In this document: piece after piece, positions 1-64,000 of the stretch | Position numbering within the stretch: the stretch's first letter is position 1 | Layout of the letters: every line of letters starts with the position of its first letter | Source of the DNA: a virus | Strand: one strand, 5' to 3' | DNA length: 64,000 nucleotides | Virus record (IMG/VR): IMGVR_UViG_3300023548_000002 | Span: 9,460-73,459 of that record | Made by a program: the position numbers and the translations under genes | Notes under the pieces: generated by a model | The model's database searches: none | Told to the model about the DNA's origin: nothing | Seen by the model: only the letters and a program-made list of their open reading frames with translations

Positions 1-20
1 CTTGCCTTTCCAATTGATAT

Positions 21-2327
21 TTACTTAATTTTGGCATAATATGGTGCTGTAAAATTAATTAAAGTTCCTAAGGAGGGTGCGTATGGGTCGAGAGTGGAGA
101 AGGTAAATACTTCATTCTCTGGAGAGTTTAATATAATTTCTCCATCTTTTATAGTGTACTTGCCTGGCATTATTGCATTTAATAATTCTATTGCAGTTTG
201 TATTACTAAATTCTGTTTGCTGTCTCCAGATAATTTTTCTTTTGTATCTTGCTGGGACTGAGAATAGTAACTCTCTACTTGTTGTTCGGCATTCTCTACA
301 ATAGAAAGAAACAACTTTCCTATAGTAACAGGAGTGTCATTTATTTCTAAATGATTGACATTTTCCTCATCAGCTACTAAATTAATTCTATAAATACTTC
401 CATACTCGATTGCTTTTTGCACAGGTGTAGATAATACATTACTTACTCTATCTATAACATAAGGGTTTTCTCCCTCAGAGTGAGTCAGTGTATATGCTAA
501 ATTAGCGGTAGTTCTCGCTGTTAGTGAATTATCTCCTTTAGTAATAGGTGGGAGTAACTGCTGTGTTGATTGTTCATTCAAGTATTGCCGTGCTTCTTCT
601 GGAGCTATATTATTAGCAACTGCTATCGTATATTCCTGTGGACTCCATGCGTTATTTATTTTAGCATCAGGATTAACTTTATACAGAGCAGTAGAACCAT
701 CCTTAAAAGTCAGCTTTAAGGCATCAAAGTTACTATAACTTTGGTAGGCAACTGCTTTTGCTTTATCCATATCTTGGATAAATTTTTGTATATAATCTGC
801 TTCGTTTATATCTTCATCTCTTGCACTCATATCTAAGAATTGTCCAGGGTCTCCCCCTATCATAGCCTGTTTAAACTTATCTACTTTATCTGTTAATATT
901 GTTTGTGTCCCTTGTACCCCCTCTCCACTTAAAATAAGTTTATTTATATCTTCTTCTACCTCAGAAGACTTCTTTCCTGTTTTATATGCTATAATATTTG
1001 ACGGGTCAGCGAATCTTTCCAAAAGTTCATCTGTTATCCAAGGGGAATTATAATCCTTTCCTCGATACTGTGCTTTTATATAAGCTTCAACTTCTTCTTT
1101 AGCTTTTCCCTCTGGAAATAGTTCAAGATACTCATTAATAGAAATTCCTTCTGAATAAACTCCGTAACCTGAAGACTCTATTCCTTGTTTTGCTCTTACA
1201 CTATTAATAGAATTGCGTAAGGTTGATTGGATATTTTTAATCGCAGTTAAAGTTGCATTATCTAATTTATATGTCTGCCCTACTTTTGTAAGTAAATGGG
1301 TTTCGGTGCGTATCGCAGCTTTATCTCCGTCCGCAGCTTTTCTATGTATTTCTTCTATATCATCTCCTACTGTTTTAGCCATATAAGTTACAGGTTGAGA
1401 CACAATCATATTTGGATTTCCCTTGAACCTGTTATTTCTACTTTCATCTTTATTTCTCTTCCAAAATCTTTGTTTAGTCTGCTTATTGCTATGTTCTAAA
1501 ATAGCAGCATTAAAATAACCTCCAAGAGTGTTATTTATGTATTTCTTTCTTACTTTCTCATCTTTATAAAATTCTTCTAACTCTCCGTTTCGATACGCTT
1601 TATATTTAGCTTCATTTATTATCTGGGTACCCTCAGGACTGTTTAATATAGCATCAGTAGCTTCTTGTAGAACTCCTTTTACTCGATTTGCACTTACTCC
1701 TTTATAATCTGTTACTGTCCAATCCCCTGTGAATGGGTCAACTCCAACCTTCCCTGTGTGTCCGTTTTCTTTTAGATTGTTTACATATTTTTCTATGGAT
1801 TTATAAACATCCATATTTTCCATTATAGCAGTATCATCCTTACTTACATAATTGGCAAAGAAATTGTTATTATTTTTTACATAAGCATTGAATTTCAAAT
1901 TAGCATCCAAGGCATTAGCTTCATTATATTTTCCTTTTTTGTTTAATTCGGCAATACGTTCAGTAAGTTCTGTATAGTTTTCATACCCTTTATCTATCAT
2001 TTTTAATACAGGGTCTTTTTTTATAGATTTCACAAGCTCCAATGCTTTTCTCTTACCTTCACTTCCTCCAAGAAAATTATCGAAAACATCATTCATTTTT
2101 TGCTCATACTCCTGTTCTTTCATTTTAAGAACTTTGGTGTCAAAATAAGGGGCAGCTTCTTTATCTAAAAAAGCCCCCTCATACTTATCTTGTAATGCTT
2201 TTTTTACTGTATCATGCTGTTTTTGTAATCTATCTGTCTTACCTTTGATAAATTCCAAAGGTAGAGGAACATAGGTAGATACATATTTCTGAGGAGTAGG
2301 ATTGTAAAATCTATTTATTTTAGCCAT
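21..2327 (-). CDS. putative internal virion (cargo/ejection) protein
   Basis: 768-aa helical ORF directly downstream of the first cargo protein, a position occupied by ejection proteins in crAss-like phages; no catalytic motif recognised. Confidence 0.5.
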   Translation of the reverse strand: MAKINRFYNPTPQKYVSTYVPLPLEFIKGKTDRLQKQHDTVKKALQDKYEGAFLDKEAAPYFDTKVLKMKEQEYEQKMNDVFDNFLGGSEGKRKALELVKSIKKDPVLKMIDKGYENYTELTERIAELNKKGKYNEANALDANLKFNAYVKNNNNFFANYVSKDDTAIMENMDVYKSIEKYVNNLKENGHTGKVGVDPFTGDWTVTDYKGVSANRVKGVLQEATDAILNSPEGTQIINEAKYKAYRNGELEEFYKDEKVRKKYINNTLGGYFNAAILEHSNKQTKQRFWKRNKDESRNNRFKGNPNMIVSQPVTYMAKTVGDDIEEIHRKAADGDKAAIRTETHLLTKVGQTYKLDNATLTAIKNIQSTLRNSINSVRAKQGIESSGYGVYSEGISINEYLELFPEGKAKEEVEAYIKAQYRGKDYNSPWITDELLERFADPSNIIAYKTGKKSSEVEEDINKLILSGEGVQGTQTILTDKVDKFKQAMIGGDPGQFLDMSARDEDINEADYIQKFIQDMDKAKAVAYQSYSNFDALKLTFKDGSTALYKVNPDAKINNAWSPQEYTIAVANNIAPEEARQYLNEQSTQQLLPPITKGDNSLTARTTANLAYTLTHSEGENPYVIDRVSNVLSTPVQKAIEYGSIYRINLVADEENVNHLEINDTPVTIGKLFLSIVENAEQQVESYYSQSQQDTKEKLSGDSKQNLVIQTAIELLNAIMPGKYTIKDGEIILNSPENEVFTFSTLDPYAPSLGTLINFTAPYYAKIK

Positions 2328-2329
2328 AG

Positions 2330-5300
2330 TTAATCTGTTATTTCTTTAAGATTTCCTTCAGAATCTTTAAAGTACCACTTATCATCTTTAAATACTATAT
2401 TATCAGTTCCAATATGGTCTAATATCCATTTATCCTTTTTTGATTGTCTTATGTCTTTTATTTGCGACGCTAAATTCTGTCCGATATTAGAAAGAGCTTG
2501 ACTCATTACATTAAACCTTTGTGCTTCATTCTGTTGGTTGATTATATCAGCTTGCATTTGGTATTGTATATTAGCCTGTTGTGCTGCATTTCTTAATTGA
2601 GTATTGGTATTATTTTCTTGCATATTTAAATCAGCTAATGCTTTTCCTTTATTTTCTGCAAGATTTACAGCAGTAGCATTTAGATTAGCTAATGCTTGCC
2701 CTGATGTAGTTGCATTTCTTCGGATGTTTTCCTTAGCCTTACGTTCTTGTTCGGCATAGGTTTTATTGATATTATTTCTTGCAGCATTATAGTTTAACAT
2801 CTCTGGGGTAAACTGAGGAGCTTGATATGTTTCTGCCTTATTTAATCCCTGAGATAAATTATATATATTTCCTATATTTTGTAGTATTCCTTCATACAAA
2901 CTCTGTAGTTTGGGGTCTTTTATTTTCTTTTTCTGATTTTCTTGGTTTGAGTCATCTTGCGTTGATGATTCATTTGATGACTCAGATGATTCGTTTGATG
3001 AATTAAGTAAAGAAACATAATTACTATAATCATTTGAAGATGCCTCTCCTGTTGATACCATAGGGTGTTGAGATAGATAAGTATTTATCTGATTCAGCAT
3101 ATTATCCCCCGAATGGGTGAATACAGAAGAATCATCTACATTAACGGGAGTTTCTGTTGATTGTTCTTGGCTGGCATTATTATACTGTTGATACGCCTGT
3201 AATAAATCAAATAAATAACCACCCCCGTCAAATTTTTTTTCTGGAAAAGCTTGATTCATTTTGATAATTTCGTCTGAAGAATACAGCTCCCCACCTTTAC
3301 GTCCATGAGTCCATTTGTAATTTAAATGTCGGGGTCCTATATATTGTTTAGAAAAGTCTATTGCTCCTTCTATATCTCCATATAAAGTATCATCTTTCCC
3401 AGTAAAGACTGTACGATGTAATCCATATAATTTTCTTCCTGTATCCCAATAATTTTGTGCGTCTTCCTTTCCTAATACATTTGGCAAATCCTTTGGACTT
3501 ATCTTAAAATCCTTAGGAACTTCCTCACCACTCTTAAATCCATAATAGTCTAAAATTCTCTTTTGGTAGGAGTCCATTCTTCGAGATGCTTCTCTATAAA
3601 AATCTCGAATTTCTTTTGGTAACACTATACGTTTTTCGCCATCTTTGGTAACAAATTCTTTCACTTCCAAATTCTCAGGAAGTCCATATAATTTTAAAAC
3701 TTCTTTGTCAATTTTAAGTGTAGATGGTTGAATATCACTCCCCATATTAGGAGGAGATTTATATACAACTTTTTCCCCTTTATTTACTATTGTACCTGCG
3801 CCACCTATTCCTACAGTAGTTCGTTCTTCTGGTGAAGTCTCTTCCATTCTTTTTAGTGCTTCCTCCTTATCTAAAGCTTTCGGATGAATAATGTTACTCT
3901 GTCCATCAGACTCTTCCTGAGGAGAAATTTGGGAAGTAGTATTTTCTTGGATATTAGTAGGTTGTTCTTGTTCAGGTTCTACAGTAGGTTGCTCTTGCGT
4001 AGGTCGAGATGAAGAAGGCTGATATATTAGTGTAGCATATTGTTTGTTATCAATAAATTTCCCTCTACGAAGAAGATCAGCTATCTTCTTTATATCATTT
4101 CCTAAAGGAGTAAAATTATTTGTTGGGTCTTTAAGATAAAGCTTACCATCAATATTTACTATTTTTCCTTTAGCAGTTTCTAACCCTTGTTCTACCATAT
4201 TGTGTAGGAGTGTTTGTCCTACGTTTGCGGTTTTCTTCTTTTCTTCTTCTTCTCCATCAACAGGTCCTCCTTCTGCCTTTTTCCATTTAGCAGCGTTTCG
4301 TGCAAAGTTTGCTTTCTTCACCATAATTGGTGAAAATTTATTTTTATTCTTAAGAACATAGTCAGCAAATTCTTGCACTTCCATACTATGTTTCATAGCA
4401 GCAGCAGTAAATGTTCCTTTCTTGCTTGGGGAGATATTAATATTTAATTTACCTCCCTTAGAATAGTTATCAATTAGTTCTCCCCCCATTTCCATTTGTA
4501 ACTTGGTCTCAAAAATATCTTTAAGTATTTCATCAGTAGAAGTGTTTCTACGCAGAGCTTCACGTTTTAATCGACCAAATATTTTAGGGTTAGCAATTAA
4601 ATTACCTCCTTCAGCCCTCTGTACTGAGTTTATCAACTCTTTCCCATATTTTTTAGAGAGTTCTTCTTTTTGTTTAATAATCTCCTGAATTTGAGCTAAT
4701 TCAGCTAACTCCTCTTCTTTAGCTTTTGTATCATACGGGTCATTCTCCCGTTGAGAATACTTCCTTTCTATTTCTTTAGATACTTGAGCAAATGTTTTCT
4801 TAGTTCCTGGAACTTTTATTCTATCAGAATAAACAAACCCATTTTTAGCAGTCTCTCCTCCTTCTACTTCTGTATTAGAGTTTTGTAAAGGAACTCCCCC
4901 TTCTTCGTGTCGTGGTCCTTTAAATTCAGTAAGTTCTTGTTGTGAAGTTTCTCCAAGTTCCCCTCCTTCTGCTTTAGCTTCTTTATTTTCTTTATTTCCA
5001 GTAGAGGTAGATGGTTTTATAGACCCATACATAGATGCTCCTGCTTCTGCTAATTCATATAATGTATCAGCCGTCTGTGCAGCTCTTTGTGCTTTATCAA
5101 GTTCTGATATTAACTCTTCATCTCCTTTATATCCCCCCTTTACTCCTTCTTTAGCATTTCGTACTTGTATAAACTTAGTTAATTCTTGGTCTCTTTGAAT
5201 AGCTGCTGCTTTTTGTTCAGCTTTTCCATCAAAATAACCCTTAGCTCCACCTATAACTGTCCCTGCTATAGCTCCAAATGGTGGAGCTATTGCTGCACCA

Positions 5301-5482
5301 GCTGCTGCTCCCATTGCAGCATTTTTAGCGATACTTCCTCCCATACTCATTTCAGTCTCACTCTCATTTCTCTCTTCAGTCGCATTTTCATTTCTCTCTT
5401 CAGTCTTTTCTTGCTCTAATTGTTTGGAAAGAAGTTTAGTTATATTCTGTAATTCTTTTAAAATTTTATCGGACTTAGTCAT
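2330..5482 (-). CDS. virion cargo protein with Gly-zipper TM segment and repeated xxxGG motifs
   Basis: 1050 aa; GAAAGAAIAPPFGAIAGTVIGG hydrophobic zipper; GPRHEEGGV..EVEGGE..VYSDR block typical of crAss-like cargo proteins; Gln/Asn/Ala-rich coiled C-terminus; follows the muzzle gene. Confidence 0.6.
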   Translation of the reverse strand: MTKSDKILKELQNITKLLSKQLEQEKTEERNENATEERNESETEMSMGGSIAKNAAMGAAAGAAIAPPFGAIAGTVIGGAKGYFDGKAEQKAAAIQRDQELTKFIQVRNAKEGVKGGYKGDEELISELDKAQRAAQTADTLYELAEAGASMYGSIKPSTSTGNKENKEAKAEGGELGETSQQELTEFKGPRHEEGGVPLQNSNTEVEGGETAKNGFVYSDRIKVPGTKKTFAQVSKEIERKYSQRENDPYDTKAKEEELAELAQIQEIIKQKEELSKKYGKELINSVQRAEGGNLIANPKIFGRLKREALRRNTSTDEILKDIFETKLQMEMGGELIDNYSKGGKLNINISPSKKGTFTAAAMKHSMEVQEFADYVLKNKNKFSPIMVKKANFARNAAKWKKAEGGPVDGEEEEKKKTANVGQTLLHNMVEQGLETAKGKIVNIDGKLYLKDPTNNFTPLGNDIKKIADLLRRGKFIDNKQYATLIYQPSSSRPTQEQPTVEPEQEQPTNIQENTTSQISPQEESDGQSNIIHPKALDKEEALKRMEETSPEERTTVGIGGAGTIVNKGEKVVYKSPPNMGSDIQPSTLKIDKEVLKLYGLPENLEVKEFVTKDGEKRIVLPKEIRDFYREASRRMDSYQKRILDYYGFKSGEEVPKDFKISPKDLPNVLGKEDAQNYWDTGRKLYGLHRTVFTGKDDTLYGDIEGAIDFSKQYIGPRHLNYKWTHGRKGGELYSSDEIIKMNQAFPEKKFDGGGYLFDLLQAYQQYNNASQEQSTETPVNVDDSSVFTHSGDNMLNQINTYLSQHPMVSTGEASSNDYSNYVSLLNSSNESSESSNESSTQDDSNQENQKKKIKDPKLQSLYEGILQNIGNIYNLSQGLNKAETYQAPQFTPEMLNYNAARNNINKTYAEQERKAKENIRRNATTSGQALANLNATAVNLAENKGKALADLNMQENNTNTQLRNAAQQANIQYQMQADIINQQNEAQRFNVMSQALSNIGQNLASQIKDIRQSKKDKWILDHIGTDNIVFKDDKWYFKDSEGNLKEITD

Positions 5483-5541
5483 AACGGTAAATTTACTTAA
5501 TGTTTTCTATATGTTTATATATGTATATTTATAGCATATTA

Positions 5542-8500
5542 TTAATATTGTGATAATCTGTAACTAACGGTTATTGGATGTAATACGCATCGTTTGTTTC
5601 CATTGTTATTATATTCTAATGTAATATCACAATAAGGTCCTCTCATTCTTGGGGAAGATGATTGTGCATCCCTCGGTATGATAGTATATAATCCTCTCAT
5701 TTTTCTACGTATATTCCCTCCTAAAGTCAATAACACTCTCCCTGAATTTTGATACTCATTCTCTGCTTGAATATAGTTAAATGTTTCCTGTAACAAAGTT
5801 GATGACGGGTCATATATTTCATTTTTAAACTCTATTGCATCAAATACTTTTGTGTAAGTGCTGTTTGGGGATAATCTTAGTGTTACTAAGGAGCGATAAG
5901 TTTCTCCAAAGAAAGTAGCTTTATCCCCTTTATTACTTAAATATACTTCTGGGTTTGTATTATTTATTGCAATAAAATTTCCATTTACATCTATGTAAAG
6001 AGCCCCGCTTAAATTACAATAAGTCTCTAAGCTATTTAATTCTTCATTAAATACTTGTGTATAATCAAAACTACTGGGGTCTTTTACTTGCTTTCCTGTT
6101 AAAGTAGCATCACGTAAATCTATATCACCTTCTGACCCTAAATAAGTCATATAAATTCTATTTCTTCCTAAATCTCTTACAGCATATATTCCTATTCCAC
6201 TTAACGGGTCTTCAGTTTCTATAATAGCTCCTGTAAGTATTTTTCTAATATCAGAACTAAAATACATATTATCACTTAAAGCAAATACTCCTTGTCCGTT
6301 AAAGACACACCATTTTTTGTTTAGTGCATCAATGAAATGTAATCCCCCTGCTCCTTCTACTACTGAGAATTTATGTAAAGTTCCATACTGTGTAGAGAGA
6401 TACTGATAACCACCCAGAATATCTCCTGTTCCAGTTACTAATCCAATATTATTGTTATCGTTAATAATAGTTTGCTCTGCTACAAATAATCTCCCTATCC
6501 CTTGTCTTTGAAGATATACAACAGTATCGTTAATTGTTCTTAGTGCATTTATTTCCCCATAGTTACCATCTACTTCCAAATAGTCATTAAAATTAAAATT
6601 ACGCCAATTATCTAATAATTCTCCATCTAATTTACGTTGAGATACCCATACCCTATGGGGGTGAATTTCTGTATTGTTATCAATAAAGTCCTTAGTGAAA
6701 TAAGGGTATAAACTTGTTCTTTTAGCTACTCCAGGAGGTAGCTTTCTTGTAGCCAGATTTTGAAGACGTAATAAATCATCCCAAGCTCCGCCACTTCCTA
6801 AAATATTTAAACGGGTTTTATAGTATTCATTCCCATAATAAGTTGCACTCTCAGGGTTTCCGTAAGGCATCGCAAAATTTACCGATGACTCCACAGGACA
6901 CAAAACTCCTACACTTATTGCACCTTGTGTCACTGGGTTTGTTCCCTCTTCTGCTGTGGGATTACAGCTAACTAAATGATGTGCTAATTCCCCTATATAA
7001 GTGTCTCCTCCATAAACATCAGTAGTTATTATATTAGATGAACTACTATTAACAGGAATATACCAATTGGTTGATTTGTACTTATTTTTTGAGCGTGCCT
7101 CATAATAACTTCCCCCATATTGAGTCTTTTGTTTTTTTATATATGACACTATCGGGGCTTCTCCTGCTTGTAGAGATATATTAGAACTTAATTGAAACCA
7201 ATAATTATACCCTCCTAATCCAGGGTGATAAGAATCAGGGTATTCGCCAATACTATTTACATATCTCCCTGTAGAATCCAGTTTAGAGTCAAGCGGAGAG
7301 AGTAATCCTCCCTTTTTTATATTATATCTATTTCCAATATAAGGTGAAGAATTTGCAATAGGATTGCCATAATATAATATTTCAGTAGCCCATTGATATG
7401 AGTTCAATGCAGTAGTATTATTTATTGGAATATAATTTCCTAACCCTTGTATATTACAGGACTGAATGTGTTTTATTTTATCAGTAGATTTAGAGCTTAA
7501 AGGATTAGCAGGGTACCCTAATGTTCCTCCGAAAACAAAATTCCTTCTACTAATCGCACCACCAGATTGAAATCCTCCTGGAATTAAGTAATAGTTACTT
7601 GAATTATCAATAGGAGGAAATTTTCCAATGGGTATTGGAAAATTAATAAAACTTTTCCCAAAGAGAATAAGTGGAGCACTCCCTAATCTTGTTTGATTTT
7701 TTAAATCTCTTTTTACATAAACAAATTCAAATCCTTGAATCTCCGTTTTAATGGAACTAATGTCCACAGTGAATTGTATCCCTATATTTCTTCCTACTAA
7801 TGTATTAGAACTATCAATATCAGATAACCACAAGGTATTTCCGTAAGAATCTTTTTCATATCTTTCAGGGAATTTTATATCTCCTATCCACTTCACGTAG
7901 GATTTATTTCCTTTTTTATCTGTAAAGACTATTCCAAATCGATAAACTTCTCCTGCTGTATATCCTGTTAAATAAGTAGTGAATATAAAGTTTTTAAAGT
8001 TAAAAGGAAATCCCGATGTCTTCAAAGTTTTTCCATTAAAGTTGCTCCAATCTCCTACATCGTTTGCGTGCTGTGAATTATAAATACCAGAATTATCAAC
8101 AAGTGCTCCTGCTTTGGAACGTAACTGTATTGGTGTGGAAATAAACTGATATGATACATTTGGTCCATCTCCTCCCAATGTTACTCCATCTGCTCGATAT
8201 TTGTAAGCATTAGCTCCATTTTCTGTCCATCCTGGCTCATACTCGTAGTTATATGGATTGAGTGCGTCTAACGTCTCGTCAGTAGGATACGAAGGAGCTA
8301 CTCCTTGTATTATAGCTTCTACTTGAGTTAATCCCCGTTTATATATTTTACATACTCTATTGGAGTTAAATCGGTAAGCTCGAGCATCAAAATCTATATC
8401 AAATCTTTTAGATTTTGTATTGCCTACTAACAAATGTCCTTTACGAGTAGTTATTGTCTTACATACAGTAAAGGGTTCTGTAAGTTTAGTTAGTTCATCG

Positions 8501-9690
8501 GAAGGTAGAATAGTTGTATCTTCACTTCCTGTATGGGTTAATGACAGTATTCCGTCGGAAGGAATATTTGCTTCATAAAATTTATATGCAGTATAATTAG
8601 ATTCACTTTTGTATTTTACAGCAATTACTTCAATAACATCATAGCTGGTATCTATATCTTCAATAGAAATAGATATTGCTTTATTATATAATGAGCCTGA
8701 ACTTCTCCCTCTCCCTGATGTTTGAGCATAAGGAGTGTTTTTATCATAACTTCCTATAGGTATTATTGCTGAACCTGGGGAAAATACTGAATATTTCCCT
8801 GCAGTATCTAATAGACGATAAAAGAACTGATAAGAACATCCTTCTTCTAATGTCCCTGAATCACTTACTCCTGTAATGAATGGTTGGGAAACTTTGAAGT
8901 CTTGGGTAACTCCAAGGTGTTCTGCGTTTTTTAGTAAAAGGTCTTTTTCAAAAAGATTTATTGCCCGAAATTCATTGAAATTATCTGTAAAATAACATCC
9001 TAAAGTAATATCACTCTCATTTCTTAATACTATCTCATTACCAATAGGGTTTTTAGTATTTAAATTCATCTTACTTATGTGAATAAGATGGGTATCTAAA
9101 TCTAATTTACCTCCTACTAATCCTTGTATAGTATCATTAGTGCTATCGTATTTACATAGCCATATCTGTCCTGCTCCTACTACATTGGGGTCAGTGTTAT
9201 TGGTGGTAAAAAGGACAATGTAGTTATCTACACTTTTTCCTCCAATTAACTTTAATCCTGTTTGTTTTGGTATAGAAATTTTTGCTATAGCATTGCTTCC
9301 ACTATTTACTGTTAGTGTGTCATCTATATCTAAAAAGCGTATTACAGGGTAGTCAATAAGATATTTTATTCGTGGGTAACTTATTAAAAATGCTTCTAAA
9401 TTGGCAATAAATTCTTCCAAGTTATTACCACTAATAGAAGTAGATGCCCCACTAATTACTAAGGAAATGGAATAAGGAGCCTCTTCTGCTAAGGATACTT
9501 CATATACATTTGGAATATCGGGAAAAGAGAATAGAACTTTGTTTCCGTCCATATTCTCTAATACGCCAAACTCTTGATTTTTCTTACTACTAACGACAAA
9601 GTTCACATTACGATACATTGTATCTTTGCCACTAAAGTCGTAAGCTAAGTCTCTTTTTACTCCACCTGTATATTGTTTAACCTCTTTCAT
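5542..9690 (-). CDS. tail stabilisation/muzzle protein (P22 gp10-like)
   Basis: 1382 aa beta-rich; YFTDNFNEFRAINL, GEVYRFGIVF..WIGDIKFP and YGGDTYI motifs; size and synteny match the crAss-like muzzle. Confidence 0.75.
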   Translation of the reverse strand: MKEVKQYTGGVKRDLAYDFSGKDTMYRNVNFVVSSKKNQEFGVLENMDGNKVLFSFPDIPNVYEVSLAEEAPYSISLVISGASTSISGNNLEEFIANLEAFLISYPRIKYLIDYPVIRFLDIDDTLTVNSGSNAIAKISIPKQTGLKLIGGKSVDNYIVLFTTNNTDPNVVGAGQIWLCKYDSTNDTIQGLVGGKLDLDTHLIHISKMNLNTKNPIGNEIVLRNESDITLGCYFTDNFNEFRAINLFEKDLLLKNAEHLGVTQDFKVSQPFITGVSDSGTLEEGCSYQFFYRLLDTAGKYSVFSPGSAIIPIGSYDKNTPYAQTSGRGRSSGSLYNKAISISIEDIDTSYDVIEVIAVKYKSESNYTAYKFYEANIPSDGILSLTHTGSEDTTILPSDELTKLTEPFTVCKTITTRKGHLLVGNTKSKRFDIDFDARAYRFNSNRVCKIYKRGLTQVEAIIQGVAPSYPTDETLDALNPYNYEYEPGWTENGANAYKYRADGVTLGGDGPNVSYQFISTPIQLRSKAGALVDNSGIYNSQHANDVGDWSNFNGKTLKTSGFPFNFKNFIFTTYLTGYTAGEVYRFGIVFTDKKGNKSYVKWIGDIKFPERYEKDSYGNTLWLSDIDSSNTLVGRNIGIQFTVDISSIKTEIQGFEFVYVKRDLKNQTRLGSAPLILFGKSFINFPIPIGKFPPIDNSSNYYLIPGGFQSGGAISRRNFVFGGTLGYPANPLSSKSTDKIKHIQSCNIQGLGNYIPINNTTALNSYQWATEILYYGNPIANSSPYIGNRYNIKKGGLLSPLDSKLDSTGRYVNSIGEYPDSYHPGLGGYNYWFQLSSNISLQAGEAPIVSYIKKQKTQYGGSYYEARSKNKYKSTNWYIPVNSSSSNIITTDVYGGDTYIGELAHHLVSCNPTAEEGTNPVTQGAISVGVLCPVESSVNFAMPYGNPESATYYGNEYYKTRLNILGSGGAWDDLLRLQNLATRKLPPGVAKRTSLYPYFTKDFIDNNTEIHPHRVWVSQRKLDGELLDNWRNFNFNDYLEVDGNYGEINALRTINDTVVYLQRQGIGRLFVAEQTIINDNNNIGLVTGTGDILGGYQYLSTQYGTLHKFSVVEGAGGLHFIDALNKKWCVFNGQGVFALSDNMYFSSDIRKILTGAIIETEDPLSGIGIYAVRDLGRNRIYMTYLGSEGDIDLRDATLTGKQVKDPSSFDYTQVFNEELNSLETYCNLSGALYIDVNGNFIAINNTNPEVYLSNKGDKATFFGETYRSLVTLRLSPNSTYTKVFDAIEFKNEIYDPSSTLLQETFNYIQAENEYQNSGRVLLTLGGNIRRKMRGLYTIIPRDAQSSSPRMRGPYCDITLEYNNNGNKRCVLHPITVSYRLSQY

Positions 9691-10405
9691 TTGTTCTTCT
9701 TATTCTTTCTTGGTTATTTGATGAAATAAATCGTGTATTATGTTGGTATTGGTCTAATATCATCTTATGGAAGATATTTTTCCAGCTTTCAAACTCGTCA
9801 TAATTTGGCATACGTATTGCCGTGTCAGCCGCCCCCATATACCAACTTCTTTCTTGTTGTAATAGTCCATATCTTCCACCATCAATTTTTCCTAACATAA
9901 GTAGTTTAAACCCAATTCTCTCTTGTATATATGAAGTAATTGCCTGTATTACTTTAACGTTGTCAGGAATCATAGGTAACCCGTCGTCATCAGTCATTAT
10001 AGTTGTTCCCTTTATTACTACTTCTCCCTCTTTAAATGATGTATGGATATATCCATTCGTAAGCTTGTAGGATGCTTGACCACTTTGTCTCTTTTGTATG
10101 TCGCTTTGAAAAGCTACATCTGTTGAAGTAATCATGGGAATAAGAGTATCTCCATATTTTCTAAATACACTTTGTAAATGAATAATACTACAGGGAAGTT
10201 TCCCTCGATTATTTTTTATTTTTACCACAGGTAAGTCTTCTCCATCAGTAATAAAGTCTCTGAACAATCCTGGTGCCCCAATAAGTTCTAAAGCTTCCCC
10301 TGCCCAAGATACTACAGAGTCAATATCAATATCTTTTTCAAAAGGGAAATCTCTATAAACTTTATCAATAATCTGATTGATTGATATGTAATTATGTTTA
10401 TTCAT
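9677..10405 (-). CDS. tail tubular/ring protein
   Basis: YIHTSFKEGEV..DDDGLPMIPDN motif; lies between IHF-like and muzzle genes; start placed at the ATG overlapping the upstream gene end. Confidence 0.65.
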   Translation of the reverse strand: MNKHNYISINQIIDKVYRDFPFEKDIDIDSVVSWAGEALELIGAPGLFRDFITDGEDLPVVKIKNNRGKLPCSIIHLQSVFRKYGDTLIPMITSTDVAFQSDIQKRQSGQASYKLTNGYIHTSFKEGEVVIKGTTIMTDDDGLPMIPDNVKVIQAITSYIQERIGFKLLMLGKIDGGRYGLLQQERSWYMGAADTAIRMPNYDEFESWKNIFHKMILDQYQHNTRFISSNNQERIRRTNERG

Positions 10406-10874
10406 TTCTGTAAGGATTTTCAAAATAAAATACTTCATCACTATTCCGCATAATGTGTGCTAATTTAGCTCTATTTGGTTTAGTGGTCTTAAAATAGAAA
10501 TATCGTTGGTTTTTTACCGTACATGTTTTTTTATCCCACATAAAACTTGCAATATACTTGTTAGTATGGAAAATAAGTTTTTTATTTATTAGAGCTGTAT
10601 CGGATTTTTTCCACAACTCTTTAGTTGCTTTCCAATCTACAGGCATACCATAAGTTACTAAGTTCCCCTCATCATCTATTTTTATTTTATTTTTTCTTAT
10701 ATAAACACACATTACTCCTAATCCGAAAGGTAATTTTAAATGAAAATTCTCGTAATAGATTAAGTCTAATAAAGACTTATTTATTGCTCCTATTACTTTA
10801 CTAAATTCCCAACGATTGAGTGTTCCCTTCTCTTCTTTATATACTTTGTATATGTCGTCTAAACCATAATTCAT
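10398..10874 (-). CDS. IHF/HU-like protein (crAss-type)
   Basis: LKLPFGLG..VDWKATKELW..FHTN..FMWDK motifs; conserved position in the tail module. Confidence 0.65.
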   Translation of the reverse strand: MNYGLDDIYKVYKEEKGTLNRWEFSKVIGAINKSLLDLIYYENFHLKLPFGLGVMCVYIRKNKIKIDDEGNLVTYGMPVDWKATKELWKKSDTALINKKLIFHTNKYIASFMWDKKTCTVKNQRYFYFKTTKPNRAKLAHIMRNSDEVFYFENPYRNE

Positions 10875-11560
10875 TGTTCTTGAATATTTTTATTTTGTGT
10901 ATCTACTCCATCTGTCTGAGTATCTACAGGTAGTTGTATTTGTCGTATAAATTTATTTATCACAATATCTTCAATGTAAGCAAACATCCAACTGTTCATT
11001 GGATATTCAGAATCAGGGGAAAAACATGGTAAATCTGTTCCACATTTTTTAAATTTACCCGCAGCTTTTGGGTCTTCAAATACTCCCTTTACATTGATGT
11101 ACTCTAATAGTGGATTATTAGTGATAATGTAAATCTTTGCATTATCATAAATAGCATATGATAAATTTCTTGTATATTTCCCCTGTCCTATATACGGTGC
11201 TCTTTCCCATGTAATAAGTGAATATTGTTTGTCTAATCTATCCACGGGTCCTACACGGGTAATAGCAGGCATATAGTGAAGTTCTATTGTTCTTGGGATA
11301 TTATCTTTTGTTTGTAATATATTACATCCTGAAGGAACATCGCAACATAATGAACTATCTACTGTTTCTAACTGTAAACATCCCAAATCTTGAATAATAT
11401 TTGGGTCAATAGTTCTCTTCTTATTAAGCTCATTACGTATTAATAAACTTCTCTGAAAAGCAATCTCAGCTTCTATCTCTCGCAGAGAGATTTCTGAATC
11501 CTTCGAGAGATACGGCTGAATCTTATCTAATATTGCGTATGTAAATTCGTTTAGTGTCAT
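10871..11560 (-). CDS. tail ring/structural protein
   Basis: QDLGCLQLE..CC and GVFEDP..C..YP motifs; synteny. Confidence 0.6.
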   Translation of the reverse strand: MTLNEFTYAILDKIQPYLSKDSEISLREIEAEIAFQRSLLIRNELNKKRTIDPNIIQDLGCLQLETVDSSLCCDVPSGCNILQTKDNIPRTIELHYMPAITRVGPVDRLDKQYSLITWERAPYIGQGKYTRNLSYAIYDNAKIYIITNNPLLEYINVKGVFEDPKAAGKFKKCGTDLPCFSPDSEYPMNSWMFAYIEDIVINKFIRQIQLPVDTQTDGVDTQNKNIQEQ

Positions 11561-11562
11561 AG

Positions 11563-12768
11563 TTAAAATATTACAGTAAGTCTATCAGTTTGTCCATATA
11601 TTGGATGATGAATAAATGCTTCTAATGCTTTCTTTTGTCCTAAATACCCAGAATTAGCATGCCAAGTATCTGTTCCACTTATACTACGAACATATTCAAC
11701 ATAAGTTCTATCCTCTTGCATAATATCTGCATGCTTCCCTAAAACTGTTACATCTGAGTATTCTTTTTCCAAATGATGTCTTTCTCCTCCTTTAATTTTT
11801 CTACGGTCCTTATGGTGTATATGATGTACATACCAATACCCTACTTTACTTGTTGCCCATGCTTGCTTAGCTTCTGTTTTCATTAAATCGGGTAGAGCTG
11901 ACCATTTGTTCCAATCTCCATGAGTAAATCCAATCATGTTTACTCCATACTTTACGTATTTTCTTATAGCAGGAGATACATCAAAACTTACATTTTTACT
12001 ATTAGTAAAGTATGCTTCTAATACATCTGCTAAAGCGAACCCCAAATGATAATCGTGATTACTTGGACAATATACTACGTGAGTATCTGCTACGCTTATA
12101 CACATCTCTATTATCTGCTTATACGCATCTTTTGCAATTCTAAATATCTCCCACCAAAATTTGTCTGTATCTTGTAGTGTTCCTGCTGTAGTGCTCTTTT
12201 TATTAGAATCGATGTGTAAAGCATCATTTCCTATTACTAAAATAATCTTTTCAATATTATGATTTTTTGCTTTACGTAATAACTTTTCTACTCCCGTAAG
12301 TAATCTTTCTACTGTAATATCAGTAGAGTTTTCTTCCCCTGTCATTTCCTTTCTCCCTACTTTGCCTATATGTGGGTCAGCAGGGTCAATGATAAGTAAA
12401 TGGGGTTCATCTAATGGCTGTCTCTCAATAATAGGAAAGTTTGGAGAATACTCTTTTAATTCTTGTTTAAGCTCTTCTCTTACTTCCGAGTAAGTAACAA
12501 TATCTTTTTTTAAGCGATAACTTCCTTTATCTGTCTTTATCCATGCAATATCCCATTTAGTGCTATCTATTCCTCTGTCATTTAATTCTTGGTCTATTTG
12601 AGACATTCCTCTGAGAACTCCCGCTACATAATCTCTTATAGCACCTGTACTGTTTTTCCTGCCTTCCATTTTAGCAATACGATATGCAAGTTTATTTACA
12701 CTGTAATTAAACTTTCTTGCATTTTCTTTAATATATTCAGCATACTTGCTGTATTTACTTTCCTTCAT
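11563..12768 (-). CDS. calcineurin-like metallophosphoesterase
   Basis: DPHIG, GND, SNHD, HGD and HIHH metal-binding motifs in the expected order. Confidence 0.75.
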   Translation of the reverse strand: MKESKYSKYAEYIKENARKFNYSVNKLAYRIAKMEGRKNSTGAIRDYVAGVLRGMSQIDQELNDRGIDSTKWDIAWIKTDKGSYRLKKDIVTYSEVREELKQELKEYSPNFPIIERQPLDEPHLLIIDPADPHIGKVGRKEMTGEENSTDITVERLLTGVEKLLRKAKNHNIEKIILVIGNDALHIDSNKKSTTAGTLQDTDKFWWEIFRIAKDAYKQIIEMCISVADTHVVYCPSNHDYHLGFALADVLEAYFTNSKNVSFDVSPAIRKYVKYGVNMIGFTHGDWNKWSALPDLMKTEAKQAWATSKVGYWYVHHIHHKDRRKIKGGERHHLEKEYSDVTVLGKHADIMQEDRTYVEYVRSISGTDTWHANSGYLGQKKALEAFIHHPIYGQTDRLTVIF

Positions 12769-13210
12769 ACGTAAATGGTTTATTTTCAATAACCAAAGTT
12801 ATTGAACTATTTTCATCTTCCAAAAGTTTTACCAAATCTTTTTCTGCCTTTGCACTTTCCCAAATCTTTAAGCTGTTAGTTTTATAGCCAACTAATATAC
12901 ATCCTGAAGTATCAAGTTCTGTGTTACCTCTATGTATTCTCACTCCACACCATTTAACTCCTTTTCCATGAACACATAAATCTTTTTTGTTGTATATCAA
13001 AGGTAATCTCCGTTTAAAATGCGGGGAATAAGTTACTTTTACTCTGTAAATACCGCTGGGAATAGCAGTCTTGTGCATTACTTTAACACCCTCAGCTCGT
13101 ATTTCATCTTCTAATGTATGACAAAAGAATTTACCATCAATATACAAATCTCCGATAACATTTCTATTATCTTCAATATTATAGGTATGTCGAATTATTT
13201 TAAGTTCCAT
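12755..13210 (-). CDS. DUF5675-like putative endolysin/peptidoglycan enzyme
   Basis: FCHTLED, TAIPSGIY, IHRGN..DTSGCILVG motifs (His/Cys, L,D-transpeptidase-like). Confidence 0.75.
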   Translation of the reverse strand: MELKIIRHTYNIEDNRNVIGDLYIDGKFFCHTLEDEIRAEGVKVMHKTAIPSGIYRVKVTYSPHFKRRLPLIYNKKDLCVHGKGVKWCGVRIHRGNTELDTSGCILVGYKTNSLKIWESAKAEKDLVKLLEDENSSITLVIENKPFTYEGK

Positions 13211-14109
13211 TATTGTAAAATTAATGTTCTGTAAGTGTCTTTATATCCTTGCATAAACATATTAATAATGTCTTCTTTGGTAAAATTTGTAATCGTTATC
13301 CTAAGCTCTTCTGAAGGACGTAAAACTAAATATGGGATTCTCTTATATCCACGTAATTTTAGCTCCGCATCGTCCATATTATTGATAAATTCCAACTGGT
13401 TTAAATCATTCTTTAATGTATTGTGAACGGATATATCCAATATTACGTCAAATAACTCTAAAAGGTTTTTAGTATTTGCCCAAGAAGTATTCATTTCCTC
13501 AGCATGGGTAGCAAGAATATACAATCTGTCAGCATCTAAATCAATAGCTTCCGAGACTCCTGCGTTATCTATTAAACCCCCATCATAATATTTTTCTCCT
13601 TCTATCTCTTTTATTGGCATTGTAAAAGGAATACGTGATGAGGCTATAATATGGTCTAATATTCTTTTATATGAGGTATTTCTATATTGTATCCTCCCTG
13701 TTTTTATATCTACGGCTCCTGCACTAAATGCTACAGGAGAAGAATTAAGAGTTTCTCTATCGAGAGTTTCATAAAGTAAATTATCTAATTTACTTGTTTC
13801 AACAAAACCATTAAATTTATTAAATGCTATTTCGTAAATCAATTTAATTATTGACTTTTTCTTTACTAAATCTTTAGGTGAATTAATGTTTTTAAACCAA
13901 AAGTCCATCATTTTTTTGATGGATTCCTTGTTGGTAAAATATCTCCTGAATTGGGTAAATAATGCCCCATTCAAACTCCCTACACTTATTCCTACTATCA
14001 TGTCAGGGTAAATACCGTTATCAATTAGGGCTTTCATTTGCCCTAATTGATATGCACCTTTAATGGAGCCTCCTCCTAATACAAATGCTATTTTATCTTT
14101 TTTTACCAT
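13210..14109 (-). CDS. patatin-like phospholipase
   Basis: GGGSIKG oxyanion motif, GISVG nucleophile elbow, DGG catalytic Asp. Confidence 0.9.
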   Translation of the reverse strand: MVKKDKIAFVLGGGSIKGAYQLGQMKALIDNGIYPDMIVGISVGSLNGALFTQFRRYFTNKESIKKMMDFWFKNINSPKDLVKKKSIIKLIYEIAFNKFNGFVETSKLDNLLYETLDRETLNSSPVAFSAGAVDIKTGRIQYRNTSYKRILDHIIASSRIPFTMPIKEIEGEKYYDGGLIDNAGVSEAIDLDADRLYILATHAEEMNTSWANTKNLLELFDVILDISVHNTLKNDLNQLEFINNMDDAELKLRGYKRIPYLVLRPSEELRITITNFTKEDIINMFMQGYKDTYRTLILQ

Positions 14110-14767
14110 AAGATAGTGTTTTAAAATAACCATTTAATTCTTTGAAACTTCTTACTCCATCAGATACTGTAAGCTCTACAGCCATAGCAAATATTTCTAA
14201 TACTGCTACCATTTTAGTATGATTGGATTGATAATACCCCGAGGTTAATGAGTTATCCACCCGAGAGTAAACAGCATTTAATGTATCATTATGCCATTTA
14301 TCAAATATTTCAATAACATGTTGTGCTTGCTCTCTACTTAATCCTTTATCAATAAATTGCTGTAATACTTGTGTATTATAGGTTACTACTATATCAGTAA
14401 TAAGGGATTTTGTTTTTGAAGTAAGTTCATCTTCCGAAATCTTTTTAATATTAGTTTCTTGTAAAAATTTATAAGTCTTCTCCTTAATTGCTGTAAGTTT
14501 AATACGAATGAAATCTCTGAATATCTCTGTTTTTACCTCTTCCCCTTCAAAATGAATTTGGAACAGCTTAATATTTACCAAGCGGTCTATCAATGCAAAT
14601 AAGTCGTGGTTAGTTAAATTCCCTTTTGACCCTAAAATTCCTGTCATAATATACATACTAATTTCCTCTTTGTAACGATAAAAGAAAAAAATAATTATCC
14701 CCACTATTCCTGCTAATGTTGGAGGAAGCATCTTTAAAAATTCTACTGTCTGTTCCATTTCATTCAT
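14093..14767 (-). CDS. putative holin/membrane protein
   Basis: single N-terminal TM (LAGIVGIIIFFFY) inside the lysis cassette. Confidence 0.4.
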   Translation of the reverse strand: MNEMEQTVEFLKMLPPTLAGIVGIIIFFFYRYKEEISMYIMTGILGSKGNLTNHDLFALIDRLVNIKLFQIHFEGEEVKTEIFRDFIRIKLTAIKEKTYKFLQETNIKKISEDELTSKTKSLITDIVVTYNTQVLQQFIDKGLSREQAQHVIEIFDKWHNDTLNAVYSRVDNSLTSGYYQSNHTKMVAVLEIFAMAVELTVSDGVRSFKELNGYFKTLSYGKKR

Positions 14768-15324
14768 TTTATTTTTATCATCAAGGTTATTGAAGGTTGT
14801 TTTGTAATTAAATTGTAAGATAACCCTGTTATTCTATTCTTTTTCTTATACATTAGTGTCGGAGAAAGAATATTATATCCTATCTCTACTCCACCAAATA
14901 TATTAATTTTTTTTAACTTACTCTTAGTTTTTAAAGTATAATTTAAAGTTTGGTCATAAATGTTACCATCTGTAAGTGTAATTATACTTCCTGCAATACT
15001 GTCATCTTCATACAATCTAATGTGTTTAGATGCTTTAATATATTTTGTAGAGTCTTTCATTGTTATTCTTACTGTATCTACTCTTCCTGTATCTCTGTAA
15101 ATGATAGTGTCTTTGTATTTAGTAATTATTTTTACAGATAGAGAGTCCTTAATCTTTTTTTTGTACTCCTCATAAGGGAGAAGTACAAGAGTAGTATTAT
15201 TATCTTTGGTAGATATTATTTTCTCTTTTTGTGGGGGTGTTTCTCCTGAAGGAGATTTTTTATTACATAATAACAAAAAGAGAATTATTCCTATTAAAAT
15301 AATATTTAATCCTTTACTAATCAC
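14764..15324 (-). CDS. putative spanin-like envelope protein
   Basis: hydrophobic signal ending LLLC, DT-rich stalk, C-terminal amphipathic beta strands. Confidence 0.45.
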   Translation of the reverse strand: MISKGLNIILIGIILFLLLCNKKSPSGETPPQKEKIISTKDNNTTLVLLPYEEYKKKIKDSLSVKIITKYKDTIIYRDTGRVDTVRITMKDSTKYIKASKHIRLYEDDSIAGSIITLTDGNIYDQTLNYTLKTKSKLKKINIFGGVEIGYNILSPTLMYKKKNRITGLSYNLITKQPSITLMIKIK

Positions 15325-15598
15325 GTTTTCTTCTTCCGTGTTTCTTTTTCTTTACTTTTGAATTATCAAAGGTCTTTTTAGTGCTTTCAAATCTTATATT
15401 ATGCTTTTCTCTAAATTGAAAAGATAACGCCTCCTTTATTCCTGCAACTTTTACATTTATCTCAAATGTAGCGTAGTCGCAATAAGCATCTTCGACTTCA
15501 TAATAATTGCCGTCCTCGAGTTGTATTTCCATTCCTATTAACTTACCTCTGTTCAGTAAGTCCACAATATCCATTTTGTCTTTGTAAACGTATGCCAT
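15317..15598 (-). CDS. hypothetical protein
   Basis: 93-aa ORF tightly packed in the operon. Confidence 0.6.
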   Translation of the reverse strand: MAYVYKDKMDIVDLLNRGKLIGMEIQLEDGNYYEVEDAYCDYATFEINVKVAGIKEALSFQFREKHNIRFESTKKTFDNSKVKKKKHGRRKRD

Positions 15599-15603
15599 AG
15601 TAT

Positions 15604-16308
15604 TTACATTTTAATGTATTGTCCGTTATAAGTTTGTCTTAATAACCAATCATTTAATTGTTGACTAAAAGCTGCTCTTGCTGCTGCTGCGGTTCCATAC
15701 GCCATTACTACTTCGGGTAATATAGTATATTTGTTTAATCCTGTTGTAGTACTACTTGCGTATCCACCTGTATTGTCAATAAAATCCATTAACCCATCTG
15801 ACTTATCTCCATAAGAAGTTCCTAAATACACTTTTTCTTTATATAAGTTGAAAAAGTTCGTTGTAGCGTTTAATAAACCATCTGCTTCTATTTCATCCAA
15901 GAACGAGTAAACAATGGTTATTATTCTATGATTATCCGCTCTAAATCTCGCAATAGGCTGTTTTTTCTCAACAGACCTTGCTACATTTTCAAGCCAAAAC
16001 ATTTGAGTCTCTTGTTGTGTCATTCCCTTAACATTCATTAAATACGGGATAACTTCTGTTACGACGTCTCCAACTCTGTACTTAATTAAAATATCTTTCT
16101 CCTCATCCTTAAAACTTGCCCAACCACTTAAAGTGTACAAATCTTGCAACCTATCTTGTGTAGTCCAAAAATCAATAACATTATCTACAACCAAATCCCA
16201 ATACGCAGGATTTCCACTGCGGTCTATGTATGCGTTTGGATTTGCTGCGTAAACTGAATCTTTGATGTATTGGTATGTATCTGTAGCTATTTCTTTTACT
16301 AATTTCAT
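15604..16308 (-). CDS. hypothetical protein (tail-associated)
   Basis: 234-aa ORF packed in the operon after a tail fibre gene. Confidence 0.55.
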   Translation of the reverse strand: MKLVKEIATDTYQYIKDSVYAANPNAYIDRSGNPAYWDLVVDNVIDFWTTQDRLQDLYTLSGWASFKDEEKDILIKYRVGDVVTEVIPYLMNVKGMTQQETQMFWLENVARSVEKKQPIARFRADNHRIITIVYSFLDEIEADGLLNATTNFFNLYKEKVYLGTSYGDKSDGLMDFIDNTGGYASSTTTGLNKYTILPEVVMAYGTAAAARAAFSQQLNDWLLRQTYNGQYIKM

Positions 16309-16310
16309 TG

Positions 16311-17246
16311 TTAAACGGGTTTATATAAAAATTGTATCTTGTCCACTATCCAGCTTGGAAACGCCCCAATACTACCATCATTTCTAAATGACCAAATAAA
16401 TCGTTTTGTTTGTCCTGACAGGTCTCCTAAATTTATTATTTCATTAACAAAAGTCGATTGATTATTATATTGAGACTTTCCTATTTGATAAGTGCTACTT
16501 ACAAGAACGCCCGCAGCTGGCATAACTGTTATTGGAGCCATATAAAGCCTTCCATAGTCAAAATTAAACTCCATTTCCCCTTTCCAAAACATTCTTAGTT
16601 CATTGTATGTGGCTATTGCTGGAAATGTTATGTCAATCCAGATATGAGAAATATTTGGAGTATTTACATCGTATTGTGGGTTTATTCCATCATTGGAAAT
16701 ATAGGCAGAAAAATTACCTTCATATTTATCCGCACTGCCAACTATCCATTGGTTAATAGTATCATTAGCGACTTGCCAACCGTTTGTTAAGAAATCTCCA
16801 CTATCCCATTTTTCCTCGAACAATATAGCGAGTATTTCGGTTCCAGTAGTTAAATCAACCCATTTTCCTCCTTTATAAACACCCCATAATAATTGGTCTT
16901 CTACCCAAACTGTTTCGCCTTCTTGCATAGTAGTAAATGTGAACAAATCAATACTCTTTGCGCTTGCAAAATGTCCTCCAACGCGACCTTCGAGAACACC
17001 GTTTATCTTTACACCCTTTACTCTTAGTTTCCAATCTATACCTGTTATTGGGTTGGTATTTGTTGATATTATTTCTGCTTGCGAGGTTAAACTGATAAGT
17101 TGAGTATTTAATGGAATATCTATTAACCCCGCACCAATATCTATTTGTGTAGTTAGCTGATAAATAGAATTATCCAATAATGAAGCAGGTAAGTCTGCTA
17201 TATTATTGATATAATATATATTATATGGTTTCTGCGGTATTGCCAT
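16311..17246 (-). CDS. tail fibre/receptor-binding protein with MAM/adhesin-like beta-sandwich
   Basis: C-terminal domain (LFEEKWDSG..NQWIVG..SAYISNDG..WSFRNDGSIG..VDKI) resembles Bacteroidota surface-protein jelly-roll domains. Confidence 0.5.
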   Translation of the reverse strand: MAIPQKPYNIYYINNIADLPASLLDNSIYQLTTQIDIGAGLIDIPLNTQLISLTSQAEIISTNTNPITGIDWKLRVKGVKINGVLEGRVGGHFASAKSIDLFTFTTMQEGETVWVEDQLLWGVYKGGKWVDLTTGTEILAILFEEKWDSGDFLTNGWQVANDTINQWIVGSADKYEGNFSAYISNDGINPQYDVNTPNISHIWIDITFPAIATYNELRMFWKGEMEFNFDYGRLYMAPITVMPAAGVLVSSTYQIGKSQYNNQSTFVNEIINLGDLSGQTKRFIWSFRNDGSIGAFPSWIVDKIQFLYKPV

Positions 17247-17248
17247 AA

Positions 17249-17620
17249 TTAACTATTTAATAATTCATCCACTCTACCTATAATAATAGTAGAGTTATAT
17301 AATTTTTGCACTGTATTATTTAATAATTGTGCCTCTTCCAAAGATATTTCTACTTTTCCTCCTTTGTAAATCTTATTTAGTAATTTCCATTTTAATAGTT
17401 TTGTTTTACTATCATCTTTTTCATCAGCAATTACCAATATTTGCTCAAACACATCTTTGAAAGTCATTTCTTGACCTGTATTAATTTTGACTAATAATGG
17501 CTTACCTTCCTCTGTTAATAATGGTTGCTTTGTCTCCTTGTCATGCAAAGCAACTTCTTTTTCTTTGAATAAAGGCTTTTCGTCTAACCCTAAAATTACT
17601 TTTGATACGTCAATTTTCAT
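17249..17620 (-). CDS. putative tail fibre assembly chaperone
   Basis: KLLKWKLLNKIY..EISLEEAQLL pattern; adjacent to fibre genes. Confidence 0.4.
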   Translation of the reverse strand: MKIDVSKVILGLDEKPLFKEKEVALHDKETKQPLLTEEGKPLLVKINTGQEMTFKDVFEQILVIADEKDDSKTKLLKWKLLNKIYKGGKVEISLEEAQLLNNTVQKLYNSTIIIGRVDELLNS

Positions 17621-17621
17621 A

Positions 17622-18044
17622 TTACAATAGATTTATAATTTCTAATTCATCTCTTGTTTTTATCCCAAATAATTGATATTGAGTCACTAATTCAATAGTT
17701 CCTTCCATTAACAGTTTTTGCTCTTGTTCTACAAACGTCATTGTTATAGGGTCAATCAATCTCTTACTGACTAAACTATCATATACCGCAGAATAAGTTG
17801 CAGTGTCCATTATAGATAATGAGTCTTGTGGATTTACAGGAAGTGTGTCTCCTAATTGATATCCTAATAAAGTTTTTCCATTAGTATCAAATACTTCTAT
17901 TAATTTATAAACTGAAATTTTTGATTTATATACCCCATCTGAATACTGAACTTTGTGAGGTATAAATCCCAAATAATCTGTGTGATTTGGATAAGCAAGA
18001 TTACTTACTATTTTATTTACTGTTTTTACTGTTTGTGTTGCCAT
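17622..18044 (-). CDS. hypothetical protein
   Basis: 140-aa ORF with an upstream TAACTTTG promoter motif. Confidence 0.55.
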   Translation of the reverse strand: MATQTVKTVNKIVSNLAYPNHTDYLGFIPHKVQYSDGVYKSKISVYKLIEVFDTNGKTLLGYQLGDTLPVNPQDSLSIMDTATYSAVYDSLVSKRLIDPITMTFVEQEQKLLMEGTIELVTQYQLFGIKTRDELEIINLL

Positions 18045-18059
18045 TATTTAATTTTTTAT

Positions 18060-18067
18060 CAAAGTTA
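18060..18067 (-). promoter_or_regulatory. Bacteroidota-type -7 promoter element
   Basis: TAACTTTG on minus strand in the intergenic gap upstream of 18044. Confidence 0.5.
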
Positions 18068-18076
18068 ATAATATTT

Positions 18077-19876
18077 TTATAATGTTTTTGATACGTTTAT
18101 TACACCATTTATCAAAGTTATCCTATGACGTGTTCCTAATGCTTCATCTGTCATAATAATACCTTTACCATTTGTACCTGATTGTAATAATTCTAAATCT
18201 CCGTCAAGTGTCAGTTTTATCAAATCAATATTTGATACAGGTATAGTATTATGAGTAATTACATTGCTTAAATACAGAGCTGCGCCATCAACTCCAAGTG
18301 TAGTGTCATATCTATTTTGAAGTTCAAATTGATTTCTAACAAGTGTATTAGTTGTACCTATAACTTTAAATTCAGCACTTTGTAATTTTATTGAATAAGA
18401 ATTACCTTTATCTCCTATTGTAGTATAATTACTTGCTAAAAATTCTCTACGTGTAAGGATATTACCTGCTACATCTAAATGGTCTTCTATATTTATAGAA
18501 GACCCTCCCCAAGTATTGCTATTACCATTAACGAACACCTTTCCAATCATATCAATAGTAAATTGATTTATGTTACTATTATTTCTAAATTCAAATCTTC
18601 TTGATGATTGAATACCGTTAAACAAACTACTTAAACCAAAATACATCTCTCTTGTTCCTCCTTTATAGAAATCTATTCTTGCTTGTGAATTTGTAGAATG
18701 GTACAATGCAACTGTTCCAATTCCGCCTATCACAAAACTATGGTTCAACCCCCAATTACTTAATCCACCAATAGTAACAATATCATACGTAGATCTTCTT
18801 AAAGTATTTATTAAATAAGGAGTTACATCCGTATCAACTCTAAATGGTTTTTCTGTAACTTCACTTCTAATATGTAAACGAGCTAAGGGAGTTAAGTTAT
18901 CACCGATTGAGGTTCTCCCATCGTTGTAGATTTTAAATAAATTATTAGTATCATTTCCTATACCATAATAATAGCTACCGTCGGTATTTACAATGTTTTG
19001 TCTTGTTATTATCTTTCTTTCTGCCGACGAGCCGTTCCACCACCAACCAATTAAGTTCTCTTTCCAAGAGTGTGCATTTATCAAACTACCGCTTACAATA
19101 TCGTTTACTGTAATACCTGCTGTAGAATGTGATATTTCTTTTGTAATAAAATCATATCTCATTCTTTCTGCACCTAAAATTCTGTGTCCTTGTTCATAAT
19201 GAATAATAGCATCTCCTAACTCATTGTCTTCAAAATTCATTAATGAACTGTTAATAGTGCGGTGCCCAATAACTTTTATACTGCCTGTATAACCAAGGTA
19301 ACTCTTACCTTTAATATGTAGTTCTCTGCTTTCAGTAGATATTGTTTGAGCGGCACTAAAAAATATCCTCTGTCCAGTATATCCATATATACTTATGTCT
19401 TTGCTTCCTACATAAACATTGTCATCGCTGCCAATTCTGAATACATTATTAGAAGTGTCTGTATCGACTCTTAATGGGTCTTCTTCTACTCCGCCTCTAA
19501 TGTGGAGCTTTGCTTGTGCAGAAATTGTGTTGGCAGATAGTATCATTTTCCCACTTCTAACATACACATCCCCATTATCAACATGCACTTGATAATTTGG
19601 ATTTAACACACCACCAATACCTATATTTCCATTATCGGTAACAATTATTTTGTCGGAAACTTCCCAAGTACCATTTGTGTTATTCCAACGTAATATTTCG
19701 CCTTGTTGTGTTCCCTGTATTAAATCAGATAAAGAATCGGGAATATTAGAAATATTAAGATGTTCCTCGGTGAATTTTAAAAAATCCCGAAGAAACATTC
19801 TTGTAGAAATTCTGTTATAAATAACATCTATTTCGTCCTCTAATTTTAGTCCTTTTATAATTCTATTGTTAGCCAT
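18077..19876 (-). CDS. tail fibre protein
   Basis: 599 aa, Gly/Asn-rich; GNIGIG shaft motif and internal repeat LHIRGGVEEDPLRVDTD / LHIRSEVTEKPFRVDTD. Confidence 0.7.
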   Translation of the reverse strand: MANNRIIKGLKLEDEIDVIYNRISTRMFLRDFLKFTEEHLNISNIPDSLSDLIQGTQQGEILRWNNTNGTWEVSDKIIVTDNGNIGIGGVLNPNYQVHVDNGDVYVRSGKMILSANTISAQAKLHIRGGVEEDPLRVDTDTSNNVFRIGSDDNVYVGSKDISIYGYTGQRIFFSAAQTISTESRELHIKGKSYLGYTGSIKVIGHRTINSSLMNFEDNELGDAIIHYEQGHRILGAERMRYDFITKEISHSTAGITVNDIVSGSLINAHSWKENLIGWWWNGSSAERKIITRQNIVNTDGSYYYGIGNDTNNLFKIYNDGRTSIGDNLTPLARLHIRSEVTEKPFRVDTDVTPYLINTLRRSTYDIVTIGGLSNWGLNHSFVIGGIGTVALYHSTNSQARIDFYKGGTREMYFGLSSLFNGIQSSRRFEFRNNSNINQFTIDMIGKVFVNGNSNTWGGSSINIEDHLDVAGNILTRREFLASNYTTIGDKGNSYSIKLQSAEFKVIGTTNTLVRNQFELQNRYDTTLGVDGAALYLSNVITHNTIPVSNIDLIKLTLDGDLELLQSGTNGKGIIMTDEALGTRHRITLINGVINVSKTL

Positions 19877-20087
19877 TTATTGTAATTTTATTGTATAACT
19901 CACATAATTGAGTATCTGTTAAGCATTGCCCACAATATTGGTTCTCTAAAATAATATCAAAAAGAATCTGTCTTAACAATAATTTTTTTTTACATATCTT
20001 TTTACCAATAAGCATTTTACTTACTTCATCTTGTGCTTTCTTTTGAGTGAAGCACATTAGTTTTAATATTTGGTCATCTGTAAACAT
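19869..20087 (-). CDS. small Cys-rich tail-associated protein
   Basis: 72 aa, coupled to both neighbours. Confidence 0.5.
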   Translation of the reverse strand: MFTDDQILKLMCFTQKKAQDEVSKMLIGKKICKKKLLLRQILFDIILENQYCGQCLTDTQLCELYNKITING

Positions 20088-21094
20088 TATAAACTTATTA
20101 CCGAATACATTAAGTAAATATCTATTGTCCCGTCCCCTTTGCTAAAGTTAGCATTTGCTGTTAGTTCAACGGATTCTCCTGGAGTATAGGTAACTTCTGC
20201 TAATTCCTTCATCTTTGCCATTATTGTTATTGAAGAACTTACTATAATATTACGTATTGATAGGTTTGGGGAAGAACTGCTGGGATATTGTATATATAAT
20301 AAATTTGCGTCAAAAGCTATTGCTCCTGGATTAACTTTTATCTCAGCACCAATAAGTTTATAATGATTCCCTGCAGGGGGAGTTGATAATAGTGTAAGGG
20401 GGGAAGTAGCAATAGTTCCTAATTCTGTTAAAGATATTGTCTTTTTAACTATCTGATATTCTTGTGGAGTATAAGCTAATTTATCTAAAGTTACTGCTCC
20501 TGGAGCTATCTGGAAATACCCAGGGGAAGGCATTGTTAAGTCTCCAATAACACTATAAAAATTAGTATTATTTCCAAAACTTACAAGGATACTGTTACCC
20601 TTTGCAGGAGCAATGGTAATATTGTCAATCCCATTATTAGTGATTAATCCTCCCTGGGGTAATGAGAAAATATTTGACAAACGTAAAGTTCCAGGTATCC
20701 CTGCATTTCCTAAATCTAAAGTTCCTGCCACAATATTACCACCGTTAATATTACCTCCACAACAAAAATAATTTATATTTATTTTCCAAGCACCATTTAC
20801 ATAAACACAGGTAATATAACTTAATTCAGTCATTTCTGTTGTGGAAAGCTGTCTTCCAAAAACATAAATATTAAATGTATTACTTGTTGTAACAAAAGGT
20901 TCTAAAATAATATTATATTTATAACCATCTTTATAAGTTATTGTAGAATCAGGGTTAATATATAAATTTGTGGAAAGAGATAAAGGATTAGGAGTATTTA
21001 TGTAATATATTTCTATATCTCCATTTCCTGGTAATTCTATTACGGAATTAGTATTATCTATGGTTTCCTTATAAATATTTGGTAATTTAGCCAT
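20087..21094 (-). CDS. tail fibre/spike protein
   Basis: IAPGAVTLDKL beta-helix-type repeat; beta-rich C-terminal domain. Confidence 0.55.
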   Translation of the reverse strand: MAKLPNIYKETIDNTNSVIELPGNGDIEIYYINTPNPLSLSTNLYINPDSTITYKDGYKYNIILEPFVTTSNTFNIYVFGRQLSTTEMTELSYITCVYVNGAWKININYFCCGGNINGGNIVAGTLDLGNAGIPGTLRLSNIFSLPQGGLITNNGIDNITIAPAKGNSILVSFGNNTNFYSVIGDLTMPSPGYFQIAPGAVTLDKLAYTPQEYQIVKKTISLTELGTIATSPLTLLSTPPAGNHYKLIGAEIKVNPGAIAFDANLLYIQYPSSSSPNLSIRNIIVSSSITIMAKMKELAEVTYTPGESVELTANANFSKGDGTIDIYLMYSVISL

Positions 21095-21648
21095 TAGTAT
21101 AAATGTTTTAATATTGTTTGTTTTTTATGATAAAGTTCGCCATTTTCTACATAACCAAACCAGTCTAATTGTAATGGATTGGTTGTTAAATCTAACACGG
21201 GGAGATTAAGATAAGATAATACATATTCTGTATTTACCCCGTCTAATTCATTAATTCCTTTAATGGTTTGAATAACACTTACATTTACATTTGTTTCTAC
21301 AATAATCTTAGTTTCTACAATTATTTTAGAAGTGTTTTGCGAAAATAACCTACTGCCTCCAAGAACAGAATTCAGGTTTAATTTTAATTCAAGACCTGTA
21401 ACAGGAGGATTTCCAACAAGTTCAAATACATCTGTTAAAGTTAAAACAGTATTCTCTGGAAGAGTATTTTGTGGAAGTAGATATGTATAAATAGAGCTGG
21501 GAACATTAGAAGCTGGCCCTCCCGAAGTATTATCGTTCAATATAACAGAAGTCCCATTATCCCCTGGACTTCCTGGGTCTCCTTGGGGACCCTGAGGACC
21601 TACAATAGAGTCAGGTAATGGTAATTGTTCATCACAAGTTGTACACAT
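21094..21648 (-). CDS. collagen-like fibre protein
   Basis: GPQGPQGDPGSPGDNG Gly-X-Y run after an N-terminal CxxC. Confidence 0.65.
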   Translation of the reverse strand: MCTTCDEQLPLPDSIVGPQGPQGDPGSPGDNGTSVILNDNTSGGPASNVPSSIYTYLLPQNTLPENTVLTLTDVFELVGNPPVTGLELKLNLNSVLGGSRLFSQNTSKIIVETKIIVETNVNVSVIQTIKGINELDGVNTEYVLSYLNLPVLDLTTNPLQLDWFGYVENGELYHKKQTILKHLY

Positions 21649-21659
21649 AGTCTTTTATT

Positions 21660-22217
21660 TTAACAAGAAGCGCAACTACTGTTGCATAACTTCTGTAATT
21701 TATCAATATAATATTTTATATCAGTTTCTGAACTACAAGCAGCTAATCCTCTGCTTATTCCACGATATAACATTTCAGCTTCTAATAAAGAAGTGTCCAT
21801 CTCTACACATCTATCACAAGTAGAAATGTAACTACTCCATTTGTTATCTAAGCAACAGCGTATGTTACAAAGGTTTATAAATTTAATAGTTTTTTCCGAT
21901 GTAAAAGGATTTCCACTTTGAGAACCTGTTACTGAATAAGTTATAGTATATAAGCCGTCAGCTACTGTGGTAGGGGTTATTGCAGGAAATACAATCTCTC
22001 CTGTTACTATACTTGGTAGATTTGAAGTTTCGTCAATAATGTCTTGTGTTCCGTCAGGATAAGTAATAGTTATTGTTGCTGAGGTTATATCAGTAATATC
22101 AGGGTTGGGTGTTCCATATCCCTCTGTATTACCTGCTGAATATGGTAAGGTAATATCAGTAACAATAATATCTTTACAGCTATCTATTCGGGCTTTGATG
22201 TTTACTTGTAGTGCCAT
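21660..22217 (-). CDS. tail hub-like protein
   Basis: Ig-like N-part with DGLYTITY and Cys-rich C-terminus; synteny. Confidence 0.55.
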   Translation of the reverse strand: MALQVNIKARIDSCKDIIVTDITLPYSAGNTEGYGTPNPDITDITSATITITYPDGTQDIIDETSNLPSIVTGEIVFPAITPTTVADGLYTITYSVTGSQSGNPFTSEKTIKFINLCNIRCCLDNKWSSYISTCDRCVEMDTSLLEAEMLYRGISRGLAACSSETDIKYYIDKLQKLCNSSCASC

Positions 22218-22222
22218 AAACT

Positions 22223-22262
22223 AAAAGATAAAAGAGAGAGAGGGTAAAAATCCCCTCTCTCA
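22223..22262 (-). terminator. intrinsic terminator after auxiliary capsid gene
   Basis: gagagaggg/ccctctctc stem followed by a T-rich tract on the minus strand. Confidence 0.65.
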
Positions 22263-22268
22263 TTTTGA

Positions 22269-23438
22269 TTATAGAGTTGCTAATAGTATGGAAGTTCCGT
22301 AGGTTGCATCAGTTGCCCAATTAGGACCTGCTGATGGAGCAGCCACGGTAATAACCATAGGATTGTTGATTACTTGTAGAGTAGATTTCTCAGTTTCAGC
22401 AATTTCCAATACATATTGGTCATAGGTTTCTCCAGCTACTGCATTTAGCTTAGCAGGGAAAATGTTTGGTTCACCAACTCGGAAGAACTCTCCGAAGTTA
22501 CCTACTTCAAACCATTCTTGCTCAGCTATTTGCTCGTAGGTACCTCTACCTTCAGAAGCAGGAGTATTAACTACTGGAGTGGTTCCAAAGCTGGCAGAAT
22601 CTAAAGCTATATTCCAGCGAGCTTTTTTGTAATTAAATCGTCCTAAACGGAAAGCCAAAGGTTTACCTTGTAAGAAGATTCCCCAGTTGGCAGTAGCAGC
22701 GGCAGCAGCATTATACCAATCGTAAGAGGCGGCATTTATAGAAGGTCCTTGGTAAGGCATATTGATTTTTACGTCATTACCTACAATAGCTTCTACTTTG
22801 TAATGTCCACCACCTACTACGATTACATCTCCTACTACCCCTGCAAAAGCAGCCCCTAAGGTAATGTAGTTACTGCCTGAAGTAGCAGCAGCAGTAGTTA
22901 AAACGTTGGTTAATACAGCATCCGAAATAGCACGGATATACATAGGTTGCTCAGCTTCTCGCTCTAAGTTACGAATACCACTTTTTACTAAACCAAAAGC
23001 AATTTCTTCTTGAGTAGCTGTAGGGTCTGACTTGTAGGTCATATCCTTAACATATACTCCACCATGATTCTGCACAATGGTTTCTTTAATCATTAATGAT
23101 ATTCGATAAACTGTTGAGCTGTTTACTGTAATAGCCCCTGAGGTACCATCGTATCCAATATAGGTAGTTTGTTCTGCAGGAGCAGCATAGGCAGCATTAG
23201 TAACCTTTACAATGTCTGCTTTATTAATCATACCACTTTGCAATAATTCACCATCTACATTGGCTACAATTTTAAAACGGTTTGTGGTAGGGAAGGTTGT
23301 GTTGGTTAAACGAACACCTGCACCATTGAAGATGCCTACTTCGCCATCTACAAGAGAAAGCACGTCAGCACCTAAAGCACCTGTTACATTCTTACCAACA
23401 AAAATTTTTCCTACATCTTTTTGATTGTTTGTTCTCAT
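22269..23438 (-). CDS. auxiliary capsid/major structural protein
   Basis: 389 aa, Ala/Gly-rich; GTYEQIAEQEWF motif; own terminator; conserved position after MCP cluster. Confidence 0.65.
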   Translation of the reverse strand: MRTNNQKDVGKIFVGKNVTGALGADVLSLVDGEVGIFNGAGVRLTNTTFPTTNRFKIVANVDGELLQSGMINKADIVKVTNAAYAAPAEQTTYIGYDGTSGAITVNSSTVYRISLMIKETIVQNHGGVYVKDMTYKSDPTATQEEIAFGLVKSGIRNLEREAEQPMYIRAISDAVLTNVLTTAAATSGSNYITLGAAFAGVVGDVIVVGGGHYKVEAIVGNDVKINMPYQGPSINAASYDWYNAAAAATANWGIFLQGKPLAFRLGRFNYKKARWNIALDSASFGTTPVVNTPASEGRGTYEQIAEQEWFEVGNFGEFFRVGEPNIFPAKLNAVAGETYDQYVLEIAETEKSTLQVINNPMVITVAAPSAGPNWATDATYGTSILLATL

Positions 23439-23466
23439 TTTTGTCTGAATTTAGTTAAACTTAAAT

Positions 23467-24183
23467 TTAATTATTAATCTTTTCTTCCGTTACTTTTATC
23501 TGATATTCTTGTGGAGTTGTAGAAGCTATAGCTAATCTCACTGCCGTATCTACAATCTCTTGATGAGCTGCCTCTCCAAACTCACTGTCTTGTTGTCCAC
23601 TGGTAGTTCCATCGCCAGTAAAAGGGACGATAGGTAATGGTTCTTTTATATACCATAAACGATATTCGGATACGGTTGTATTACTTGGAAATATAAGTTC
23701 CGTTCTTTTCGTGCCAGAATCTTGTGAATAATATAACTCCCAAATATAATCATCTGCTGTTCCTTCTACTTTTGGTTTTTTATATGGATTGTTTTTTAAA
23801 ATCGCATATCTGTTTTCTGTAATAAGCTTTACTCTTACTGGTTGGTTTTGATAACATAAGTCAGTAGTGGTTACTATAACTTCTGCATCCAATGGGTATT
23901 TTAAATCCGAAGGTAGTGCATAAAATACTCCTCCTGCTCTTACTCCTATTTGATTTGCTAATGGAGTAGTAGTAGAATAGTATCGCTTTAATTCTTTGTA
24001 CTCCTCAATACTCTTAGTATTCTTTTCAAACCCTTCATTTATCTTAAAAGCTCTCTTTAATAAAATGTCCTGAGCCTTTGTTAATAGTATAGACTTCTCC
24101 TGGTCTGTGAAACCAGGAGTGTCTATACTTGGAACACGGTCTAACAAGACATCAAACTGATATGCCATTTCATTAGCGTCCAT
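23467..24183 (-). CDS. head-tail ring protein
   Basis: EKSILLTKAQ, NPYKKP, HQEIVDTAV motifs. Confidence 0.65.
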   Translation of the reverse strand: MDANEMAYQFDVLLDRVPSIDTPGFTDQEKSILLTKAQDILLKRAFKINEGFEKNTKSIEEYKELKRYYSTTTPLANQIGVRAGGVFYALPSDLKYPLDAEVIVTTTDLCYQNQPVRVKLITENRYAILKNNPYKKPKVEGTADDYIWELYYSQDSGTKRTELIFPSNTTVSEYRLWYIKEPLPIVPFTGDGTTSGQQDSEFGEAAHQEIVDTAVRLAIASTTPQEYQIKVTEEKINN

Positions 24184-25024
24184 CTTCTTTCTTCTCTATT
24201 TTCGCTGTTAATGTTAAGAGAATTTCTTGATTCTCAGGACTTGCAATATATTTAGCAGCAGTTACTAATGTTGGAGACTCTCCTTTATTACACAACATGT
24301 CTCCTGTTGGTAATAAAAATTTGGTTCCTTCTTTCTTTACAAACCCATATCTTACTGCTTTTAATAATATAAGCTTCTCATTAAATAAAGGGTCATCACA
24401 GGTGGCTAAAAAGCCATCAACATCATGTTCAATGATATTATCAATTTCTGCAATTAATGCGTCTTTTGACAATGTGTCAGCAGGACGTCGCCCATATACA
24501 ATTAAGAAATCTCGTAATTTAGTTTTACTTTCTTCTAAAGCTAATGCTTGTTGGTATGCACGTTTAATCTTCTTACTTTTAGATACCCGTGCATCAATTC
24601 TTTCTTCTTCCGAAGTAATGTAATAAATATAAGTAGCTTTATCAAATTTCGATGATTCATCTGGAGCTACCAAATCTCTATTCGATAGTAATATTTTGTA
24701 TCGAATATAATCCTCTGGATTGCTTAAATCCAGCTGATAAGTTTTATCTGATAATTTTACCACTGCTTTTTTTGATGTCCAGAAATTGTTCTTTTGACGA
24801 TGTGGAGACAAAGTTCCTTCGTCCAATCCCATAGCTTTTTCAAGCTCTTTTTGTTCTTCGGAAGAGAGAACAGTTACCAAGGAGCCCATACGACTCCTTG
24901 GTACTGTAAACTCATTTGTTATTCCTGGCATCATAAAATATGCGATGTGGCTTGGGTCTTTAACCATACCTCTTGCTCGCTTGATAGGTACAACCTTTAC
25001 TTTTTTTGGTTTTAAATATTTCAT
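24173..25024 (-). CDS. conserved capsid-module protein immediately after MCP
   Basis: NNFW..LDLSNPEDYIRYKILL motif; synteny. Confidence 0.65.
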   Translation of the reverse strand: MKYLKPKKVKVVPIKRARGMVKDPSHIAYFMMPGITNEFTVPRSRMGSLVTVLSSEEQKELEKAMGLDEGTLSPHRQKNNFWTSKKAVVKLSDKTYQLDLSNPEDYIRYKILLSNRDLVAPDESSKFDKATYIYYITSEEERIDARVSKSKKIKRAYQQALALEESKTKLRDFLIVYGRRPADTLSKDALIAEIDNIIEHDVDGFLATCDDPLFNEKLILLKAVRYGFVKKEGTKFLLPTGDMLCNKGESPTLVTAAKYIASPENQEILLTLTAKIEKKEDGR

Positions 25025-25049
25025 ATCTCTCTGTTTATATGGTTATTTA

Positions 25050-26516
25050 TTAAAGAACATTAGGAATAAAATGGATAGATTTCGATGGGTCAAACACCAT
25101 TACTCCACCACAGTAGAATTTATGCTCTTCCCATCCATCTTTAGAAGTTCCAATAGCCGAAATAGCTGAATCTGGGTCGAAAGGATTTCGTAATCCTGGA
25201 ATATACTTGTGGATAATGAAATCTTGACCCTTAACAGCAGCTTTTTGGATATTTGGTTCTCCATCAGTAGTTCCTACATCATACACATCGTATCGATAAG
25301 ATTCTGCTACTCCTCCATCTGGATGTGGAATTTTATTACGGTTACGGTTGTCATACATTGAGTCAATAGATAAGTTGAACTTAATCATATTTGGTCCAAT
25401 GTATTCAACAAATTGACCTCCATATCCTTTACCCATTTTAGCAAAATCTGTTTGGGTTTTATAGATACGGTCCATATCACGGTTGGGAACGAATAACTGA
25501 GTATGGTTCTCAAGAGCTACGTGGAACTGAACAGCTCCTCGTTCACCTGTACGAGCCATAAAGTTTCGCTCATCAAACCCTAATCGACCCTCAGACATAT
25601 CTAACAAGCGATTAGATAGTGTTTGAATATCAAAGGTATTGTAAGTGGAAGTGTAAGAAACTTCAGTTTGCTCACGTAATCCAGAACCTTCTACAATTTC
25701 ATAACCACTCTTACCTCGTTGTAAGTAGCTACCGTTAGCAGTTCGGTTGCTGGTTCCAAAGTGTAACAATCGGTTAATATCTTCACGGAACTCAATATCG
25801 AATTTATATGATTCGTAATGAGTCCATACAGCGAATTTCTTACCACCTTTAGTTACTACTTCGGTACCCATTTTACGGTTCTTAATGTTACCTGGAGTAG
25901 TCTTCTCTGCACGAATTTGTGAGAAGGCATTACGCATAGAAATATGAGATTGGAATTTAATCTCACGTCCTCGTTCCGATAAGGTACGCTCTACAGGAGC
26001 ATATTCACGAGAAAATAATTGTCCCCCTGAAATCTCATCGTAAGGCAAAAACAAGTTAGCATCTCCTGTTAATAACTCGCAAGTATATACAGTAAGATTA
26101 CCGTCTTTGGCTACAGATTTGATTAAGATGGGATATTTCTCATTTTTCTCTCCTACGATTTTTTCTCCTTCAGAGAACCAATCGGCAGCGAATACAAGTT
26201 GGAACTCAGAGTAACCCAATCCTGCTTTATCGGCAGGAGTTACAGGAACTCCATCAATACGGGCTTCTACTAAAGGAATGTTGTCAATCATTTGTGAATA
26301 CAATTCCCAATAGTAGTCTCGGTCATCATCAAAATACTTAACCCCATATTTCGATAATAAAGAGTCAATATCCTGACCGAAGTTTTTTTCTTGAATAAGC
26401 TGTATAAGCTTTGATGCCTTTTGAGGACTTTGAGCAAAGATTGCTCCTAAGTGATTCTCCGTGGTAAGCCCTTTCCACGAAGTGGCATCAGTCATTTGTA
26501 ATGGACTAATTTTCAT
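25050..26516 (-). CDS. major capsid protein (HK97 fold, crAss-like)
   Basis: 488 aa; WKGLTTENHLG, GSGLREQ, TGERG..FH, HPDGG motifs; follows portal and scaffold. Confidence 0.85.
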   Translation of the reverse strand: MKISPLQMTDATSWKGLTTENHLGAIFAQSPQKASKLIQLIQEKNFGQDIDSLLSKYGVKYFDDDRDYYWELYSQMIDNIPLVEARIDGVPVTPADKAGLGYSEFQLVFAADWFSEGEKIVGEKNEKYPILIKSVAKDGNLTVYTCELLTGDANLFLPYDEISGGQLFSREYAPVERTLSERGREIKFQSHISMRNAFSQIRAEKTTPGNIKNRKMGTEVVTKGGKKFAVWTHYESYKFDIEFREDINRLLHFGTSNRTANGSYLQRGKSGYEIVEGSGLREQTEVSYTSTYNTFDIQTLSNRLLDMSEGRLGFDERNFMARTGERGAVQFHVALENHTQLFVPNRDMDRIYKTQTDFAKMGKGYGGQFVEYIGPNMIKFNLSIDSMYDNRNRNKIPHPDGGVAESYRYDVYDVGTTDGEPNIQKAAVKGQDFIIHKYIPGLRNPFDPDSAISAIGTSKDGWEEHKFYCGGVMVFDPSKSIHFIPNVL

Positions 26517-26549
26517 TGTTCTATTTGATTTTAACGATTAATTACTAAT

Positions 26550-27641
26550 TTATTCAACTAAGTCATCTAAGTTGTCAAGTAACTCTTTAACATCCTTAGA
26601 TACTATTTTCTTTGGACTACCTGGCTTAAAATGCTCGCCACTTTTTATCATCTTATCCAATTCATCAATAGCACTGGATTTAATTGGTGCCTTGATATTC
26701 TCAAGCTTGGTAAATCCATCAGTTTGGACATACAAGTAAGCTAACACTTTCTCTACTTCATGTCCTTTTTCTTTACGTAGTGCATCAATAGCATTAATTG
26801 GCACTCCATTTTCTTCTTTTACAGGGGTTGTCATTACTTCAAAGATTTTCTCACGAGCCTTTGAAGGAACTTTTATCCCTGGAATTATTTCTTCAGACTT
26901 CAATATCTCTTCTTTTAATTTAGAAAGCTTTTCTTCTTCTTCTTTCTTTTTAGCTTCTAACTCTTTTTGTTTTTCTTTAGCTTTCTCTGATAAGAGATTT
27001 TTAGCCTTTTCTCTCAATACTTCGTATGCCTGAGAAGCTACTACTTCCATATTCCCTGTCTTCTTTTTAGTTTCTACAAGCTCTTGGATAGCATCATCTT
27101 CTACTCCCTTCATCTTGTAGTATTGGTATAATATCCCTTCTTGTATTGCAGGGTCAGAAGCTACTACTTCTGGCGTAATTTTATTTGTTAATACATCCTC
27201 AATTTTTAAAGCTGCTTTAACTTCTTCTTCAGGAACTCCTACACGTATAGCATCTAAATATTTACGTTGCGCCTCAGTAAGTCCATCATACTCAGATGCT
27301 GTTACAGCTTTCTTTAAAGTTTCTACTAAATCCTTAGCGGACTTAATATTTTCCATCTCTTCCTGAGTAAGAGAAACCCCCTCTTCTTTCAGAGCGGAAG
27401 CAAGAGTTTGAAACAGAGAGATATTACTGTCATCAGAGGGGGTACTCTCAGCGGAAGATGTTTCTTCAGTTTCTTCTTCCTTATCTTGAGGTGAGGATGT
27501 CTCATTATTATTTAAAGAACGTTCCTCTGTTTCCTCACTTCCTTTCTCTTGAGTTTCTTTATCTTCTTGTTCAGTTGGTTCTTCTACAGCCCGCTCAAGT
27601 TCTGTAAAATCCAACTCATCTAAAAAATTGTTACCTTCCAT
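26550..27641 (-). CDS. putative scaffolding protein
   Basis: acidic, coiled-coil-rich ORF between portal and MCP. Confidence 0.6.
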   Translation of the reverse strand: MEGNNFLDELDFTELERAVEEPTEQEDKETQEKGSEETEERSLNNNETSSPQDKEEETEETSSAESTPSDDSNISLFQTLASALKEEGVSLTQEEMENIKSAKDLVETLKKAVTASEYDGLTEAQRKYLDAIRVGVPEEEVKAALKIEDVLTNKITPEVVASDPAIQEGILYQYYKMKGVEDDAIQELVETKKKTGNMEVVASQAYEVLREKAKNLLSEKAKEKQKELEAKKKEEEEKLSKLKEEILKSEEIIPGIKVPSKAREKIFEVMTTPVKEENGVPINAIDALRKEKGHEVEKVLAYLYVQTDGFTKLENIKAPIKSSAIDELDKMIKSGEHFKPGSPKKIVSKDVKELLDNLDDLVE

Positions 27642-27645
27642 ATGT

Positions 27646-27653
27646 CAAATATA
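27646..27653 (-). promoter_or_regulatory. Bacteroidota-type -7 promoter element
   Basis: TATATTTG on minus strand a few nt upstream of the scaffold ATG. Confidence 0.5.
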
Positions 27654-27673
27654 TTTGTTTAGTTTATATCTTG

Positions 27674-30055
27674 TTACTTTTTTTGTTTGATTTTCTTCTC
27701 CTCAATAGATATTTTCTTTTCTTCTAACTTTCTGTCTTTTTCTTTTTCTTTACTTTCGTGCTCTAATTTCATTCTTAGTTGTTTCTCTTGTGCTTGTGCT
27801 TTAATTCGCTCTTTATCTAATTCAGTATAATCATTAATACCATCATTATCTAAATCTTGGTCTTCTGTTTTTGCTTGAATTCTTATTAGCTCACGCTCAG
27901 TAGCTTTATTTTCTTTCAAAGTAATAAGCTCTTTTTGGAAAGCTCTTTCCTCTTGAATTTTCTTTTGCTCAGCTTCTGCTTGCGCTTGTGCTGCTTTCTG
28001 TTGCTCTTCTTTTGCTTGGTCTTGTAATAACTCAAGCTTGCGTTTTCTTTCAGCAATACTATCTGTTTGTAATATGTCAATAAATGTGGCGAAGTTGAGC
28101 ATGCCATTTTGAAATCCTGCATGTGCTAATTGTTCGATAGCATTATCAATCTTCATTGTCTTAGTAGAAGAGTCAATAGTTATATCCCATTCAATAGGAT
28201 TGATTTGGTCTATATTTACTTCTACTAATTGTGAGGTAAAGTCATCTAATACTACCTCAAGTTTTTTAGTTCCCTTCCATGCTAATTTAGCAGTTAATAA
28301 TCCTGCTAACATTACTCGAGCTTTTAAATAATCATGCTCCATAAAATAGTATTCAGTAATATGATTGGATTGAACTATTTGTCTTTCGGTATTTCCTACA
28401 AGCTCACTGGCACTTATCTGCCCCTCTCTTGCTCGTGTTACTCCTAATACATTACCTATCTTTTGTTCAATAAGCCCTGCTAATTGCACGTACATATCCA
28501 AACTCTGCCCTACTTCCATATCTATTACAGGGGTATTTTGTTGTAACCCCCCTGAAATTTTACCTATAGCTGCACCCTTTTTCCCTTCTTTAAATAGGTC
28601 AGTGGGAACGGCTTTGAAAGTCTTAGCGTAAGCTATCCATTTATCTATATCCCATCCATCAGGAACTTCATGTAAAGGAACTTTAAGTATCTTACCCCAA
28701 TTCGTAGCAATGAGATTTTCAATGTTATTCATTACTACATTGTAAAGATACTGATAGGGTTTTCCTTTATCCATAAAGGATAATGCTCGTTGATTATTGG
28801 TAGTATAAATTGTTCCAATTATCCCTGGATAGGCAATACTTAGATTGAGCATGCTACGATATTGAACAGGCTTAATACGTATCTTAGTGTAAATGGCTTT
28901 TTGATTTGGAAGGCATATTTTATGTCCTTCCCACCATTCATTTACCCATAATACCTCAGCTGTTTCCCCAGGTTTTAATTTGTAAAATTCTGGACGTATC
29001 TCTTTTATTTCTTCTCCTAAGGGTGAGTATGATGTTACTTTAAGTAGTTTTCTTCGACTCTTCCAATACACTTTTACTACTCTTAAATTACCATTGTTAT
29101 CAATTGGAGAGAGTGATGGATTAAATTTAGTGTTAAATGCAGCACTGTCTAAGTTATCTTCAATGATAGCTATTTCTTTGGGGTCTAACATTGGTCCTGG
29201 GTCAGAACCTCCAAAACTGGCACTATACCCTAATGACGCCTCTTCGATTAAATCAATCTCTTTCTGCGTTAAGAACTCAAAATATTCATCTTGTATCTGT
29301 CCTGGAGATTTATATCCGTCAATAACAATGATGTCAGAATCTTCAATATAGTTACTCTCTCCACTTAATACCGTATGAACATTTAATGGGTTGAGTTTGA
29401 ATAATCGAGGCTCATTTGATATAATGTCCCATTGGTAGATTTCTTCAGAAGAGATTAGTGCATCTTTAAATCCTTGGTTGAACTTTATTTTGAATTGCTC
29501 TTTTTGCTCTAAATGTTTGATAATATGTGTTCCATACATTTCTCTGAAGTCCTTTCTTGTAAACTTCATATACTTATGGAACTTGTCTATCTGCTCTTTT
29601 AGTTCATGTTCTGGTAAATCTTCTTGTGCAAGTTTTAAAATGAACTTTCTAAATTCATCAAACTCAGCTAATTTCTTCTCTTGTAATATATCTGGATTAA
29701 CTATTTTCAATCGCCAATCAAAAAATCTTTTCCGCTCTTCTCCAATTAATACATCAATCTTTGGGTTAACTAAGGGATAGTTCTGTATCTTTACAGGAGA
29801 GTATTGCAGTCCCAATTTGTATGGGTCAGCAATCCTCTTCATATCTTCCTCCTGCACTATGTCAGAGTATAAATCGTAGTTGATTTTCTTATTTACATAA
29901 CTTTGACGCAGTGTATGCTCCGAATAAACAGCCATGTATTCTCCTGCATCTATGCAGTCCATTTGCCATTTTTTCGTCTTTTGCGTAAGCCCTTTCTTCT
30001 GTGCAGGAAAACTTACTGAGTTTAATGTGGATATCGAACGAATCATAAAACGCAA
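27674..30055 (-). CDS. portal protein
   Basis: FPAQK, NYDLY, IQNYP..PKIDVLIGEE, VYWKS, REGQISASELVGN motifs; C-terminal coiled coil; likely ATG at 30046. Confidence 0.85.
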   Translation of the reverse strand: MRFMIRSISTLNSVSFPAQKKGLTQKTKKWQMDCIDAGEYMAVYSEHTLRQSYVNKKINYDLYSDIVQEEDMKRIADPYKLGLQYSPVKIQNYPLVNPKIDVLIGEERKRFFDWRLKIVNPDILQEKKLAEFDEFRKFILKLAQEDLPEHELKEQIDKFHKYMKFTRKDFREMYGTHIIKHLEQKEQFKIKFNQGFKDALISSEEIYQWDIISNEPRLFKLNPLNVHTVLSGESNYIEDSDIIVIDGYKSPGQIQDEYFEFLTQKEIDLIEEASLGYSASFGGSDPGPMLDPKEIAIIEDNLDSAAFNTKFNPSLSPIDNNGNLRVVKVYWKSRRKLLKVTSYSPLGEEIKEIRPEFYKLKPGETAEVLWVNEWWEGHKICLPNQKAIYTKIRIKPVQYRSMLNLSIAYPGIIGTIYTTNNQRALSFMDKGKPYQYLYNVVMNNIENLIATNWGKILKVPLHEVPDGWDIDKWIAYAKTFKAVPTDLFKEGKKGAAIGKISGGLQQNTPVIDMEVGQSLDMYVQLAGLIEQKIGNVLGVTRAREGQISASELVGNTERQIVQSNHITEYYFMEHDYLKARVMLAGLLTAKLAWKGTKKLEVVLDDFTSQLVEVNIDQINPIEWDITIDSSTKTMKIDNAIEQLAHAGFQNGMLNFATFIDILQTDSIAERKRKLELLQDQAKEEQQKAAQAQAEAEQKKIQEERAFQKELITLKENKATERELIRIQAKTEDQDLDNDGINDYTELDKERIKAQAQEKQLRMKLEHESKEKEKDRKLEEKKISIEEKKIKQKK

Positions 30056-30085
30056 TTATACGAATTTATTACTAATCTTTTATAT

Positions 30086-32338
30086 TTATAGTTGTGAAAA
30101 AAATGAATTTCTTGGTTTGTTATGGATGTTTTTCTTTAATAGATTGTTGAAGAACTGTGAATTTAATTCTACTTCTTTCCCCTCTTCCATTATTCGTTCA
30201 CTTATCTTTTCTCTATCAGCTTTTAATATCATCAACATACCCATAGCAGATACACGGTCAGCATTGATGTCTGGTGTCCATTTAATTAACTCATTCAACA
30301 ATCCAATGCTTCTTATGGTATGTAGATTTAATACTGTTTCTTCTTCATTTGTCCCTTCTACTACATAGGCTTTATCTAATAACCAATCTGCTAATAGTCT
30401 TCGTGCAAAGGAATTGATTTTCTTCCCAGAGTTGGTTCCCTTCTTTTTATTTCCATAGTAATTGGGTTTCATCATCTGCATACTCTTCAATATTTCTGGA
30501 TTGTCTGCTAAGTAATGCAATGAATTTCTTCTATCCATATAGGCAAAAAACCCCTTCTTGTCATTCTCATAGTTACAAATAGCATTGTAATACATCAATA
30601 GTCTTCGACATATTTCATAGAATTCATTTGCTGTTCTTGGTCTTCCTGTGTATTCCGCTACTATTCTCTCTGTTACTGAATCCATTACAAAAATACTACC
30701 TAATGAGTTAGTGGTAGAACTGTCGTCATCAAAGGGGTCCATTCCTGCTATGTATCTACCGAAGGGTATATCCTTAGCATCAGTATATGGTTTTTCAAAT
30801 ATTTCTACTGCTCCATGCTTATTTAGATTATCCTTCAATGGAAAATCCCGTATGGGTTCTTTTTCTACGGTAGAATCAAGCTCTACTCCTTTCTTAGTTA
30901 CTACTAAATCTCCTACAAAATGTCCTGCTACAAAACTTTGTAAATTTGGAGAGATATCTGCTAAATAAGCTTTTAAATCTCCTACAGGGAATAAACTTCC
31001 TTCTTTACGCATTAAAGCGTCCTGTGGGTAAATAGGACGTTCTGCTTTTGCTTGGATAATATCATTGGGGTCGGCATTAGCATCTCTTAGTCTTTGTATT
31101 CTAAATAGCTCGTCTATTATCGCTTGTATTACATCAGAGTTTCCATCTTTATCCATACACCCTCGCATATTCATATACACAGGGTGAAAGAAAGCACTCT
31201 GCGTAGCAGAGGAGTTTACTCCTTTATCCCATACATTCGGAAGGGGTAAAATATTAAATGCCGAGGGTCCGTAAAAGAACTTCTGCGCTCCTTCAAAATT
31301 AGCTCCTTCCGTCCCTCCTGTTCCCCAAGTTATCATCAGTCCAAAGGCAATGCCGTCTTCTTCTACCGAAGGTCTGGCTATTTGCCAAGCAGTTACTACA
31401 TTAGGGAATTTTCCGTTCTCTTCCCATAATACATAACTACCACGTTTACCCCGTGCTTTCTGTGGGTCATTCATTAAACTTACACCTATTACTTCATTGA
31501 GGAGTCCTTTCTCTATCTTCTGAGCCTTGTCTATATACCCTAATCTCCAGTGCATATCATGCAAGGAGTCTTTGATTCTTAATCGTGGAAATGGTGTTCT
31601 CTCTGCTAAGAAGTTAATAATATCTTGGAATTTATTTAAAATACCGTCTTTGATAAGATATTCTTTTTCATTAGCTAAGGCATACGCACGTATCTTTTCC
31701 TTAGCTTTTTCTGTATCTCCAAATAGGAAAGCTTTGGCTAATAAACTCCCCCCTTTAAACGAATACCCTTTACCTCGTGATTTTAATATATCTGCATGAC
31801 TCCCTGCTTCTCTTGCTTGGTGTATGTAATGAAAGAATAAATAGTCCCCATCGTAGAAATCAGGGAAGTCCACTACCCGCTGACCTCTTTTCTTCCCTTT
31901 CTCTTTTTGTATTACTTTGATGATTGGTGAGTAATTGAGATAGAAATAAAATTCCCCTGGTATCCACTCCCCGTCTTCTTCTCTTACCATCCCATTATAA
32001 ATACGATGGATTTCTCTTTTCCAGAATTGCATATATTCTGAATTGGGATTTCTTGTGGGAAAGGCTTTGGTGTAACACCCATGTTTTTGATAGTATATGG
32101 CTGCTTGTCGAAAGTAGTCAGTATTTTCTAAAATGTGCGGTTTGGTAACATCTACAATTATCCTCCCTTGTGCATCTCTTGGTAAGTCTTTGGCATAGGG
32201 TCTATCAATACTACTCATGTTTTTAATAAATTCTACCTCGTCTAATATAGTAAGAAACTCTTCCCTAACAAATTTGGGGAAAGAATTAAGTTCATCTTCT
32301 GTAATATGTGTCTGTGTCTTATTAAAGACCATCTTCAA
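30086..32338 (-). CDS. terL: terminase large subunit
   Basis: KSRGKGYS Walker A, WEENG Walker B, GTGG, nuclease AGMDPFDDD..YEND..DRVSAM. Confidence 0.9.
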   Translation of the reverse strand: MKMVFNKTQTHITEDELNSFPKFVREEFLTILDEVEFIKNMSSIDRPYAKDLPRDAQGRIIVDVTKPHILENTDYFRQAAIYYQKHGCYTKAFPTRNPNSEYMQFWKREIHRIYNGMVREEDGEWIPGEFYFYLNYSPIIKVIQKEKGKKRGQRVVDFPDFYDGDYLFFHYIHQAREAGSHADILKSRGKGYSFKGGSLLAKAFLFGDTEKAKEKIRAYALANEKEYLIKDGILNKFQDIINFLAERTPFPRLRIKDSLHDMHWRLGYIDKAQKIEKGLLNEVIGVSLMNDPQKARGKRGSYVLWEENGKFPNVVTAWQIARPSVEEDGIAFGLMITWGTGGTEGANFEGAQKFFYGPSAFNILPLPNVWDKGVNSSATQSAFFHPVYMNMRGCMDKDGNSDVIQAIIDELFRIQRLRDANADPNDIIQAKAERPIYPQDALMRKEGSLFPVGDLKAYLADISPNLQSFVAGHFVGDLVVTKKGVELDSTVEKEPIRDFPLKDNLNKHGAVEIFEKPYTDAKDIPFGRYIAGMDPFDDDSSTTNSLGSIFVMDSVTERIVAEYTGRPRTANEFYEICRRLLMYYNAICNYENDKKGFFAYMDRRNSLHYLADNPEILKSMQMMKPNYYGNKKKGTNSGKKINSFARRLLADWLLDKAYVVEGTNEEETVLNLHTIRSIGLLNELIKWTPDINADRVSAMGMLMILKADREKISERIMEEGKEVELNSQFFNNLLKKNIHNKPRNSFFSQL

Positions 32339-32870
32339 AAATATTTTTTGTCTGTTTCCCTCGTGCTTCTGATGATTGTTGTAATTCTCTCTTAACTTTC
32401 TCCTCGGCTTTGTTTACAGCATCTATAGCTTCTGAAAGTGTCTTAAAAGTTTCTGTAATCTTTTTAAAGTCGTGTATGGGTCTTCCATTCTTATCCCTCT
32501 CGTCAAAATCTATATTTGCAATATATTTTGAAAGATTATCAAGAGATTTTCGAGCATTCTGTAACAATACAAGTGAAGCCGTTTGTTGTAATTCATCATA
32601 TAAATCAAGTGCTTCTTGTAAATATTCTGGAATAGTGAATTTCTTTTTGCCATAAACAAGCTCTGCTACTCTTTCAAATCGTTCTTTCTCATCTATTATT
32701 TCTGCAAATTCAGAACGAAAGTCTTTGTAAAAGTAAATGAAAGAAAGATCAGCAATAGCTCTGACCTTCCCCTTAGTCCTATCCCTCTTCCATAATACTT
32801 TGAATGGAAGTAAGGATAAAGCTTCTGGCTTTATTTTTATCTCATAATCTATGTAGTTTAATAAACTCAT
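32322..32870 (-). CDS. putative terminase small subunit
   Basis: helical ORF directly upstream of TerL, ending RG..FEDG. Confidence 0.5.
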   Translation of the reverse strand: MSLLNYIDYEIKIKPEALSLLPFKVLWKRDRTKGKVRAIADLSFIYFYKDFRSEFAEIIDEKERFERVAELVYGKKKFTIPEYLQEALDLYDELQQTASLVLLQNARKSLDNLSKYIANIDFDERDKNGRPIHDFKKITETFKTLSEAIDAVNKAEEKVKRELQQSSEARGKQTKNIFEDGL

Positions 32871-32871
32871 A

Positions 32872-33156
32872 TTACCATTGGTTTAGTGGACACTTGTTGG
32901 CTTTCTTAAATGATTTTATCTTTAGCTCTAATAAACATCCACAGCCACATACTTTCTCTCCATTAACTTCCTTACACTTTTTTGGAGAACAAATGCCATT
33001 TACATTAAAATCACATCCTGAGCATTTCTCTATTCTCATAGATATTTCCTCCATCTCCTCGGGAGACAGTAAGTCCATACTATGTTTTAGCTGGTTCATT
33101 ACTGCCTCCATAAGAAGCGGAAAGGTCTGTATATATTTCTTAGCTTTCATTGGCAT
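32872..33156 (-). CDS. small Zn-binding protein
   Basis: CxxC..C..C..CGC..KCPxxxW. Confidence 0.6.
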   Translation of the reverse strand: MPMKAKKYIQTFPLLMEAVMNQLKHSMDLLSPEEMEEISMRIEKCSGCDFNVNGICSPKKCKEVNGEKVCGCGCLLELKIKSFKKANKCPLNQW

Positions 33157-34783
33157 AATCGGGATGTAACATGTGTGCGTTATTAAATATGTTTTCCTTG
33201 TAATGAATTACTGCACTTGTGGTTGCTAACATCAGTGCTGTTGATACTGCATTCTTACAAGCACATACTATCACCTTAGCGGGGTCTATTATCCCTCTTT
33301 CTATCCCATCTACAAAGGTATCTGTTGAAAAGTCTATGGTCAGATTGAATCGCTCTTTCTCCATATTATTTTTAAACCACTTCTCTACTTTCTTTGTAGG
33401 CAAGGTAGAGTTATCTACTAAGGTTTCAAAGGGCTTTAATAAACTCTTCCCTAAAGCTACTAAGGCTTCCCGTTTATATGCTGGTAGTTCCTCTTCTTTG
33501 GCTTTTTGTATTAAGGCACTACCTAAATAAGCTAATAGTATTCCTCCCCCTACTACATATCCCATCTCAAAGGTTGATTGCGTAGCTAAAATAGCATCTT
33601 CTACACGGTCTTTCTTCTCCGTAATCTCTACCTCAGTATATCCTCCAACATATAAACGTGCTACTCCTTTAAAAAGCATTGCTAAACGCTCTCTATGTCT
33701 TTCATCTATTCCTTTTTCCGCCCTCTTGATAGTTTCCTCTATGTAACTAATACGAGCTTCTATCTTTTCTTTATCTCCCTTACCGTTGATAATAGTAGTT
33801 TCCTTTGGAGAGATTATTACTTTCTCTGCTTCCCCCAATATCTCTTTGTTTACTTTAAGCTTTTTCCCTTTGTTATTAAAGACTACTTTACACCCTAATA
33901 ATACTCCTAAGTCTTCCATCATCAATATCTTCATATTCCCTACTCCTGGGGGACGTAATACCGCTACTCTTACTCGCTGAGCTTTAGCATTCTCAAGAAC
34001 AAAGTCCAGTGCTTCCCGCTCTAATTGTGAGGCAAATAGTATTAAATCTCTCTTATTTTCTGCCGCTAAGTAAATTAAGTCGTATAAATCACTTGTTTGC
34101 TTATACTCCAAATCTGTTACTACAATCAGTGGATTGGTAAATTCCGCAGTATCTCCATATATTGTTCTAAATAATGGATGTATGTAAGAATGCTCTACCA
34201 CGGCTCCTCTTAGTAGTTCCGAGTAAGTCTTCCCTGTTTTACTCTCTTCAATGAATATCTTACCATTTTTCCCTACTCTATATACCAACTTACCAATTAT
34301 CTCCCCTAATTCTTTATCATTATTGGTAGATAGTGTTGCAATTCGTATTAAATCTTGCTCTTCCTGTATTGTATGAGCAGTATTCTTAATCTCATCTATT
34401 ACTACTTCTAATACCTCATCAATGACTTTCTTTATACTTGCCATCTTATACTTACTGTCAAGCTCTAATAGCAAGTTAAATAACTCCCTCATAATGATTG
34501 TGGAGGTGGTAGTCCCATCCCCCGCTTCTTCTACTGTCTTAGCTGCTGCTTCTTTGGCTATTTGTGCCCCTACATTAGCTAAACGGTCTTCTAAGAATAT
34601 CTCATTGGCTACCGATACTCCATCTTTGGTTATTCGTGATTTATTATATACACGCTCCAATATGACATTCCTACCATTAGGACCAAGAGTCTGACTTACT
34701 GCATCTGCTAATATGTTTACTCCACATGCTAACCCTTTAGAGGCTTCATCGTTTAATTTTACTTCTCGCTCATCTGGAAACAT
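33140..34783 (-). CDS. groEL: group I chaperonin GroEL
   Basis: TLGPNGRNV, ITKDGVSVA, AGDGTTT, KKDRVEDA, GIIDPAKV. Confidence 0.95.
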   Translation of the reverse strand: MFPDEREVKLNDEASKGLACGVNILADAVSQTLGPNGRNVILERVYNKSRITKDGVSVANEIFLEDRLANVGAQIAKEAAAKTVEEAGDGTTTSTIIMRELFNLLLELDSKYKMASIKKVIDEVLEVVIDEIKNTAHTIQEEQDLIRIATLSTNNDKELGEIIGKLVYRVGKNGKIFIEESKTGKTYSELLRGAVVEHSYIHPLFRTIYGDTAEFTNPLIVVTDLEYKQTSDLYDLIYLAAENKRDLILFASQLEREALDFVLENAKAQRVRVAVLRPPGVGNMKILMMEDLGVLLGCKVVFNNKGKKLKVNKEILGEAEKVIISPKETTIINGKGDKEKIEARISYIEETIKRAEKGIDERHRERLAMLFKGVARLYVGGYTEVEITEKKDRVEDAILATQSTFEMGYVVGGGILLAYLGSALIQKAKEEELPAYKREALVALGKSLLKPFETLVDNSTLPTKKVEKWFKNNMEKERFNLTIDFSTDTFVDGIERGIIDPAKVIVCACKNAVSTALMLATTSAVIHYKENIFNNAHMLHPDYANES

Positions 34784-34786
34784 ATC

Positions 34787-35059
34787 TTAAGATTTTAAGT
34801 AAGCAATTACGTCGGTTTCTCGAAAGATTAAGTAAGGGTCGCCATTTACATAAATAGCAATAGGCATAGCATTTTCCATAATCAATACCTTATACCCCTC
34901 CCTAATCTCTGTTACATGATGTCCTGTTTTTAATACTTCCAAATAATTCACTTTCTTCTCTATTCCTACTAATTTGTCATCTTCCTGCTTTTCTTCTAAA
35001 CTTGGTTTGATGATAAAGTGATTCCGCATTGGAATCGGTAATTTCTCTGTTTTACTCAT
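34787..35059 (-). CDS. groES: co-chaperonin GroES-like
   Basis: 90 aa just upstream of groEL; PMRNHFIIKP..EVLKTG..YLIFRETDVIA. Confidence 0.75.
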   Translation of the reverse strand: MSKTEKLPIPMRNHFIIKPSLEEKQEDDKLVGIEKKVNYLEVLKTGHHVTEIREGYKVLIMENAMPIAIYVNGDPYLIFRETDVIAYLKS

Positions 35060-35333
35060 ATCCGTATTTTTCTTTTTGTTCTAAATATTCTAAATGCTCT
35101 AAGAGCACTTTCTGTACATCCCGATAACCCCCCTTTACATAAAAATTTCCTTGGGGAAGGATAATGATACAATAATCATCTCCACCTTCCTCCAAGGAAA
35201 AGTCATGAGTGAATGGTAATGTTACTTTGTAAGGTGTAGAGTATTTATCACTGGGATGCCCAGAATAAACAGTCATCTCTACTGTGTAATCACTTAGAAA
35301 TTTCATCTCTCTGTTTTTTAAGCTGTCTCTCAC
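35052..35333 (-). CDS. hypothetical protein
   Basis: ORF overlapping neighbours in the operon. Confidence 0.5.
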   Translation of the reverse strand: MRDSLKNREMKFLSDYTVEMTVYSGHPSDKYSTPYKVTLPFTHDFSLEEGGDDYCIIILPQGNFYVKGGYRDVQKVLLEHLEYLEQKEKYGYE

Positions 35334-35532
35334 AAAGATAGTGATTTACTTTTATACTACCAAAATATTTTAATCTTAAATTCCCTGCATCTTCGTGAGA
35401 TTCTACGTTAAACTCTTCCATAATTCGTTTTAATAACTTCCACTGAGACAGATACACCTTCTGTGCTTCCTGCTCTGTAATATTGTATTCTTCCGCTATT
35501 TTCCTTAGTATTTTCTTTACTATAATATTCAT
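35290..35532 (-). CDS. HU/IHF-like DNA-binding protein
   Basis: ILRKIAEEYNITEQEAQKV..LRLKYFGSIKV pattern. Confidence 0.65.
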   Translation of the reverse strand: MNIIVKKILRKIAEEYNITEQEAQKVYLSQWKLLKRIMEEFNVESHEDAGNLRLKYFGSIKVNHYLCERQLKKQRDEISK

Positions 35533-35744
35533 TCTTCTCTACTTATTAAATACCGTAGTCTCCATTTTCCTTCTACTGTCTTCTTTATCTGGTAATCTAT
35601 CTGGTAATCCATCTCATACTCATTATTCATATCTATTACCTCTTGCTCTACCTTCTCTAATACTCTCTCAGCTTCTTCTTTTGTCTTAAACTCTTTCTGT
35701 GAACTAAATAAATTCATATATTGTTTCTTATGTTTATATACCAC
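35529..35744 (-). CDS. hypothetical protein
   Basis: coupled ORF. Confidence 0.5.
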   Translation of the reverse strand: MVYKHKKQYMNLFSSQKEFKTKEEAERVLEKVEQEVIDMNNEYEMDYQIDYQIKKTVEGKWRLRYLISREE

Positions 35745-36013
35745 TCGTATTTTACAGGATTAAGTGATTCCGCCTGTATCTTATTTATCACCCCCTCTGA
35801 TGACTTCGCTCTAAATAATACGTCCTCTCTGTGCATATTTGTATCTAATACATAATCATTTGCTTCCTTTGTAATAGGATACAATATCATACTCTCATTA
35901 TCCTCCATTAACCCCCCATATACATACACATCCCCTACTACATAACTCCTAATGGTCGGAGTGAATATAATTATATCCCCCTTAATTAAATTCTCTGGTA
36001 AACTACAAGCCAT
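35714..36013 (-). CDS. hypothetical protein
   Basis: coupled ORF. Confidence 0.5.
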   Translation of the reverse strand: MACSLPENLIKGDIIIFTPTIRSYVVGDVYVYGGLMEDNESMILYPITKEANDYVLDTNMHREDVLFRAKSSEGVINKIQAESLNPVKYEWYINIRNNI

Positions 36014-36368
36014 TTCTCTTTATGTTAAATTGTAAAACTATTTCATCTGTATGAGGACATCGTATCTTTGGATTTAACCTGTCATTCTTTAATATCCCCC
36101 TACTCCTTAACTTACTTAATACATTATTTACAGTATTATAACTCGTCCCCAATCTATTAGCTATCTCATACCTATTCTCCTTGGTAAATATCAATAAACT
36201 TCTCCTATCCTCCTCAATAGCTCTATACTTATCATCATAATACATTATCTCCGCTAATACTTCTAATTCACGTGCACTCAACCCTAAATACCCATTTAAT
36301 ACTCTTAGGTACTGCTTGTAAAACTCTCTCCCCGTAGGTGCTACTGTCTCTTTACGTAATATCTTCAT
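36003..36368 (-). CDS. winged HTH DNA-binding protein
   Basis: LSARELEVL..EIANRLGTSYNTVNNVLSKLRSRGIL. Confidence 0.75.
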   Translation of the reverse strand: MKILRKETVAPTGREFYKQYLRVLNGYLGLSARELEVLAEIMYYDDKYRAIEEDRRSLLIFTKENRYEIANRLGTSYNTVNNVLSKLRSRGILKNDRLNPKIRCPHTDEIVLQFNIKRNGL

Positions 36369-36384
36369 ATTTAGTTATTTATGT

Positions 36385-36810
36385 TACTACCCATTTGGGT
36401 ATATTTTACCCCTAAGGTGGTAGCTCCCGCTATCACATAAGAATAAAAACCGTTCCGTTCTTATTCCCTCTTTCAAGTAGTTAGTCCTGACTTCGCTGGT
36501 GATGTCCACAGTTTCTTATGTTCCCTGCGTCACGACCCTCACGGGAGGCTTTCCCATGCCATGTAAAACCCGCCCGAAGCGTCCCAACTACTCTTATATC
36601 CCTATCGGAGAAAACTCCACCGCTATGTTCCTCTATTATTTCAAGAGCGCAGCTTACAATCCGACTTCTGGAGGGCTACCGCACCTTTTAGGCTCCTCAC
36701 CCCCGTACTTTGGTATAAAGAATAGTCCACCTTAGTAACCTTATAGCTACTAAGTAAATTCTTTATCATTATGTATCTGAACTATTCCCTTGGAAAACCA
36801 AAGGGGATGA
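36385..36810 (-). ncRNA. candidate structured RNA leader (or folded origin)
   Basis: GC-richer ORF-poor stretch with nested inverted repeats downstream of a consensus promoter. Confidence 0.35.
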
Positions 36811-36811
36811 G

Positions 36812-36842
36812 CAAATATACTAAATAATATTTATTATTCCAA
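36812..36842 (-). promoter_or_regulatory. Bacteroidota sigma-A type promoter (TTG-N20-TATATTTG)
   Basis: minus strand TTG at 36842-36840 and TATATTTG at 36819-36812. Confidence 0.7.
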
Positions 36843-37070
36843 GAAAAAATTAAATTATTTTTTAAAAATGTGCTTATAAGTAGGACAACTTGCTGTAAAT
36901 GAGTAAGATAGATTGTTGAAAAAAAAATTTATTTTTTTTTTTGAAAGGCATTCTGAAAATTTTTTGTGCACCCCGACGAGAGGGGACTACCCCCCAAGAC
37001 CACCCCAGGGTCGCATGCGCAGGGGAATATACCCCACATCCAACCTCGTAACCCATTAAATCTATATATT

Positions 37071-37277
37071 ATGAAAAAGTTCAAGTTAAAATTAGTCGAG
37101 GTTACGCAAAAAGAAGAGGTGGTAGTCGCCAAGTTCGTAATGTCTAACGACCTTGGTCGATGCTTCGTCTGGGGATTTTATGTGCCAGGTGCTACGCCGC
37201 CTGAACAGCTCACAGTCTCCGCTGACGCTATCATCGTCAACAACGGCTTCCGCCATCTCGACCCGACTAAGGCATGA
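37071..37277 (+). CDS. small early protein (68 aa)
   Basis: ATG at 37071 after an AT-rich leader; followed by a terminator. Confidence 0.65.
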   Translation: MKKFKLKLVEVTQKEEVVVAKFVMSNDLGRCFVWGFYVPGATPPEQLTVSADAIIVNNGFRHLDPTKA

Positions 37278-37281
37278 CGCC

Positions 37282-37303
37282 AGCCCCCTTCGGGGGCTTT
37301 TTT
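37282..37303 (+). terminator. intrinsic terminator
   Basis: agccccc-ttcg-gggggct stem with UUCG loop plus T tract. Confidence 0.85.
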
Positions 37304-37375
37304 CTCTTGTCAATTCCTGAATAAGTTCGATTTTTTATATATCTATCTTTTCTAACTTATTAATAAATTAATAAG

Positions 37376-37438
37376 GGATTACGCTTGGTAACTCATGGAT
37401 AAGTTAAAAAGGATTACGCACGGTAACGCATGGATAAG
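37376..37438. repeat. imperfect 28-bp tandem direct repeat
   Basis: ggattacgcttggtaactcatggataag / ggattacgcacggtaacgcatggataag, 35-bp period. Confidence 0.8.
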
Positions 37439-37655
37439 GGAAGAATGGTCGCTAAGCCCCTCCGCCCCTGAATACTCCGTCTCAGTCCTAACGAATAAGC
37501 CATTTCATACTTATTCATAGACCTTTTCTCTGCTCTATTTCCTTCCAAGAGAGCAAGAACTACTTGATATTAAGAATATTTCAACTATTTTCGCTAATAG
37601 TAAGGAAATAAAAACTTGTAAAAAATTAATTAATCACCAAAAAAACCTTAAAGCT

Positions 37656-38276
37656 ATGGGAACAACAGACTTAACAGCACTCGAAAAATTCATTGAAAAG
37701 TATTCTGATAAAGTTAATTGGAGTGAAATTTCAGAACATAAAAAACTATCGGAAGAGTTCATTGAGAAATATTCTGATAAAGTTAATTGGTATTGGATTT
37801 CACTCTATCAAAAATTATCAGAAGAATTTATTGATAAACATTCTGATAAAGTTGATTGGTATTGGATTTCAAAATATCAAGAATTATCAGAAGAATTTAT
37901 TGAAAATTACTCTAATAAAATTAATTGGAAACAGATTTCAAAATATCAAAAATTATCTGAAAAATTTATCGAGAAACATTCTGACAAAATTGATTGGAGA
38001 CAAATTTCAGAATATCAAAAATTGTCTGAAAATTTTATTGAAAAGTATAAAGACAAAATTGATTGGGAACATATTTCAGCTTACCAAAAATTATCTGAAG
38101 AATTTATTGAAAAACATTCAGATAAGGTTGATTGGTATTATATTTCAATGCACCAAGAATTATCTGAAAAATTCATTGAGAATCATTCTGATAAAGTTAA
38201 TTGGAAATGGATTTCAGCTTGCCAGAAATTATCAGAAGAATTCATTGAAAAGCATTCTGATAAATTAACTAAATAA
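37656..38276 (+). CDS. Trp-repeat protein 1 (8 x 23 aa)
   Basis: unit LSEEFIEKxSDKVDWxxISxxQK. Confidence 0.85.
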   Translation: MGTTDLTALEKFIEKYSDKVNWSEISEHKKLSEEFIEKYSDKVNWYWISLYQKLSEEFIDKHSDKVDWYWISKYQELSEEFIENYSNKINWKQISKYQKLSEKFIEKHSDKIDWRQISEYQKLSENFIEKYKDKIDWEHISAYQKLSEEFIEKHSDKVDWYYISMHQELSEKFIENHSDKVNWKWISACQKLSEEFIEKHSDKLTK

Positions 38277-38287
38277 AAATAAAAGCT

Positions 38288-38836
38288 ATGAAAACAACAG
38301 AATTAAAAAATCTCGAAGAATTTATTGAGAAACACCCCAATATAGTTAATTGGAGTGAAATTTCAAAATATCAAAAATTATCTGAAAAAATTATTGAAAA
38401 ACATTCTGATAAAGTTGATTGGTTTTGGATTTCGATTAAGCAAAAATTATCGGAGGAATTTATTGAAAAGTATTCTGATAAAGTTAATTGGTATTATATT
38501 TCAATTCACCAAGATTTATCTGAAAATTTCATTGAAAAGTATTCAAATAAAGTTGATTGGAGTGAAATTTCAGCTTACCAGAAACTATCGGAGGAATTTA
38601 TTGAAAAGTATTCAGATAAAGTTGATTGGTATTGGATTTCAGCTTACCAGAAATTATCGGAGGAATTCATTGAGAAGCATTCTGATAAAGTTGATTGGAA
38701 ATGGATTTCAGCTTGCCAGAAATTATCGGAGGAATTTATTGAGAATCATTCTGATAAGGTTGATTGGTATTGGATTTCAGCTTACCAGAAATTATCAGAG
38801 GAATTTATCGAAAAACATTCTGATAAACTCGGTTAA
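38288..38836 (+). CDS. Trp-repeat protein 2 (7 x 23 aa)
   Basis: same repeat unit. Confidence 0.85.
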   Translation: MKTTELKNLEEFIEKHPNIVNWSEISKYQKLSEKIIEKHSDKVDWFWISIKQKLSEEFIEKYSDKVNWYYISIHQDLSENFIEKYSNKVDWSEISAYQKLSEEFIEKYSDKVDWYWISAYQKLSEEFIEKHSDKVDWKWISACQKLSEEFIENHSDKVDWYWISAYQKLSEEFIEKHSDKLG

Positions 38837-38992
38837 ATATATAAAGGAGATTATTATCTCTGGTGGCAGCAGATAATTTCATTATCTGCCTTCAACAGTT
38901 AAAAGCTGTTGTCGTAACATAGTATTATTACTATGTATTGTGCGACTCTTCCTAACTTGGAAGAGTGATATATTAACCCAAAAATCATATAT

Positions 38993-39146
38993 TATGGCAC
39001 GCATTTTATTCATCGACCCTCGTACAGGGTTATTAACTTCATTCAATCCACGTAAAAAAGGGGATGAATGGGCAAAGAACCCAGACAAAGTTAAAGAAGA
39101 ATCTTTCAAAGCTCTGAAAGACCTCAAAAAGAAAAAAAGATATTAA
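38993..39146 (+). CDS. small basic hypothetical protein
   Basis: MARILFIDP.. after an A-rich leader; start approximate. Confidence 0.45.
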
Positions 39147-39162
39147 TTTAAATCTCAGAGCT

Positions 39163-39378
39163 ATGAAAAAAGTAAGAAACTTCAAAAACAAAAAGGGGTT
39201 CTTTCGTGTAAACCCCAGAAACGATTTACAAATGGTAAAAGAGGGATTACGTCCCCCTCGATTAACCCTTGACAGGACAATATTCAGAAAGACAGATGCC
39301 GAGCGGTATCTATTGAAACAATTAAAGAAAAATTGCCAAGGCATGATTGGTAGAACTATCAAATATCGTGCAATTTAA
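39163..39378 (+). CDS. small basic hypothetical protein
   Basis: 71-aa ORF. Confidence 0.5.
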   Translation: MKKVRNFKNKKGFFRVNPRNDLQMVKEGLRPPRLTLDRTIFRKTDAERYLLKQLKKNCQGMIGRTIKYRAI

Positions 39379-39658
39379 CTATGTTATTAACAGGGGAAAA
39401 GCACTGATACCCAAAATAAGTCCTAAGTGCATAGGCAGTATTAATATGATAGGTGTATTAGGAATAATAGGAATTATTGCTTTAGCAGTATTACGAGCTA
39501 CAGCACATCAATAGACTGAAAGCTCTCTGAAAGGACGCAGATGTGGAAAAACAGAATCCAATCTCACTGAGTAAGAGAGCAGTAGGGGAGAAGAGAGAGA
39601 ACTCGTTAAAACTCACAAATAAACTCTAATTAAAAACCAAACAAAAATCATTAAAACT

Positions 39659-40117
39659 ATGGGAAAATTAATCATGAAAGCCCATCCTGAAACAGGAGTA
39701 TTGGGCACTGAAGCAACTTTAAGCAATGGTAACAAAGGAGCATGGGTTCGAGTTGAGCAATCCACTGTTCAAATAAATAACGGCTTTATTGAAGAGCGAA
39801 AACGAGTAGCATTTGCTTTCGTTCCCGATGCCCTTAAAGCTCAAATATTGGACGGTAAGAAAGATGGTGATGAATTTCCTTTGGAAGGAAAAATTGTCAT
39901 CAAAGAAGCGTTACAACCTTTCTACGAAGGACAAGAACCCAAACGTGCAGGAGAAGATGGAGGTATCTGCGTAAAAAATGGTCGTCCTATCTACCGTCAA
40001 ATAGTATTTACCTCAAACATGGCGGAAGAAGATGAATTAATTCCCCACGATGCTATTGTGGAGAGTTTAGCATCTTTAGAAGCTACACAAGATACCAATT
40101 CTGCTGAAGAGCTGTAA
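39659..40117 (+). CDS. conserved Bacteroidota-phage protein, possibly SSB-like
   Basis: VRVEQ..PKRAGEDGGIC..GRPIYR motif, beta-rich, acidic tail. Confidence 0.5.
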   Translation: MGKLIMKAHPETGVLGTEATLSNGNKGAWVRVEQSTVQINNGFIEERKRVAFAFVPDALKAQILDGKKDGDEFPLEGKIVIKEALQPFYEGQEPKRAGEDGGICVKNGRPIYRQIVFTSNMAEEDELIPHDAIVESLASLEATQDTNSAEEL

Positions 40118-40123
40118 TTGGTC

Positions 40124-40167
40124 AGGGATTATGGTAATAAAGGGAGGTTCGATTCCTCCCAATCCCT
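40124..40167 (+). ncRNA. tRNA-like minihelix (acceptor stem plus T arm)
   Basis: agggatt/aatccct 7-bp stem and ggagg-ttcgatt-cctcc T arm; no D or anticodon arm. Confidence 0.55.
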
Positions 40168-40269
40168 CTAAATCCAAAAGTAACCCCATATAATGTATAG
40201 TGTTGTATTTCCAGAAAATTACCACAGAGTAGATGGGGTGAAATTGGATTTATACAGGTTTAATGGGTG

Positions 40270-40308
40270 AACCCATTAGCATCCAACGGATGTTAATGGG
40301 TTTTTTTT
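40270..40308 (+). terminator. intrinsic terminator
   Basis: aacccattagcatcc-aac-ggatgttaatgggtt plus T run. Confidence 0.85.
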
Positions 40309-40456
40309 GTTTTAAATTAAAATAAGATACATTCTACCCAACAATCTTTCACCATCCACCCAACACTCTATGAATTCCCCAACCTCTTTTCAGCAATAAC
40401 CCATTTTACACACATTTACAAAATTTATTTATTTAATATACTAAAAGCAATATACA

Positions 40457-40723
40457 ATGGAGAAACTGCACACACAACCAAAAGTAATAGCCTTTTCTTC
40501 CTCAATAGATGAAGAAAAACAATTCCTTTACACCAACTTTGAATTTATTGGAGAACCAGAAAATGGAGATGTCTTTGTAACAGAAAACCAGATAGAATTA
40601 TTAGAAGAATGGTTACAACAAGTAAGAGAAGAAGATAATAAAGTTATCGAAGAACTATTAACCACACTCATACACCATATAAAGAAAGAGAACTACAATC
40701 TTATTATTATTTATACATTTTAA
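40457..40723 (+). CDS. hypothetical protein
   Basis: 88-aa ORF. Confidence 0.55.
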   Translation: MEKLHTQPKVIAFSSSIDEEKQFLYTNFEFIGEPENGDVFVTENQIELLEEWLQQVREEDNKVIEELLTTLIHHIKKENYNLIIIYTF

Positions 40724-40728
40724 CAAGA

Positions 40729-40950
40729 ATGCTTATGGATATAAAAAGAGCAATAGAAATTCTCAAACAGTATAATAAATGGAGAACTGATAAAGAAATA
40801 CCATCAGTAAAAAAGATGCCACGTCCTTGTGAGATTACAGAAGCTATAAATACAGTCGTTGGAACATATACCCTCTTTGAATTCATGCGAGATAAAAATG
40901 GGGTAGCATTAACATTTGATGAACTTGGGGAAATATTGGGGAATAAATAG
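40729..40950 (+). CDS. hypothetical protein
   Basis: 73-aa ORF. Confidence 0.55.
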   Translation: MLMDIKRAIEILKQYNKWRTDKEIPSVKKMPRPCEITEAINTVVGTYTLFEFMRDKNGVALTFDELGEILGNK

Positions 40951-40958
40951 TATATTTG
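40951..40958 (+). promoter_or_regulatory. Bacteroidota-type -7 promoter element heading the small-ORF array
   Basis: TATATTTG in intergenic position. Confidence 0.55.
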
Positions 40959-41028
40959 CATTATAAGGGTTATGGTCATTATAGTGAATAGCGTAATTAT
41001 GTATTTAATAACTTAAAATTTAAATAAA

Positions 41029-41310
41029 ATGACAGAAGACGCAAAAAAAGTATGGAAAATAATGGAAGAAGATTTTGGCTGGAGTAATAAACCTAAGGAT
41101 TTTCATTTAGAATATTTTGAAGATATTATAAAAGCTACCAAGAAAGCATTAACTTTAAACGTAGTTAGCCGAAGTTTACTAAGTGAATATGATATAGGTA
41201 TAATTAGCGACTATGGTGTAGGGAATGTAGAATGGTGGCAAAATTATGTAAGAGAAGAAGTAGCGAGATGTAATGATTACTGGGTATCGCAATTACAAGA
41301 CGGGGATTAA
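41029..41310 (+). CDS. hypothetical cassette-like protein
   Basis: 93 aa; internal ALTLNVVSRS encodes a GTTA site. Confidence 0.6.
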   Translation: MTEDAKKVWKIMEEDFGWSNKPKDFHLEYFEDIIKATKKALTLNVVSRSLLSEYDIGIISDYGVGNVEWWQNYVREEVARCNDYWVSQLQDGD

Positions 41311-41396
41311 CTTAATGGCAAAGGCACGCTAACAAATTTGTATAAGCGTAATTGTGTATTTAATAACTTAAAATAATAACACAAAAATTTAGAATT

Positions 41397-41585
41397 ATGG
41401 GACAAATAATTTATCAAACAATTTACACCTGCGATTTATGCGGAAAAACTCCTGAAGATGGTGAGAAATTATGGCACATGGGAAATGAAGTATGGTGTGA
41501 AGAATGTTGTAATAAATCTTATTATGAAGACGATGAAGACGATGAAGATGACAATTGTGATGCAACCGAAAGTGATATTTATTAA
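41397..41585 (+). CDS. small Zn-finger protein with acidic tail
   Basis: CDLC..CEEC; DEDDEDD. Confidence 0.6.
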   Translation: MGQIIYQTIYTCDLCGKTPEDGEKLWHMGNEVWCEECCNKSYYEDDEDDEDDNCDATESDIY

Positions 41586-41648
41586 TTACGCATAACGAAT
41601 TTGTATAAGCGTAATTGTGTATTTAATAACTTAAAATAAAAAAAGATT

Positions 41649-41858
41649 ATGGCTGGAATTAATTACATAAACGAACAACAAGAAGGTGTAAGAGATTTGA
41701 AATTTAACCCAAATGCTGATATTCCAACAAAACTTGGGTATAGTTATTATCAATCGGATACAAATAATATTTGGTTTGTAAAAAGAACAAAAGACCAAAA
41801 AATTATAGCCTCATTTGTGGAAAAGAAACACTTAATTCTTTTCTTAAATGCACTATAA
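41649..41858 (+). CDS. hypothetical cassette-like protein
   Basis: stop codon is the TAA of a TAAC box. Confidence 0.6.
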   Translation: MAGINYINEQQEGVRDLKFNPNADIPTKLGYSYYQSDTNNIWFVKRTKDQKIIASFVEKKHLILFLNAL

Positions 41859-41991
41859 CGGATCGCGGCTATACTTAGTGCGTAATTTTAACATTAAATA
41901 TTAATTTAAAAACATAAATAAAAATGGGTGAAAATAAATTTTTAAACGAAAATGGTAGAGCATTAAGTATAGCCGATGTTATGAGCAGTGC
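41855..41991. mobile_element. attC-like recombination hairpin
   Basis: left arm ataac(gg)atc(gc)ggctatacttagtgc pairs with right arm gcattaagtatagccgatgttat, leaving extrahelical bases. Confidence 0.55.
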
Positions 41992-42226
41992 TTTAACCGA
42001 AAACGAAATTAAAATAGCACAAATTCAATCTGCCATAAAGAAACTTGGATATCAATGGCAAGAACATCAATTTAATGATGGATTTGATGAAGTCTTTATT
42101 GAAATAGCAAAAGATAAAGACCCTTCCGCAATTGATAGACACAAGGAAGATGCTGGATGGGGTAGGTTTGGCAGATTGACAGCTTGGACAATGGCTTTAG
42201 AGTGGGCGATTCAGCATTGCTCATAA
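41924..42226 (+). CDS. hypothetical cassette-like protein
   Basis: starts inside the hairpin loop, reads through GTTA, stops in TAAC. Confidence 0.6.
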   Translation: MGENKFLNENGRALSIADVMSSALTENEIKIAQIQSAIKKLGYQWQEHQFNDGFDEVFIEIAKDKDPSAIDRHKEDAGWGRFGRLTAWTMALEWAIQHCS

Positions 42227-42259
42227 CTCAGAATATCCGCAATAAAAAAATTTAATATT

Positions 42260-42496
42260 ATGAAAATAAAAGCAACAGTAGTAGAAATACTACAAGACAA
42301 CTATCAAGGTGGTTCTGGACTACCAATAAAAAGGGATATTATGGTTAATATACCAGACGATACAATAGCCATAAATATACTTGACGCAACTTATGTTAAT
42401 GTCAGGGAAAAAAGATTGAATAAAATGTGGGGAGATGGTTTAAAAAATACACCATACCTGTCAATAATTTCAGTTGAGATACTTCCCACCGCTTAA
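42260..42496 (+). CDS. hypothetical cassette-like protein
   Basis: flanked by tatccgcaat / attgcgcataac. Confidence 0.6.
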   Translation: MKIKATVVEILQDNYQGGSGLPIKRDIMVNIPDDTIAINILDATYVNVREKRLNKMWGDGLKNTPYLSIISVEILPTA

Positions 42497-42551
42497 TTGC
42501 GCATAACTATTTATATAAAAGTAATTTATTAACCAATAAATATAAAAAATT

Positions 42552-42809
42552 ATGGAGAGTAAATTAAGAAGATTAATAATGCTGTATGGAGCAGCCACAA
42601 TGATTAGCGATTTTGGTTATGAAACCACCTCTGAATATAAAGAATTGACTGACGAACAAAAAGCAGAAATAAAAGCCATTGCGGAACAAAAGAAATTAGA
42701 ACGCCTTAAAAAACAAGGTGTAAAAGAATATTTCTACGGAGATAAAGTTATTTATGCCTGTAATAAGAAAAATGCAGATAGAAAATCACGAAAGAAAGGT
42801 TACTTATAG
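42552..42809 (+). CDS. hypothetical protein
   Basis: 85 aa; IYACNKKNADRK motif. Confidence 0.6.
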   Translation: MESKLRRLIMLYGAATMISDFGYETTSEYKELTDEQKAEIKAIAEQKKLERLKKQGVKEYFYGDKVIYACNKKNADRKSRKKGYL

Positions 42810-42903
42810 CCCTTGTTATATTGCATTTTAATTCAACATAATTGTGCAGTGGGTTTTTATTTTTAATTATCCAAATTAGCTTTTTAATAAAAAATAAATT
42901 ATT

Positions 42904-43116
42904 ATGAAAAAAAAAATAGTAATTTTATTAGCAATACCTTTCCTAATTCTTTCCTGTAAGACAAAAGGAATTTTTAGAGAAATAGATACTGAATACAGTG
43001 GAAACACTTATGTAGTAGTTATTGATAGCTGTGAGTATTTATATATAGAAATGCACAATGTAAGATTATTTTCACATAAGGGGAACTGCAGATTTTGTAA
43101 AATACGAAATAATTGA
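42904..43116 (+). CDS. putative lipoprotein
   Basis: MKKK + hydrophobic + ILSC lipobox; IDSCEY..HKGNC. Confidence 0.65.
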   Translation: MKKKIVILLAIPFLILSCKTKGIFREIDTEYSGNTYVVVIDSCEYLYIEMHNVRLFSHKGNCRFCKIRNN

Positions 43117-43244
43117 TTAATTATAACAGGAATAAATATAATCTACAGAACTCAGAAATAATATTTATAGTTAAAGAAATAATTAGAAGAAAACGAAAAA
43201 CCAATAATGTGTTGTAGGGTTTACATTTAATGCAGAAGTAAAGC

Positions 43245-43460
43245 ATGGAACCATTTAAAGAATTTAACGACAATGATGTCTGCCCTATTTGTGGAGCAAG
43301 TGAAAATAAAGATATTGTTCTAATACAAATAGCAGGAACACAAAAAGCTAATATATCACAAGCTAAACAAGTGCATTTAGAGTGCTTAGTAAATACTGTG
43401 ATATATTATCCAAAAGAAAGAGTAATAGGTGCATATGCGCCATATAAAAAAGGAAAATAA
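43245..43460 (+). CDS. small Zn-binding protein
   Basis: CPIC..HLEC. Confidence 0.55.
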   Translation: MEPFKEFNDNDVCPICGASENKDIVLIQIAGTQKANISQAKQVHLECLVNTVIYYPKERVIGAYAPYKKGK

Positions 43461-43481
43461 CCACTTAAATTAATTAAAACT

Positions 43482-43883
43482 ATGAAAAAGTTATTAGTAT
43501 TAGCAGTAATAAGCTTATTTATTACAAGCACAGTAAAAAGTCAAGTAAAAACTTATACATTAAGTGATGTAACTGTAATTTTTACAGATTCATTAACCTC
43601 ACTGAAATCACTCAAATTTTATCCGAATCCAGTTACAGTAAAGATTGACGAAAAAGAAACTCTTGCGGTAGTAGATATAGAAAAAGCATTTTTAGCTATT
43701 TATCGCATTATAAATATTTATACATTTGAAGATAACTACGGACGTCCTTACACTGTATATCTAATGATAGATGTGGTGAATAAGAGTTCAGCGGCAGTAA
43801 AAGTTATTGATTCTTCTTATGTTATCTATACTATTGAGGATGTTATAATATCAGGACCTGTAAAAGAGTATTCAGTAAACTAA
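43482..43883 (+). CDS. secreted/periplasmic protein
   Basis: signal peptide ending VKS-Q (Bacteroidota N-terminal Gln rule). Confidence 0.6.
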   Translation: MKKLLVLAVISLFITSTVKSQVKTYTLSDVTVIFTDSLTSLKSLKFYPNPVTVKIDEKETLAVVDIEKAFLAIYRIINIYTFEDNYGRPYTVYLMIDVVNKSSAAVKVIDSSYVIYTIEDVIISGPVKEYSVN

Positions 43884-43912
43884 CTCTTTTTATCTGATAA
43901 ACTATAAGACAT

Positions 43913-43948
43913 ACTACATTCTGATTATGTAATCAGAATGTAGTTTTT
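43913..43948 (+). terminator. 15-bp perfect inverted repeat, probable terminator
   Basis: actacattctgatta-tg-taatcagaatgtagt followed by tttt. Confidence 0.7.
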
Positions 43949-43998
43949 ATAGAGTTTTATATTTTGTAAATAATTAATCAATTACTTAAAAGTTTAAA

Positions 43999-44484
43999 AT
44001 GATGGCAACCACAGAATTAAAAAAGCTCGAAGAATTAATTGAGCAAGACCCAAATAAAGTTGATTGGGAATGGATTTCAAAATATCAAGAACTATCCGAA
44101 GAATTTATTGAAAAATATTCCAATAAAATTTATTGGAGGGAAATTTCAAAGTATCAAAAATTATCAGAAGAATTTATTGAAAAACATTCTGACAAAGTTG
44201 ATTGGTATTGGATTTCAATGCACCAAAAATTATCTGAAAAGTTTATTGAAAAGCATAAAGATAAAGTTGATTGGAAACGTATATCAATGAAACAAGAACT
44301 ATCAGAAGAATTTATCGAAAAATATTCTGACAAAGTTGATTGGTATTGGATTTCAATAGTACAGAAATTATCCGAGGAATTTATTGAAAGGCATTCTAAT
44401 AAAGTTAATTGGGAATGGTTTGTAAAACTTCAAAAATTATCTGAAGAATTCATTGAGAAACATTCTGATAAATTAACTAAATAA
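43999..44484 (+). CDS. Trp-repeat protein 3 (6 x 23 aa)
   Basis: same repeat unit. Confidence 0.85.
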   Translation: MMATTELKKLEELIEQDPNKVDWEWISKYQELSEEFIEKYSNKIYWREISKYQKLSEEFIEKHSDKVDWYWISMHQKLSEKFIEKHKDKVDWKRISMKQELSEEFIEKYSDKVDWYWISIVQKLSEEFIERHSNKVNWEWFVKLQKLSEEFIEKHSDKLTK

Positions 44485-44495
44485 AAATAAAAGTT

Positions 44496-45323
44496 ATGAA
44501 AAAAGAAGAATTAACAAAGCTCGAAGAATTAATTGAGAAAGACCCCAATAAAGTTAATTGGTATTGGATTTCAATTCACCAAGAATTATCCGAAGAGTTT
44601 ATTGAAAAATACTCTGATAAAGTTGATTGGGAACGGATTTCAAAATATCAAAAATTATCTGAAAAATTTATTGAAAAGTATTCAGATAAAATTGATTGGT
44701 TTCTGATTTCAAAATACCAAAAATTATCTGAAAAATTTATTGAAAAGTATTCAGATAAAGTTGATTGGGAATGGATTTCAAAATATCAAAAATTATCGGA
44801 AGAATTTATTGAAAAGTATTCAGATAAAGTTGATTGGGAATGGATTTCAAAATATCAAAAATTATCTGAAGAATTTATTGAAAAGCATAAAGATAAAGTT
44901 AGTTGGTATTATATTTCAATTCACCAAAAATTATCGGAAGAATTTATTGAAAAACATAAAGATAGGGTTGATTGGTATTGGATTTCAGTTGAACAAAAAT
45001 TATCCGAAAAATTCATTGAGAAACATTCTGATAAAGTTGATTGGCATTGGATTTCAATATCCCAAGAATTATCTGAAAAATTTATTGAAAAGTATAAAGA
45101 TAAAGTTGATTGGGAGCAGATTTCAATACACCAAAAATTATCTGAAAAATTCATTGAAAAATACTCTGATAAAGTTGATTGGGAATGGATTTCAAAATAT
45201 CAAAAATTATCGGAAGAATTTATTGAAAAGCATAAAGATAAAGTTAATTGGTACTGGATTTCAATTTGGCAAGAACTTTCTGAAGAATTTATTGAAAAGC
45301 ATTCTGATAAATTAACTAAATAA
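44496..45323 (+). CDS. Trp-repeat protein 4 (11 x 23 aa)
   Basis: same repeat unit. Confidence 0.85.
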   Translation: MKKEELTKLEELIEKDPNKVNWYWISIHQELSEEFIEKYSDKVDWERISKYQKLSEKFIEKYSDKIDWFLISKYQKLSEKFIEKYSDKVDWEWISKYQKLSEEFIEKYSDKVDWEWISKYQKLSEEFIEKHKDKVSWYYISIHQKLSEEFIEKHKDRVDWYWISVEQKLSEKFIEKHSDKVDWHWISISQELSEKFIEKYKDKVDWEQISIHQKLSEKFIEKYSDKVDWEWISKYQKLSEEFIEKHKDKVNWYWISIWQELSEEFIEKHSDKLTK

Positions 45324-45334
45324 AAATAAAAGCT

Positions 45335-45820
45335 ATGAAAACAACAGAATTAACAAAGCTCGAAGAATTTATTGAGAAATACCCCAATATAGTTAATTGG
45401 AGTGAAATTTCAAAATACCAAGAATTATCTGAAAAATTCATTGAAAAGTATTCTGATAAAGTTGATTGGAAATGGATTTCAAAATACCAAGACTTATCTG
45501 AAAAATTTATTGAGAAACATTCTGATAAAGTCGATTGGAAACAGATTTCAATCTACCAAGAATTATCTGAAGAATTCATTGAAAAACATTCTGATAAACT
45601 TGATTGGGGACAGATTTCAGTCTACCAGAAATTATCTGAAAAATTCATTGAAAAGTATTCCGATAAAGTTGATTGGATTTGGATTTCAATTTACCAGAAA
45701 CTATCTGAAAAATTCATTGAAAAGTATTCCGATAAAGTTAATTGGATTTGGATTTCAATTTACCAGAAACTATCTGAAAAATTCATTGAGAAACATTCTG
45801 ATAAATTAACTAAATTTTAA
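45335..45820 (+). CDS. Trp-repeat protein 5 (6 x 23 aa)
   Basis: same repeat unit. Confidence 0.85.
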   Translation: MKTTELTKLEEFIEKYPNIVNWSEISKYQELSEKFIEKYSDKVDWKWISKYQDLSEKFIEKHSDKVDWKQISIYQELSEEFIEKHSDKLDWGQISVYQKLSEKFIEKYSDKVDWIWISIYQKLSEKFIEKYSDKVNWIWISIYQKLSEKFIEKHSDKLTKF

Positions 45821-45834
45821 TAAAAATAAAAGCT

Positions 45835-46455
45835 ATGAAAAAAGAAGAATTAACAAAGCTCGAAGAATTAATTGAGAAAGACCCCAATATAGTTGATTGG
45901 AGTGAAATTTCAAAATACCAAAAATTATCTGAAGAATTTATTGAAAAGCATTCTGATAAAGTTGATTGGGAATGGATTTCAAAATTCCAAGAATTATCTG
46001 AAGAGTTCATTGAAAAGCATTCTGATAAAGTTGATTGGAGTAAAATTTCTGAATACCAAAAATTATCTGAAGAATTTATTGAAAAACATAAAGATAGGGT
46101 TGATTGGTATTGGATTTCAGTTGAACAAAAATTATCCGAAAAATTCATTGAGAAACATTCTGATAAAGTTGATTGGCATTGGATTTCAGTTGAACAAAAA
46201 TTATCCGAAAAATTCATTGAGAAACATTCTGATAAAGTTGATTGGCATTGGATTTCAATATCCCAAGAATTATCTGAAAAATTTATTGAAAAGTATTCAG
46301 ATAAAGTTGATTGGGAGCAGATTTCAAAATATCAAAAATTATCGGAAGAATTTATTGAAAAGCATAAAGATAAAGTTAATTGGTACTGGATTTCAATTTG
46401 GCAAGAACTTTCTGAAGAATTTATTGAAAAGCATTCCGATAAATTAACTAAATAA
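45835..46455 (+). CDS. Trp-repeat protein 6 (8 x 23 aa)
   Basis: same repeat unit. Confidence 0.85.
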   Translation: MKKEELTKLEELIEKDPNIVDWSEISKYQKLSEEFIEKHSDKVDWEWISKFQELSEEFIEKHSDKVDWSKISEYQKLSEEFIEKHKDRVDWYWISVEQKLSEKFIEKHSDKVDWHWISVEQKLSEKFIEKHSDKVDWHWISISQELSEKFIEKYSDKVDWEQISKYQKLSEEFIEKHKDKVNWYWISIWQELSEEFIEKHSDKLTK

Positions 46456-46466
46456 AAATAAAAGCT

Positions 46467-46775
46467 ATGAAAAAAATTAAAGTTGACCCTGACAAAGTTA
46501 TTAAAATCGAGCCAAGAATGATTAAAGAGAATTTCGCCAATACAAAAAAAGCTATGAAAACAATTAAATTAAAAACTGAAAAAGATGTTAAGAAATTCCT
46601 AAACTCAAACGAGTTAGGATTTAACAAGAATAACGTAATTATAAATGGAATTAAACCCATTCTTGGATTTAATGTATCGAATAAGCACATAACATATTAT
46701 AGTTCCGAAAAGCAAGCAACACAAGTATTAACTTCCCGTAATGGGTATTTTATTTTAGAGAATTATGAAATTTGA
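46467..46775 (+). CDS. hypothetical protein
   Basis: uses the same aaataaaagctATG leader as the repeat genes. Confidence 0.5.
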   Translation: MKKIKVDPDKVIKIEPRMIKENFANTKKAMKTIKLKTEKDVKKFLNSNELGFNKNNVIINGIKPILGFNVSNKHITYYSSEKQATQVLTSRNGYFILENYEI

Positions 46776-47121
46776 TGAAATAAGTTTTCCTTTGTATATT
46801 GATAAGAAGGAACCTGAAATTATACGAGACAGTAAACATAATATCTTCCTAAAACTACCAAGTAATTATGGAGACATTGCATTTGATATTATGTCTTTCT
46901 TTAATCTAAGAAAAGAGTGGATAGATGGTGAAAGAATTTCAATGATTGACTCCATAGATAAAGAACAAGTATTAAGAGACGAATATAAATATCATTTACT
47001 TGGATACAAATCTTATAATGACTTTAAATTAAAAGAAGGGAAAGATTTAGTTCCTTGTAAAAGCTGTGGAGTATATTATTGGAAAGACTGCCACCCTAAT
47101 TGTGATTGTGAATTAAGCTAA
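46765..47121 (+). CDS. hypothetical protein with C-terminal Cys cluster
   Basis: CKSC..CHPNCDC. Confidence 0.55.
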   Translation: MKFDEISFPLYIDKKEPEIIRDSKHNIFLKLPSNYGDIAFDIMSFFNLRKEWIDGERISMIDSIDKEQVLRDEYKYHLLGYKSYNDFKLKEGKDLVPCKSCGVYYWKDCHPNCDCELS

Positions 47122-47276
47122 AAATTTTAATTAAGACTTATAGAGAAAATAATAGGGAAAGAACAATATTCTTGGAGAAGAATGCAAAAATTATATGCTT
47201 ACTTGGAAATAATAACAAGGAACTTAGAATTCTCATAATATTTAACTTATTTTTAACTTATTAAAACTTACAAGTT

Positions 47277-47417
47277 ATGTTAAATAAAAGATTGTTAAAA
47301 CGGATAGAAGAAATATTTCAAGAAAAATTACAAGTTAAAACAGGTTGGGGAAGGAATGAAATATTAGAATTATACTACCAATCTGTAAATGAAGCTTTAA
47401 TGGAATTATTAGAATAA
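47277..47417 (+). CDS. small hypothetical protein (below ORF-track cutoff)
   Basis: MLNKRLLKRIEE..KTGWGRNE read manually. Confidence 0.45.
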   Translation: MLNKRLLKRIEEIFQEKLQVKTGWGRNEILELYYQSVNEALMELLE

Positions 47418-47433
47418 CTAAAACTAACTAATT

Positions 47434-47634
47434 ATGTTATCACAAGATTATACACTATGTACTGGATGTCCCTTAAAAGATAACTGTGAAAGATATGTAT
47501 CTTATGAACATTTATCTAAGCAAAAAGATATGATGTATATAGTCGTCTCTGTATTTATGGATATTCCTTACGATGAAAAAAGAGGAGAGTGTGAGTATTT
47601 AATTCCTATAAAAAATAAGAATAACACGTCTTAA
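47434..47634 (+). CDS. small Cys-rich protein
   Basis: CTGCPLKDNCERY..CEY. Confidence 0.6.
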   Translation: MLSQDYTLCTGCPLKDNCERYVSYEHLSKQKDMMYIVVSVFMDIPYDEKRGECEYLIPIKNKNNTS

Positions 47635-47677
47635 AATATAAAAAGCTAATAGTTATTAACAAATTAACCGAGTAATT

Positions 47678-47854
47678 ATGGACAGTAATACATTCAAAGA
47701 GCTTAATCCTATTGGAACAGAAGTAGCATATCACGGTAGAGATATTAAAATTATTTCTTACACTACTGACGGATATGCTATTATTTTGGATTATGCTACA
47801 GATGAAGAGAGAGTAATTTCTATTGAAGAATTAATAGAACAAAACTATGATTAA
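47678..47854 (+). CDS. small hypothetical protein (below ORF-track cutoff)
   Basis: MDSNTFKELNPIGTEV.. read manually. Confidence 0.45.
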   Translation: MDSNTFKELNPIGTEVAYHGRDIKIISYTTDGYAIILDYATDEERVISIEELIEQNYD

Positions 47855-47943
47855 TTTCTTTTCAATTATTTTTATTCCTACGGTAGTAATAACATTAATG
47901 CTGTTATTACTATGGGAATACATTAAATATAAATGGAATACAA

Positions 47944-48180
47944 ATGACGAAACCACACGTAACAAAAGAAGAACTTGAGCGTTTTGAGAAGTTAAAAAAG
48001 AAATATGACCTTCCTGTATTAAATCAATTAATAGATGATTATTTAGAAGGTAAAGATTATGGGAAGAATATCTTTATTATTCTTTATCAAGGAGTATCCT
48101 GGTATGATATAATGTCTATTTCTAAAGATTTCTCATATTGGTGGAGATTAAGTTATGATTTTGCAAAAGAAACATTATGA
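47944..48180 (+). CDS. hypothetical protein
   Basis: 78-aa ORF. Confidence 0.5.
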   Translation: MTKPHVTKEELERFEKLKKKYDLPVLNQLIDDYLEGKDYGKNIFIILYQGVSWYDIMSISKDFSYWWRLSYDFAKETL

Positions 48181-48267
48181 CTATACTTGGAAAATATAAA
48201 GCGTACTTAAACTTCTTAAAAGCGGTCAATTTCCTTAAAAGAAAATATACAAATAATATATATCTAA

Positions 48268-48597
48268 TTGAAACCAAGAAAAATCATGACATTTATTTAC
48301 AATTCGGAATATGTTATTCCAGTAAGTTACTTTAATGATACTGTAACATACACTTCCGATATAATTACGAAAAAACAATTTGAAGAAACAAAAATAAGTG
48401 AATTAAGAGACTATGACACTAAGAAAAAACTTAATAAAACTCAACAAAAAGCTCTAAAAATATATTTAGATTACATAAACCTATTAAGTTTCTTAGAAGA
48501 TGATGTACTTATTCATACAACATTAAGGAAAGTATTGGAGTATCAACAAGACCAAAAATTTTCAAGAGTAATTGATTATATTTTAGAAAGATTATAG
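48268..48597 (+). CDS. hypothetical protein
   Basis: ORF; probable ATG a few codons in. Confidence 0.5.
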   Translation: MKPRKIMTFIYNSEYVIPVSYFNDTVTYTSDIITKKQFEETKISELRDYDTKKKLNKTQQKALKIYLDYINLLSFLEDDVLIHTTLRKVLEYQQDQKFSRVIDYILERL

Positions 48598-48708
48598 TAT
48601 GAAAAAGAAACATTAATATTGTCTGAAATTGCTAAATTAGCTAAAGAAGTAGAGTTTAAAATTTCAATAAAATAGAAATGACAAAAGTTAATTATTATTC
48701 AGGTAAAG

Positions 48709-49284
48709 ATGATAGCTAATCATTTAAAAAAACATTACTTCCCTCTTCTTGTTAAAGATATTAATGCAAATAGATTAACAAAACAAGAGGCAGTAATGAA
48801 GCTTAAAGAGGTAATGACAGACTTAAAATTATCAGAACCTCAACGGAGACAATTAATTTACTCTTTTAAAACGGAAATAGGAATTCCTGTGCCTTTACAG
48901 AATACTCACAAGTATAAGTTTAAACATACAGGAGAAAAACTCTCAGATGTAAAAGAAAAGATATTAAAAGAACTACCAAAAGAAAAAGTAATTCAAATAA
49001 TTGATAAAGCTATATTTACCCATGGAATTGATAAAGTTAAAAAAGCCTCCAAATTAACAGATGATGAATTAATTAAAATAGTGGGACTTGAAGCATACAA
49101 AGAGTATGTATATGTCTCTAAAAATCAAACAAATGAGTGGGAGAAACTAAAAACCACTTGGTTATATAATAATCAACTTCACACGAGAGTAAAGACTATC
49201 TTTAATCTCTATGAAGAAGGAATAATTGATTACGCACGTTTTAAAAAACTTATTTTAAAAATAGCTTATGAGTACTCTAATTGA
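48709..49284 (+). CDS. hypothetical protein
   Basis: 191-aa ORF. Confidence 0.55.
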   Translation: MIANHLKKHYFPLLVKDINANRLTKQEAVMKLKEVMTDLKLSEPQRRQLIYSFKTEIGIPVPLQNTHKYKFKHTGEKLSDVKEKILKELPKEKVIQIIDKAIFTHGIDKVKKASKLTDDELIKIVGLEAYKEYVYVSKNQTNEWEKLKTTWLYNNQLHTRVKTIFNLYEEGIIDYARFKKLILKIAYEYSN

Positions 49285-49453
49285 TTTATTATTATTAGGA
49301 CTGATTGCACTTCTTGCTTTCGTGGCAGGAGCTATTGTCTTAAAACTTTATTCAAATACATTGAACAAAGGTCATTGCACTTGTGAATCCCCACATTTTA
49401 TTAAAAACTCAAATAACAAATGGATATGCACGATTTGCGGGAAAACCCTTTAG
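49268..49453 (+). CDS. small membrane protein with Zn ribbon
   Basis: N-terminal TM; CxC..CxxC. Confidence 0.55.
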   Translation: MSTLIDLLLLGLIALLAFVAGAIVLKLYSNTLNKGHCTCESPHFIKNSNNKWICTICGKTL

Positions 49454-49785
49454 TAAAAGATACTAAACAATTTATAGAAGAACTTATGAATAGATGGGAA
49501 AAGAAACAGAAGGAGTATCATTCATTTCTTAATCCTTACTATTCGTTTGAACAAGCTACAGAAATATCTTTTCATGATATTAGAGAAAAAGTCCTATGGG
49601 AATACCTTACTAAACATCTGCAATCTCTAAAAGAGATGGTAAGAGCCTGTGAGTTTCCTATGGGGGACATTACTGATGAAAAAATAGATGAAAAGATAGG
49701 AGATATTGTCCTATATCTCTTTATTTTAAGAGGAATGTTAATAGACCACATTAAACTTGACAACAATGAACAAAAAGATAATTGA
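49420..49785 (+). CDS. all-alpha NTP-pyrophosphatase-like / nucleotide-modification-associated protein
   Basis: KKQKEY..SF..KH..EKIGDIVLY pattern. Confidence 0.5.
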   Translation: MDMHDLRENPLVKDTKQFIEELMNRWEKKQKEYHSFLNPYYSFEQATEISFHDIREKVLWEYLTKHLQSLKEMVRACEFPMGDITDEKIDEKIGDIVLYLFILRGMLIDHIKLDNNEQKDN

Positions 49786-50485
49786 ATTTCTAAATTATTA
49801 TGCAGAAGGAACAGAAAGTGAAATTCCTATTCTTTTCTCTATTGATGCACAGAAAGAACATGGGATGGTAGATATGCAAGAAAATTGTTCTATCTTAGAG
49901 CTACGGGCTATTCATTTCCCTACCTCGTATTTATCTGTCATAAAAATTCTCGCTATCCTTGCTCCTATTGTGGAAATGGAGAAATTATGGGAATTTGATG
50001 ATGAATATGTAGAAATATTTGGAAATGGTAGTAATAGGAATGTTATACAACTTTTGGAGCATCATTATAATACTAATCTCCATAAATTTGCAGACTTTAC
50101 AGACGCTAAACTTCGCATGATAACTTTAACTTACTTAAAATTAGCATTGATGAAAGGAGTTCCCTACGAAGGATTATATATTGTATTTACTAATTTATAT
50201 AGTGGGGCTGCCTTACAAACACCTTTAAACTTTTTAATGATGCTTACTAACTTTGGAGTGTCTCATAATCCCATTTCAGCATTAGATGCTTTTGGGATAA
50301 TGGACAAGAATGACGCTCTTTCTGCAGATAAAACTGATGCTACTCTAAGAGAGGTTAGCAAAAGTAACTGCGATGAGGTAAGAAGAATTACAAAATACTT
50401 GCTTATTAATTCTCCTCTTATCACTAAAGAAATGATTAAAAACAATAAATTAATATTAAATAAATTCATTGAGAAATATGCTTAA
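49757..50485 (+). CDS. hypothetical protein
   Basis: 242-aa ORF. Confidence 0.55.
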   Translation: MTTMNKKIIEFLNYYAEGTESEIPILFSIDAQKEHGMVDMQENCSILELRAIHFPTSYLSVIKILAILAPIVEMEKLWEFDDEYVEIFGNGSNRNVIQLLEHHYNTNLHKFADFTDAKLRMITLTYLKLALMKGVPYEGLYIVFTNLYSGAALQTPLNFLMMLTNFGVSHNPISALDAFGIMDKNDALSADKTDATLREVSKSNCDEVRRITKYLLINSPLITKEMIKNNKLILNKFIEKYA

Positions 50486-50981
50486 CGTAAATTTAACAGG
50501 AAAGCCAGGAGCGACTTTCACAAGATTGAGAAATAAAATGTTGGTGACTTTTCTTAAGAAAGCATTACCTGATAAAGATGTATATTTAGTAGGAAATATT
50601 AATAGTCCCATTATTGTAATAAAAACAGATGATGGGGGATTTTTCAGACCATTAGTATATGTTAAGAATTTCTACTTGTACTTTTTAAACAGTGATGATG
50701 CAGAAAAAGAATTATTTCAAATAAAACTTGAGAAAGTTCCATCTGCTACAGAGCTTGAAGCATTTGTAATGCACTGTGAACAATATAGAGCATCTGTATA
50801 TACAGTAGCATATCAAGTAGGAAATACCCTCTTCTATTTGGGGTGGGGGAATAGTAAGAAAGAACTTATATTAACTTCATCTATGCCTAAGTTCTTTTTT
50901 ACCGAAAAATCAATGATAAAAGAGAAAGAAAGATATGAAGAGACTATTACAGAAACTGAAAACGTTGGTAGTGAAGAATAA
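50469..50981 (+). CDS. hypothetical protein
   Basis: coupled ORF. Confidence 0.55.
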   Translation: MRNMLNVNLTGKPGATFTRLRNKMLVTFLKKALPDKDVYLVGNINSPIIVIKTDDGGFFRPLVYVKNFYLYFLNSDDAEKELFQIKLEKVPSATELEAFVMHCEQYRASVYTVAYQVGNTLFYLGWGNSKKELILTSSMPKFFFTEKSMIKEKERYEETITETENVGSEE

Positions 50982-51273
50982 ATCTTCCTACACCTTGACA
51001 GTGAATTTCGTAAATGCTTTAAAAATTATACTTGGTACCCACTTTAAAGAAGTAAAAGAGGTAGATGATTTTACTAAGGTAGCAATCTTTGATGATTTAG
51101 GGGATACGTATAAAGTATTTTATGACAAAGAATATAAGATAACAAAAATACTTATCCCTGATAAAGTTGAAGATGTTCTTGTAAAATTAAATATTTACGA
51201 AGAGAAAGAAATAGCGGATTATTTACAATTATTAGAAGAATCTTATGAACAATTCCAAAACATTGACATCTGA
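50935..51273 (+). CDS. hypothetical protein
   Basis: coupled ORF. Confidence 0.5.
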   Translation: MKRLLQKLKTLVVKNKSSYTLTVNFVNALKIILGTHFKEVKEVDDFTKVAIFDDLGDTYKVFYDKEYKITKILIPDKVEDVLVKLNIYEEKEIADYLQLLEESYEQFQNIDI

Positions 51274-51508
51274 TACACTGGTATGCATTGCTGTAATATC
51301 CCTCTTTTTTACTTTCGGCTATACAGTTGGAAGATTAGAACAAGAGAAAAATGATAATGATAAATTATCTAACATGAAGGATAGTCTTATGAAACTAAAA
51401 GAGCGTAACTTTTTCCTACAAAATACTGTTAATGAATACATTAGAAATATGGTAAATCAACCAGAAATTAACTATGATGCCTTCGTTGAACCAGAACAGC
51501 TCAATTAA
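51245..51508 (+). CDS. membrane-anchored coiled-coil protein
   Basis: TM followed by coiled coil. Confidence 0.5.
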   Translation: MNNSKTLTSDTLVCIAVISLFFTFGYTVGRLEQEKNDNDKLSNMKDSLMKLKERNFFLQNTVNEYIRNMVNQPEINYDAFVEPEQLN

Positions 51509-51566
51509 TAGTAACTGCAAATGTATTTCTCCCCATATTGTATTAGTGGATATTACAGAAAATGTG

Positions 51567-51574
51567 TATCTTTG
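51567..51574 (+). promoter_or_regulatory. Bacteroidota-type -7 element upstream of polA
   Basis: TATCTTTG 20 nt before ATG 51595. Confidence 0.5.
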
Positions 51575-51594
51575 TGTCAAATGTCACAACTTGT

Positions 51595-53391
51595 ATGATA
51601 CAAAGAATAACTACACAGGAAGAAGCTCAGAAATTATTAAGAGACTTAAATTCTACTTCCTCTATTCAATTTGATATTGAAACGAATGGACTTAATCCTT
51701 ATTTAAATGAGCTATTATTGTTTCAAATTGGAACAGATTCCGACCAATATCTTATAAATCCAGAACTTCTATCTTTATTTAGAGAATTATTAGAGAATAA
51801 AGAATTAATTATTCATAATGCTTTATTTGAATTACAGTTCCTATATGTAAGAAATATTTTTCCAAGTAAAGTATATGATACGATGTTAGCAGATAAAGTA
51901 TTATATATGGGATTGGACTTAAAATTTTCATTACAATCAGTAGTAAAAAGGCATTTGAAAATAGAGATGGATAAGACTGCTCAGAAATCGTTTGTAGGAT
52001 TTTCTGGGGAACTTACCCAATATCAATTAGAATATGCCGCTATTGATGTAATGTATTTAAATAAAGTAAAAGAAGTTCAGGATAAGAAAATTGCTAAAAA
52101 AGATTTATCCAAGGCAGTGGAATTAGAGAATGAGTTTGTAAAATCTTTAGCTTATCTTTCTATTTGTGGAATGAAAGTAGATTCACAAAAATGGAGGGAT
52201 AAAGTTGAAGAAGATACACAGAAATTAAAAAGGGTGGAAGCAGAAATACTCGATTTAGTAAGTAATACTTCAGAGTACTCTTTTATGCTTAATCCACAAT
52301 ATAATATTTTTCAAACTGCTGAATTAGGGATAAATTTGGATAGCAATAAAGATATTATTTGGGTATGTAAGAAGTTAGGGATGGATGTTACCAATCCAGA
52401 TGACCCAGAAAAAGAATCTGTTTCAGAAACAGTATTAACTCAATACAAAGATAATCCATTTATTAATCTACTATTAAAGTATAGAGAGCTTAAAAAATCA
52501 GTCTCTACTTACGGTATGGATTTTCTTACTCAGATAAATCCAATTACAGGTAGAATACACTCTCATTACACACAAATGGTAGCTTCTGGTAGAACTATTT
52601 CCAAACAGCCAAATCTCAATAATCTTCCATCAGATTACAGGACACGGTCTTGCTTTATTGCTGAGCCAGGAAATGTTCTTATTAATGCAGATTACTCCGA
52701 CCAAGAAGGAAGACTTTTTGCTAATTACAGTAAAGAAAAAAACTTAATAGACTTCTACAATGGAGATTTTGCTGATGGACACTCTTATGTTGCTAAGCTT
52801 TGTTTTAAAAAAGAGTTGGAAGGAATACCTATGGAAGAAGTTAAAGCAAAAAGAAGTGATTTAAGAGCTATGGCTAAGACTGCGAGATTTGCTATTTATT
52901 ACGGAGGAAATGGACATACTATTGCGAAGAATTTAAAAATAGATGTAAAGGTAGGAGAAGAGATATATGAAAAATATCTCAAAGCTTTTCCAGACTTAGC
53001 TGCTTATTTCGATAAGGTTAAGAACTATACAAAAGTAATGAGATATATTTTAGTATCTCCTATTACCAAAAGAAAAGTTTTTACTTTCGATTCTACACCC
53101 TCTTATGACTTTATTAAGAAGTCATTGAACTATCCAATTCAAGGAAGTGCAGCGGAGATGTCTAAGATAGCTCTTATACGCTTATTTAAGTTAATAAAAA
53201 CTAATGGACATCTTGGTAAAGTAAAAATAATAGGGTTTATCTATGATGAAATAATAGTAGAAAGTCCAGAAGATTTGGCAGAGTATTACAAAGAAAAACT
53301 CAAGGAATGTATGGAAAGAGCAGCATTGTTGTTTTGTAAATACGTTCCAATTCCTGTAGAACCAGAAATAGCTACTTATTGGAAACATTAA
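51595..53391 (+). CDS. polA: family A DNA polymerase with 3'-5' exonuclease
   Basis: DIETNGL, HNALFE, YAAID exo motifs; SGR, DYSDQE, KTARFAIYYG, NYPIQG, YDEI. Confidence 0.92.
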   Translation: MIQRITTQEEAQKLLRDLNSTSSIQFDIETNGLNPYLNELLLFQIGTDSDQYLINPELLSLFRELLENKELIIHNALFELQFLYVRNIFPSKVYDTMLADKVLYMGLDLKFSLQSVVKRHLKIEMDKTAQKSFVGFSGELTQYQLEYAAIDVMYLNKVKEVQDKKIAKKDLSKAVELENEFVKSLAYLSICGMKVDSQKWRDKVEEDTQKLKRVEAEILDLVSNTSEYSFMLNPQYNIFQTAELGINLDSNKDIIWVCKKLGMDVTNPDDPEKESVSETVLTQYKDNPFINLLLKYRELKKSVSTYGMDFLTQINPITGRIHSHYTQMVASGRTISKQPNLNNLPSDYRTRSCFIAEPGNVLINADYSDQEGRLFANYSKEKNLIDFYNGDFADGHSYVAKLCFKKELEGIPMEEVKAKRSDLRAMAKTARFAIYYGGNGHTIAKNLKIDVKVGEEIYEKYLKAFPDLAAYFDKVKNYTKVMRYILVSPITKRKVFTFDSTPSYDFIKKSLNYPIQGSAAEMSKIALIRLFKLIKTNGHLGKVKIIGFIYDEIIVESPEDLAEYYKEKLKECMERAALLFCKYVPIPVEPEIATYWKH

Positions 53392-54524
53392 AAGAAGAAA
53401 CTATGGATAAATTAAGAGAACAAGCTCAATTAGAAGCATTTAATGCTTGGAGAAAAAATAACAGCTTCGGAACAATCGAAGGAGCAACAGGGTTTGGAAA
53501 GACCCGTATCGGTGTAATGGCAGCTTCATATTACGCTAAAAAGTATAATTACAACTTTTCTATTCTTATAGTAGTTCCAGATACTAATTTACGAGATAAC
53601 GAGTGGAAAGCGGAGTTTGAAAAGTGGGGAGAGAAAGAAGTGTGGGATAAGTGTGTAGAGATAGAATGTATTCATACTGCTTGGAAGTGGGAAGGGAGAC
53701 AATGGGATTTGGTAATAGCAGATGAAATCCACGATATGGTACCATCTATAACACGAACAGATTACAAATATGGAACATTTTTCTATAAGAATAGATACCG
53801 AGGGTTACTTGGGTTAAGTGGTAGTATTTCCAAGGGAATACGACTTAGACTAAAATACATTGCTCCCGTAGTCTATTCTCTTCATACTGAGGAAGCTAAA
53901 GATATGAATTTTGTATCAGATTTCATTATCTATACAGTAGGAGTATCTTTAACTCCCGAAGAAATGAAGGAATATAGAGCACTAAGTAGAAAAATCGAAG
54001 GAAACCCTAATAGAAGATGGTCTGATGTAACAAAACGAATAGAAATTCTTTATAGAGCTTCAAATAAACTTGAATTAACTAAAAAGATTATCCAGAATAC
54101 ATCTACCAGAGGATTACTTTTTAATATGCGTAATGAAGTTGCCGACTATTTAAGTGAAGGAAATCCAGATATAGCATCTTACCATTCTGGTTATACTAAA
54201 AAACAACGGGCAATTGTACTTAATAAATTTAAGCAGAATGAGTTACGAGTTCTTTCTACTACCAAAGCTTTGAATCAAGGAGCAAATTTAAGCAACTTGA
54301 AATGGGCAGTAATAGTAGCAGGAACAAGTAAAGAGAAAGATGCTATACAGAGATTAGGGCGTATCATACGAAAGGAAGATAATAAAAAAGCAATACTTAT
54401 ACGCCTCTATTGTAAGGATACGGTAGAACAGTTCCACCTTGAGAAAAGTCTCCTAAGATTTAAGTCTGTAGCGAAATTAACAGAAGAGGAACTATTAAAA
54501 CAAATAAAAGATGATAACCTCTGA
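53379..54524 (+). CDS. superfamily 2 helicase
   Basis: ATGFGKT, DEIH, LSGS, QRLGRIIR. Confidence 0.9.
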   Translation: METLKEETMDKLREQAQLEAFNAWRKNNSFGTIEGATGFGKTRIGVMAASYYAKKYNYNFSILIVVPDTNLRDNEWKAEFEKWGEKEVWDKCVEIECIHTAWKWEGRQWDLVIADEIHDMVPSITRTDYKYGTFFYKNRYRGLLGLSGSISKGIRLRLKYIAPVVYSLHTEEAKDMNFVSDFIIYTVGVSLTPEEMKEYRALSRKIEGNPNRRWSDVTKRIEILYRASNKLELTKKIIQNTSTRGLLFNMRNEVADYLSEGNPDIASYHSGYTKKQRAIVLNKFKQNELRVLSTTKALNQGANLSNLKWAVIVAGTSKEKDAIQRLGRIIRKEDNKKAILIRLYCKDTVEQFHLEKSLLRFKSVAKLTEEELLKQIKDDNL

Positions 54525-54741
54525 AATTTTCGAGAAGTATAAACTTCTCACGAATACTTTTACTACCCAACAAGCTGTTGATATTCTTAACAGAGAATAC
54601 AATAGCAATTGGGTAGTGGAAGATTTTATTTTATTCGAGCGAATAGACTCTATTTTTGAAGAGGACTATGAGCTTGAAAGTAGAAAAATTGAATTTAATT
54701 ATTTAAAAAACCAAAAATTATGGCAAAGTACAAAGATTTAA
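54511..54741 (+). CDS. hypothetical protein
   Basis: coupled ORF. Confidence 0.5.
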   Translation: MITSEIFEKYKLLTNTFTTQQAVDILNREYNSNWVVEDFILFERIDSIFEEDYELESRKIEFNYLKNQKLWQSTKI

Positions 54742-54986
54742 TCTTTCCATCAGAAAAATCAATAAATTCTCACAAAAAACAAGAAGCTGTAGAAGAAGCA
54801 CAAGCATCAATGCGCCGAGCTATATTTGAAGCAGAAGAAGATGTTCGCAAATGTTCTAAAATAGCAACCATTCGCACTCGTCAGGTTCCTTTTAACCCTG
54901 AAGATGTGTTAAATGCTTACAAAGATTTAAAAACAGCACAAAATAAATTAGAGGCGTTACACCAATTAAATTCTGATTTATTTTAA
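54720..54986 (+). CDS. coiled-coil hypothetical protein
   Basis: 88 aa ending DLF. Confidence 0.55.
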   Translation: MAKYKDLIFPSEKSINSHKKQEAVEEAQASMRRAIFEAEEDVRKCSKIATIRTRQVPFNPEDVLNAYKDLKTAQNKLEALHQLNSDLF

Positions 54987-55546
54987 TGTTTGAAGGAGTA
55001 AATACAATATCTCCCAAAGAAATTTGGGAGACATATAAGATTACTCCCGATATGTATCTTTATCTAAGAGAGCTGGCATTGTCTGGCTCTCTTTCCTTAA
55101 CTATGCCACAAGAGTATGTCAATTATCTTCAAAAAGAAGGGTATCTATTAAAGCAAGAAAATAATTTAGTCCCTACCAAAAAAGCCAAAGATATATTTGA
55201 AGATAAAGGAGAAGCTATGTGGTATGAGTTGGTAAGTATTTTTCCACATAAAGTTCCAAATGGGACGGGAGGATATAGACCATTACGTGCTTTGGACCCT
55301 GATGCTAAAAGTAATGAAAAAGCAAAGAAAAAGTATTTGAAAATTGTAAAAAATAACTTATCTTTGCACAATCATATCATTAAGGTTCTTTCTGAAGAGA
55401 TAAAATACAGAAAATCTACCACCCAATTCTTATTTATGCACAATTTAGAAACGTGGATAAATCAAAGAGATTGGGAAAAGTTTGAATTTCTCTTAGAAGA
55501 ACCAGAAGAAGACCAACGCACTAATTATGGAGAACAGCTCGTATAA
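54986..55546 (+). CDS. putative replication initiator/helicase-loader partner
   Basis: wHTH-like N-part, FPHKV..LETWINQRDWE; directly upstream of DnaB. Confidence 0.5.
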   Translation: MFEGVNTISPKEIWETYKITPDMYLYLRELALSGSLSLTMPQEYVNYLQKEGYLLKQENNLVPTKKAKDIFEDKGEAMWYELVSIFPHKVPNGTGGYRPLRALDPDAKSNEKAKKKYLKIVKNNLSLHNHIIKVLSEEIKYRKSTTQFLFMHNLETWINQRDWEKFEFLLEEPEEDQRTNYGEQLV

Positions 55547-56483
55547 CCAACAGAACGAATATAAAGGACTACCATTCAAGTCTATAAACGATGTAGCTAA
55601 AGAAACTTTCCTTTATATAAAAAAGAGACAAAATAAAGAGATTAAATCTCTTAAAACTCCTTGGAAAAAGTTCAATAAAGCTACAATGGGAGGGATTGAA
55701 TGGAGTAATATTATTACCATTGCAGGGATGTCAGGAAGTGGGAAGACTGCTATGGTAAATCAGTTGGAAACAAAACTTATAGATTTGAATCCAGACCAGA
55801 AATTTGGGATATTGTCCTTTAATTTCGAGATGTTGGCAAGGAACTTGGTAGGGAGAAAATTATCAAACACATTAAAGAAAACTACACAAGAATTATACAG
55901 TGCTTCTGATACTGAGCTATCTGAGCAAGATTTGGATATTATTAAAGAACACTTAAAGCGCATATCTAAGTATGATATACATTACGTAGATATGCCAGGT
56001 TCAGTGGAACAGATACGTAAGACTATTTTAGCTTTCTGCTTAGCAAGAGGAAATAATTCTATTGATTCTGAATATGGAACAGTAGTAACATTAGACCACT
56101 CTTTATTAGTATTAGGAGAAGGAGAGAGACAAGTTCTCATAGATTTGATGTCTATGTTCAATAATCTGAAAAAGTCTCTTAAAATAACGTTTATTGTCCT
56201 TTCTCAGCTTAATAGAAATATTGAATCTCCTGAGCGGATAAATAATCCAAACTCACATTATCCAAAGAAGCAAGATATATTCGGTTCAGATGCTTTGTAT
56301 CAATTCTCTGATGTAGTATTAGTATCACATAATCCCCGTATGTTAGGAATAAGATATTATGGACCAAATAAAGTAGATACAGAAGGGAGAATTTTTCATC
56401 ATTACTTAAAAATTAGAGAAGGAAGTCCATTTATTGCTATTATGCGGGACAATTTGAAGTATAATGAGGTAATAGATGAATAA
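55527..56483 (+). CDS. dnaB: DnaB-like replicative helicase
   Basis: GMSGSGKT, FEM, LDH, LSQLNR, GSDAL, KIREG. Confidence 0.9.
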   Translation: MENSSYNQQNEYKGLPFKSINDVAKETFLYIKKRQNKEIKSLKTPWKKFNKATMGGIEWSNIITIAGMSGSGKTAMVNQLETKLIDLNPDQKFGILSFNFEMLARNLVGRKLSNTLKKTTQELYSASDTELSEQDLDIIKEHLKRISKYDIHYVDMPGSVEQIRKTILAFCLARGNNSIDSEYGTVVTLDHSLLVLGEGERQVLIDLMSMFNNLKKSLKITFIVLSQLNRNIESPERINNPNSHYPKKQDIFGSDALYQFSDVVLVSHNPRMLGIRYYGPNKVDTEGRIFHHYLKIREGSPFIAIMRDNLKYNEVIDE

Positions 56484-56793
56484 ACTTTATCATCAAGTAA
56501 AAGAGCTTTTAGAGAGATTTCCTTTAGCAAGAGATAATGATTTCTTTTTATATTGGCAGATAGTAAAAGATAAGATAGATGAATCTTATCCTTTACGTAA
56601 AGCATTAAAAGATATGGAAAAGAAACGTATTCCATCATTCGATACTGTTTCTCGTGTAAGAAGAAAAGTACAGCAGGAAGCAGCATCATCGGATAAGAAA
56701 TATCTCTGTGGAAATCGTTTATTTAAAAAAAAGAAAGAACAACAAGTAAAAAAGGAGATTGTAAATGGCACGTATTTTGGGAATAGCAGGTGA
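56476..56793 (+). CDS. hypothetical protein
   Basis: PLARDND..PSFDTVSRVRRKVQ conserved-looking motif. Confidence 0.6.
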   Translation: MNKLYHQVKELLERFPLARDNDFFLYWQIVKDKIDESYPLRKALKDMEKKRIPSFDTVSRVRRKVQQEAASSDKKYLCGNRLFKKKKEQQVKKEIVNGTYFGNSR

Positions 56794-57508
56794 ACCCAAT
56801 ACAGGGAAATCGTATTCCCGTATTTTTATTGAAAACCCCGAAGAGTTTTTTGTTCTTATGCCTTCTCGTAAGGCGCATTACTTGAAAGGAGCAAAACCCT
56901 TTGAAGTAAAAGACGGAAAACCTACGGGTAACTTTAGAGTGTATAATACACCAGATTTAGAGAAAATTGATGCTTTTATAAAGAAGCTAATTGATTCTCG
57001 TCCTGATATTAAATATCTTGTATTACCTGACTTTACTCACTTTATCAGTAATATATTGAGTAGTAAGTCGTTTATTACAAGAAAAGTAGGAGGAGATGCA
57101 TTTCAACGATTTTGGGAATTAGCAGCAGATGCACTCAATACCTTTTTAAACAACATTTCTAAATTAAGAGATGACCTATTAGTAATTATAGAATTTCACT
57201 CTGTATATGATACCTATACCAATAAGTTTAATATTTTTGTCCCTGGGGGGAATATGCTTACAGAGAAATTTAAAATAGACAGCTATTTTGATTTGCTTCT
57301 ATACTCTTATAGTAAGCCAGATCCCGATAATTCTATAAAGGATGAGAATAAATATAAATTTGTTGTGAAGAGAACAACGATTGATGGAATAGAGTATCCA
57401 GCAAGAAGTATGGGAATATTTGAAGATATTATAGAAGACAATTGTTTTATCCCTAACAACTTACAGATAGTAATAGATAAAATAAGAGAAAACGAACACT
57501 TAATTTAA
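56765..57508 (+). CDS. AAA ATPase (Sak4/AAA_24-like recombinase)
   Basis: GEPNTGKS Walker A, LPDF Walker B-like, FDLLLY, PARS. Confidence 0.75.
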   Translation: MARILGIAGEPNTGKSYSRIFIENPEEFFVLMPSRKAHYLKGAKPFEVKDGKPTGNFRVYNTPDLEKIDAFIKKLIDSRPDIKYLVLPDFTHFISNILSSKSFITRKVGGDAFQRFWELAADALNTFLNNISKLRDDLLVIIEFHSVYDTYTNKFNIFVPGGNMLTEKFKIDSYFDLLLYSYSKPDPDNSIKDENKYKFVVKRTTIDGIEYPARSMGIFEDIIEDNCFIPNNLQIVIDKIRENEHLI

Positions 57509-57512
57509 TCAT

Positions 57513-58121
57513 ATGAGTACATTTAGCACTAAAAACTATGAAGCCAAAGAACAGTCCTTTGACACTTACATTAAACCAGGTATTGTAGTAGCAAAGATTA
57601 CAGAAATTGTTTATGGAGAATCTAAAAAGAAAAAAACTCCGTATTTAGAAATTCATTTTGATGAATATGACCCAGAAACCAAGAAGCCAACTGGTCGTAA
57701 AGGGACTACTCTATGGTATCTTTCTTCTAATGCTTGGGAGCCTGAAAAAGGAACAGGAACTAAATGGCGATTGGTTTACATGGCAGATAAGTTAGCAGTA
57801 AGACAACAATTAGATGAATCTACTGATACAGCAACCTCTGCTCAAGATTTAGTAGAGAAAGTAAACAAAGTATTTGCAGGAAAAATGGGTCGGTTTGTAT
57901 TTACAGGAGAAGAAATTGCTCCCTCTGACCCAAGTAAAAGTGTTTGGGTGAAAGCAGAATTACGTCCTTGGAAGTTTGTAGAGGACGTAAAAACCAATCC
58001 TACTCAATTAACATTTGACCCCAACAAAGATATTAAGAAATTACCTGTGCAGCCTAATGACAATATGGCTGCTGCAGCAGAAAATCCATTAGAAGAAACC
58101 ACAGAGGAAGACTTGTGGTAA
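57513..58121 (+). CDS. SSB-like (DUF669-type) protein
   Basis: IKPGIVVAKITEI OB-like start, acidic tail ending DLW; follows Sak4-like ATPase. Confidence 0.6.
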   Translation: MSTFSTKNYEAKEQSFDTYIKPGIVVAKITEIVYGESKKKKTPYLEIHFDEYDPETKKPTGRKGTTLWYLSSNAWEPEKGTGTKWRLVYMADKLAVRQQLDESTDTATSAQDLVEKVNKVFAGKMGRFVFTGEEIAPSDPSKSVWVKAELRPWKFVEDVKTNPTQLTFDPNKDIKKLPVQPNDNMAAAAENPLEETTEEDLW

Positions 58122-58122
58122 A

Positions 58123-59091
58123 ATGTTTTCCACAAAATCAGTAGTAACATTAACAGGAGATGAACTCTTAGACTTGATAGGAGACTATCAAGTCTTTGAG
58201 TATTATCTAAAACAAGATATTAGAAAGAAGTTCTTTTCTCCCTTTAGAAATGAACAGCACCCAAGCTGTGCTGTCAAAAGAATGGGAGATAGACTTATCA
58301 TGACAGACTTTGGAACAGGAGAACATTTTACGGCTATAACATTAGTAGCTCGTCTCCACAATGTATCTTACCAGAAGGCTATTCAGATTATTGCTTCCGA
58401 CTTTCACATAACTTCAGTAATAATATCTAAAGCCAACATACAAAAAGCTTCTAAGAAATCTAAAGAAATCGAAAGAAAGCATACTATCCTAAGAACTCAT
58501 AGGATAAAGATGACTGAGGAAGCAAAGAAGTATTGGTATCAATATGGTATAACAATCCCTACTTTAAAAAGATTTAATGTCTATCAAATAGACCATTATT
58601 TCTTTGGGGAATATAATATATCATTAAAAGATACATTAGCATTTGAGTATTTCTTTTCATATAAATATCGAAAACTCCTTATGCCATATCACCCCCCTGA
58701 GGACAAGTGGAAATCTAATCTTCCTTCGCATTTTATCGAAGGATTACACAAATTAGACCATTTGTCGAACGTTCTTTTCTTAACTAAAGCATATAAAGAT
58801 GTTATGGTATTTTATGAAATGGGATACAATGCTATAGCTCCTGCTGCTGAATCTAACACAGTAAATTGTTTTACAAAGGAAATTATCCAAAATCTTTATG
58901 AGCAATATGATGAATTAATAGTTCTTATGGATAATGACCCTGCAGGAGAAAAAGCAGCAGAATATTTAAAGGATACCTATAATTTACCATGCTTCTTTTT
59001 ATCTGAAGCTAAGGACATTAGTGATTTAGTAAAAATAACATCATTTTCTTATGCACAATCCATTATTGAAGAAAGTATTAGAAAGTTATAA
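58123..59091 (+). CDS. DNA primase (TOPRIM)
   Basis: SPFRNEQHPS, DFGTG, TKAYKD, MDNDPAG, KDISD. Confidence 0.85.
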   Translation: MFSTKSVVTLTGDELLDLIGDYQVFEYYLKQDIRKKFFSPFRNEQHPSCAVKRMGDRLIMTDFGTGEHFTAITLVARLHNVSYQKAIQIIASDFHITSVIISKANIQKASKKSKEIERKHTILRTHRIKMTEEAKKYWYQYGITIPTLKRFNVYQIDHYFFGEYNISLKDTLAFEYFFSYKYRKLLMPYHPPEDKWKSNLPSHFIEGLHKLDHLSNVLFLTKAYKDVMVFYEMGYNAIAPAAESNTVNCFTKEIIQNLYEQYDELIVLMDNDPAGEKAAEYLKDTYNLPCFFLSEAKDISDLVKITSFSYAQSIIEESIRKL

Positions 59092-59497
59092 GGGTGCTTT
59101 CTTCATTCCAGAGAATGTGCCATCAGGAAAAAATAGTAGAATTTGTGTTGGACATTTCTTAAAAGACAGTAAATCTGTTAAGAATTATAAGGCAGTAACT
59201 GCTGCTATATGGGCTAATGAAGAAATAAAAGAAGCATTTATTGCTACCTTACCCGAGAGTAAACCTTACTTCATTGGCTTTCATTTTATTAAAGCTACAC
59301 GACATAAATTTGATTTTATTAATCCACTACAAACAATACAAGACCTGATGGTAAGATACAAGTGGATAGAGGACGATAATACAGATATTATGTTCCCTGT
59401 TCCATTGTATCTAAACAATCAACTTTACACTACGGATAAAGAAAATCCAGGTGTAATAATAAAAGTAGTAAATAACAAAAAAATTCATTCAATATGA
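59051..59497 (+). CDS. RusA-like Holliday junction resolvase
   Basis: NVPSGKN..FDFIN..QDLM..IEDDN. Confidence 0.75.
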   Translation: MHNPLLKKVLESYKGAFFIPENVPSGKNSRICVGHFLKDSKSVKNYKAVTAAIWANEEIKEAFIATLPESKPYFIGFHFIKATRHKFDFINPLQTIQDLMVRYKWIEDDNTDIMFPVPLYLNNQLYTTDKENPGVIIKVVNNKKIHSI

Positions 59498-60009
59498 CAC
59501 GTAAAATTTTAGTTTTTTCACCAAAAATCCAAGGAACAACAATCGTTAAAACAGAAGCAAATACTTGGGAAGAGTTGTCTCGTGAACTTAAAGAACAAGA
59601 ATTATTTTCAGACAATATGACTGTTTTCTTAAAGGAAAGCAATATTAACTTAAAGCAACATCCTAAGAAGGAACTTCCTATAGGAGAGGGAGTAGATGAG
59701 TTTGGTAATCCAAACGGAATTGATTGCAGTATTATTTTAAGCATCAGTAAAACAGAAGCAGGAGCAGAGTCTCCTGCCTCTGCTTTACTTAATTATTTGA
59801 AGGAAAATACAGACAATAAAGAATCATTTGTTTCTGTAGAAGGACATAAAGCATTCTATGTTGAAAGACGACGTCTTATAGACACAATAAAAAAAGTTAA
59901 TCCTACATTATCTAATGCCAAGATAATGAGAGCATTTAAACAAGCTGAAGCTATGTTAAAAGATGTTCAACTTGAATTGTTAAAAGATATAGCCAATGAA
60001 AGAAATTAG
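59494..60009 (+). CDS. ubiquitin-like (beta-grasp) protein with C-terminal extension
   Basis: strand-strand-TWEEL helix..ELP..IILS-KTEAG; first gene of an E2/JAB/E1 cluster. Confidence 0.6.
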   Translation: MTRKILVFSPKIQGTTIVKTEANTWEELSRELKEQELFSDNMTVFLKESNINLKQHPKKELPIGEGVDEFGNPNGIDCSIILSISKTEAGAESPASALLNYLKENTDNKESFVSVEGHKAFYVERRRLIDTIKKVNPTLSNAKIMRAFKQAEAMLKDVQLELLKDIANERN

Positions 60010-61039
60010 AATAAATACTCCGCATTTTACTTTAAAAAACAAAGTAGAAGAAAATAATGCGGTTATAGTGTATTTAATACTACGCACGTTGTTTATTAAT
60101 TCTGACCCAGCTATTTCAGGAAATGATGAAGCAGCTGAAATCTATAATAAAGTATCTCTTGATAACTATCTTGTATCAAATACCGAGTTCAAAGAATTTA
60201 TATCTAATCTTTATTTTGGTAAATATTTTAACGAAAAAAATATAGATATTACAGTGAGTCCGTATAAATCATTCTTCGGAACTATTCAGTCCCTTTTACT
60301 AATGAAAAACTATATATTCCGAAGAAATAATAATGCCAAGCATTATTTTATTTACTTTCCCGATATTACAATATCTAATACAGCAGGATTGACTGAGTAT
60401 CTTGGAGATATAGTAGTGGCGTTTTATTGGTATTCCCCACGAACTATATATCTTTCTCGTATTTTTCCAGGACAAACAATTAACCTACATGCACATCCTC
60501 ATGTAAGTCAAGGGGGTTCTTTTTGTTTAGGTCCCTATTTTGGAAAAGATAAACTGCAAAGAGTAGTAAATTTTAGAGGATTTTTAGAATGGGAATCTCA
60601 AGAAGGTGTTCCTTATGAAACTATTTCTGATTTATATAAAACTATTCCTGCACAGGGAAGTATCGGAGGAAAAATAAGAGTCGCAGGATATAAGTATTTA
60701 CACGAGTTTCTCAAGAGTCCACAGAATATTACTACCATGTCTCTTCTGAGGGATAAAGCAATTAAACAAGTAAGCAAAGAGTACCAAGAAACAGCTGTGG
60801 TTAAAGCTTCTTTACCTATTGAAATCTCTAAAGTAACTTATTATAATAATGAATCAACAGAAATATCAAAAAATTTTACATTACATCCTCCAGAATTAGT
60901 AGAAATGGAAAGAAAAGATACAAATGTAACTATAGACTTACATGATTTTAGCCAGAGCTTATTGAATTATTATGACATTGAAAAAAATAACTATGAAGAC
61001 ATCTTATATCAACAAGAAATCTACATTGGTGAATACTAA
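59996..61039 (+). CDS. E2-like conjugating-fold protein
   Basis: HPHV-x5-FCLG, like the UBC HPN..ICL active-site motif; WES..GVPY. Confidence 0.6.
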   Translation: MKEIRINTPHFTLKNKVEENNAVIVYLILRTLFINSDPAISGNDEAAEIYNKVSLDNYLVSNTEFKEFISNLYFGKYFNEKNIDITVSPYKSFFGTIQSLLLMKNYIFRRNNNAKHYFIYFPDITISNTAGLTEYLGDIVVAFYWYSPRTIYLSRIFPGQTINLHAHPHVSQGGSFCLGPYFGKDKLQRVVNFRGFLEWESQEGVPYETISDLYKTIPAQGSIGGKIRVAGYKYLHEFLKSPQNITTMSLLRDKAIKQVSKEYQETAVVKASLPIEISKVTYYNNESTEISKNFTLHPPELVEMERKDTNVTIDLHDFSQSLLNYYDIEKNNYEDILYQQEIYIGEY

Positions 61040-62423
61040 TACAACACCAAAATTACCTTTAAAGGAGTTAAAAGGACCAAGAGTAAAAGTTATTTTATCT
61101 AATAAGATAACTGCTCAAATAGCATCATTACATCGTCATATTAAAGAAGTAGAATGGAGTGGATTTATCACTTACAAATTAAAAGATAATATTACTATTG
61201 AAGAAATTATTAAAGATGGCGGAGAAATATTAGTAGATTCCATTTTCCCGTTGAATGTCGGAAGTAGTGCATATACGGACTTTGATACTGATATTACAGG
61301 ATTACCTGAAGCATTACAGAACAAACTCTTAAATGGATATATGAAAGGATATATGCACACACATCATTCTATGGATACATTCTTTTCTGGAACAGATGAG
61401 TCAGAACTACGAACTAATGCACCAGAGACTATAATATACCTAAGTATTATAGTAAACTTTAGAAATGGAGGTAATCCCATTGCTCGATTATGTTTTAATG
61501 GAGAAGAAAATAGTAGTCCAGTAATTAAATTATTTGGTAAAGAAATTACACAAAAACCCAATACAATAAAGTATGTTTATTACTATAACTGTGATGTTGT
61601 TTATGAAGAGGAAGAAGCTATTGTAAAATCTATTAAAGAAATTAGAGAGAAAAATAAACCTGTTCAACCAACATTGTGGGGAGGAAATCCTTATGGAGGT
61701 TACTATAATAATGGTTACAATAGACATCACTCATCGTATGATGCTAATATGATAGGAACTACAAATGGTAGAAAAAACGTATTATCTGAAAGAGAACGAG
61801 ATTCCAAATGGTTCTTTATTGACTTAGATGCTACATTAAAAGGAAAGAAAGTAGCCTTTTCTAAACGTCTATACACTCCTACACCTCATCAAATAAGAGA
61901 AGCGTGGATAGGTATAGTAAACTCATACAATAAATTAAAAGAAGACAAAAAAGAAGAATTATTTTATACTGTACTGGACAAAGTAGATATTGAAATTATT
62001 AAAGATGCAGAGGAGTTCTTAAGCAAAAATTGGTATTATGTCTCTGTATCGCCTGGTATTAATAAGAAAATAAAAGAGATAATGAATGAATTAATAGAAA
62101 TGATGGACGAGCAGAATGCAGATTTAATGGACGAATATTTAGTTGAAGCTCTTGGGTATATCACTAAAAATACAGAAAAAGAAATAGAAGAGTTAATCTC
62201 TGCTCAAACAGATAAAGAAAAGAAAATAGCTATTAATAAAATAAAATTTGAAAACAAAACATCTATTGATTCTGCTTTCACTCACATGATGTTTTCTGAT
62301 GAAGCATACTTAGAAATTCTTGAAGAGTTCTTTGAAGAATATTTAGAACATGCTAACAAAAAGAAAACAAAAGAAATAAGAGAAATATTATATATGATAA
62401 AAACTGAAATTGGAATAATATGA
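60972..62423 (+). CDS. JAB/MPN metalloprotease domain protein
   Basis: EWSG..HTHHSMDTFFSGTD (E..HxH..S..D). Confidence 0.8.
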   Translation: MTLKKITMKTSYINKKSTLVNTNTTPKLPLKELKGPRVKVILSNKITAQIASLHRHIKEVEWSGFITYKLKDNITIEEIIKDGGEILVDSIFPLNVGSSAYTDFDTDITGLPEALQNKLLNGYMKGYMHTHHSMDTFFSGTDESELRTNAPETIIYLSIIVNFRNGGNPIARLCFNGEENSSPVIKLFGKEITQKPNTIKYVYYYNCDVVYEEEEAIVKSIKEIREKNKPVQPTLWGGNPYGGYYNNGYNRHHSSYDANMIGTTNGRKNVLSERERDSKWFFIDLDATLKGKKVAFSKRLYTPTPHQIREAWIGIVNSYNKLKEDKKEELFYTVLDKVDIEIIKDAEEFLSKNWYYVSVSPGINKKIKEIMNELIEMMDEQNADLMDEYLVEALGYITKNTEKEIEELISAQTDKEKKIAINKIKFENKTSIDSAFTHMMFSDEAYLEILEEFFEEYLEHANKKKTKEIREILYMIKTEIGII

Positions 62424-63184
62424 AAAGATATGAACGACAAAAAGGAGCACCATGGCTACAGTCAAATAATACCTACGATATAACTATCATTGGTGCAGGA
62501 ACCATTGGAAGTTGGACAACTTTATCTTTAGTTAAAGCAGTAGATAAGATTGCCAGAATTAGTGTTGTAGATTACGATGTAATTGAAGGGCATAATTCAA
62601 CAGGACAACTTTATCCCGAAGCTTTTGTAGGGCTCTATAAGATATATGCTTTAAATGAAATTATTCAGTTTTTAGCAGAAGGAAGCTCTTTAACTTTGAA
62701 TCATTCAGAAGTAAATGAAGAACTGATAGAAACCTCTTGGGGAGAATTGTTTGACGAAAAAATTCCACATTTTATTATTATCGCTGTAGATAATATGGAA
62801 GTAAGAAACCTTCTTTGGAAGTTTATTTGTGATAGTCAAAAAAAAGGCTTTTCTGTGATAGGAATAGATACTCGATTATCCCCAGAAGTATGTGAAATTC
62901 TTACAAGCAGAACTCATAAAGAATCTCAATATATTTTAGATAACTATATCTATGATAAAAAAGAGCTATCTGAATTACCATGTTCATACAAAAGCACCAC
63001 TTATACAGGGATGTATGCCGCTTCCATGATTACTTCCCAAGTAACTAATATTATTAGTAATATTAATCTCAAAGCTTCATTATATCCTGCACCTTTCAGA
63101 ATATTAATGAACTTTAATACAAATAAGCAAGAATATGAACATTTTAGTGAAAAAGAGAACGCTGCCTCTGTGGTCGCTGGATAG
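62420..63184 (+). CDS. ThiF/E1-like adenylating enzyme
   Basis: RYERQ, IIGAGTIGS, DYDVIEGHN..Q, AVDNMEVR, DTR, LPCSYK. Confidence 0.85.
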   Translation: MKRYERQKGAPWLQSNNTYDITIIGAGTIGSWTTLSLVKAVDKIARISVVDYDVIEGHNSTGQLYPEAFVGLYKIYALNEIIQFLAEGSSLTLNHSEVNEELIETSWGELFDEKIPHFIIIAVDNMEVRNLLWKFICDSQKKGFSVIGIDTRLSPEVCEILTSRTHKESQYILDNYIYDKKELSELPCSYKSTTYTGMYAASMITSQVTNIISNINLKASLYPAPFRILMNFNTNKQEYEHFSEKENAASVVAG

Positions 63185-63869
63185 ATTTCCTTTTGATTTA
63201 ATTAACGTAAGAGATGGTAAATTATATCTTACTACCTATATGGGACTAAAAATAAACTGGAAATTTATTAATAAAATAAATAAACCCTTTCCATTAGAAT
63301 TTATTTTAGCTCTTCTTATTTTAGAGAAAGATTCCCCAGGAATAACAGAAGCTGTTAAAAAACAAATTGATGTTTATAGAGTATTTAATTGGAATTTGAC
63401 TAATGTTTATCTTAATGCAAGCCAATTATTTCTTTCAGATTCTGCTTACTTTTTAGAACAAAAGAGAGCCAGTTTGACTTGGGCACCAATCCTGAGGAAA
63501 ACACCAAAAGATGTTAAAGTAAAATATGCACTTATTAGTAAATTATTAATTGATAAAAACGCTCCAAGTGAAATAGTAGATTTCATTTTGTCTATACCTT
63601 TATCAGAGGCAGCAAATATCTGTGATAGGTGTGGAATGACAGTTCATTCATTTTATGAACCAAAACTATCTCAAGAGACTTTCCAGAAATTAGATAAAGT
63701 TCTGAAGAACGTATCCGCAGAAAATTATTTTGCAAAAACTATTGTTAAAAGTATCTATTCCTATGGGTATGATATAACAGCTTTCCCTAATTTCACGCGG
63801 ATATTATTAGAATTAACAGAAAATGTCTCAGAAGAAGAAGAACTAATACCTTCATCTACAGATGATTAA
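63135..63869 (+). CDS. hypothetical protein
   Basis: 244-aa coupled ORF. Confidence 0.55.
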   Translation: MNILVKKRTLPLWSLDRFPFDLINVRDGKLYLTTYMGLKINWKFINKINKPFPLEFILALLILEKDSPGITEAVKKQIDVYRVFNWNLTNVYLNASQLFLSDSAYFLEQKRASLTWAPILRKTPKDVKVKYALISKLLIDKNAPSEIVDFILSIPLSEAANICDRCGMTVHSFYEPKLSQETFQKLDKVLKNVSAENYFAKTIVKSIYSYGYDITAFPNFTRILLELTENVSEEEELIPSSTDD

Positions 63870-64000
63870 TATAGTTGATGCAGATTCTCTTATTTTTGCA
63901 GCATACTCTTCTGAAACTAAAGATGAAGCAATTACTGCTATTAATAGTAAGATAGATTCCATAGCTTATTACACGCAGTCTAATTCTTTTATTTTCTTTT
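63862..64000 (+). CDS. 5'-3' exonuclease (PIN/FEN-like), truncated by window end
   Basis: MINIVDADSLIFAA start, open to the window edge. Confidence 0.6.
   Translation, partial: MINIVDADSLIFAAYSSETKDEAITAINSKIDSIAYYTQSNSFIFF

What the first reader, a model, noticed from the sequence alone, without database searches (positions are those of the whole stretch)
37656..46455. Six-gene family of 23-aa Trp-repeat solenoids with a hypervariable four-residue code
Seen: 46 repeat units (8,7,6,11,6,8) in two early-region clusters. The scaffold LSE[EK]FIEK[HY][SK]DK[VI][DN]W is nearly invariant, while W-xx-IS-xx-Q varies radically. Gene 4 reads YW/IH, ER/KY, FL/KY, EW/KY, EW/KY, YY/IH, YW/VE, HW/IS, EQ/IH, EW/KY, YW/IW; gene 1 reads SE/EH, YW/LY, YW/KY, KQ/KY, RQ/EY, EH/AY, YY/MH, KW/AC. 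All genes have matched N- and C-caps. The variable residues are rich in Tyr, Trp and charged side chains, as in antibody or DARPin paratopes. Known: the unit resembles the entomopoxvirus tryptophan-repeat family, of unknown function. Inference: a combinatorial binder repertoire (VLR/TALE/PPR-like logic) aimed at host defence proteins or nucleic acids.
Basis: partly seen in the sequence, partly recalled or inferred. Interest (0 to 1): 0.85.

Follow-up and report, generated by a model that had tools for sequence, protein, structure and literature searches.

The report
Tryptophan-repeat solenoid genes in crAss-like phage
Six neighbouring genes of an uncultured crAss-like phage encode small helical repeat proteins of the named but unstudied viral "tryptophan repeat" family, which probably act as protein binders, so this is a new member of a known kind.

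Summary
Six + strand genes carry 8, 7, 6, 11, 6 and 8 full 23-residue units, 46 in all. The frame is nearly fixed and four columns (16, 17, 20, 21) are much more variable than the rest.

The genes belong to the already named "tryptophan repeat gene family": PHROG 3532, and 59% identity to entomopoxvirus MSV027. The family is very large (9153 cluster representatives), has no real Pfam model, and gave no solved-structure match. This scan found it before on other DNA.

The host genome is a crAss-like phage. None of the 26 phage records holding the family is crAss-like.

AlphaFold gives a confident two-helix solenoid. The four variable residues sit at i, i+1, i+4, i+5 of helix B.

Relatives fuse the array to RING, IBR and phosphatase domains, which fits a recognition module.

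A TALE/PPR-like nucleic-acid code is not supported: there are 34 codes in 46 units and the proteins are acidic. I found no reverse transcriptase and no sign of ongoing hypermutation. New codes do arise by unequal recombination.

Target and timing are unknown. Unit counts are not independently verified.

The parts
37656..38276 (+). Trp-repeat gene 1: 206 aa, 8 full units plus C-cap
   Evidence: ORF; unit register; PHROG 3532 at E 1.4e-77
38288..38836 (+). Trp-repeat gene 2: 182 aa, 7 units plus C-cap; 11 nt after gene 1
   Evidence: PHROG 3532 at E 4.2e-69
43999..44484 (+). Trp-repeat gene 3: 161 aa, 6 units plus C-cap; first gene of cluster 2
   Evidence: PHROG 3532 at E 3.4e-69
44496..45323 (+). 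Trp-repeat gene 4: 275 aa, 11 units plus C-cap; the protein that was modelled
   Evidence: PHROG 3532 at E 1.4e-128; AlphaFold2 pLDDT 95.5, pTM 0.83
45335..45820 (+). Trp-repeat gene 5: 161 aa, 6 units plus C-cap
   Evidence: PHROG 3532 at E 5.8e-67
45835..46455 (+). Trp-repeat gene 6: 206 aa, 8 units plus C-cap. Its last 276 nt equal gene 4 with 3 mismatches and one unit fewer. Units 5 and 7 are recombinant hybrids.
   Evidence: PHROG 3532 at E 1.3e-69
37282..37298 (+). Terminator-like GC hairpin followed by a T run, upstream of cluster 1
   Evidence: consensus scan only
43913..43944 (.). Perfect 14-pair hairpin, terminator-like on both strands, 55 nt before gene 3
   Evidence: consensus scan only
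37616..37632 (+). 17-nt motif TTGTAAAWAATTAATYA upstream of gene 1. A second exact copy lies at 43964-43980 upstream of gene 3. It may be a shared promoter or a remnant of segment duplication.
   Evidence: The motif was derived from these two sites, and 9 of 100 shuffles gave at least 3 matches at 2 mismatches, so the evidence is weak.

Best explanation
The six genes are an accessory multigene family of small, soluble, acidic alpha-solenoid proteins of the viral tryptophan-repeat family, carried by a crAss-like phage.

Each 23-residue unit forms two short helices. The fixed residues are L1, F5, I6, W15, I18, S19 and Q22, and they build the core. Residues 16, 17, 20 and 21 lie on the opposite side of helix B, so unit after unit they line up as an aromatic and charged stripe.

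The most likely role is a recognition module that binds proteins, of the host or of the phage. Each paralogue would have its own specificity. The genes would be expressed from the start of the non-structural arm.

Diversity came from two sources:
- substitutions concentrated in the four codons;
- unequal recombination between units, which changes unit number and re-pairs the two variable dipeptides.

Shown here: membership, anatomy, variability pattern, predicted fold, recombinant units, fusions in relatives.

Inferred: that the stripe is a binding surface, that the ligand is a protein, and early expression.
For: Membership:
- PHROG 3532 at E 1e-67 to 1e-128 for 6 of 6 proteins.
- Foldseek against BFVD gave 68 matches at E <= 0.001. 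These include MSV027 'tryptophan repeat gene family protein' (59% identity, TM 0.82, rmsd 1.1), AMV029 and phage G gp558-563.
- tblastn matched Bacillus phage BpSp genes annotated with that name.

Fold:
- AlphaFold2 gave pLDDT 95.5 and pTM 0.83. Helix A spans positions 3-8 and helix B positions 15-21 in every unit.
- The variable residues are therefore i, i+1, i+4 and i+5 of helix B, opposite W15/I18/S19/Q22 by helical periodicity.

Variability:
- The four columns are the most variable in the window.
- Columns 16, 17 and 20 are the three most variable across 1123 units from 239 relatives, at 3.85, 3.87 and 3.73 bits.

Selection:
- Scaffold pN/pS is 0.25, so the genes are under purifying selection.
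- In the 121 unit pairs with 3-5 scaffold differences, variable-codon pN is 0.447 against scaffold pS 0.245.
- In the 13 closest pairs, 36 of 51 nucleotide differences lie in the 12 variable nucleotides.

Modularity:
- Relatives carry the array next to a RING finger (P0149), an IBR (P0156) or a DSP-type phosphatase (P0310).
- A passage of PMC7728225 describes AMV254 as an F-box plus tryptophan-repeat protein.
- Many relatives add a conserved C-terminal domain of about 110 residues.

Recombination:
- Gene 6 unit 5 is the left part of gene 4 unit 8 joined to the right part of unit 7.
- Gene 6 unit 7 is the left part of gene 4 unit 9 joined to the right part of unit 10.

Accessory status:
- 0 of 15 TerL-related loci hold such a gene. 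Only 4 of them reach far enough upstream to be informative.
Against: - No ligand is known for any member. The papers I could search call the family 'of unknown function'.
- Over all unit pairs, pN/pS at the four columns is 0.64. Against the mean scaffold pS it is about 1.1, which is compatible with weak constraint rather than diversifying selection.
- The excess in close pairs is conditioned on scaffold similarity, and scaffold homogenisation by gene conversion could also produce it.
- Trp in 26 of 46 units at column 17 and Tyr in 25 of 46 at column 21 could be structural, for example an aromatic ladder.
- Columns 16-17 and 20-21 are correlated, so the code is not free.
- I could not read model coordinates. 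The single stripe is inferred from the secondary structure, not measured.
- The recent gene 4 / gene 6 duplicate shows no change in the variable codons of its shared units.
- Of 7 non-synonymous differences seen in the second population's contig fragments, only 2 are in the four columns. Those fragments may be cross-mapped.
- RNA-library contigs on genes 4 and 6 have low depth and may be DNA carry-over.
Confidence: 0.55

Rival explanations
1. Self-assembling or architectural proteins. The solenoids would close into rings or stack through their matched caps. The outer residues would then vary simply because they are weakly constrained surface, and there would be no specific targets.
For: - The N- and C-caps are conserved in all six genes.
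- pN/pS at the four columns is about 1 against scaffold pS.
- The aromatic majority at columns 17 and 21 could be inter-repeat packing.
- Earlier notes of this scan on giant-virus members proposed ring closure. These are unchecked leads.
Against: - Unit number here runs from 6 to 11, so one closed geometry cannot fit all six.
- Fusions to RING, IBR and phosphatase domains point to an adaptor role.
- Columns 16, 17 and 20 are the most variable family-wide. That is expected for a recognition face more than for a packing face.
Confidence: 0.15
2. Nucleic-acid readers with a per-repeat code, like TALE or PPR proteins. Each unit would contact one base through its variable residues.
For: - The repeats are regular, with two pairs of variable residues per unit.
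- Aromatic residues can stack on bases (general knowledge).
Against: - There are 34 distinct four-residue codes among 46 units, not a small alphabet.
- All six proteins are acidic, with pI 5.08-5.75 and net charge -3 to -16.
- No nucleic-acid-binding Pfam family matched above its threshold with a passing stretch.
- No PDB fold match to TALE, PUF or PPR. There were 0 matches at E <= 0.001 among the 26 listed.
Confidence: 0.06
3. Acidic decoys (DNA mimics) that block restriction or other DNA-binding defence enzymes early in infection, as Ocr or ArdA do.
For: - The proteins have net negative charge, a rigid repetitive shape, and sit first on the non-structural arm.
Against: - The charge is modest, about -1 per unit, and basic residues are interleaved in the scaffold.
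- The variable aromatic stripe has no role in mimicry.
- The same family is abundant in viruses of eukaryotes and is fused to ubiquitin-ligase domains.
Confidence: 0.07
4. The fine structure of the arrays (unit number and order, and the hybrid units of gene 6) is partly an assembly artefact of short reads. The family itself would still be real.
For: - Logan contigs of both DNA runs end at the borders of both clusters.
- Genes 4 and 6 share 276 nt with only 3 mismatches, longer than most short reads.
- In-register mis-joins would keep the frame open.
Against: - Fragments of the repeats occur unchanged in a second study's run, for example 38045-38229 and 45452-45652 with 0 other letters.
- All six genes have complete caps and identical spacers.
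- Unitig breaks at repeated 31-mers are expected and do not show an error.
Confidence: 0.17

Closest known systems
Tryptophan repeat gene family of entomopoxviruses (MSV027, MSV029, MSV205, AMV029; AMV254 with an F-box)
   Same: - The same 23-residue unit.
- 59% identity and TM 0.82 to the MSV027 model.
- Multi-copy paralogues in one virus genome.
- Function unknown.
   Different: - The host here is a bacterium-infecting crAss-like phage.
- The window proteins are bare arrays with caps, without an F-box or other domain.
- The F-box statement comes from a passage of PMC7728225. I did not see the original entomopoxvirus genome papers.
Jumbo-phage copies: Bacillus phage vB_BpuM-BpSp gp053-gp058, Bacillus phage G gp556-563, Listeria phage LPJP1 (PHROG 3532)
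   Same: - The same PHROG.
- Tandem clusters of short paralogues a few nucleotides apart, right after a strand switch.
- 36, 32 and 29 matching places in those records.
   Different: - Those phages have 200-500 kb genomes and infect Firmicutes.
- This one is a phage of roughly 97 kb: the record is 73,459 bases and CheckV estimates 76% completeness.
- It belongs to the crAss-like group, which is not represented among the 26 phage records with a match.
Giant-virus homologues (Pithovirus, Marseillevirus, Megaviridae, Orpheovirus)
   Same: - The same predicted fold.
- The nearest ESM-Atlas clusters are almost all Nucleocytoviricota.
   Different: - They are often longer, or fused to other domains.
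- The host is eukaryotic.
Ankyrin-repeat / PRANC host-range families of chordopoxviruses, and designed ankyrin binders (comparison recalled, not tested)
   Same: They work alike: a fixed helical repeat frame, variable surface positions, expansion as a multigene family, and fusion to ubiquitin-ligase adaptors.
   Different: - There is no sequence or fold match. No ankyrin family was among the Pfam matches, and there was no PDB match at E <= 0.001.
- The unit is 23 residues, not 33.
TALE and PPR repeat code readers
   Same: Tandem helical repeats with a few hypervariable residues per unit.
   Different: - No small code alphabet.
- Acidic proteins.
- No fold match.
Diversity-generating retroelement targets
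   Same: Variation is focused on a few codons of a binding scaffold in a phage.
   Different: - No reverse transcriptase in the 73-kb record.
- Recent duplicates carry unchanged variable codons.

Membership tests
Tryptophan repeat gene family / PHROG 3532 | Significant similarity to named members | tested here: met
   PHROG 3532 at E 1e-67 to 1e-128 for 6 of 6 proteins. MSV027 at 59% identity, E 1.2e-30. BpSp genes annotated with the family name at 49.8% identity, E 4e-42.
Tryptophan repeat gene family / PHROG 3532 | Tandem units of about 23 residues with an invariant Trp | tested here: met
   46 of 46 units have W at column 15, with exact 23-residue spacing.
Tryptophan repeat gene family / PHROG 3532 | Occurs as several paralogues in a large DNA virus | tested here: met
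   Six copies in the record, and no others in its 73,459 bases.
TALE/PPR-like nucleic-acid code readers | A small discrete set of specificity residues, one unit per base | tested here: not met
   34 distinct codes in 46 units; the commonest (EW/KY) occurs 4 times.
TALE/PPR-like nucleic-acid code readers | A surface suited to binding a polyanion | tested here: not met
   pI 5.08-5.75, net charge -3 to -16.
TALE/PPR-like nucleic-acid code readers | Sequence-specific nucleic-acid binding | not testable with these tools
   Needs SELEX or gel shift assays.
Diversity-generating retroelement target | A reverse transcriptase and a template repeat nearby | tested here: not met
   PF00078 gave 0 matches in the record, while the control genomes rang. 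The record is 76% complete, so the missing quarter was not seen.
Ankyrin / HEAT / TPR / LRV helical repeats (Pfam) | A match to the family profile above its threshold | tested here: not met
   No such family appears. PF14013 exceeds its whole-protein cut-off in genes 4 and 6 (30.6 and 31.7 bits against 27) but has no passing stretch, so I judge it a repeat-summed artefact. Some Atlas neighbour clusters carry HEAT_PBS or LRV_2 on 11-31% of members, which is only a lead.
Known anti-defence or defence proteins (PADLOC) | A match to a model | tested here: not met
   Only E 7e-4 to 4e-3 with 0 passing stretches.

The most novel reading that the evidence does not exclude
The tryptophan repeat is a pan-viral programmable binder scaffold with a solenoid fold not yet seen in any solved structure. 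It is shared by phages, now including a crAss-like phage, and by giant viruses of eukaryotes. In this phage the six paralogues would each capture a different host protein at the onset of infection. New specificities would be made by unequal recombination that re-pairs the two variable dipeptides of neighbouring units, as caught in gene 6.
Probability: 0.25. Interest if true: 0.75.

Novelty: new member of a known kind. Interest (0 to 1): 0.42.

Why it matters
The family is very large: 9153 cluster representatives at E <= 0.001 in 1.84 billion, and 4646 at E <= 1e-10. It spans phages, poxviruses and giant viruses.

Even so, it has no real Pfam model, no solved relative by sequence or by fold, and no known function in the papers I could search.

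A compact, idealised 23-residue solenoid with a defined variable stripe would be useful in two ways. It is a candidate key to how large viruses take hold of host proteins, and it is a possible natural scaffold for binder engineering.

This window adds three things:
- a small, tractable six-gene set in a crAss-like phage;
- a clear map of fixed against variable positions;
- two recombinant units that show how arrays change.

It does not add a function.

Tried and rejected
Profile and sequence searches that gave nothing usable:
- The Pfam scan of the six proteins gave only weak, repeat-summed matches. PF14013 MT0933_antitox reached 30.6 and 31.7 bits with no passing stretch. I rejected it as an artefact.
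- NCBIfam gave nothing for gene 4.
- PADLOC gave only weak matches.
- A sequence search of the PDB gave only E >= 0.016, to engineered OspA repeats.
- Foldseek against the PDB gave 0 of 26 listed matches at E <= 0.001.
- Rfam at gathering thresholds gave 0 matches in the window. No tRNA genes were found.

Searches for close relatives of this phage:
- megablast of 30000-50000 against phage records: no match;
- protein 39659-40114 in viral contigs and in metagenome contigs: none;
- spacer and cap DNA patterns in viral contigs and metagenome contigs: none;
- gene 6 in viral contigs: one distant jumbo-phage locus, L001.
For this reason no orthologue-based site test of selection could be run.

Other attempts:
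- Homodimer prediction of gene 3 (two copies) gave no verdict, with score 0.00 against a mark of 0.32. It is not evidence either way.
- Ring closure, suggested by earlier notes of this scan, could not be examined because model coordinates are not readable here.
- The C-terminal domain of relatives (P0008) had no Pfam, NCBIfam or PDB sequence match. Foldseek gave 0 matches at E <= 0.001. The weak top rows were ADP-ribosyltransferase-like folds, which is a lead only.
- Parts of the repeat genes without contig cover in runs X2-X4 say nothing.
- The sigma-70-type promoter scan found fewer sites than shuffles did (48 against a mean of 61.8) and is uninformative for this host group.
- The long ORFs in other frames of the repeats (for example 37693-38268 and 45810-46217 on the minus strand) are by-products of periodicity and were not treated as genes.
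- Supplementary tables of the phage G paper, which may hold expression or proteome data for gp556-563, were closed.

Full report
**What is there.**
The window has six + strand open frames in two clusters. Cluster 1 is 37656-38276 and 38288-38836. Cluster 2 is 43999-44484, 44496-45323, 45335-45820 and 45835-46455. Cut in register, they hold 8, 7, 6, 11, 6 and 8 full 23-residue units, 46 in all.

Each gene starts with a short leader and a slightly different first unit, such as KLEELIEKDPNKV.W. Each ends with the half unit LSEEFIEKHSDKL plus one to three residues. Tandem Repeats Finder sees the 69-nt period over both clusters.

Genes within a cluster are 11-14 nt apart and share the same spacer.

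**Fixed and variable columns.**
Amino-acid entropy is 2.73, 2.05, 2.37 and 2.30 bits at columns 16, 17, 20 and 21, and at most 1.28 bits elsewhere. E3, I6 and W15 are invariant in 46 of 46 units. Of the 184 residues in the four columns, 70 are Tyr or Trp and 51 are Glu, Lys or Arg (counts).

The columns are not free. Column 17 is Trp in 26 of 46 units and column 21 is Tyr in 25 of 46. Columns 16-17 and 20-21 carry significant mutual information: 0 of 5000 and 1 of 5000 shuffles reached the observed value. Part of this reflects shared descent of duplicated units. There are 34 distinct four-residue codes among the 46 units.

**Genome context.**
The window is bases 9460-73459 of a 73,459-base virus record that CheckV rates 76% complete. 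The six copies are the only ones in it.

The minus-strand arm (1-36400) encodes the large terminase, portal, major head protein and a GroEL-like chaperonin. The + strand arm begins with the repeat genes and goes on to a DNA polymerase and a helicase.

The terminase is 42-45% identical to those of IAS virus and the cr85_1, cr108_1, cr111_1 and cr126_1 phages. The matching records are dominated by Bacteroides, Flavobacterium, Cellulophaga and crAss names, so this is a crAss-like phage.

Small genes around and between the clusters are orphans: 1 of 10 matched any PHROG. Position at the head of the non-structural arm suggests early expression, but timing was not measured.

**Family.**
All six proteins match PHROG 3532 (function unknown) at E 1e-67 to 1e-128. 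tblastn against 50,697 phage records finds 26 records. They include Listeria phage LPJP1 (29 places), Bacillus phage vB_BpuM-BpSp (36 places, annotated 'putative tryptophan repeat gene family protein'), Bacillus phage G (32), Clostridium phage c-st (11) and jumbo phages of enterobacteria and Xanthomonas. None is crAss-like. In BpSp, gp053-gp058 form a tandem cluster right after a strand switch, the same layout as here.

An exhaustive HMMER search of 1.84 billion cluster representatives gave 9153 hits at E <= 0.001, 4646 at <= 1e-10 and 566 at <= 1e-30. A word-indexed search gave 2798 hits among the 8000 candidates scored. The nearest ESM-Atlas clusters are almost all Nucleocytoviricota.

The papers I could search use the family name only as an annotation label. 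The passages I read in PMC12484599 say 'of unknown function'. The LPJP1 paper does not mention the genes: the word 'tryptophan' occurs 0 times in its main text. This scan has met the family before on other DNA, in two phage windows and two giant-virus windows.

**Structure.**
AlphaFold2 on gene 4, with a 35-row alignment (A1), gave mean pLDDT 95.5 and pTM 0.83. Every unit shows the same pattern: a six-residue helix over positions 3-8 and a seven-residue helix over positions 15-21.

On helix B the fixed residues W15, I18, S19 and Q22 fall on one side. The variable residues 16, 17, 20 and 21 (i, i+1, i+4, i+5) fall on the other. I could not read coordinates, so the continuous outer stripe is inferred from periodicity, not measured.

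Foldseek found no solved structure at E <= 0.001 (0 of 26 listed; best TM 0.27). It found 68 viral models at E <= 0.001. These include MSV027 (59% identity, TM 0.82, rmsd 1.1), AMV029, MSV205, phage G gp558-563, and Pithovirus, Marseillevirus, Megaviridae and Orpheovirus proteins. Sequence search of the PDB gave nothing below E 0.016.

**Is the variability selected?**
Over all 1035 unit pairs, the scaffold shows pN 0.114 and pS 0.45, a ratio of 0.25. That is clear purifying selection. The four columns show pN 0.499 and pS 0.784, a ratio of 0.64, or about 1.1 against scaffold pS. Taken whole, this is no proof of diversifying selection, and the variable codons are saturated.

Binned by scaffold distance, variable-codon pN exceeds scaffold pS in the closest pairs. 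It is 0.183 against 0.032 in 13 pairs with 0-2 scaffold differences, and 0.447 against 0.245 in 121 pairs with 3-5. In those 13 pairs, 36 of 51 nucleotide differences fall in the 12 variable nucleotides (binomial 9e-17). The pairs are not independent, and choosing them by scaffold similarity biases the test.

The pattern is bimodal. Variable codons are either identical or almost wholly different. For example, gene 4 units 3 and 4 differ at 1 scaffold nucleotide and 6 variable-codon nucleotides. Substitution under selection after duplication would explain this. So would scaffold homogenisation by gene conversion with the four codons kept distinct. I cannot separate the two.

Nothing suggests a targeted mutator. 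No reverse transcriptase is present in the record. The most recent duplicate, the last 276 nt of gene 6 against gene 4, has 3 mismatches and none in the variable codons of the shared units.

**Recombination.**
Gene 6 differs from gene 4 by unit-scale events. Its unit 5 (HW/VE) is identical to gene 4 unit 8 over nucleotides 1-57 and to unit 7 over nucleotides 46-69. That is the product expected from an unequal crossover between the two variable dipeptides. Its unit 7 (EQ/KY) joins the left of gene 4 unit 9 to the right of unit 10, removing one unit. Unequal recombination thus changes unit number and creates new four-residue combinations from old halves. If the assembly is wrong in this nearly identical stretch, these hybrids could be artefacts.

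**Independent sightings.**
Two DNA runs from two studies hold the stretch: a microbial-mat metagenome with 0.90 of sampled words, and a hydrothermal-vent metagenome with 0.73. In the second, the unique flanks differ by 5 letters in 712 bases, 8 in 2567 and 4 in 2479, so this is the same phage.

In both runs the short-read contigs stop at the edges of both clusters, and only fragments lie inside. That is expected for unitigs at repeats. It does mean the unit order is unverified.

Thirteen differences listed inside the repeat genes split into 6 synonymous and 7 non-synonymous. Two of the 7 are in the four columns, and cross-mapping between units is possible.

Two RNA libraries of the first sample contain small low-depth contigs on genes 4 and 6 and on other genes of the arm. 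This is a weak hint of expression, because DNA may be present in such libraries.

**What the relatives say about function.**
Across 1123 units from 239 fetched relatives, columns 16, 17 and 20 are the three most variable (3.85, 3.87 and 3.73 bits). Column 21 is lower at 2.80 bits and mostly aromatic. The unit-picking pattern fixed the alphabets of columns 1-3, 5, 6, 15, 18, 19 and 22, so only the other columns are comparable.

Longer relatives place the array beside a C-terminal RING finger (P0149), an IBR (P0156), an N-terminal dual-specificity phosphatase (P0310) or WG beta repeats (P0242). A passage of PMC7728225 states that AMV254 combines an F-box with tryptophan repeats.

Many near-length relatives add a conserved C-terminal domain of about 110 residues. 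It folds confidently, with pLDDT 94.2. It has no family or solved match, and its weak Foldseek rows are ADP-ribosyltransferase-like (0 matches at E <= 0.001).

Arrays bolted onto catalytic or ligase-adaptor domains are what one expects of a recognition module. The window's own proteins are bare arrays. If they bind, they would act by occupancy, blocking or bridging, rather than by catalysis.

**Rivals.**
- A nucleic-acid code is unlikely: 34 codes in 46 units, and acidic proteins with pI 5.08-5.75 and net charge -3 to -16.
- A DNA-mimic decoy is possible, but the charge is modest and the family thrives in eukaryotic viruses.
- A purely architectural role with an unconstrained surface cannot be excluded. 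A homodimer prediction gave no verdict.

**Accessory status.**
Fifteen viral contigs encode a related terminase at 48-70% identity. None holds a tryptophan-repeat gene. Only L009, L010, L011 and L012 extend far enough upstream to cover the position of cluster 1, and the three closest (L002-L004) do not. The GroEL gene next to the terminase is shared by seven of them at E <= 1e-30.

**Verdict.**
The finding is a new member of a known, named, unstudied kind. The modest additions are the crAss-like host genome, the column map and the recombinant units.

Noticed in passing
window 33140-34783 (- strand); L002, L004, L003, L011, L012, L007, L013: A GroEL-like chaperonin gene (PHROG 5725, E 3e-117) sits next to the large terminase of this crAss-like phage. 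It is conserved at that place in seven related viral contigs at 38-52% identity.
   Followed up: partly
window 36400-37650: The divergent intergenic region is patchily GC-rich. It contains a 68-residue ORF (37073-37277) that ends at a strong terminator-like hairpin (37282-37298), and a 35-nt direct repeat (37363-37438). An RNA-library contig lies at 37310-37507. No Rfam family matched.
   Followed up: partly
relatives P0008, P0001, P0033, P0037, P0021 and others (alignment A2): Many relatives carry a conserved C-terminal domain of about 110 residues after the repeat array. It has no Pfam, NCBIfam or PDB sequence match and gives a confident model (pLDDT 94.2). Its weak, non-significant Foldseek rows are ADP-ribosyltransferase-like.
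   Followed up: partly
window 37001-47000: Nearly the same phage occurs in metagenomes of two habitats and two studies, a microbial mat and a hydrothermal vent. The unique flanks differ by about 0.2-0.7%.
   Followed up: partly
window 37693-38268, 38355-38876, 44740-45315, 45402-45809, 45893-46447 (+); 45810-46217 (-): Long open frames run through the repeat genes in a second frame and on the opposite strand. A stop-free unit repeated in tandem explains them, and nothing suggests they are genes.
   Followed up: no
window 41397-41585: A small Cys-rich ORF (CxxC...CxxC) with an acidic Asp/Glu tail encoded by a 9-nt repeat (41524-41548). Contigs of both DNA runs have loose ends at 41520 and 41552, probably chance sharing of the simple repeat.
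   Followed up: no
L001 (IMG/VR contig of 409,147 bases): A jumbo-phage contig holds at least three tryptophan-repeat genes within 12.5 kb, 42-53% identical to gene 4.
   Followed up: no

What the first reader, a model, noticed from the sequence alone, without database searches (positions are those of the whole stretch)
40951..43130. Integron-like cassette array in a phage: small ORFs bracketed by TAAC/GTTA inverted repeats
Seen: successive small unrelated ORFs end at or just before a TAAC box (41330, 41593, 41856, 42224, 42504, 43124). The bases before each TAAC are complementary to sequence at the start of the same unit. Pairs are gttatgagcagtgc (41978) with gcattgctcataac (42214), taagcgtaatt (41343) with aattacgcata (41584), tatccgcaat (42234) with attgcgcata (42496), gtgtatttaa (41617) with ttaaatgcac (41844), and gttata (42815) with tataac (43122). 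A full bulged hairpin lies at 41855-41982 and a TATATTTG promoter heads the array. Known: integron cassettes show this self-complementarity of R'' (..AAC) with their own R' (GTT..) and recombine as folded ssDNA with extrahelical bases. Inference: a phage-borne cassette-shuffling system with non-canonical attC-like sites. No integrase lies in this window, so it would act in trans. Some pairings are short and AT-rich.
Basis: partly seen in the sequence, partly recalled or inferred. Interest (0 to 1): 0.85.

Follow-up and report, generated by a model that had tools for sequence, protein, structure and literature searches.

The report
Gene-junction repeats and hairpin, crAss-like phage
A run of small unrelated genes in an environmental crAss-like phage is separated by repeated junction sequences and one conserved hairpin that travels with a mobile gene; it resembles an integron only in part.

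Summary
A TAAC or ATAAC box at gene ends is enriched in this array: ATAAC 6 of 10 genes against 3 of 69 elsewhere. The complementarity between unit start and unit end exceeds chance only for ORF5 (41924-42226). Only 1 of 9 junctions folds significantly, the hairpin at 41856-41981. Three TAAC boxes are simply part of a ~50-nt direct repeat found in successive intergenic regions. The 73-kb record is a crAss-like phage, 76% complete. It has no tyrosine or serine recombinase and no Y1 transposase.

ORF5 with its upstream hairpin behaves as a single-gene module. Relatives at 40-88% identity lie in 8 other metagenomic contigs that share no other gene with the window or with each other.

The hairpin belongs to an apparently undescribed family (no Rfam match). 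Its layout is TAAC, a 4-6 nt bulge, a 16-21 bp stem, a loop of 5-80 nt, the return stem, then GTTA. It pairs on one strand only (33 G.T against 2 A.C mismatches). I found it in three further phage contigs and nine Bacteroidota genome contigs.

Best reading: a hyperplastic early region built from single-gene modules joined by conserved junction elements, comparable to the PeSL cassettes of T4-type phages. An attC-like recombination role is not excluded but is less likely.

The parts
40269..40303 (+). Canonical intrinsic terminator (16-bp stem followed by a T run). It marks the upstream edge of the small-gene block.
40951..40958 (+). TATATTTG, a match to the Bacteroidota -7 box pattern TAnnTTTG (consensus recalled). 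It occurs at chance frequency and has no -33 TTG.
40975..41024 (+). Direct repeat D1, copy 1 (68% identical to copy 2). It lies upstream of ORF 41029-41310.
41330..41379 (+). Direct repeat D1, copy 2. It starts with the TAAC box at 41330 and lies upstream of ORF 41397-41585.
41593..41642 (+). Direct repeat D1, copy 3 (96% identical to copy 2). It starts with the TAAC box at 41593 and lies upstream of ORF 41649-41858. Short-read assemblies break at these copies.
41856..41981 (+). Junction hairpin A, 126 nt. Layout: TAAC, 6-nt bulge, 16-bp stem (41866-41881 with 41960-41975, one G.T), 78-nt loop holding an A-rich leader and the ATG at 41924, 2 nt, GTTA. It is the only member of the family in the 73-kb record.
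41924..42226 (+). ORF5 (100 aa), the mobile single-gene module. The conserved core starts at Met20 (ATG 41981, inside GTTATG). The first 19 residues vary among homologues. AlphaFold2 mean pLDDT is 81, with no significant PDB match.
41978..41992 (+). Left arm of the ORF5 start/end inverted repeat. It is also the 3' outer flank of hairpin A.
42213..42227 (+). Right arm of the same inverted repeat. It ends in the stop codon plus C (the TAAC box at 42224). It has the sequence of the 5' outer flank that precedes family hairpins elsewhere, for example in L006, where a hairpin follows directly.
42493..42551 (+). Degenerate copy of the junction repeat (15 nt at 42493-42507 match 41582-41596 with one change). 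It carries the TAAC box at 42504 and has no significant fold.
42552..42818 (+). ORF7 plus 9 nt. A ~93% relative in run X4 sits in another context. Its similarity to the window ends at 42818, the A of GTTA 42815-42818. This rests on a single contig.
43124..43127 (+). TAAC box after ORF 42904-43116. No fold and no partner above chance.
43913..43944 (+). Canonical intrinsic terminator (14-bp stem followed by a T run). It marks the downstream edge of the small-gene block.

Best explanation
Window 40.3-43.9 kb is a hyperplastic block of unrelated ORFan genes in an environmental crAss-like phage. Two ordinary terminators bound it, so it is probably one transcription unit.

The genes are joined by members of one family of conserved junction sequences. 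A junction consists of an ATAAC box at or just after the stop codon, a short spacer and a conserved left arm. In complete copies an A-rich leader and a right arm ending in GTTA follow.

In this phage three or four junctions are truncated, non-folding copies (the ~50-nt direct repeats). One junction is complete, hairpin A in front of ORF5.

Shown:
- ORF5 with its hairpin is a single-gene module found in many unrelated gene neighbourhoods.
- The hairpin is kept by compensatory changes and pairs on one strand only.

Inferred:
- Modules are exchanged between phages by recombination within the conserved junction sequences. This is how PeSL cassettes are thought to be shuffled in T4-type phages, and it needs no dedicated integrase.
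- In the phage the hairpin acts in the sense transcript. It would hold the leader and start codon of the downstream gene in a loop closed by a long stem, serving processing, stability or translation control.
For: Phage identity. The large terminase is 44-45% identical to IAS virus and cr85_1. Portal, capsid and GroEL genes are present.

Block boundaries. Terminators lie at 40269-40303 and 43913-43944.

Junction sequences. Direct repeats. ATAAC enrichment at gene ends.

ORF5 as a module. ORF5 has 28 homologues besides itself among 32 candidates. In the 8 metagenomic loci fetched for it, no neighbouring ORF matches the window genome or another locus at E<=1e-4.

Hairpin conservation. The TAAC-to-GTTA distance is 126, 127, 127, 126, 125 and 125 nt in six contexts. 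Stems differ by compensatory changes. Window against L010: 3 double changes, 1 change to G.T and 0 disruptions in 16 pairs. Window against L005: 4 double changes in 11 pairs.

One-strand pairing. In family stems, mismatches on the gene-sense strand of phage contigs are 33 G.T against 2 A.C. All 19 phage-contig hairpins point the same way as the genes.

Nucleotide-level constraint. The right arm overlaps coding sequence in different reading frames in different genes.

Discrete unit. In L006 the repeated unit starts at TAAC and ends at GTTA.

Precedent. PeSL cassettes are described in PMC2839356 (abstract and passages) and PMC4122927 (abstract).
Against: No promoter is shown. A sigma-70-type scan does not pick out the repeats and finds fewer sites than shuffles do (22 against 33). 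The Bacteroidota-type -7 box is at chance.

The direct repeats do not fold, so they are not promoter-plus-terminator composites like PeSLs.

There is no direct evidence of recombination. A ~99.7% identical strain in a second study has the same gene order, and contigs showed no joints. Contigs could not reveal a deletion between repeats longer than their word size.

In Bacteroidota genomes the same family lies with its folding strand antisense to the flanking genes: 8 of 8 short copies, and likewise the long copies. This speaks against a role tied to the mRNA of neighbouring genes. It fits a DNA-level or self-transcribed role better.

The near-identical core in different Bacteroidota classes, at only 1-3 copies per genome, looks like a mobile or recombination-associated site.
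Confidence: 0.5

Rival explanations
1. Integron-like system. The TAAC...GTTA hairpins are attC-like sites that fold as single-stranded DNA. A recombinase supplied in trans (by the host, or from the missing 24% of the phage) recombines them, excising and inserting single-gene cassettes.
For: - The layout parallels attC: AAC/GTT closing helix, unpaired spacer, long imperfect stem, loop of 5-80 nt, total length 54-134 nt.
- The unit is discrete, from TAAC to GTTA.
- Pairing is on one strand only.
- ORF5's start is complementary to its own end over 15 nt, as a cassette's R' is to its R''.
- ORF5 sits in 8 different contexts.
- In a Bacteroidaceae MAG, three copies within 5.3 kb bracket accessory genes, including an MNT-HepT toxin-antitoxin pair. 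There the folding strand is antisense to the ORFs, as in integrons.
- CALINs with working attC sites have been reported in virulent phages (PMC9892861, abstract and section 3.4).
Against: - No integrase, resolvase or Y1 transposase in the 73 kb.
- The nearest tyrosine recombinase to the Bacteroidaceae array is about 400 kb away.
- Only one folding site in the window.
- In phage contigs the folding strand is the sense strand.
- Hairpin A is inherited with the downstream gene, and its 3' arm is coding.
- Integrons are very rare in Bacteroidetes according to the IntegronFinder 2.0 preprint (passages).
- Polaribacter phage P12002L, which has reported attC sites, carries no member of this family.
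- The stems have no extrahelical bases of the attC kind; they have conserved G.T pairs instead.
Confidence: 0.15
2. Purely regulatory RNA elements, such as an RNase III-type processing site, an mRNA stabiliser or a translational operator. The mosaic distribution of ORF5 would then be ordinary phage mosaicism unrelated to the hairpin.
For: - G.U-compatible pairing on the sense strand in 19 of 19 phage hairpins.
- An invariant G.U in 10 of 10 short copies.
- Loops hold an A-rich leader followed by an ATG that opens the downstream ORF.
- The segment 41845-42235 folds with z=-5.7.
- Short bacterial copies are followed by T-rich runs.
Against: - Orientation is reversed relative to genes in bacterial genomes.
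- The sequence, not only the structure, is conserved across classes at 1-3 copies per genome, in accessory regions.
- Truncated, non-folding copies are kept at 96% identity in the window.
- No Rfam family matches.
Confidence: 0.2
3. A selfish miniature inverted-repeat element (MITE- or REP-like) that inserts between genes and has no function for the phage.
For: - Discrete ends.
- Four copies in the 3.7 kb of L006, three of them nearly identical.
- Scattered low-copy occurrence across Bacteroidota classes.
- The ends could be read as a duplicated TA target.
Against: - Strict orientation rules in both phages and bacteria.
- Only G.T mismatches, even in stems of quite different sequence.
- Constant placement between a stop and the next start.
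- No transposase nearby in the window record.
- No empty site was found for comparison.
Confidence: 0.1

Closest known systems
PeSL (promoter-early stem-loop) cassettes of T4-type phages (Arbiol et al. 2010, PMC2839356; Comeau et al. 2014, PMC4122927)
   Same: Conserved composite motifs lie between small ORFan genes in hyperplastic regions. ORFans are flanked by repeated junction motifs, as ORF 41397-41585 is between two 96% identical repeats. Single-gene modules differ between related phages.
   Different: No sigma-70-like promoter and no GC-rich terminator stem with a T run is found in the repeats. The one hairpin is a long-range stem enclosing the leader and start of the next gene. The family is also found in bacterial chromosomes. 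No mini-circles or indels were shown here.
Integron attC sites, and CALINs in phage genomes (Qi et al. 2023, PMC9892861)
   Same: An imperfect hairpin of 54-134 nt closed by an AAC/GTT helix. One-strand pairing. Placement right after an ORF. Arrays of small co-directional ORFs. A cassette found in many contexts.
   Different: No integrase. One site in the window. The sense strand folds in phage contigs. The hairpin is tied to the downstream gene. There are no extrahelical bases. The core sequence is conserved, whereas attC sites conserve little beyond the R boxes (recalled). The host phylum almost lacks integrons.
RNase III processing hairpins between the early genes of phage T7 (recalled, not checked in a paper here)
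   Same: Hairpins with an internal loop lie between cistrons of an early polycistronic unit. A double-stranded stem of about two helical turns.
   Different: The loop contains the next gene's start codon and the 3' arm is coding, so cleavage would cut the message. No RNase III gene in the record. The bacterial copies are in antisense orientation.
REP elements and Correia-type MITEs (recalled; REP survey PMC3733652 seen only in a search listing)
   Same: Short palindromic intergenic elements with conserved ends, sometimes transcribed and structured.
   Different: Low copy number, strict orientation, compensatory changes in the stems, and overlap with coding sequence.

Membership tests
Integron / CALIN | Integron integrase (tyrosine recombinase) next to the array | tested here: not met
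   PF00589 gives 0 matches at E<=1 in the 73,459-nt record, while the control genomes all match. The record is 76% complete, so the missing part is untested.
Integron / CALIN | A folding attC site after each cassette ORF (a CALIN needs at least 2; IntegronFinder 2.0 preprint) | tested here: not met
   1 of 9 junctions folds better than all 200 shuffles. There is 1 strong TAAC...GTTA hairpin in 73 kb and none on the other strand.
Integron / CALIN | R''/R' core sites RYYYAAC and GTTRRRY (GTTRRRY quoted in PMC9892861; RYYYAAC recalled) | tested here: inconclusive
   AAC and GTT are present and pair. In hairpin A the other positions (CTATAAC, GTTATGA) depart from the purine/pyrimidine pattern at 2 positions each (read).
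Integron / CALIN | The bottom strand (antisense to the cassette ORF) is the recombining, folding strand | tested here: not met
   In phage contigs the mismatches are 33 G.T against 2 A.C on the sense strand, and 19 of 19 hairpins are co-oriented with the genes. The feature is met in bacterial copies, 8 of 8.
Integron / CALIN | The attC belongs to the ORF upstream of it | tested here: not met
   Hairpin A occurs with ORF5 in 6 contexts whose upstream ORFs are unrelated. Its 3' arm lies in ORF5 codons.
Integron / CALIN | Detection by the attC covariance models of IntegronFinder or HattCI | not testable with these tools
   These models are not in Rfam. Rfam searches gave no match for the hairpin in the window or in the family hairpins of 9 bacterial loci.
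PeSL-type regulatory cassettes | A conserved composite motif repeated between ORFans of a hyperplastic region | tested here: met
   Three copies of a ~50-nt repeat plus one degenerate copy lie in successive intergenic regions. The ORFs are unrelated.
PeSL-type regulatory cassettes | A strong sigma-70-like promoter in the motif | tested here: not met
   The consensus scan lists no site in the repeats and finds 22 sites against 33 expected. The Bacteroidota -7 pattern is at chance. Promoter types of crAss-like phages could not be compared (see Tried and rejected).
PeSL-type regulatory cassettes | A stem-loop that terminates transcription | tested here: not met
   The repeats have no significant fold (z -0.4 and -0.7). 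Hairpin A lacks a T run, whereas the two true terminators of the region have one.
PeSL-type regulatory cassettes | Insertions and deletions between close relatives bounded by the motif; mini-circles | tested here: inconclusive
   The only near-identical strain (run X2) has the same order and no joints. Contigs cannot show a deletion between repeats longer than their words. Circles are not testable here.
Known RNA families (Rfam 15) | A match to a curated covariance model | tested here: not met
   No relevant match at E<=1 in window 35000-48000. None at E<=0.1 in 9 bacterial loci, apart from a group II intron elsewhere in L136.

The most novel reading that the evidence does not exclude
The TAACG...TGTTA hairpins are the recombination sites of an undescribed single-strand cassette-exchange system shared by Bacteroidota chromosomes and several kinds of their phages. 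It would be a functional analogue of attC without an integron integrase nearby. ORF5-type single genes, DNA methylases and toxin-antitoxin pairs would be its cassettes.
Probability: 0.12. Interest if true: 0.85.

Novelty: new variant of a known kind. Interest (0 to 1): 0.55.

Why it matters
How phages gain and lose the small ORFan genes that fill their variable regions is largely unknown outside T4-type phages. Here a conserved, strand-specific junction element marks the border of a gene that has moved between many unrelated phage backgrounds. Relatives of the element lie beside accessory genes in Bacteroidota chromosomes. If the element guides recombination, it would be a new route of gene flow in a dominant phage-host group. 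If it acts in RNA, it is a new cis-regulatory motif for a phylum whose translation and RNA processing signals are poorly known. Either possibility can be tested with the sequences identified here.

Tried and rejected
Relatives in IMG/VR. Single-protein scans with ORF5, ORF 39659-40117 and GroEL found none. Neither did the ORF5 alignment or the 22-nt repeat core.

Isolated phages. DNA of 38500-46000 matched only the tryptophan-repeat genes. tblastn with ORF5 and ORF7 found nothing.

Protein families. Pfam gave nothing for 10 small ORFs. PHROGs gave three weak unknown-function hits.

Kin search. The genome search 'relatives' is not available for a virus record.

IMG/VR pattern scan. 119 loci (1.0 Mb) came back. 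Most were chance matches; only L043, L052 and L066 hold family hairpins.

Genome pattern scan. 120 loci came back. Eleven had TAAC...GTTA hairpins. Two of these (L148, L192) are unrelated palindromes.

Polaribacter phage P12002L (reported attC sites) has only one weak, chance-level hit.

Reads. No joints were seen. RNA-library contigs cover 41937-42157, 42297-42554, 43000-43183, 39239-39398 and 39581-39901. Being contigs, they show neither strand nor ends, and they may be DNA carry-over. Parts without cover are not evidence.

ORF5 fold. No PDB match below E=0.39.

Rejected readings:
- Rho-independent terminator: no T run follows hairpin A.
- Invertible segment: spacers of 3-80 bp, and one-strand mismatches, do not fit.
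- N4-type hairpin promoter: that would need the template strand to fold.

Not seen. Supplements were closed. Supplementary file 1 and the logos of the phi14:2 preprint (10.1101/2020.03.07.982082) give the crAss-like middle promoter motif. So I could not test whether the direct repeat is that motif. The text says only that early transcripts lack a common motif and that middle promoters are tripartite and sigma-70-like.

Literature. Searches turned up no description of this hairpin family. That is no proof that none exists.
Full report
CONTEXT

The window is bases 9460-73459 of a 73,459-nt IMG/VR virus record judged 76% complete. Its large terminase is 44-45% identical to those of IAS virus and cr85_1. 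Crassvirales, Bacteroides and Flavobacterium phages dominate the hits. Portal, major head protein and a GroEL lie on the minus strand. DNA polymerase, helicases and primase lie on the plus strand. It is therefore an environmental crAss-like phage, presumably of a Bacteroidota host.

The finding lies in a block of 11 small, mutually unrelated plus-strand ORFs. Two canonical intrinsic terminators bound the block, at 40269-40303 and 43913-43944. Arrays of tryptophan-repeat paralogues flank it.

CHECK OF THE OBSERVATION

All six TAAC boxes are at the stated places. TAAC is frequent in this 32% G+C sequence, with 292 copies on the plus strand. A box close to the stop codon is nevertheless enriched in the array:
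- TAAC: 8 of 10 array genes against 17 of 69 other genes (p=0.001).
- ATAAC: 6 of 10 against 3 of 69 (p=5e-5) (the region was chosen post hoc).

Three of the six boxes have a plain explanation. The boxes at 41330 and 41593 are the first bases of a ~50-nt direct repeat (96% identical copies, plus a 68% copy at 40975). The box at 42504 sits in a degenerate fourth copy.

The claimed complementarity between the start and the end of each unit fails a control for all units but one. The ORF5 pair (41978-41992 with 42213-42227, 14 of 15) gives -27.3 kcal/mol, reached by 1 of 300 shuffles. The other eight units score like shuffles (0.28-0.59), and own-unit pairs are no better than cross-unit pairs (p=0.25).

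The hairpin at 41855-41982 is real. It has a 16-bp stem with a single G.T. Folding gives z=-4.15 for 41841-41990 and z=-5.7 for 41845-42235. Of nine junctions folded it is the only clearly structured one.

The TATATTTG 'promoter' matches a pattern that occurs at chance frequency and has no upstream TTG.

WHAT ORF5 AND ITS HAIRPIN ARE

ORF5 has 28 homologues in metagenome protein sets. Their conserved core begins at Met20, whose ATG (41981) sits in GTTATG. The first ~19 residues vary in sequence and length.

Eight metagenomic loci encode a relative at 40-88% identity. None of their other ORFs matches anything in the window genome, and none is shared between any two of the 12 loci compared. These contigs are short, 1.1-10.4 kb. 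ORF5 is therefore a single-gene module in unrelated neighbourhoods.

Downstream, similarity stops at the stop codon, which reads ...CATAAC in 6 of the 7 loci that show the 3' end. Upstream, six contexts carry a hairpin from a TAAC to the GTTA of GTTATG, with a nearly constant length of 125-127 nt. The stems differ in sequence but stay paired:
- Window against L010: three double changes, one change to G.T and no disruption in 16 pairs.
- Window against L005: four double changes in 11 pairs.

Hairpin similarity follows ORF5 similarity, and the 3' arm lies in ORF5 codons. The hairpin thus belongs to the downstream gene.

A FAMILY OF JUNCTION HAIRPINS

An unbiased inverted-repeat listing of the related loci showed the same layout at other gene junctions. 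The layout is TAAC, 4-6 unpaired nt, a 16-21 bp stem, a loop of 5-80 nt, the return stem, 1-3 nt, then GTTA. There are four copies in L006, two in L010 and one in L007. In L006 the repeated unit begins at TAAC and ends at GTTA.

Flanks beyond these boxes are also complementary. This explains the ORF5 start/end pair. Its left arm is the 3' flank of hairpin A. Its right arm is the 5' flank that precedes a further hairpin in L006, a hairpin that is missing in the window.

A pattern scan of IMG/VR returned 119 loci, mostly chance matches. Three of them hold family members:
- L043 has four, one in front of an N6/N4 DNA methylase.
- L052 has two, in a contig with Sf6-like small terminase, Terminase_3 and portal, so it is not crAss-like.
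- L066 has one, with ERF and HNH genes.

In stems of the family, mismatches on the gene-sense strand are 33 G.T against 2 A.C. All 19 phage-contig hairpins point the same way as the genes. The right arm overlaps coding sequence in different frames in different genes. The constraint is therefore on the nucleic acid, and on one strand.

The window's genome holds only one intact member. Its direct repeats share the ATAAC box, the spacer and the start of the left arm, and they do not fold.

THE FAMILY IN BACTERIA

A scan of species-representative genomes gave 120 loci. Nine contigs carry family hairpins, and all nine are Bacteroidota by their titles: Roseivirga, Maribacter, Aquimarina, Tenacibaculum, Bacteroidales, Bacteroidaceae, Sphingobacteriales and two unclassified.

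Five of these genomes hold 1-3 copies each. Short copies (54-64 nt) have a nearly invariant core, an invariant G.T pair in 10 of 10, and a three-base loop of the form G-N-A. Such loops are known to be unusually stable in DNA; this is recalled, not checked.

Flanking genes are unrelated accessory genes. In one Bacteroidaceae MAG, three copies within 5.3 kb bracket an MNT-HepT pair, a hydrolase and secreted proteins.

In bacteria the folding strand is antisense to the neighbouring genes in 8 of 8 short copies, and likewise in the long copies. This is the opposite of the phage rule. Rfam has no matching family.

INTERPRETATION

The integron reading fails several defining tests in the window:
- No integrase, resolvase or Y1 transposase. 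The 9.5 kb outside the window encode two giant proteins.
- Only one folding site.
- The sense strand folds.
- The hairpin is tied to the downstream gene.

Integrons are also very rare in Bacteroidetes. Phage-borne attC clusters are already in print (PMC9892861), but the Polaribacter phage studied there lacks this family.

There is a conserved, strand-specific junction element at the border of a gene that moves as a unit.

The closest described system is the PeSL cassette of T4-type phages, where conserved intergenic motifs serve as crossover points for ORFan exchange. Unlike PeSLs, these junctions show no sigma-70-type promoter and no terminator.

I therefore favour module exchange by recombination within the conserved junction sequences, with the hairpin acting in the sense transcript of the phage (confidence 0.5). 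The reversed orientation, the cross-class sequence identity and the accessory-gene neighbourhoods in bacteria keep a DNA-level, attC-like role open (0.15). A purely RNA role (0.2) and a selfish MITE-like element (0.1) are the other rivals.

LIMITS

- No direct evidence of recombination or of transcript ends was obtained.
- The only near-identical strain, from another study, has the same gene order.
- One contig of a third sample carries a ~93% relative of ORF7 whose similarity ends at the A of GTTA 42815-42818. This is a single observation.
- Only ORF5 was traced through other genomes.

Noticed in passing
window 37656-38836 and 43999-46775: Two arrays of tryptophan-repeat family paralogues (phrog_3532) flank the small-gene block. 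The genes are separated by near-identical 11-14 nt spacers and resemble genes of jumbo Bacillus and Listeria phages at the DNA level.
   Followed up: no
window 40118-40165: The intergenic sequence contains a tRNA T-arm-like stretch (GGTTCGATTCC within a 6-bp stem), although ARAGORN finds no tRNA in the window. It may be a tRNA 3'-half remnant.
   Followed up: no
window 33140-34783 (-): A full-length GroEL-type chaperonin gene lies in a crAss-like phage (phrog_5725, E=1.5e-117).
   Followed up: no
window 41924-42226: The AlphaFold2 model of ORF5 (pLDDT 81) has helix, strands, helix topology. Many of the weak PDB hits (E 0.4-2, TM about 0.35-0.46) are double-stranded-RNA-binding domains. None is significant.
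   Followed up: partly
window 42025-42035 / 42169-42179; L009 7654-7664 / 7802-7812: A perfect 11-nt inverted repeat lies inside the ORF5 coding region and is also present in the L009 homologue. It forms a third nested stem in the predicted fold of 41845-42235.
   Followed up: no
L196 1019-2565 (Bacteroidaceae MAG): An MNT (nucleotidyltransferase) and HepT toxin-antitoxin pair is bracketed by two family hairpins. An IS256-family transposase fragment lies nearby.
   Followed up: partly
L136 7108-7301 (-): A group II intron (RF02001, E=1.2e-14) lies about 3 kb from a family hairpin in a Bacteroidales MAG.
   Followed up: no
L012 2-9496 (record bases outside the window): Two giant minus-strand ORFs (at least 1375 aa and 1787 aa) lie here, with 768-, 1050- and 1382-aa ORFs at the window start. 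They are probably the virion RNA polymerase and tail-associated giant proteins typical of crAss-like phages. They were not annotated here.
   Followed up: no
window 41520-41552: A GATGAAGAC-type acidic repeat in ORF 41397-41585 attracts unrelated contigs from runs X2 and X4, which produces false depth there.
   Followed up: no

Follow-up and report, generated by a model that had tools for sequence, protein, structure and literature searches.

Helix arms read in frame are probable junctions of exchanged modules in small genes of a crAss-like phage

The window analysed here is a 64,000-nt stretch of the viral record IMGVR_UViG_3300023548_000002 (G000, 76% complete), which comes from a crAss-like phage. 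Two of its small plus-strand genes, ORF 41029-41310 and ORF 41924-42226, had been singled out in a sequence-only reading, which proposed that the arms of recombination sites are translated and that cassettes could thereby gain exchangeable N-termini. The genes, helix arms and repeats are listed in Table 1. Database searches gave these genes no function: blastn of positions 40000-44000 against a phage collection returned no match, PHROGs and Pfam searches of ten small ORFs returned no function-naming match under E 1e-4, and an Rfam search of 36-52 kb at E values up to 1 returned four chance-level matches, none near the site. An exact 17-mer of arm and leader was matched 13 times in bacterial genomes; none of the 13 had a partner arm of at least 15/16, and all were therefore taken as chance. 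The structure model of the ORF 41924 product consists of a coil leader and an alpha-beta-beta-alpha body. It found 0 matches at E ≤0.001 in PDB and BFVD, the best being T7 gp1.2-like dGTPase inhibitors (E 0.09-0.3). A dif/Xer site was considered and dropped: GCGCATAA, which we take to be a dif half-site, occurs at 42499 and 41589, and a second half-site was unrecognisable.

Table 1. Features of the two genes and their surroundings, in window positions
Feature	Positions	Strand	Remarks
50-nt junction-plus-leader direct repeat D1, copy 1	40975..41024	+	68% identical to reference copy
ORF, 93 aa	41029..41310	+	N-module, residues 1-46, helical hairpin; C-module, residues 47-93; junction, residues 45-55
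Vestigial junction	41146..41176	+	Former helix II 3' arm GCATTAACTTTAAACG (read ALTLN-), then GTTAGCCGAAGTT
Weak bulged complement of 41164-41176	41308..41335	+	Ends GCTAAC (YAAC word) past the ORF 41029 stop
50-nt repeat D1, copy 2 (reference)	41330..41379	+	Upstream of ORF 41397
50-nt repeat D1, copy 3	41593..41642	+	96% identical to reference copy; upstream of ORF 41649
3' end of preceding unit, GCACTATAAC	41850..41859	+	Stop TAA 41856-41858 of ORF 41649-41858; boundary word YAAC
Spacer GGATCG	41860-41865	+	Between YAAC word and helix II 5' arm
Helix II 5' arm, CGGCTATACTTAGTGC	41866..41881	+	In the 5' untranslated region
Helix II loop, 78 nt	41882..41959	+	A/T-rich 42-nt leader, ATG 41924, 12 codons (MGENKFLNENGR)
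ORF, 100 aa	41924..42226	+	Leader peptide, then conserved body from residue 19
Helix II 3' arm, GCATTAAGTATAGCCG	41960..41975	+	Pairs 16/16 with 41866-41881
Helix I 5' arm, GTTATGAGCAGTGCT	41978..41992	+	Read V-M-S-S-A; internal ATG
Helix I 3' arm, AGCATTGCTCATAAC	42213..42227	+	Stop TAA 42224-42226; ends in YAAC

Two helices adjoin at ORF 41924. Helix II, with one G.T among its pairs, encloses the leader, the ATG and the first 12 codons, and frame 0 runs through its 3' arm as A-L-S-I-A-(D). Helix I, which the sequence-only reading had not named, begins two bases further on; its 15 bp, again with one G.T, enclose the remaining body of the gene and its stop codon. The earlier description of a gene that starts inside a hairpin loop and reads in frame through the right arm was thus borne out in every point by arms, loop and frame, and the GTT triplets of both genes were confirmed as in-frame valines (41978-41980, Val19, in ORF 41924; Val46 in ORF 41029). 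That the site carries the start codon was also found generally, the codon lying inside the loop of the junction helix in 15/15 tabulated units of this type. The translation of the short leaders was inferred from open frames, and the internal ATG of the helix I 5' arm is the start in 3 of 29 homologues of ORF 41924. Translational bypassing was dropped as a candidate, the frame being open through the arms.

The 15 kb from 37 to 52 kb were scanned for helix runs of at least 14 bp with at most one G.T and a loop of 30-400 nt. Helices II and I were the only runs found, and twelve first-order Markov resamples of the same region gave 0 or 1 comparable runs each. Both helices are present in the minimum-energy fold of 41845-42240 (z = -6.9; 0/100 shuffles as good).

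The copy at ORF 41029 has lost its helix. The ALTLN arm has no 5' partner in this genome, and 40950-41345 folds no better than its shuffles (z = +1.18; 90/100 shuffles as good). The letters of the junction, its ALTLNVV/SRS frame and the valine were as first described. A degenerate complement had also been reported past the gene. A weak match does exist there, made up only of GTTAGC/GCTAAC and AAGTT/AACTT with a 14-nt bulge between, and it is absent from the computed fold. In the model of the ORF 41029 product the junction is a low-confidence linker, the pLDDT of residues 45-51 and 53-55 being under 50. In run X2, assembly contigs are broken at D1 copies 2 and 3.

As a peptide pattern, A-L-x-[IL]-x-x-V is undistinctive: a six-frame translation of the window contains it 6 times, with only two of these in small plus-strand ORFs (41924 and 41029), and the weight of the observation comes from the relatives rather than from the motif count. 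The 46-residue N-module of ORF 41029 is common to 40 of 43 relatives and is nearly invariant up to V46, with no conservation beyond; the 38 tails that could be split off fell into 30 BLAST clusters. Conversely, the C-module of ORF 41029 was found fused to four unrelated N-modules. Relatives of ORF 41924 join varied leaders to one body, and in P0013 the arm-coded peptide ALTIPVV links a short leader to an ORF 41924-type body. Homology broke at the motif, as the sequence-only reading had predicted: homologues did not align continuously across it, N- and C-termini were swapped there in frame, and the relatives contain the in-frame fusions that had been proposed. Modules bounded by arms are the units of mosaicism, unrelated halves being joined in frame at the helix II/helix I junction. 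The peptide motif results from translation of the 3' strand of a DNA/RNA helix, a structure by which gene modules are bracketed in some environmental phages. Many of the variable tails of ORF 41029 relatives are Cys-rich.

Several recombination events could be read from related loci. Two genes of locus L010 share their 5' arm and have unrelated N-modules of 38 codons, each followed by a 131-nt block that is 100% identical in the two and runs from the first base of the 3' arm to ...ACAAC; the 799 nt between the two copies are missing in L009. A diversity-generating retroelement was dropped as a candidate because the N-modules of the two L010 genes have no similarity at the DNA level. Locus L014 has a chimeric helix (13/16 paired) with a 5' arm of the L017 type and a breakpoint within the conserved TAGTGC arm core, and DNA identity between L003 and L014 is confined to about -40 to +160 relative to the ATG. 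General recombination is thus seen directly in L009/L010, the L014 chimeric helix and L003/L014. In L012 versus L015 a whole gene is replaced, with YAACG at both sides and about 5-6 bases common at the joints, and this replacement looks site-specific. A search for relatives of the large ORF next to the L012 array found none. The exchange had been placed at GTT itself, which the readable breakpoints do not establish: they lie at inner arm ends, in the TAGTGC core (L014) or next to YAACG, the exact bond being masked by words common to both joint partners. A second DNA sample, X2, contained a near-identical phage without joints at the arms.

Boundary helices recur in related loci, an ORF being counted if its boundaries anchor a helix of 11 bp or more. 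They were found at 15/22 ORFs in L022 (shuffled 2-4; complement strand 8/22), 11/23 in L026 (shuffled 0-2; complement strand 1/23), 5/6 in L007 (shuffled 0-1; complement strand 1/6) and 2/9 in the window at 40.4-43.3 kb (shuffled 0). A degenerate pattern scan of viral contigs gave at least 119 loci, nearly all of them chance; real helices were gained from L131 alone. For the ORF 41029 family, 5' arms that match and carry compensatory changes were present at 7/11 related loci; helix II is absent in 4/11 members, the ORF 41029 of the window included, so the helix is dispensable. Across the family 79.6% of helix II cells are paired, versus 30-41% with a slid partner, and 7/16 pairs have changed on both sides. 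The observed covariation was reached by 0/500 shuffles on four of five measures and by 5/500 on the fifth.

These results bear on the simplest alternative, that the inverted repeats are chance and that N-termini merely evolve faster in the course of ordinary divergence. By itself the peptide motif shows no enrichment in the window, the ORF 41029 copy lacks its helix, and the Cys-rich tails could belong to one fast-evolving zinc-ribbon family, all of which would suit that explanation. It is nevertheless already contradicted by the resamples, which give 0-1 comparable helices against the two adjacent ones observed, by the covariation of helix II, by the identical block beside unrelated N-modules within the single genome of L010, and by the one C-module on four unrelated N-modules. 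We regard it as hardly credible. That the helix arms are translated junctions of shuffled modules is, on this evidence, very probable.

Pairing favours the sense strand. Among 41 boundary-anchored helices, detected in a strand-neutral manner, there were 58 G.T against 11 A.C, and among 15 motif-anchored helices 30 against 2. Template-strand hairpin promoters of the N4 type were dropped, since the template strand pairs worse. The layout R''(..AAC)-L''-loop-L'-R'(GTT..), with unequal spacers, was present at 41856-41980 of the window and in 7/7 related loci shown; in all seven, YAACGG plus 2-5 nt precedes the 5' arm. The loops measure 69-237 nt and hold a leader, the ATG and 10-70 codons, and the gene bodies bear private arms of 13-22 bp. 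The outer 10 nt of the arms vary from helix to helix, the window having one intact helix pair. All array modules have the same orientation, and both classes of hairpin also occur empty.

Recombinase genes were searched for in these records. The tyrosine recombinase family PF00589 was absent from G000 and from eight related records (G001-G004 and G006-G009), which are partly incomplete (29-100%); G001, rated 100% complete, carries the richest helix array. The only match was in G005, whose locus L030 has no helices. The serine recombinase family PF00239 was absent from G000, the one record searched, and no Y1 transposase was found in five records. Invertible switches of the inverton or shufflon kind, in which a recombinase would flip the arm-flanked segment and so turn the gene on or off or change its N-terminus, would account for a 16-bp inverted repeat around a 78-148 nt segment with a start codon, a length within the size range of invertible promoter segments. 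They are very improbable here. No invertase was found in G000 and no tyrosine recombinase in G000 or the eight related records, the array modules share one strand, and the arms tolerate G.T and not A.C mismatches, a distinction relevant only to single strands; moreover, no strand-changing joints occur in the DNA contigs aligned to the window, contigs from which rare variants are dropped.

A weightier alternative holds that these are integron-like cassettes, in which each YAAC-spacer-arm II-loop-arm II'-spacer-GTTR unit would be an attC-like site folding as single-stranded DNA. The sense strand would fold, in mirror polarity to integrons, and a recombinase, either unrecognised or acting in trans and perhaps of the host, would cut at AAC/GTT; private helix I arms would lengthen the stem in the excised circle, and the start codon in the loop would make each inserted body an in-frame fusion. 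The layout and its conserved AAC/GTT words, in the window as in 7/7 related loci shown, agree with this, as do the empty hairpins of both classes. So do the L012/L015 replacement, which has YAACG at its bounds and next to no identity in its flanks, and the right end of the duplicated block of L010, which falls exactly at ...ACAAC. The layout occurs in phages with and without the crAss-type capsid, and the single-strand bias together with the positive GC skew of the gene strand would make the sense strand the lagging-strand template. Against it, PF00589 is missing from the record of the window and from the eight related ones, complete G001 included, as are the serine recombinase and Y1 transposase in the records searched for them. 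Breakpoints are scattered over loop edges, the arm core (L014) and the inside of the body, L009/L010 give direct signs of homologous recombination between repeated modules, the coding loops of 69-237 nt exceed attC dimensions, and pairing favours the strand opposite to the bottom strand used by integrons. We consider this explanation possible and do not adopt it.

The reading that we prefer, to which we give as a whole a probability of roughly 0.45, combines translated helix junctions, modules recombined at shared arms, and helices kept for a role in the transcript. Small accessory genes of some environmental phages consist of two consecutive helix-bracketed modules. Helix II joins a stretch within the ORF to one lying ~27-40 nt before the ATG, and its loop holds the A/T-rich leader and the start codon with ~10-12 codons or a ~38-codon domain. 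Helix I, one to two bases on, pairs the next codons (GTTR...) with the stop-codon region (...YAAC). Exchange would most likely be ordinary recombination, homologous or by microhomology, between phages that infect the same cell; it would take place at shared arms, leaders and boundary words, and by analogy would resemble that at the PeSL elements of T4-type phages; selection would retain those joints that are still in frame. Whether exchange is general rather than site-specific we judge an even call.

The helices are most likely kept for an action in the sense-strand transcript, where they would hold the start region in a closed loop, insulated from the downstream cargo; such a loop would fit hosts whose translation starts without a Shine-Dalgarno sequence. 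That they act mainly in RNA is a proposal to which we give slightly less than even odds. YAAC and GTTR are triplets conserved in integron attC sites, and an RNA role leaves them unexplained. RNA contigs (X3 and X5), a form of data that cannot show RNA ends or strand, cover 41937-42157, 42297-42554 and a few other pieces. Cellulophaga phage phi14:2, the one crAss-like phage for which we found a published transcriptome, has boundary helices at 2/31 ORFs, which is background (complement 6, shuffled 4), and its transcriptome data are therefore not transferable to helix-bearing phages. The layout occurs in at least one capsid type besides the crAss-like one, and this spread, together with its absence from phi14:2, fits a mobile system better than an expression habit of one lineage.

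The early and accessory genes of phages, which diversify fast, hold most of the host-takeover and anti-defence functions yet to be recognised. What is exchanged here is less than a whole gene: an N-module of 46 residues sits on at least 30 tail clusters, one tail on four heads, and one genome, that of L010, has two genes distinguished by the head alone. As a defined nucleic-acid structure the joint can be searched for, which makes testable the translation of cargo by phages of hosts without Shine-Dalgarno sequences, recombination of the folded strand, and functional partnerships of heads and tails. If the helices insulate the start region, they would offer a ready-made natural design for portable expression modules. 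A broader generalisation, which we think unlikely, is that some Bacteroidota-type phages follow a cassette grammar: each junction would serve at once as single-strand helix and coding linker, and leaders or N-modules and bodies would recombine combinatorially as in-frame fusions, in the manner of a mirror-polarity integron (sense strand folded, cut at YAAC, site at the cassette 5' end) with no cis-encoded integrase. If true, it would be a natural domain-shuffling machine.

We found no description of translated helix-arm junctions in print, and several known systems share parts of the arrangement. In Rickettsia palindromic elements (RPEs), as in in-frame MITEs, a hairpin-forming sequence is translated within a protein. 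RPEs are many copies of one selfish element in conserved genes, whereas the phage arms do not occur as many near-identical copies and are private to each module, marking its ends. Shufflons and invertible tail-fibre segments (R64 Rci/sfx, Mu Gin, P1 Cin) likewise have a recombination site inside coding sequence and join a constant part in frame to alternatives. There a dedicated recombinase inverts segments of one genome and only the C-terminus changes; the phage modules share a single strand, both halves differ from genome to genome, and G000 has neither PF00589 nor PF00239.

The likeness to integron attC and attI sites is closer. In both, an imperfect hairpin has AAC...GTT words at its base, the stop codons of cassettes lie within a ...TAAC word, and a short ORF with its own initiation region starts in the site and crosses the crossover point (PMC8876359). 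The sequence-only reading had seen the in-frame fusion as a departure from classical integrons. The fusion to a body is real; a site-supplied start has a precedent in ORF-11 and ORF-18 of attI1, where translation starts from the recombination site by translational coupling, ORF-11 being described as acting by termination and reinitiation, not fusion (PMC8876359). The active strand of integrons is given there as the folded bottom strand (PMC8876359), whereas in helix-bracketed modules the sense strand pairs best. No IntI was found beside the helix arrays, the bodies of the phage modules have private 13-22 bp arms of their own, and the genuine start codon lies in the helix II loop, followed by as many as 38 codons or more that are fused to the body. 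An attC site is compact and non-coding, about 57-141 nt, with the ORF outside it, whereas the phage loops alone take up 69-237 nt and are coding.

Promoter-early stem-loops (PeSLs) of T4-type phages are described as short conserved regulatory elements beside small ORFan genes in plastic regions, whose recombination deletes, inserts and replaces genes without a dedicated recombinase (PMC2839356, PMC4122927). L009 and L010 differ by exactly such recombination between repeated elements. Junction recombination has likewise led to insertion, deletion or replacement of ORFans (L009/L010, L012/L015), and the D1 repeat occurs three times in the window. PeSLs are intergenic and combine a sigma-70-type promoter with a local terminator hairpin (PMC2839356, PMC4122927), whereas arms of the type found in the window pair across modules, with one arm coding, and yield in-frame chimeras rather than whole-gene swaps.

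ORF 41924 of the window (coordinates of all features are collected in the table below) is bracketed by two helices. The sequence-only reading had described it as an ORF that starts in a hairpin loop and is translated through the right arm, and this description was accurate throughout. The hairpin, here called helix II, pairs a 5' UTR segment with a segment inside the ORF; the ATG lies in its 78-nt loop, and the right arm reads in frame as ALSIA(D), with the GTT triplet as Val19. The second, helix I, begins two bases past the right arm. No other runs of at least 14 bp were found in the 15-kb early region, and each of twelve Markov resamples contained at most one such run. The 396-nt unit folded with both helices (z = -6.9 on the sense strand, -5.3 on the opposite strand). 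AlphaFold2 predicted a coil leader followed by an alpha-beta-beta-alpha body (mean pLDDT 78.9), for which a structure search returned no significant structural neighbour. Fold matches of the body to T7 gp1.2-type dGTPase inhibitors (E 0.09-0.3, TM 0.42-0.50) and to dsRNA-binding-domain folds (probability < 0.25) were weak and non-significant.

Features of the window and of related loci (coordinates within the window unless a locus, L, is named).
Feature	Coordinates (strand)	Observation
Major capsid ORF	25050-26516 (-)	Crassvirus major capsid family, E 3e-130
Chaperonin gene	33140-34783 (-)	GroEL/Cpn60 family (PF00118, E 9e-47); adjoins structural block
Gene-free stretch	36736-37070	335 nt at strand switch; local C-rich tract ..ccccgacgagaggggactaccccccaagaccacccc..
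Six adjacent paralogous genes	37656-38836, 43999-46455 (+)	~23-residue repeats (..ISKYQKLSEEFIEKYSDKVDW..); common 11-nt spacer aaataaaagct between genes
Local hairpin	40269-40303 (+)	16-bp stem, 3-nt loop, then T run; downstream of ORF 39659-40117
ORF 41029	41029-41310 (+)	
Cys-rich ORF	41397-41585 (+)	62 residues; acidic C-terminal tail ..CDATESDIY
ORF 41924	41924-42226 (+)	
Helix II of ORF 41924	41866-41881 / 41960-41975	16/16 paired, one G.T
Helix I of ORF 41924	41978-41992 / 42213-42227	First arm GTTATGAGCAGTGCT, read VMSSA; second includes stop codon, last letters ATAAC
Contig jump in repeat genes	45118-45188	69 nt skipped by RNA-library contig; DNA contig steps back 64 nt
ThiF-family gene	62420-63184 (+)	E1-like adenylyltransferase, replication block
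Layout examples, L022	4669-4992, 6812-7096, 8734-9066	8734-9066 reads ..ALNISAV..
Layout example, L007	3853-4095	Helix II of 22 bp
Genes in arrays of related phages	L022 77-766 (-), L007 4554-5318 (+), L026 8174-9613 (+)	D12-class N6-adenine DNA methyltransferases (E 1e-8 and 3e-19), glycosyltransferase-like gene, sulfotransferase
Gene pair, L010	1451-1678, 2250-2477	Common 5' arm; unrelated 38-codon N-modules
Array end, L012	1497-1552	Empty class II hairpin and orphan TGTTGTGTGC arm, directly 5' of 827-residue core gene

The source record is linear (73,459 bases, estimated 76% complete) and, judged from its sequence, belongs to a crAss-like phage. Beyond 51.5 kb the plus strand encodes DNA polymerase A, helicases and a primase, and the modules under study sit in a plus-strand ORFan block of small genes (37.6 to 51 kb), ten of whose ORFs had no meaningful match in Pfam or PHROG. 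The gene-free stretch might encode a non-coding RNA or serve as an origin; a preprint on phi14:2 describes highly transcribed intergenic RNAs in the early region of that phage (10.1101/2020.03.07.982082). The hairpin downstream of ORF 39659-40117 looks like an intrinsic terminator, and the contig jumps in the repeat genes probably represent repeat-number variants.

The two-helix layout recurred in arrays from metagenome and viral DNA. Contiguous helices of at least 11 bp (at most 3 G.T, loops up to 1000 nt) numbered 48 sense, 23 antisense and 14-18 shuffled in locus L026; the corresponding counts were 69, 36 and 25-31 in L022, and 31, 15 and 4-10 in L007. Boundary-anchored helices occurred at 15/22 ORFs in L022, 11/23 in L026 and 5/6 in L007, with 0-4 in shuffles and 8, 1 and 1, respectively, on the complement strand. 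Helix II begins in the 5' UTR and reaches codon 10-12 or roughly codon 38-42, and helix I, starting 1-6 nt past it, pairs GTTR... with ...YAAC at the stop codon or just beyond. YAACGG plus 2-5 nt precedes each 5' arm II displayed, and the 3' arm II is followed by 1-2 nt and GTTR. These AAC/GTT words and the attC-like site layout speak for the main rival explanation, the integron-like model of the sequence-only reading, in which recombination sites supply translation starts and generate in-frame fusions.

The arm-to-ATG leader was 27-28 nt in 8 units, and helix II loops measured 69-78 nt (5 units) or 139-148 nt (10 units) despite unrelated cargo, others being 89, 161 and 237 nt. The ORF was open through the 3' arm in 15/15 units, with frame 0 in 10/15; counted by independent cases, frame 0 holds in only about five of ten, so the frame is not fixed. 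Each of the two classes also includes empty hairpins. Within the window only ORF 41924 retains the intact layout; a 50-nt junction-plus-leader repeat, present three times, precedes ORFs 41029, 41397 and 41649, where clear partners have been lost. The crAss-type capsid family was present in the related virus records G002 and G003 and absent from G001, G004 and G006, so the layout crosses phage types; phi14:2 lacks it. Of the genes in arrays of related phages, the L007 methylase has flanking arms 862 nt apart. The orphan arm in L012 had no partner past the core gene, and this site may be the fixed end of the array.

The arms covary. At the 12 metagenome loci and 2 viral loci whose DNA carries the N-module (residues 1-46 of the ORF 41029 product), GCA TTA ACT ATA CCN, encoding ALTIP, forms the 3' arm of a helix; the matching 5' arm stands 27-28 nt before the ATG. 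Pairing was 16/16 in L003, L007, L009, L010 and L013, 15/16 in L017 and 13/16 in L014. Arm sequences change between phages with complementarity kept, as in L011 (ALVIAG with a matching upstream arm). In an 11-row alignment 79.6% of cells were paired, versus 30-41% with the partner slid, 7/16 pairs had changes on both sides, and 0/500 shuffles reached the observed value in four of five measures. Four rows had no 5' arm: the window's copy, L008 (a stand-alone N-module of 47 residues with a stop directly past the arm), L012 and L018.

When helices were detected with both kinds of transition mismatch tolerated, G.T exceeded A.C by 58 to 11 in 41 boundary-anchored helices and 122 to 44 in all 88. 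In a separate set of 15 motif-anchored helices the counts were 30 and 2. Since parity is expected, by an estimate from base composition, pairing is selected on the single-stranded sense strand; the selected form is RNA or the sense DNA strand. This polarity counts against the integron-like model.

Protein relatives are mosaic, in frame, where helix II meets helix I. For ORF 41029 the predicted letters, frame and Val46 were correct, whereas the complement proposed to follow the gene is only a bulged 6 + 5 bp; the arm has no 5' partner in this copy, and the unit folded no better than shuffles (z = +1.18). The predicted structure is a helical hairpin (H3-16, H24-43) followed by a C-terminal helix (mean pLDDT 71), with pLDDT < 50 at junction residues 45-51 and 53-55. 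Homology breaks at the motif: in the alignment of relatives (43 among 44 candidates), columns are near-invariant from M1 to V46 with no conservation beyond. The N-module is present in 40/43, and the tails of 38 relatives split by pattern formed 30 BLASTP clusters (E <= 1e-3, at which short peptides limit sensitivity). A single fast-evolving zinc-ribbon family may account for the Cys-rich tails, perhaps fifteen in number, from which helical tails and those of 47-80 residues clearly differ. Conversely, proteins P0031, P0032 and P0035 carry the window's C-module from ..N-G-V-S-R-S on behind three further, mutually unrelated N-modules, and thus one tail occurs on four heads. The ..CDATESDIY ending of the Cys-rich ORF also closes the tails of P0050, P0054 and P0072, all with an ORF 41029-type N-module, a further sign of sub-gene mosaicism.

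Among relatives of ORF 41924 (29 among 32 candidates) conservation begins at V-M-S-S. Leaders vary, most being of 12-22 residues and ending in the arm (PCTIH, ALSIA, DFIAD, others); long N-modules occur in four relatives, and in three the protein begins with the Met of VMSS. In P0013 the leader and this body are linked by ALTIPVV, an arm peptide also found in the ORF 41029 family.

Three locus comparisons bear on how modules move. The L010 gene pair shares a 131-nt block, 100% identical, from the first base of the helix II 3' arm to ...ACAAC, and L009 is identical to L010 minus the 799 nt separating the two copies; this is homologous recombination in which repeated modules served as partners and cargo was swapped within constant arms. 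Identity between L003 and L014 (83-100%) is confined to about -40 to +160, counted from the ATG, and L014 has a 5' arm of L017 type and a mismatched helix, which together indicate that a crossover took place in the leader or the conserved core. L012 and L015 show 97.7% identity as far as ..CCCAACGT, continue into unrelated genes (149 aa vs 92 aa), and are identical again immediately past ..TAACG. Here a whole gene has been replaced although the joints have almost no sequence in common, and this case favours the integron-like model, against which stand the scattered breakpoints and the lack of a recombinase in the records searched. The tyrosine recombinase family PF00589 had no match in the window's record or in eight related ones, among them G001, which is rated 100% complete and carries the L022 array; the sole record with a match was G005, and its locus is free of helices. 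Serine recombinase (PF00239) and RNase III (PF14622) were not found in the window's record, nor Y1 transposase (PF01797) in that record and G001-G004.

The helices, the open frame through their arms and the in-frame mosaicism at the joints are shown, while the manner of exchange and the place where the helices act are inferred. We favour general recombination, which would act at boundary words, leaders and arms that modules have in common, and selection would keep in-frame joints. The helices would act in RNA, the closed loop presenting an A/T-rich start region whatever the cargo. Keyword searches of one literature library gave no account of translated helices bracketing genes in phages, and the phi14:2 preprint reports that early transcripts share no motif in their upstream regions (10.1101/2020.03.07.982082). 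The closest phage precedent for the shuffling is that of PeSLs (PMC2839356; PMC4122927), and the closest for a recombination site that supplies a start codon is integron ORF-11 / ORF-18 of attI1, together with short ORFs in attC (PMC8876359).
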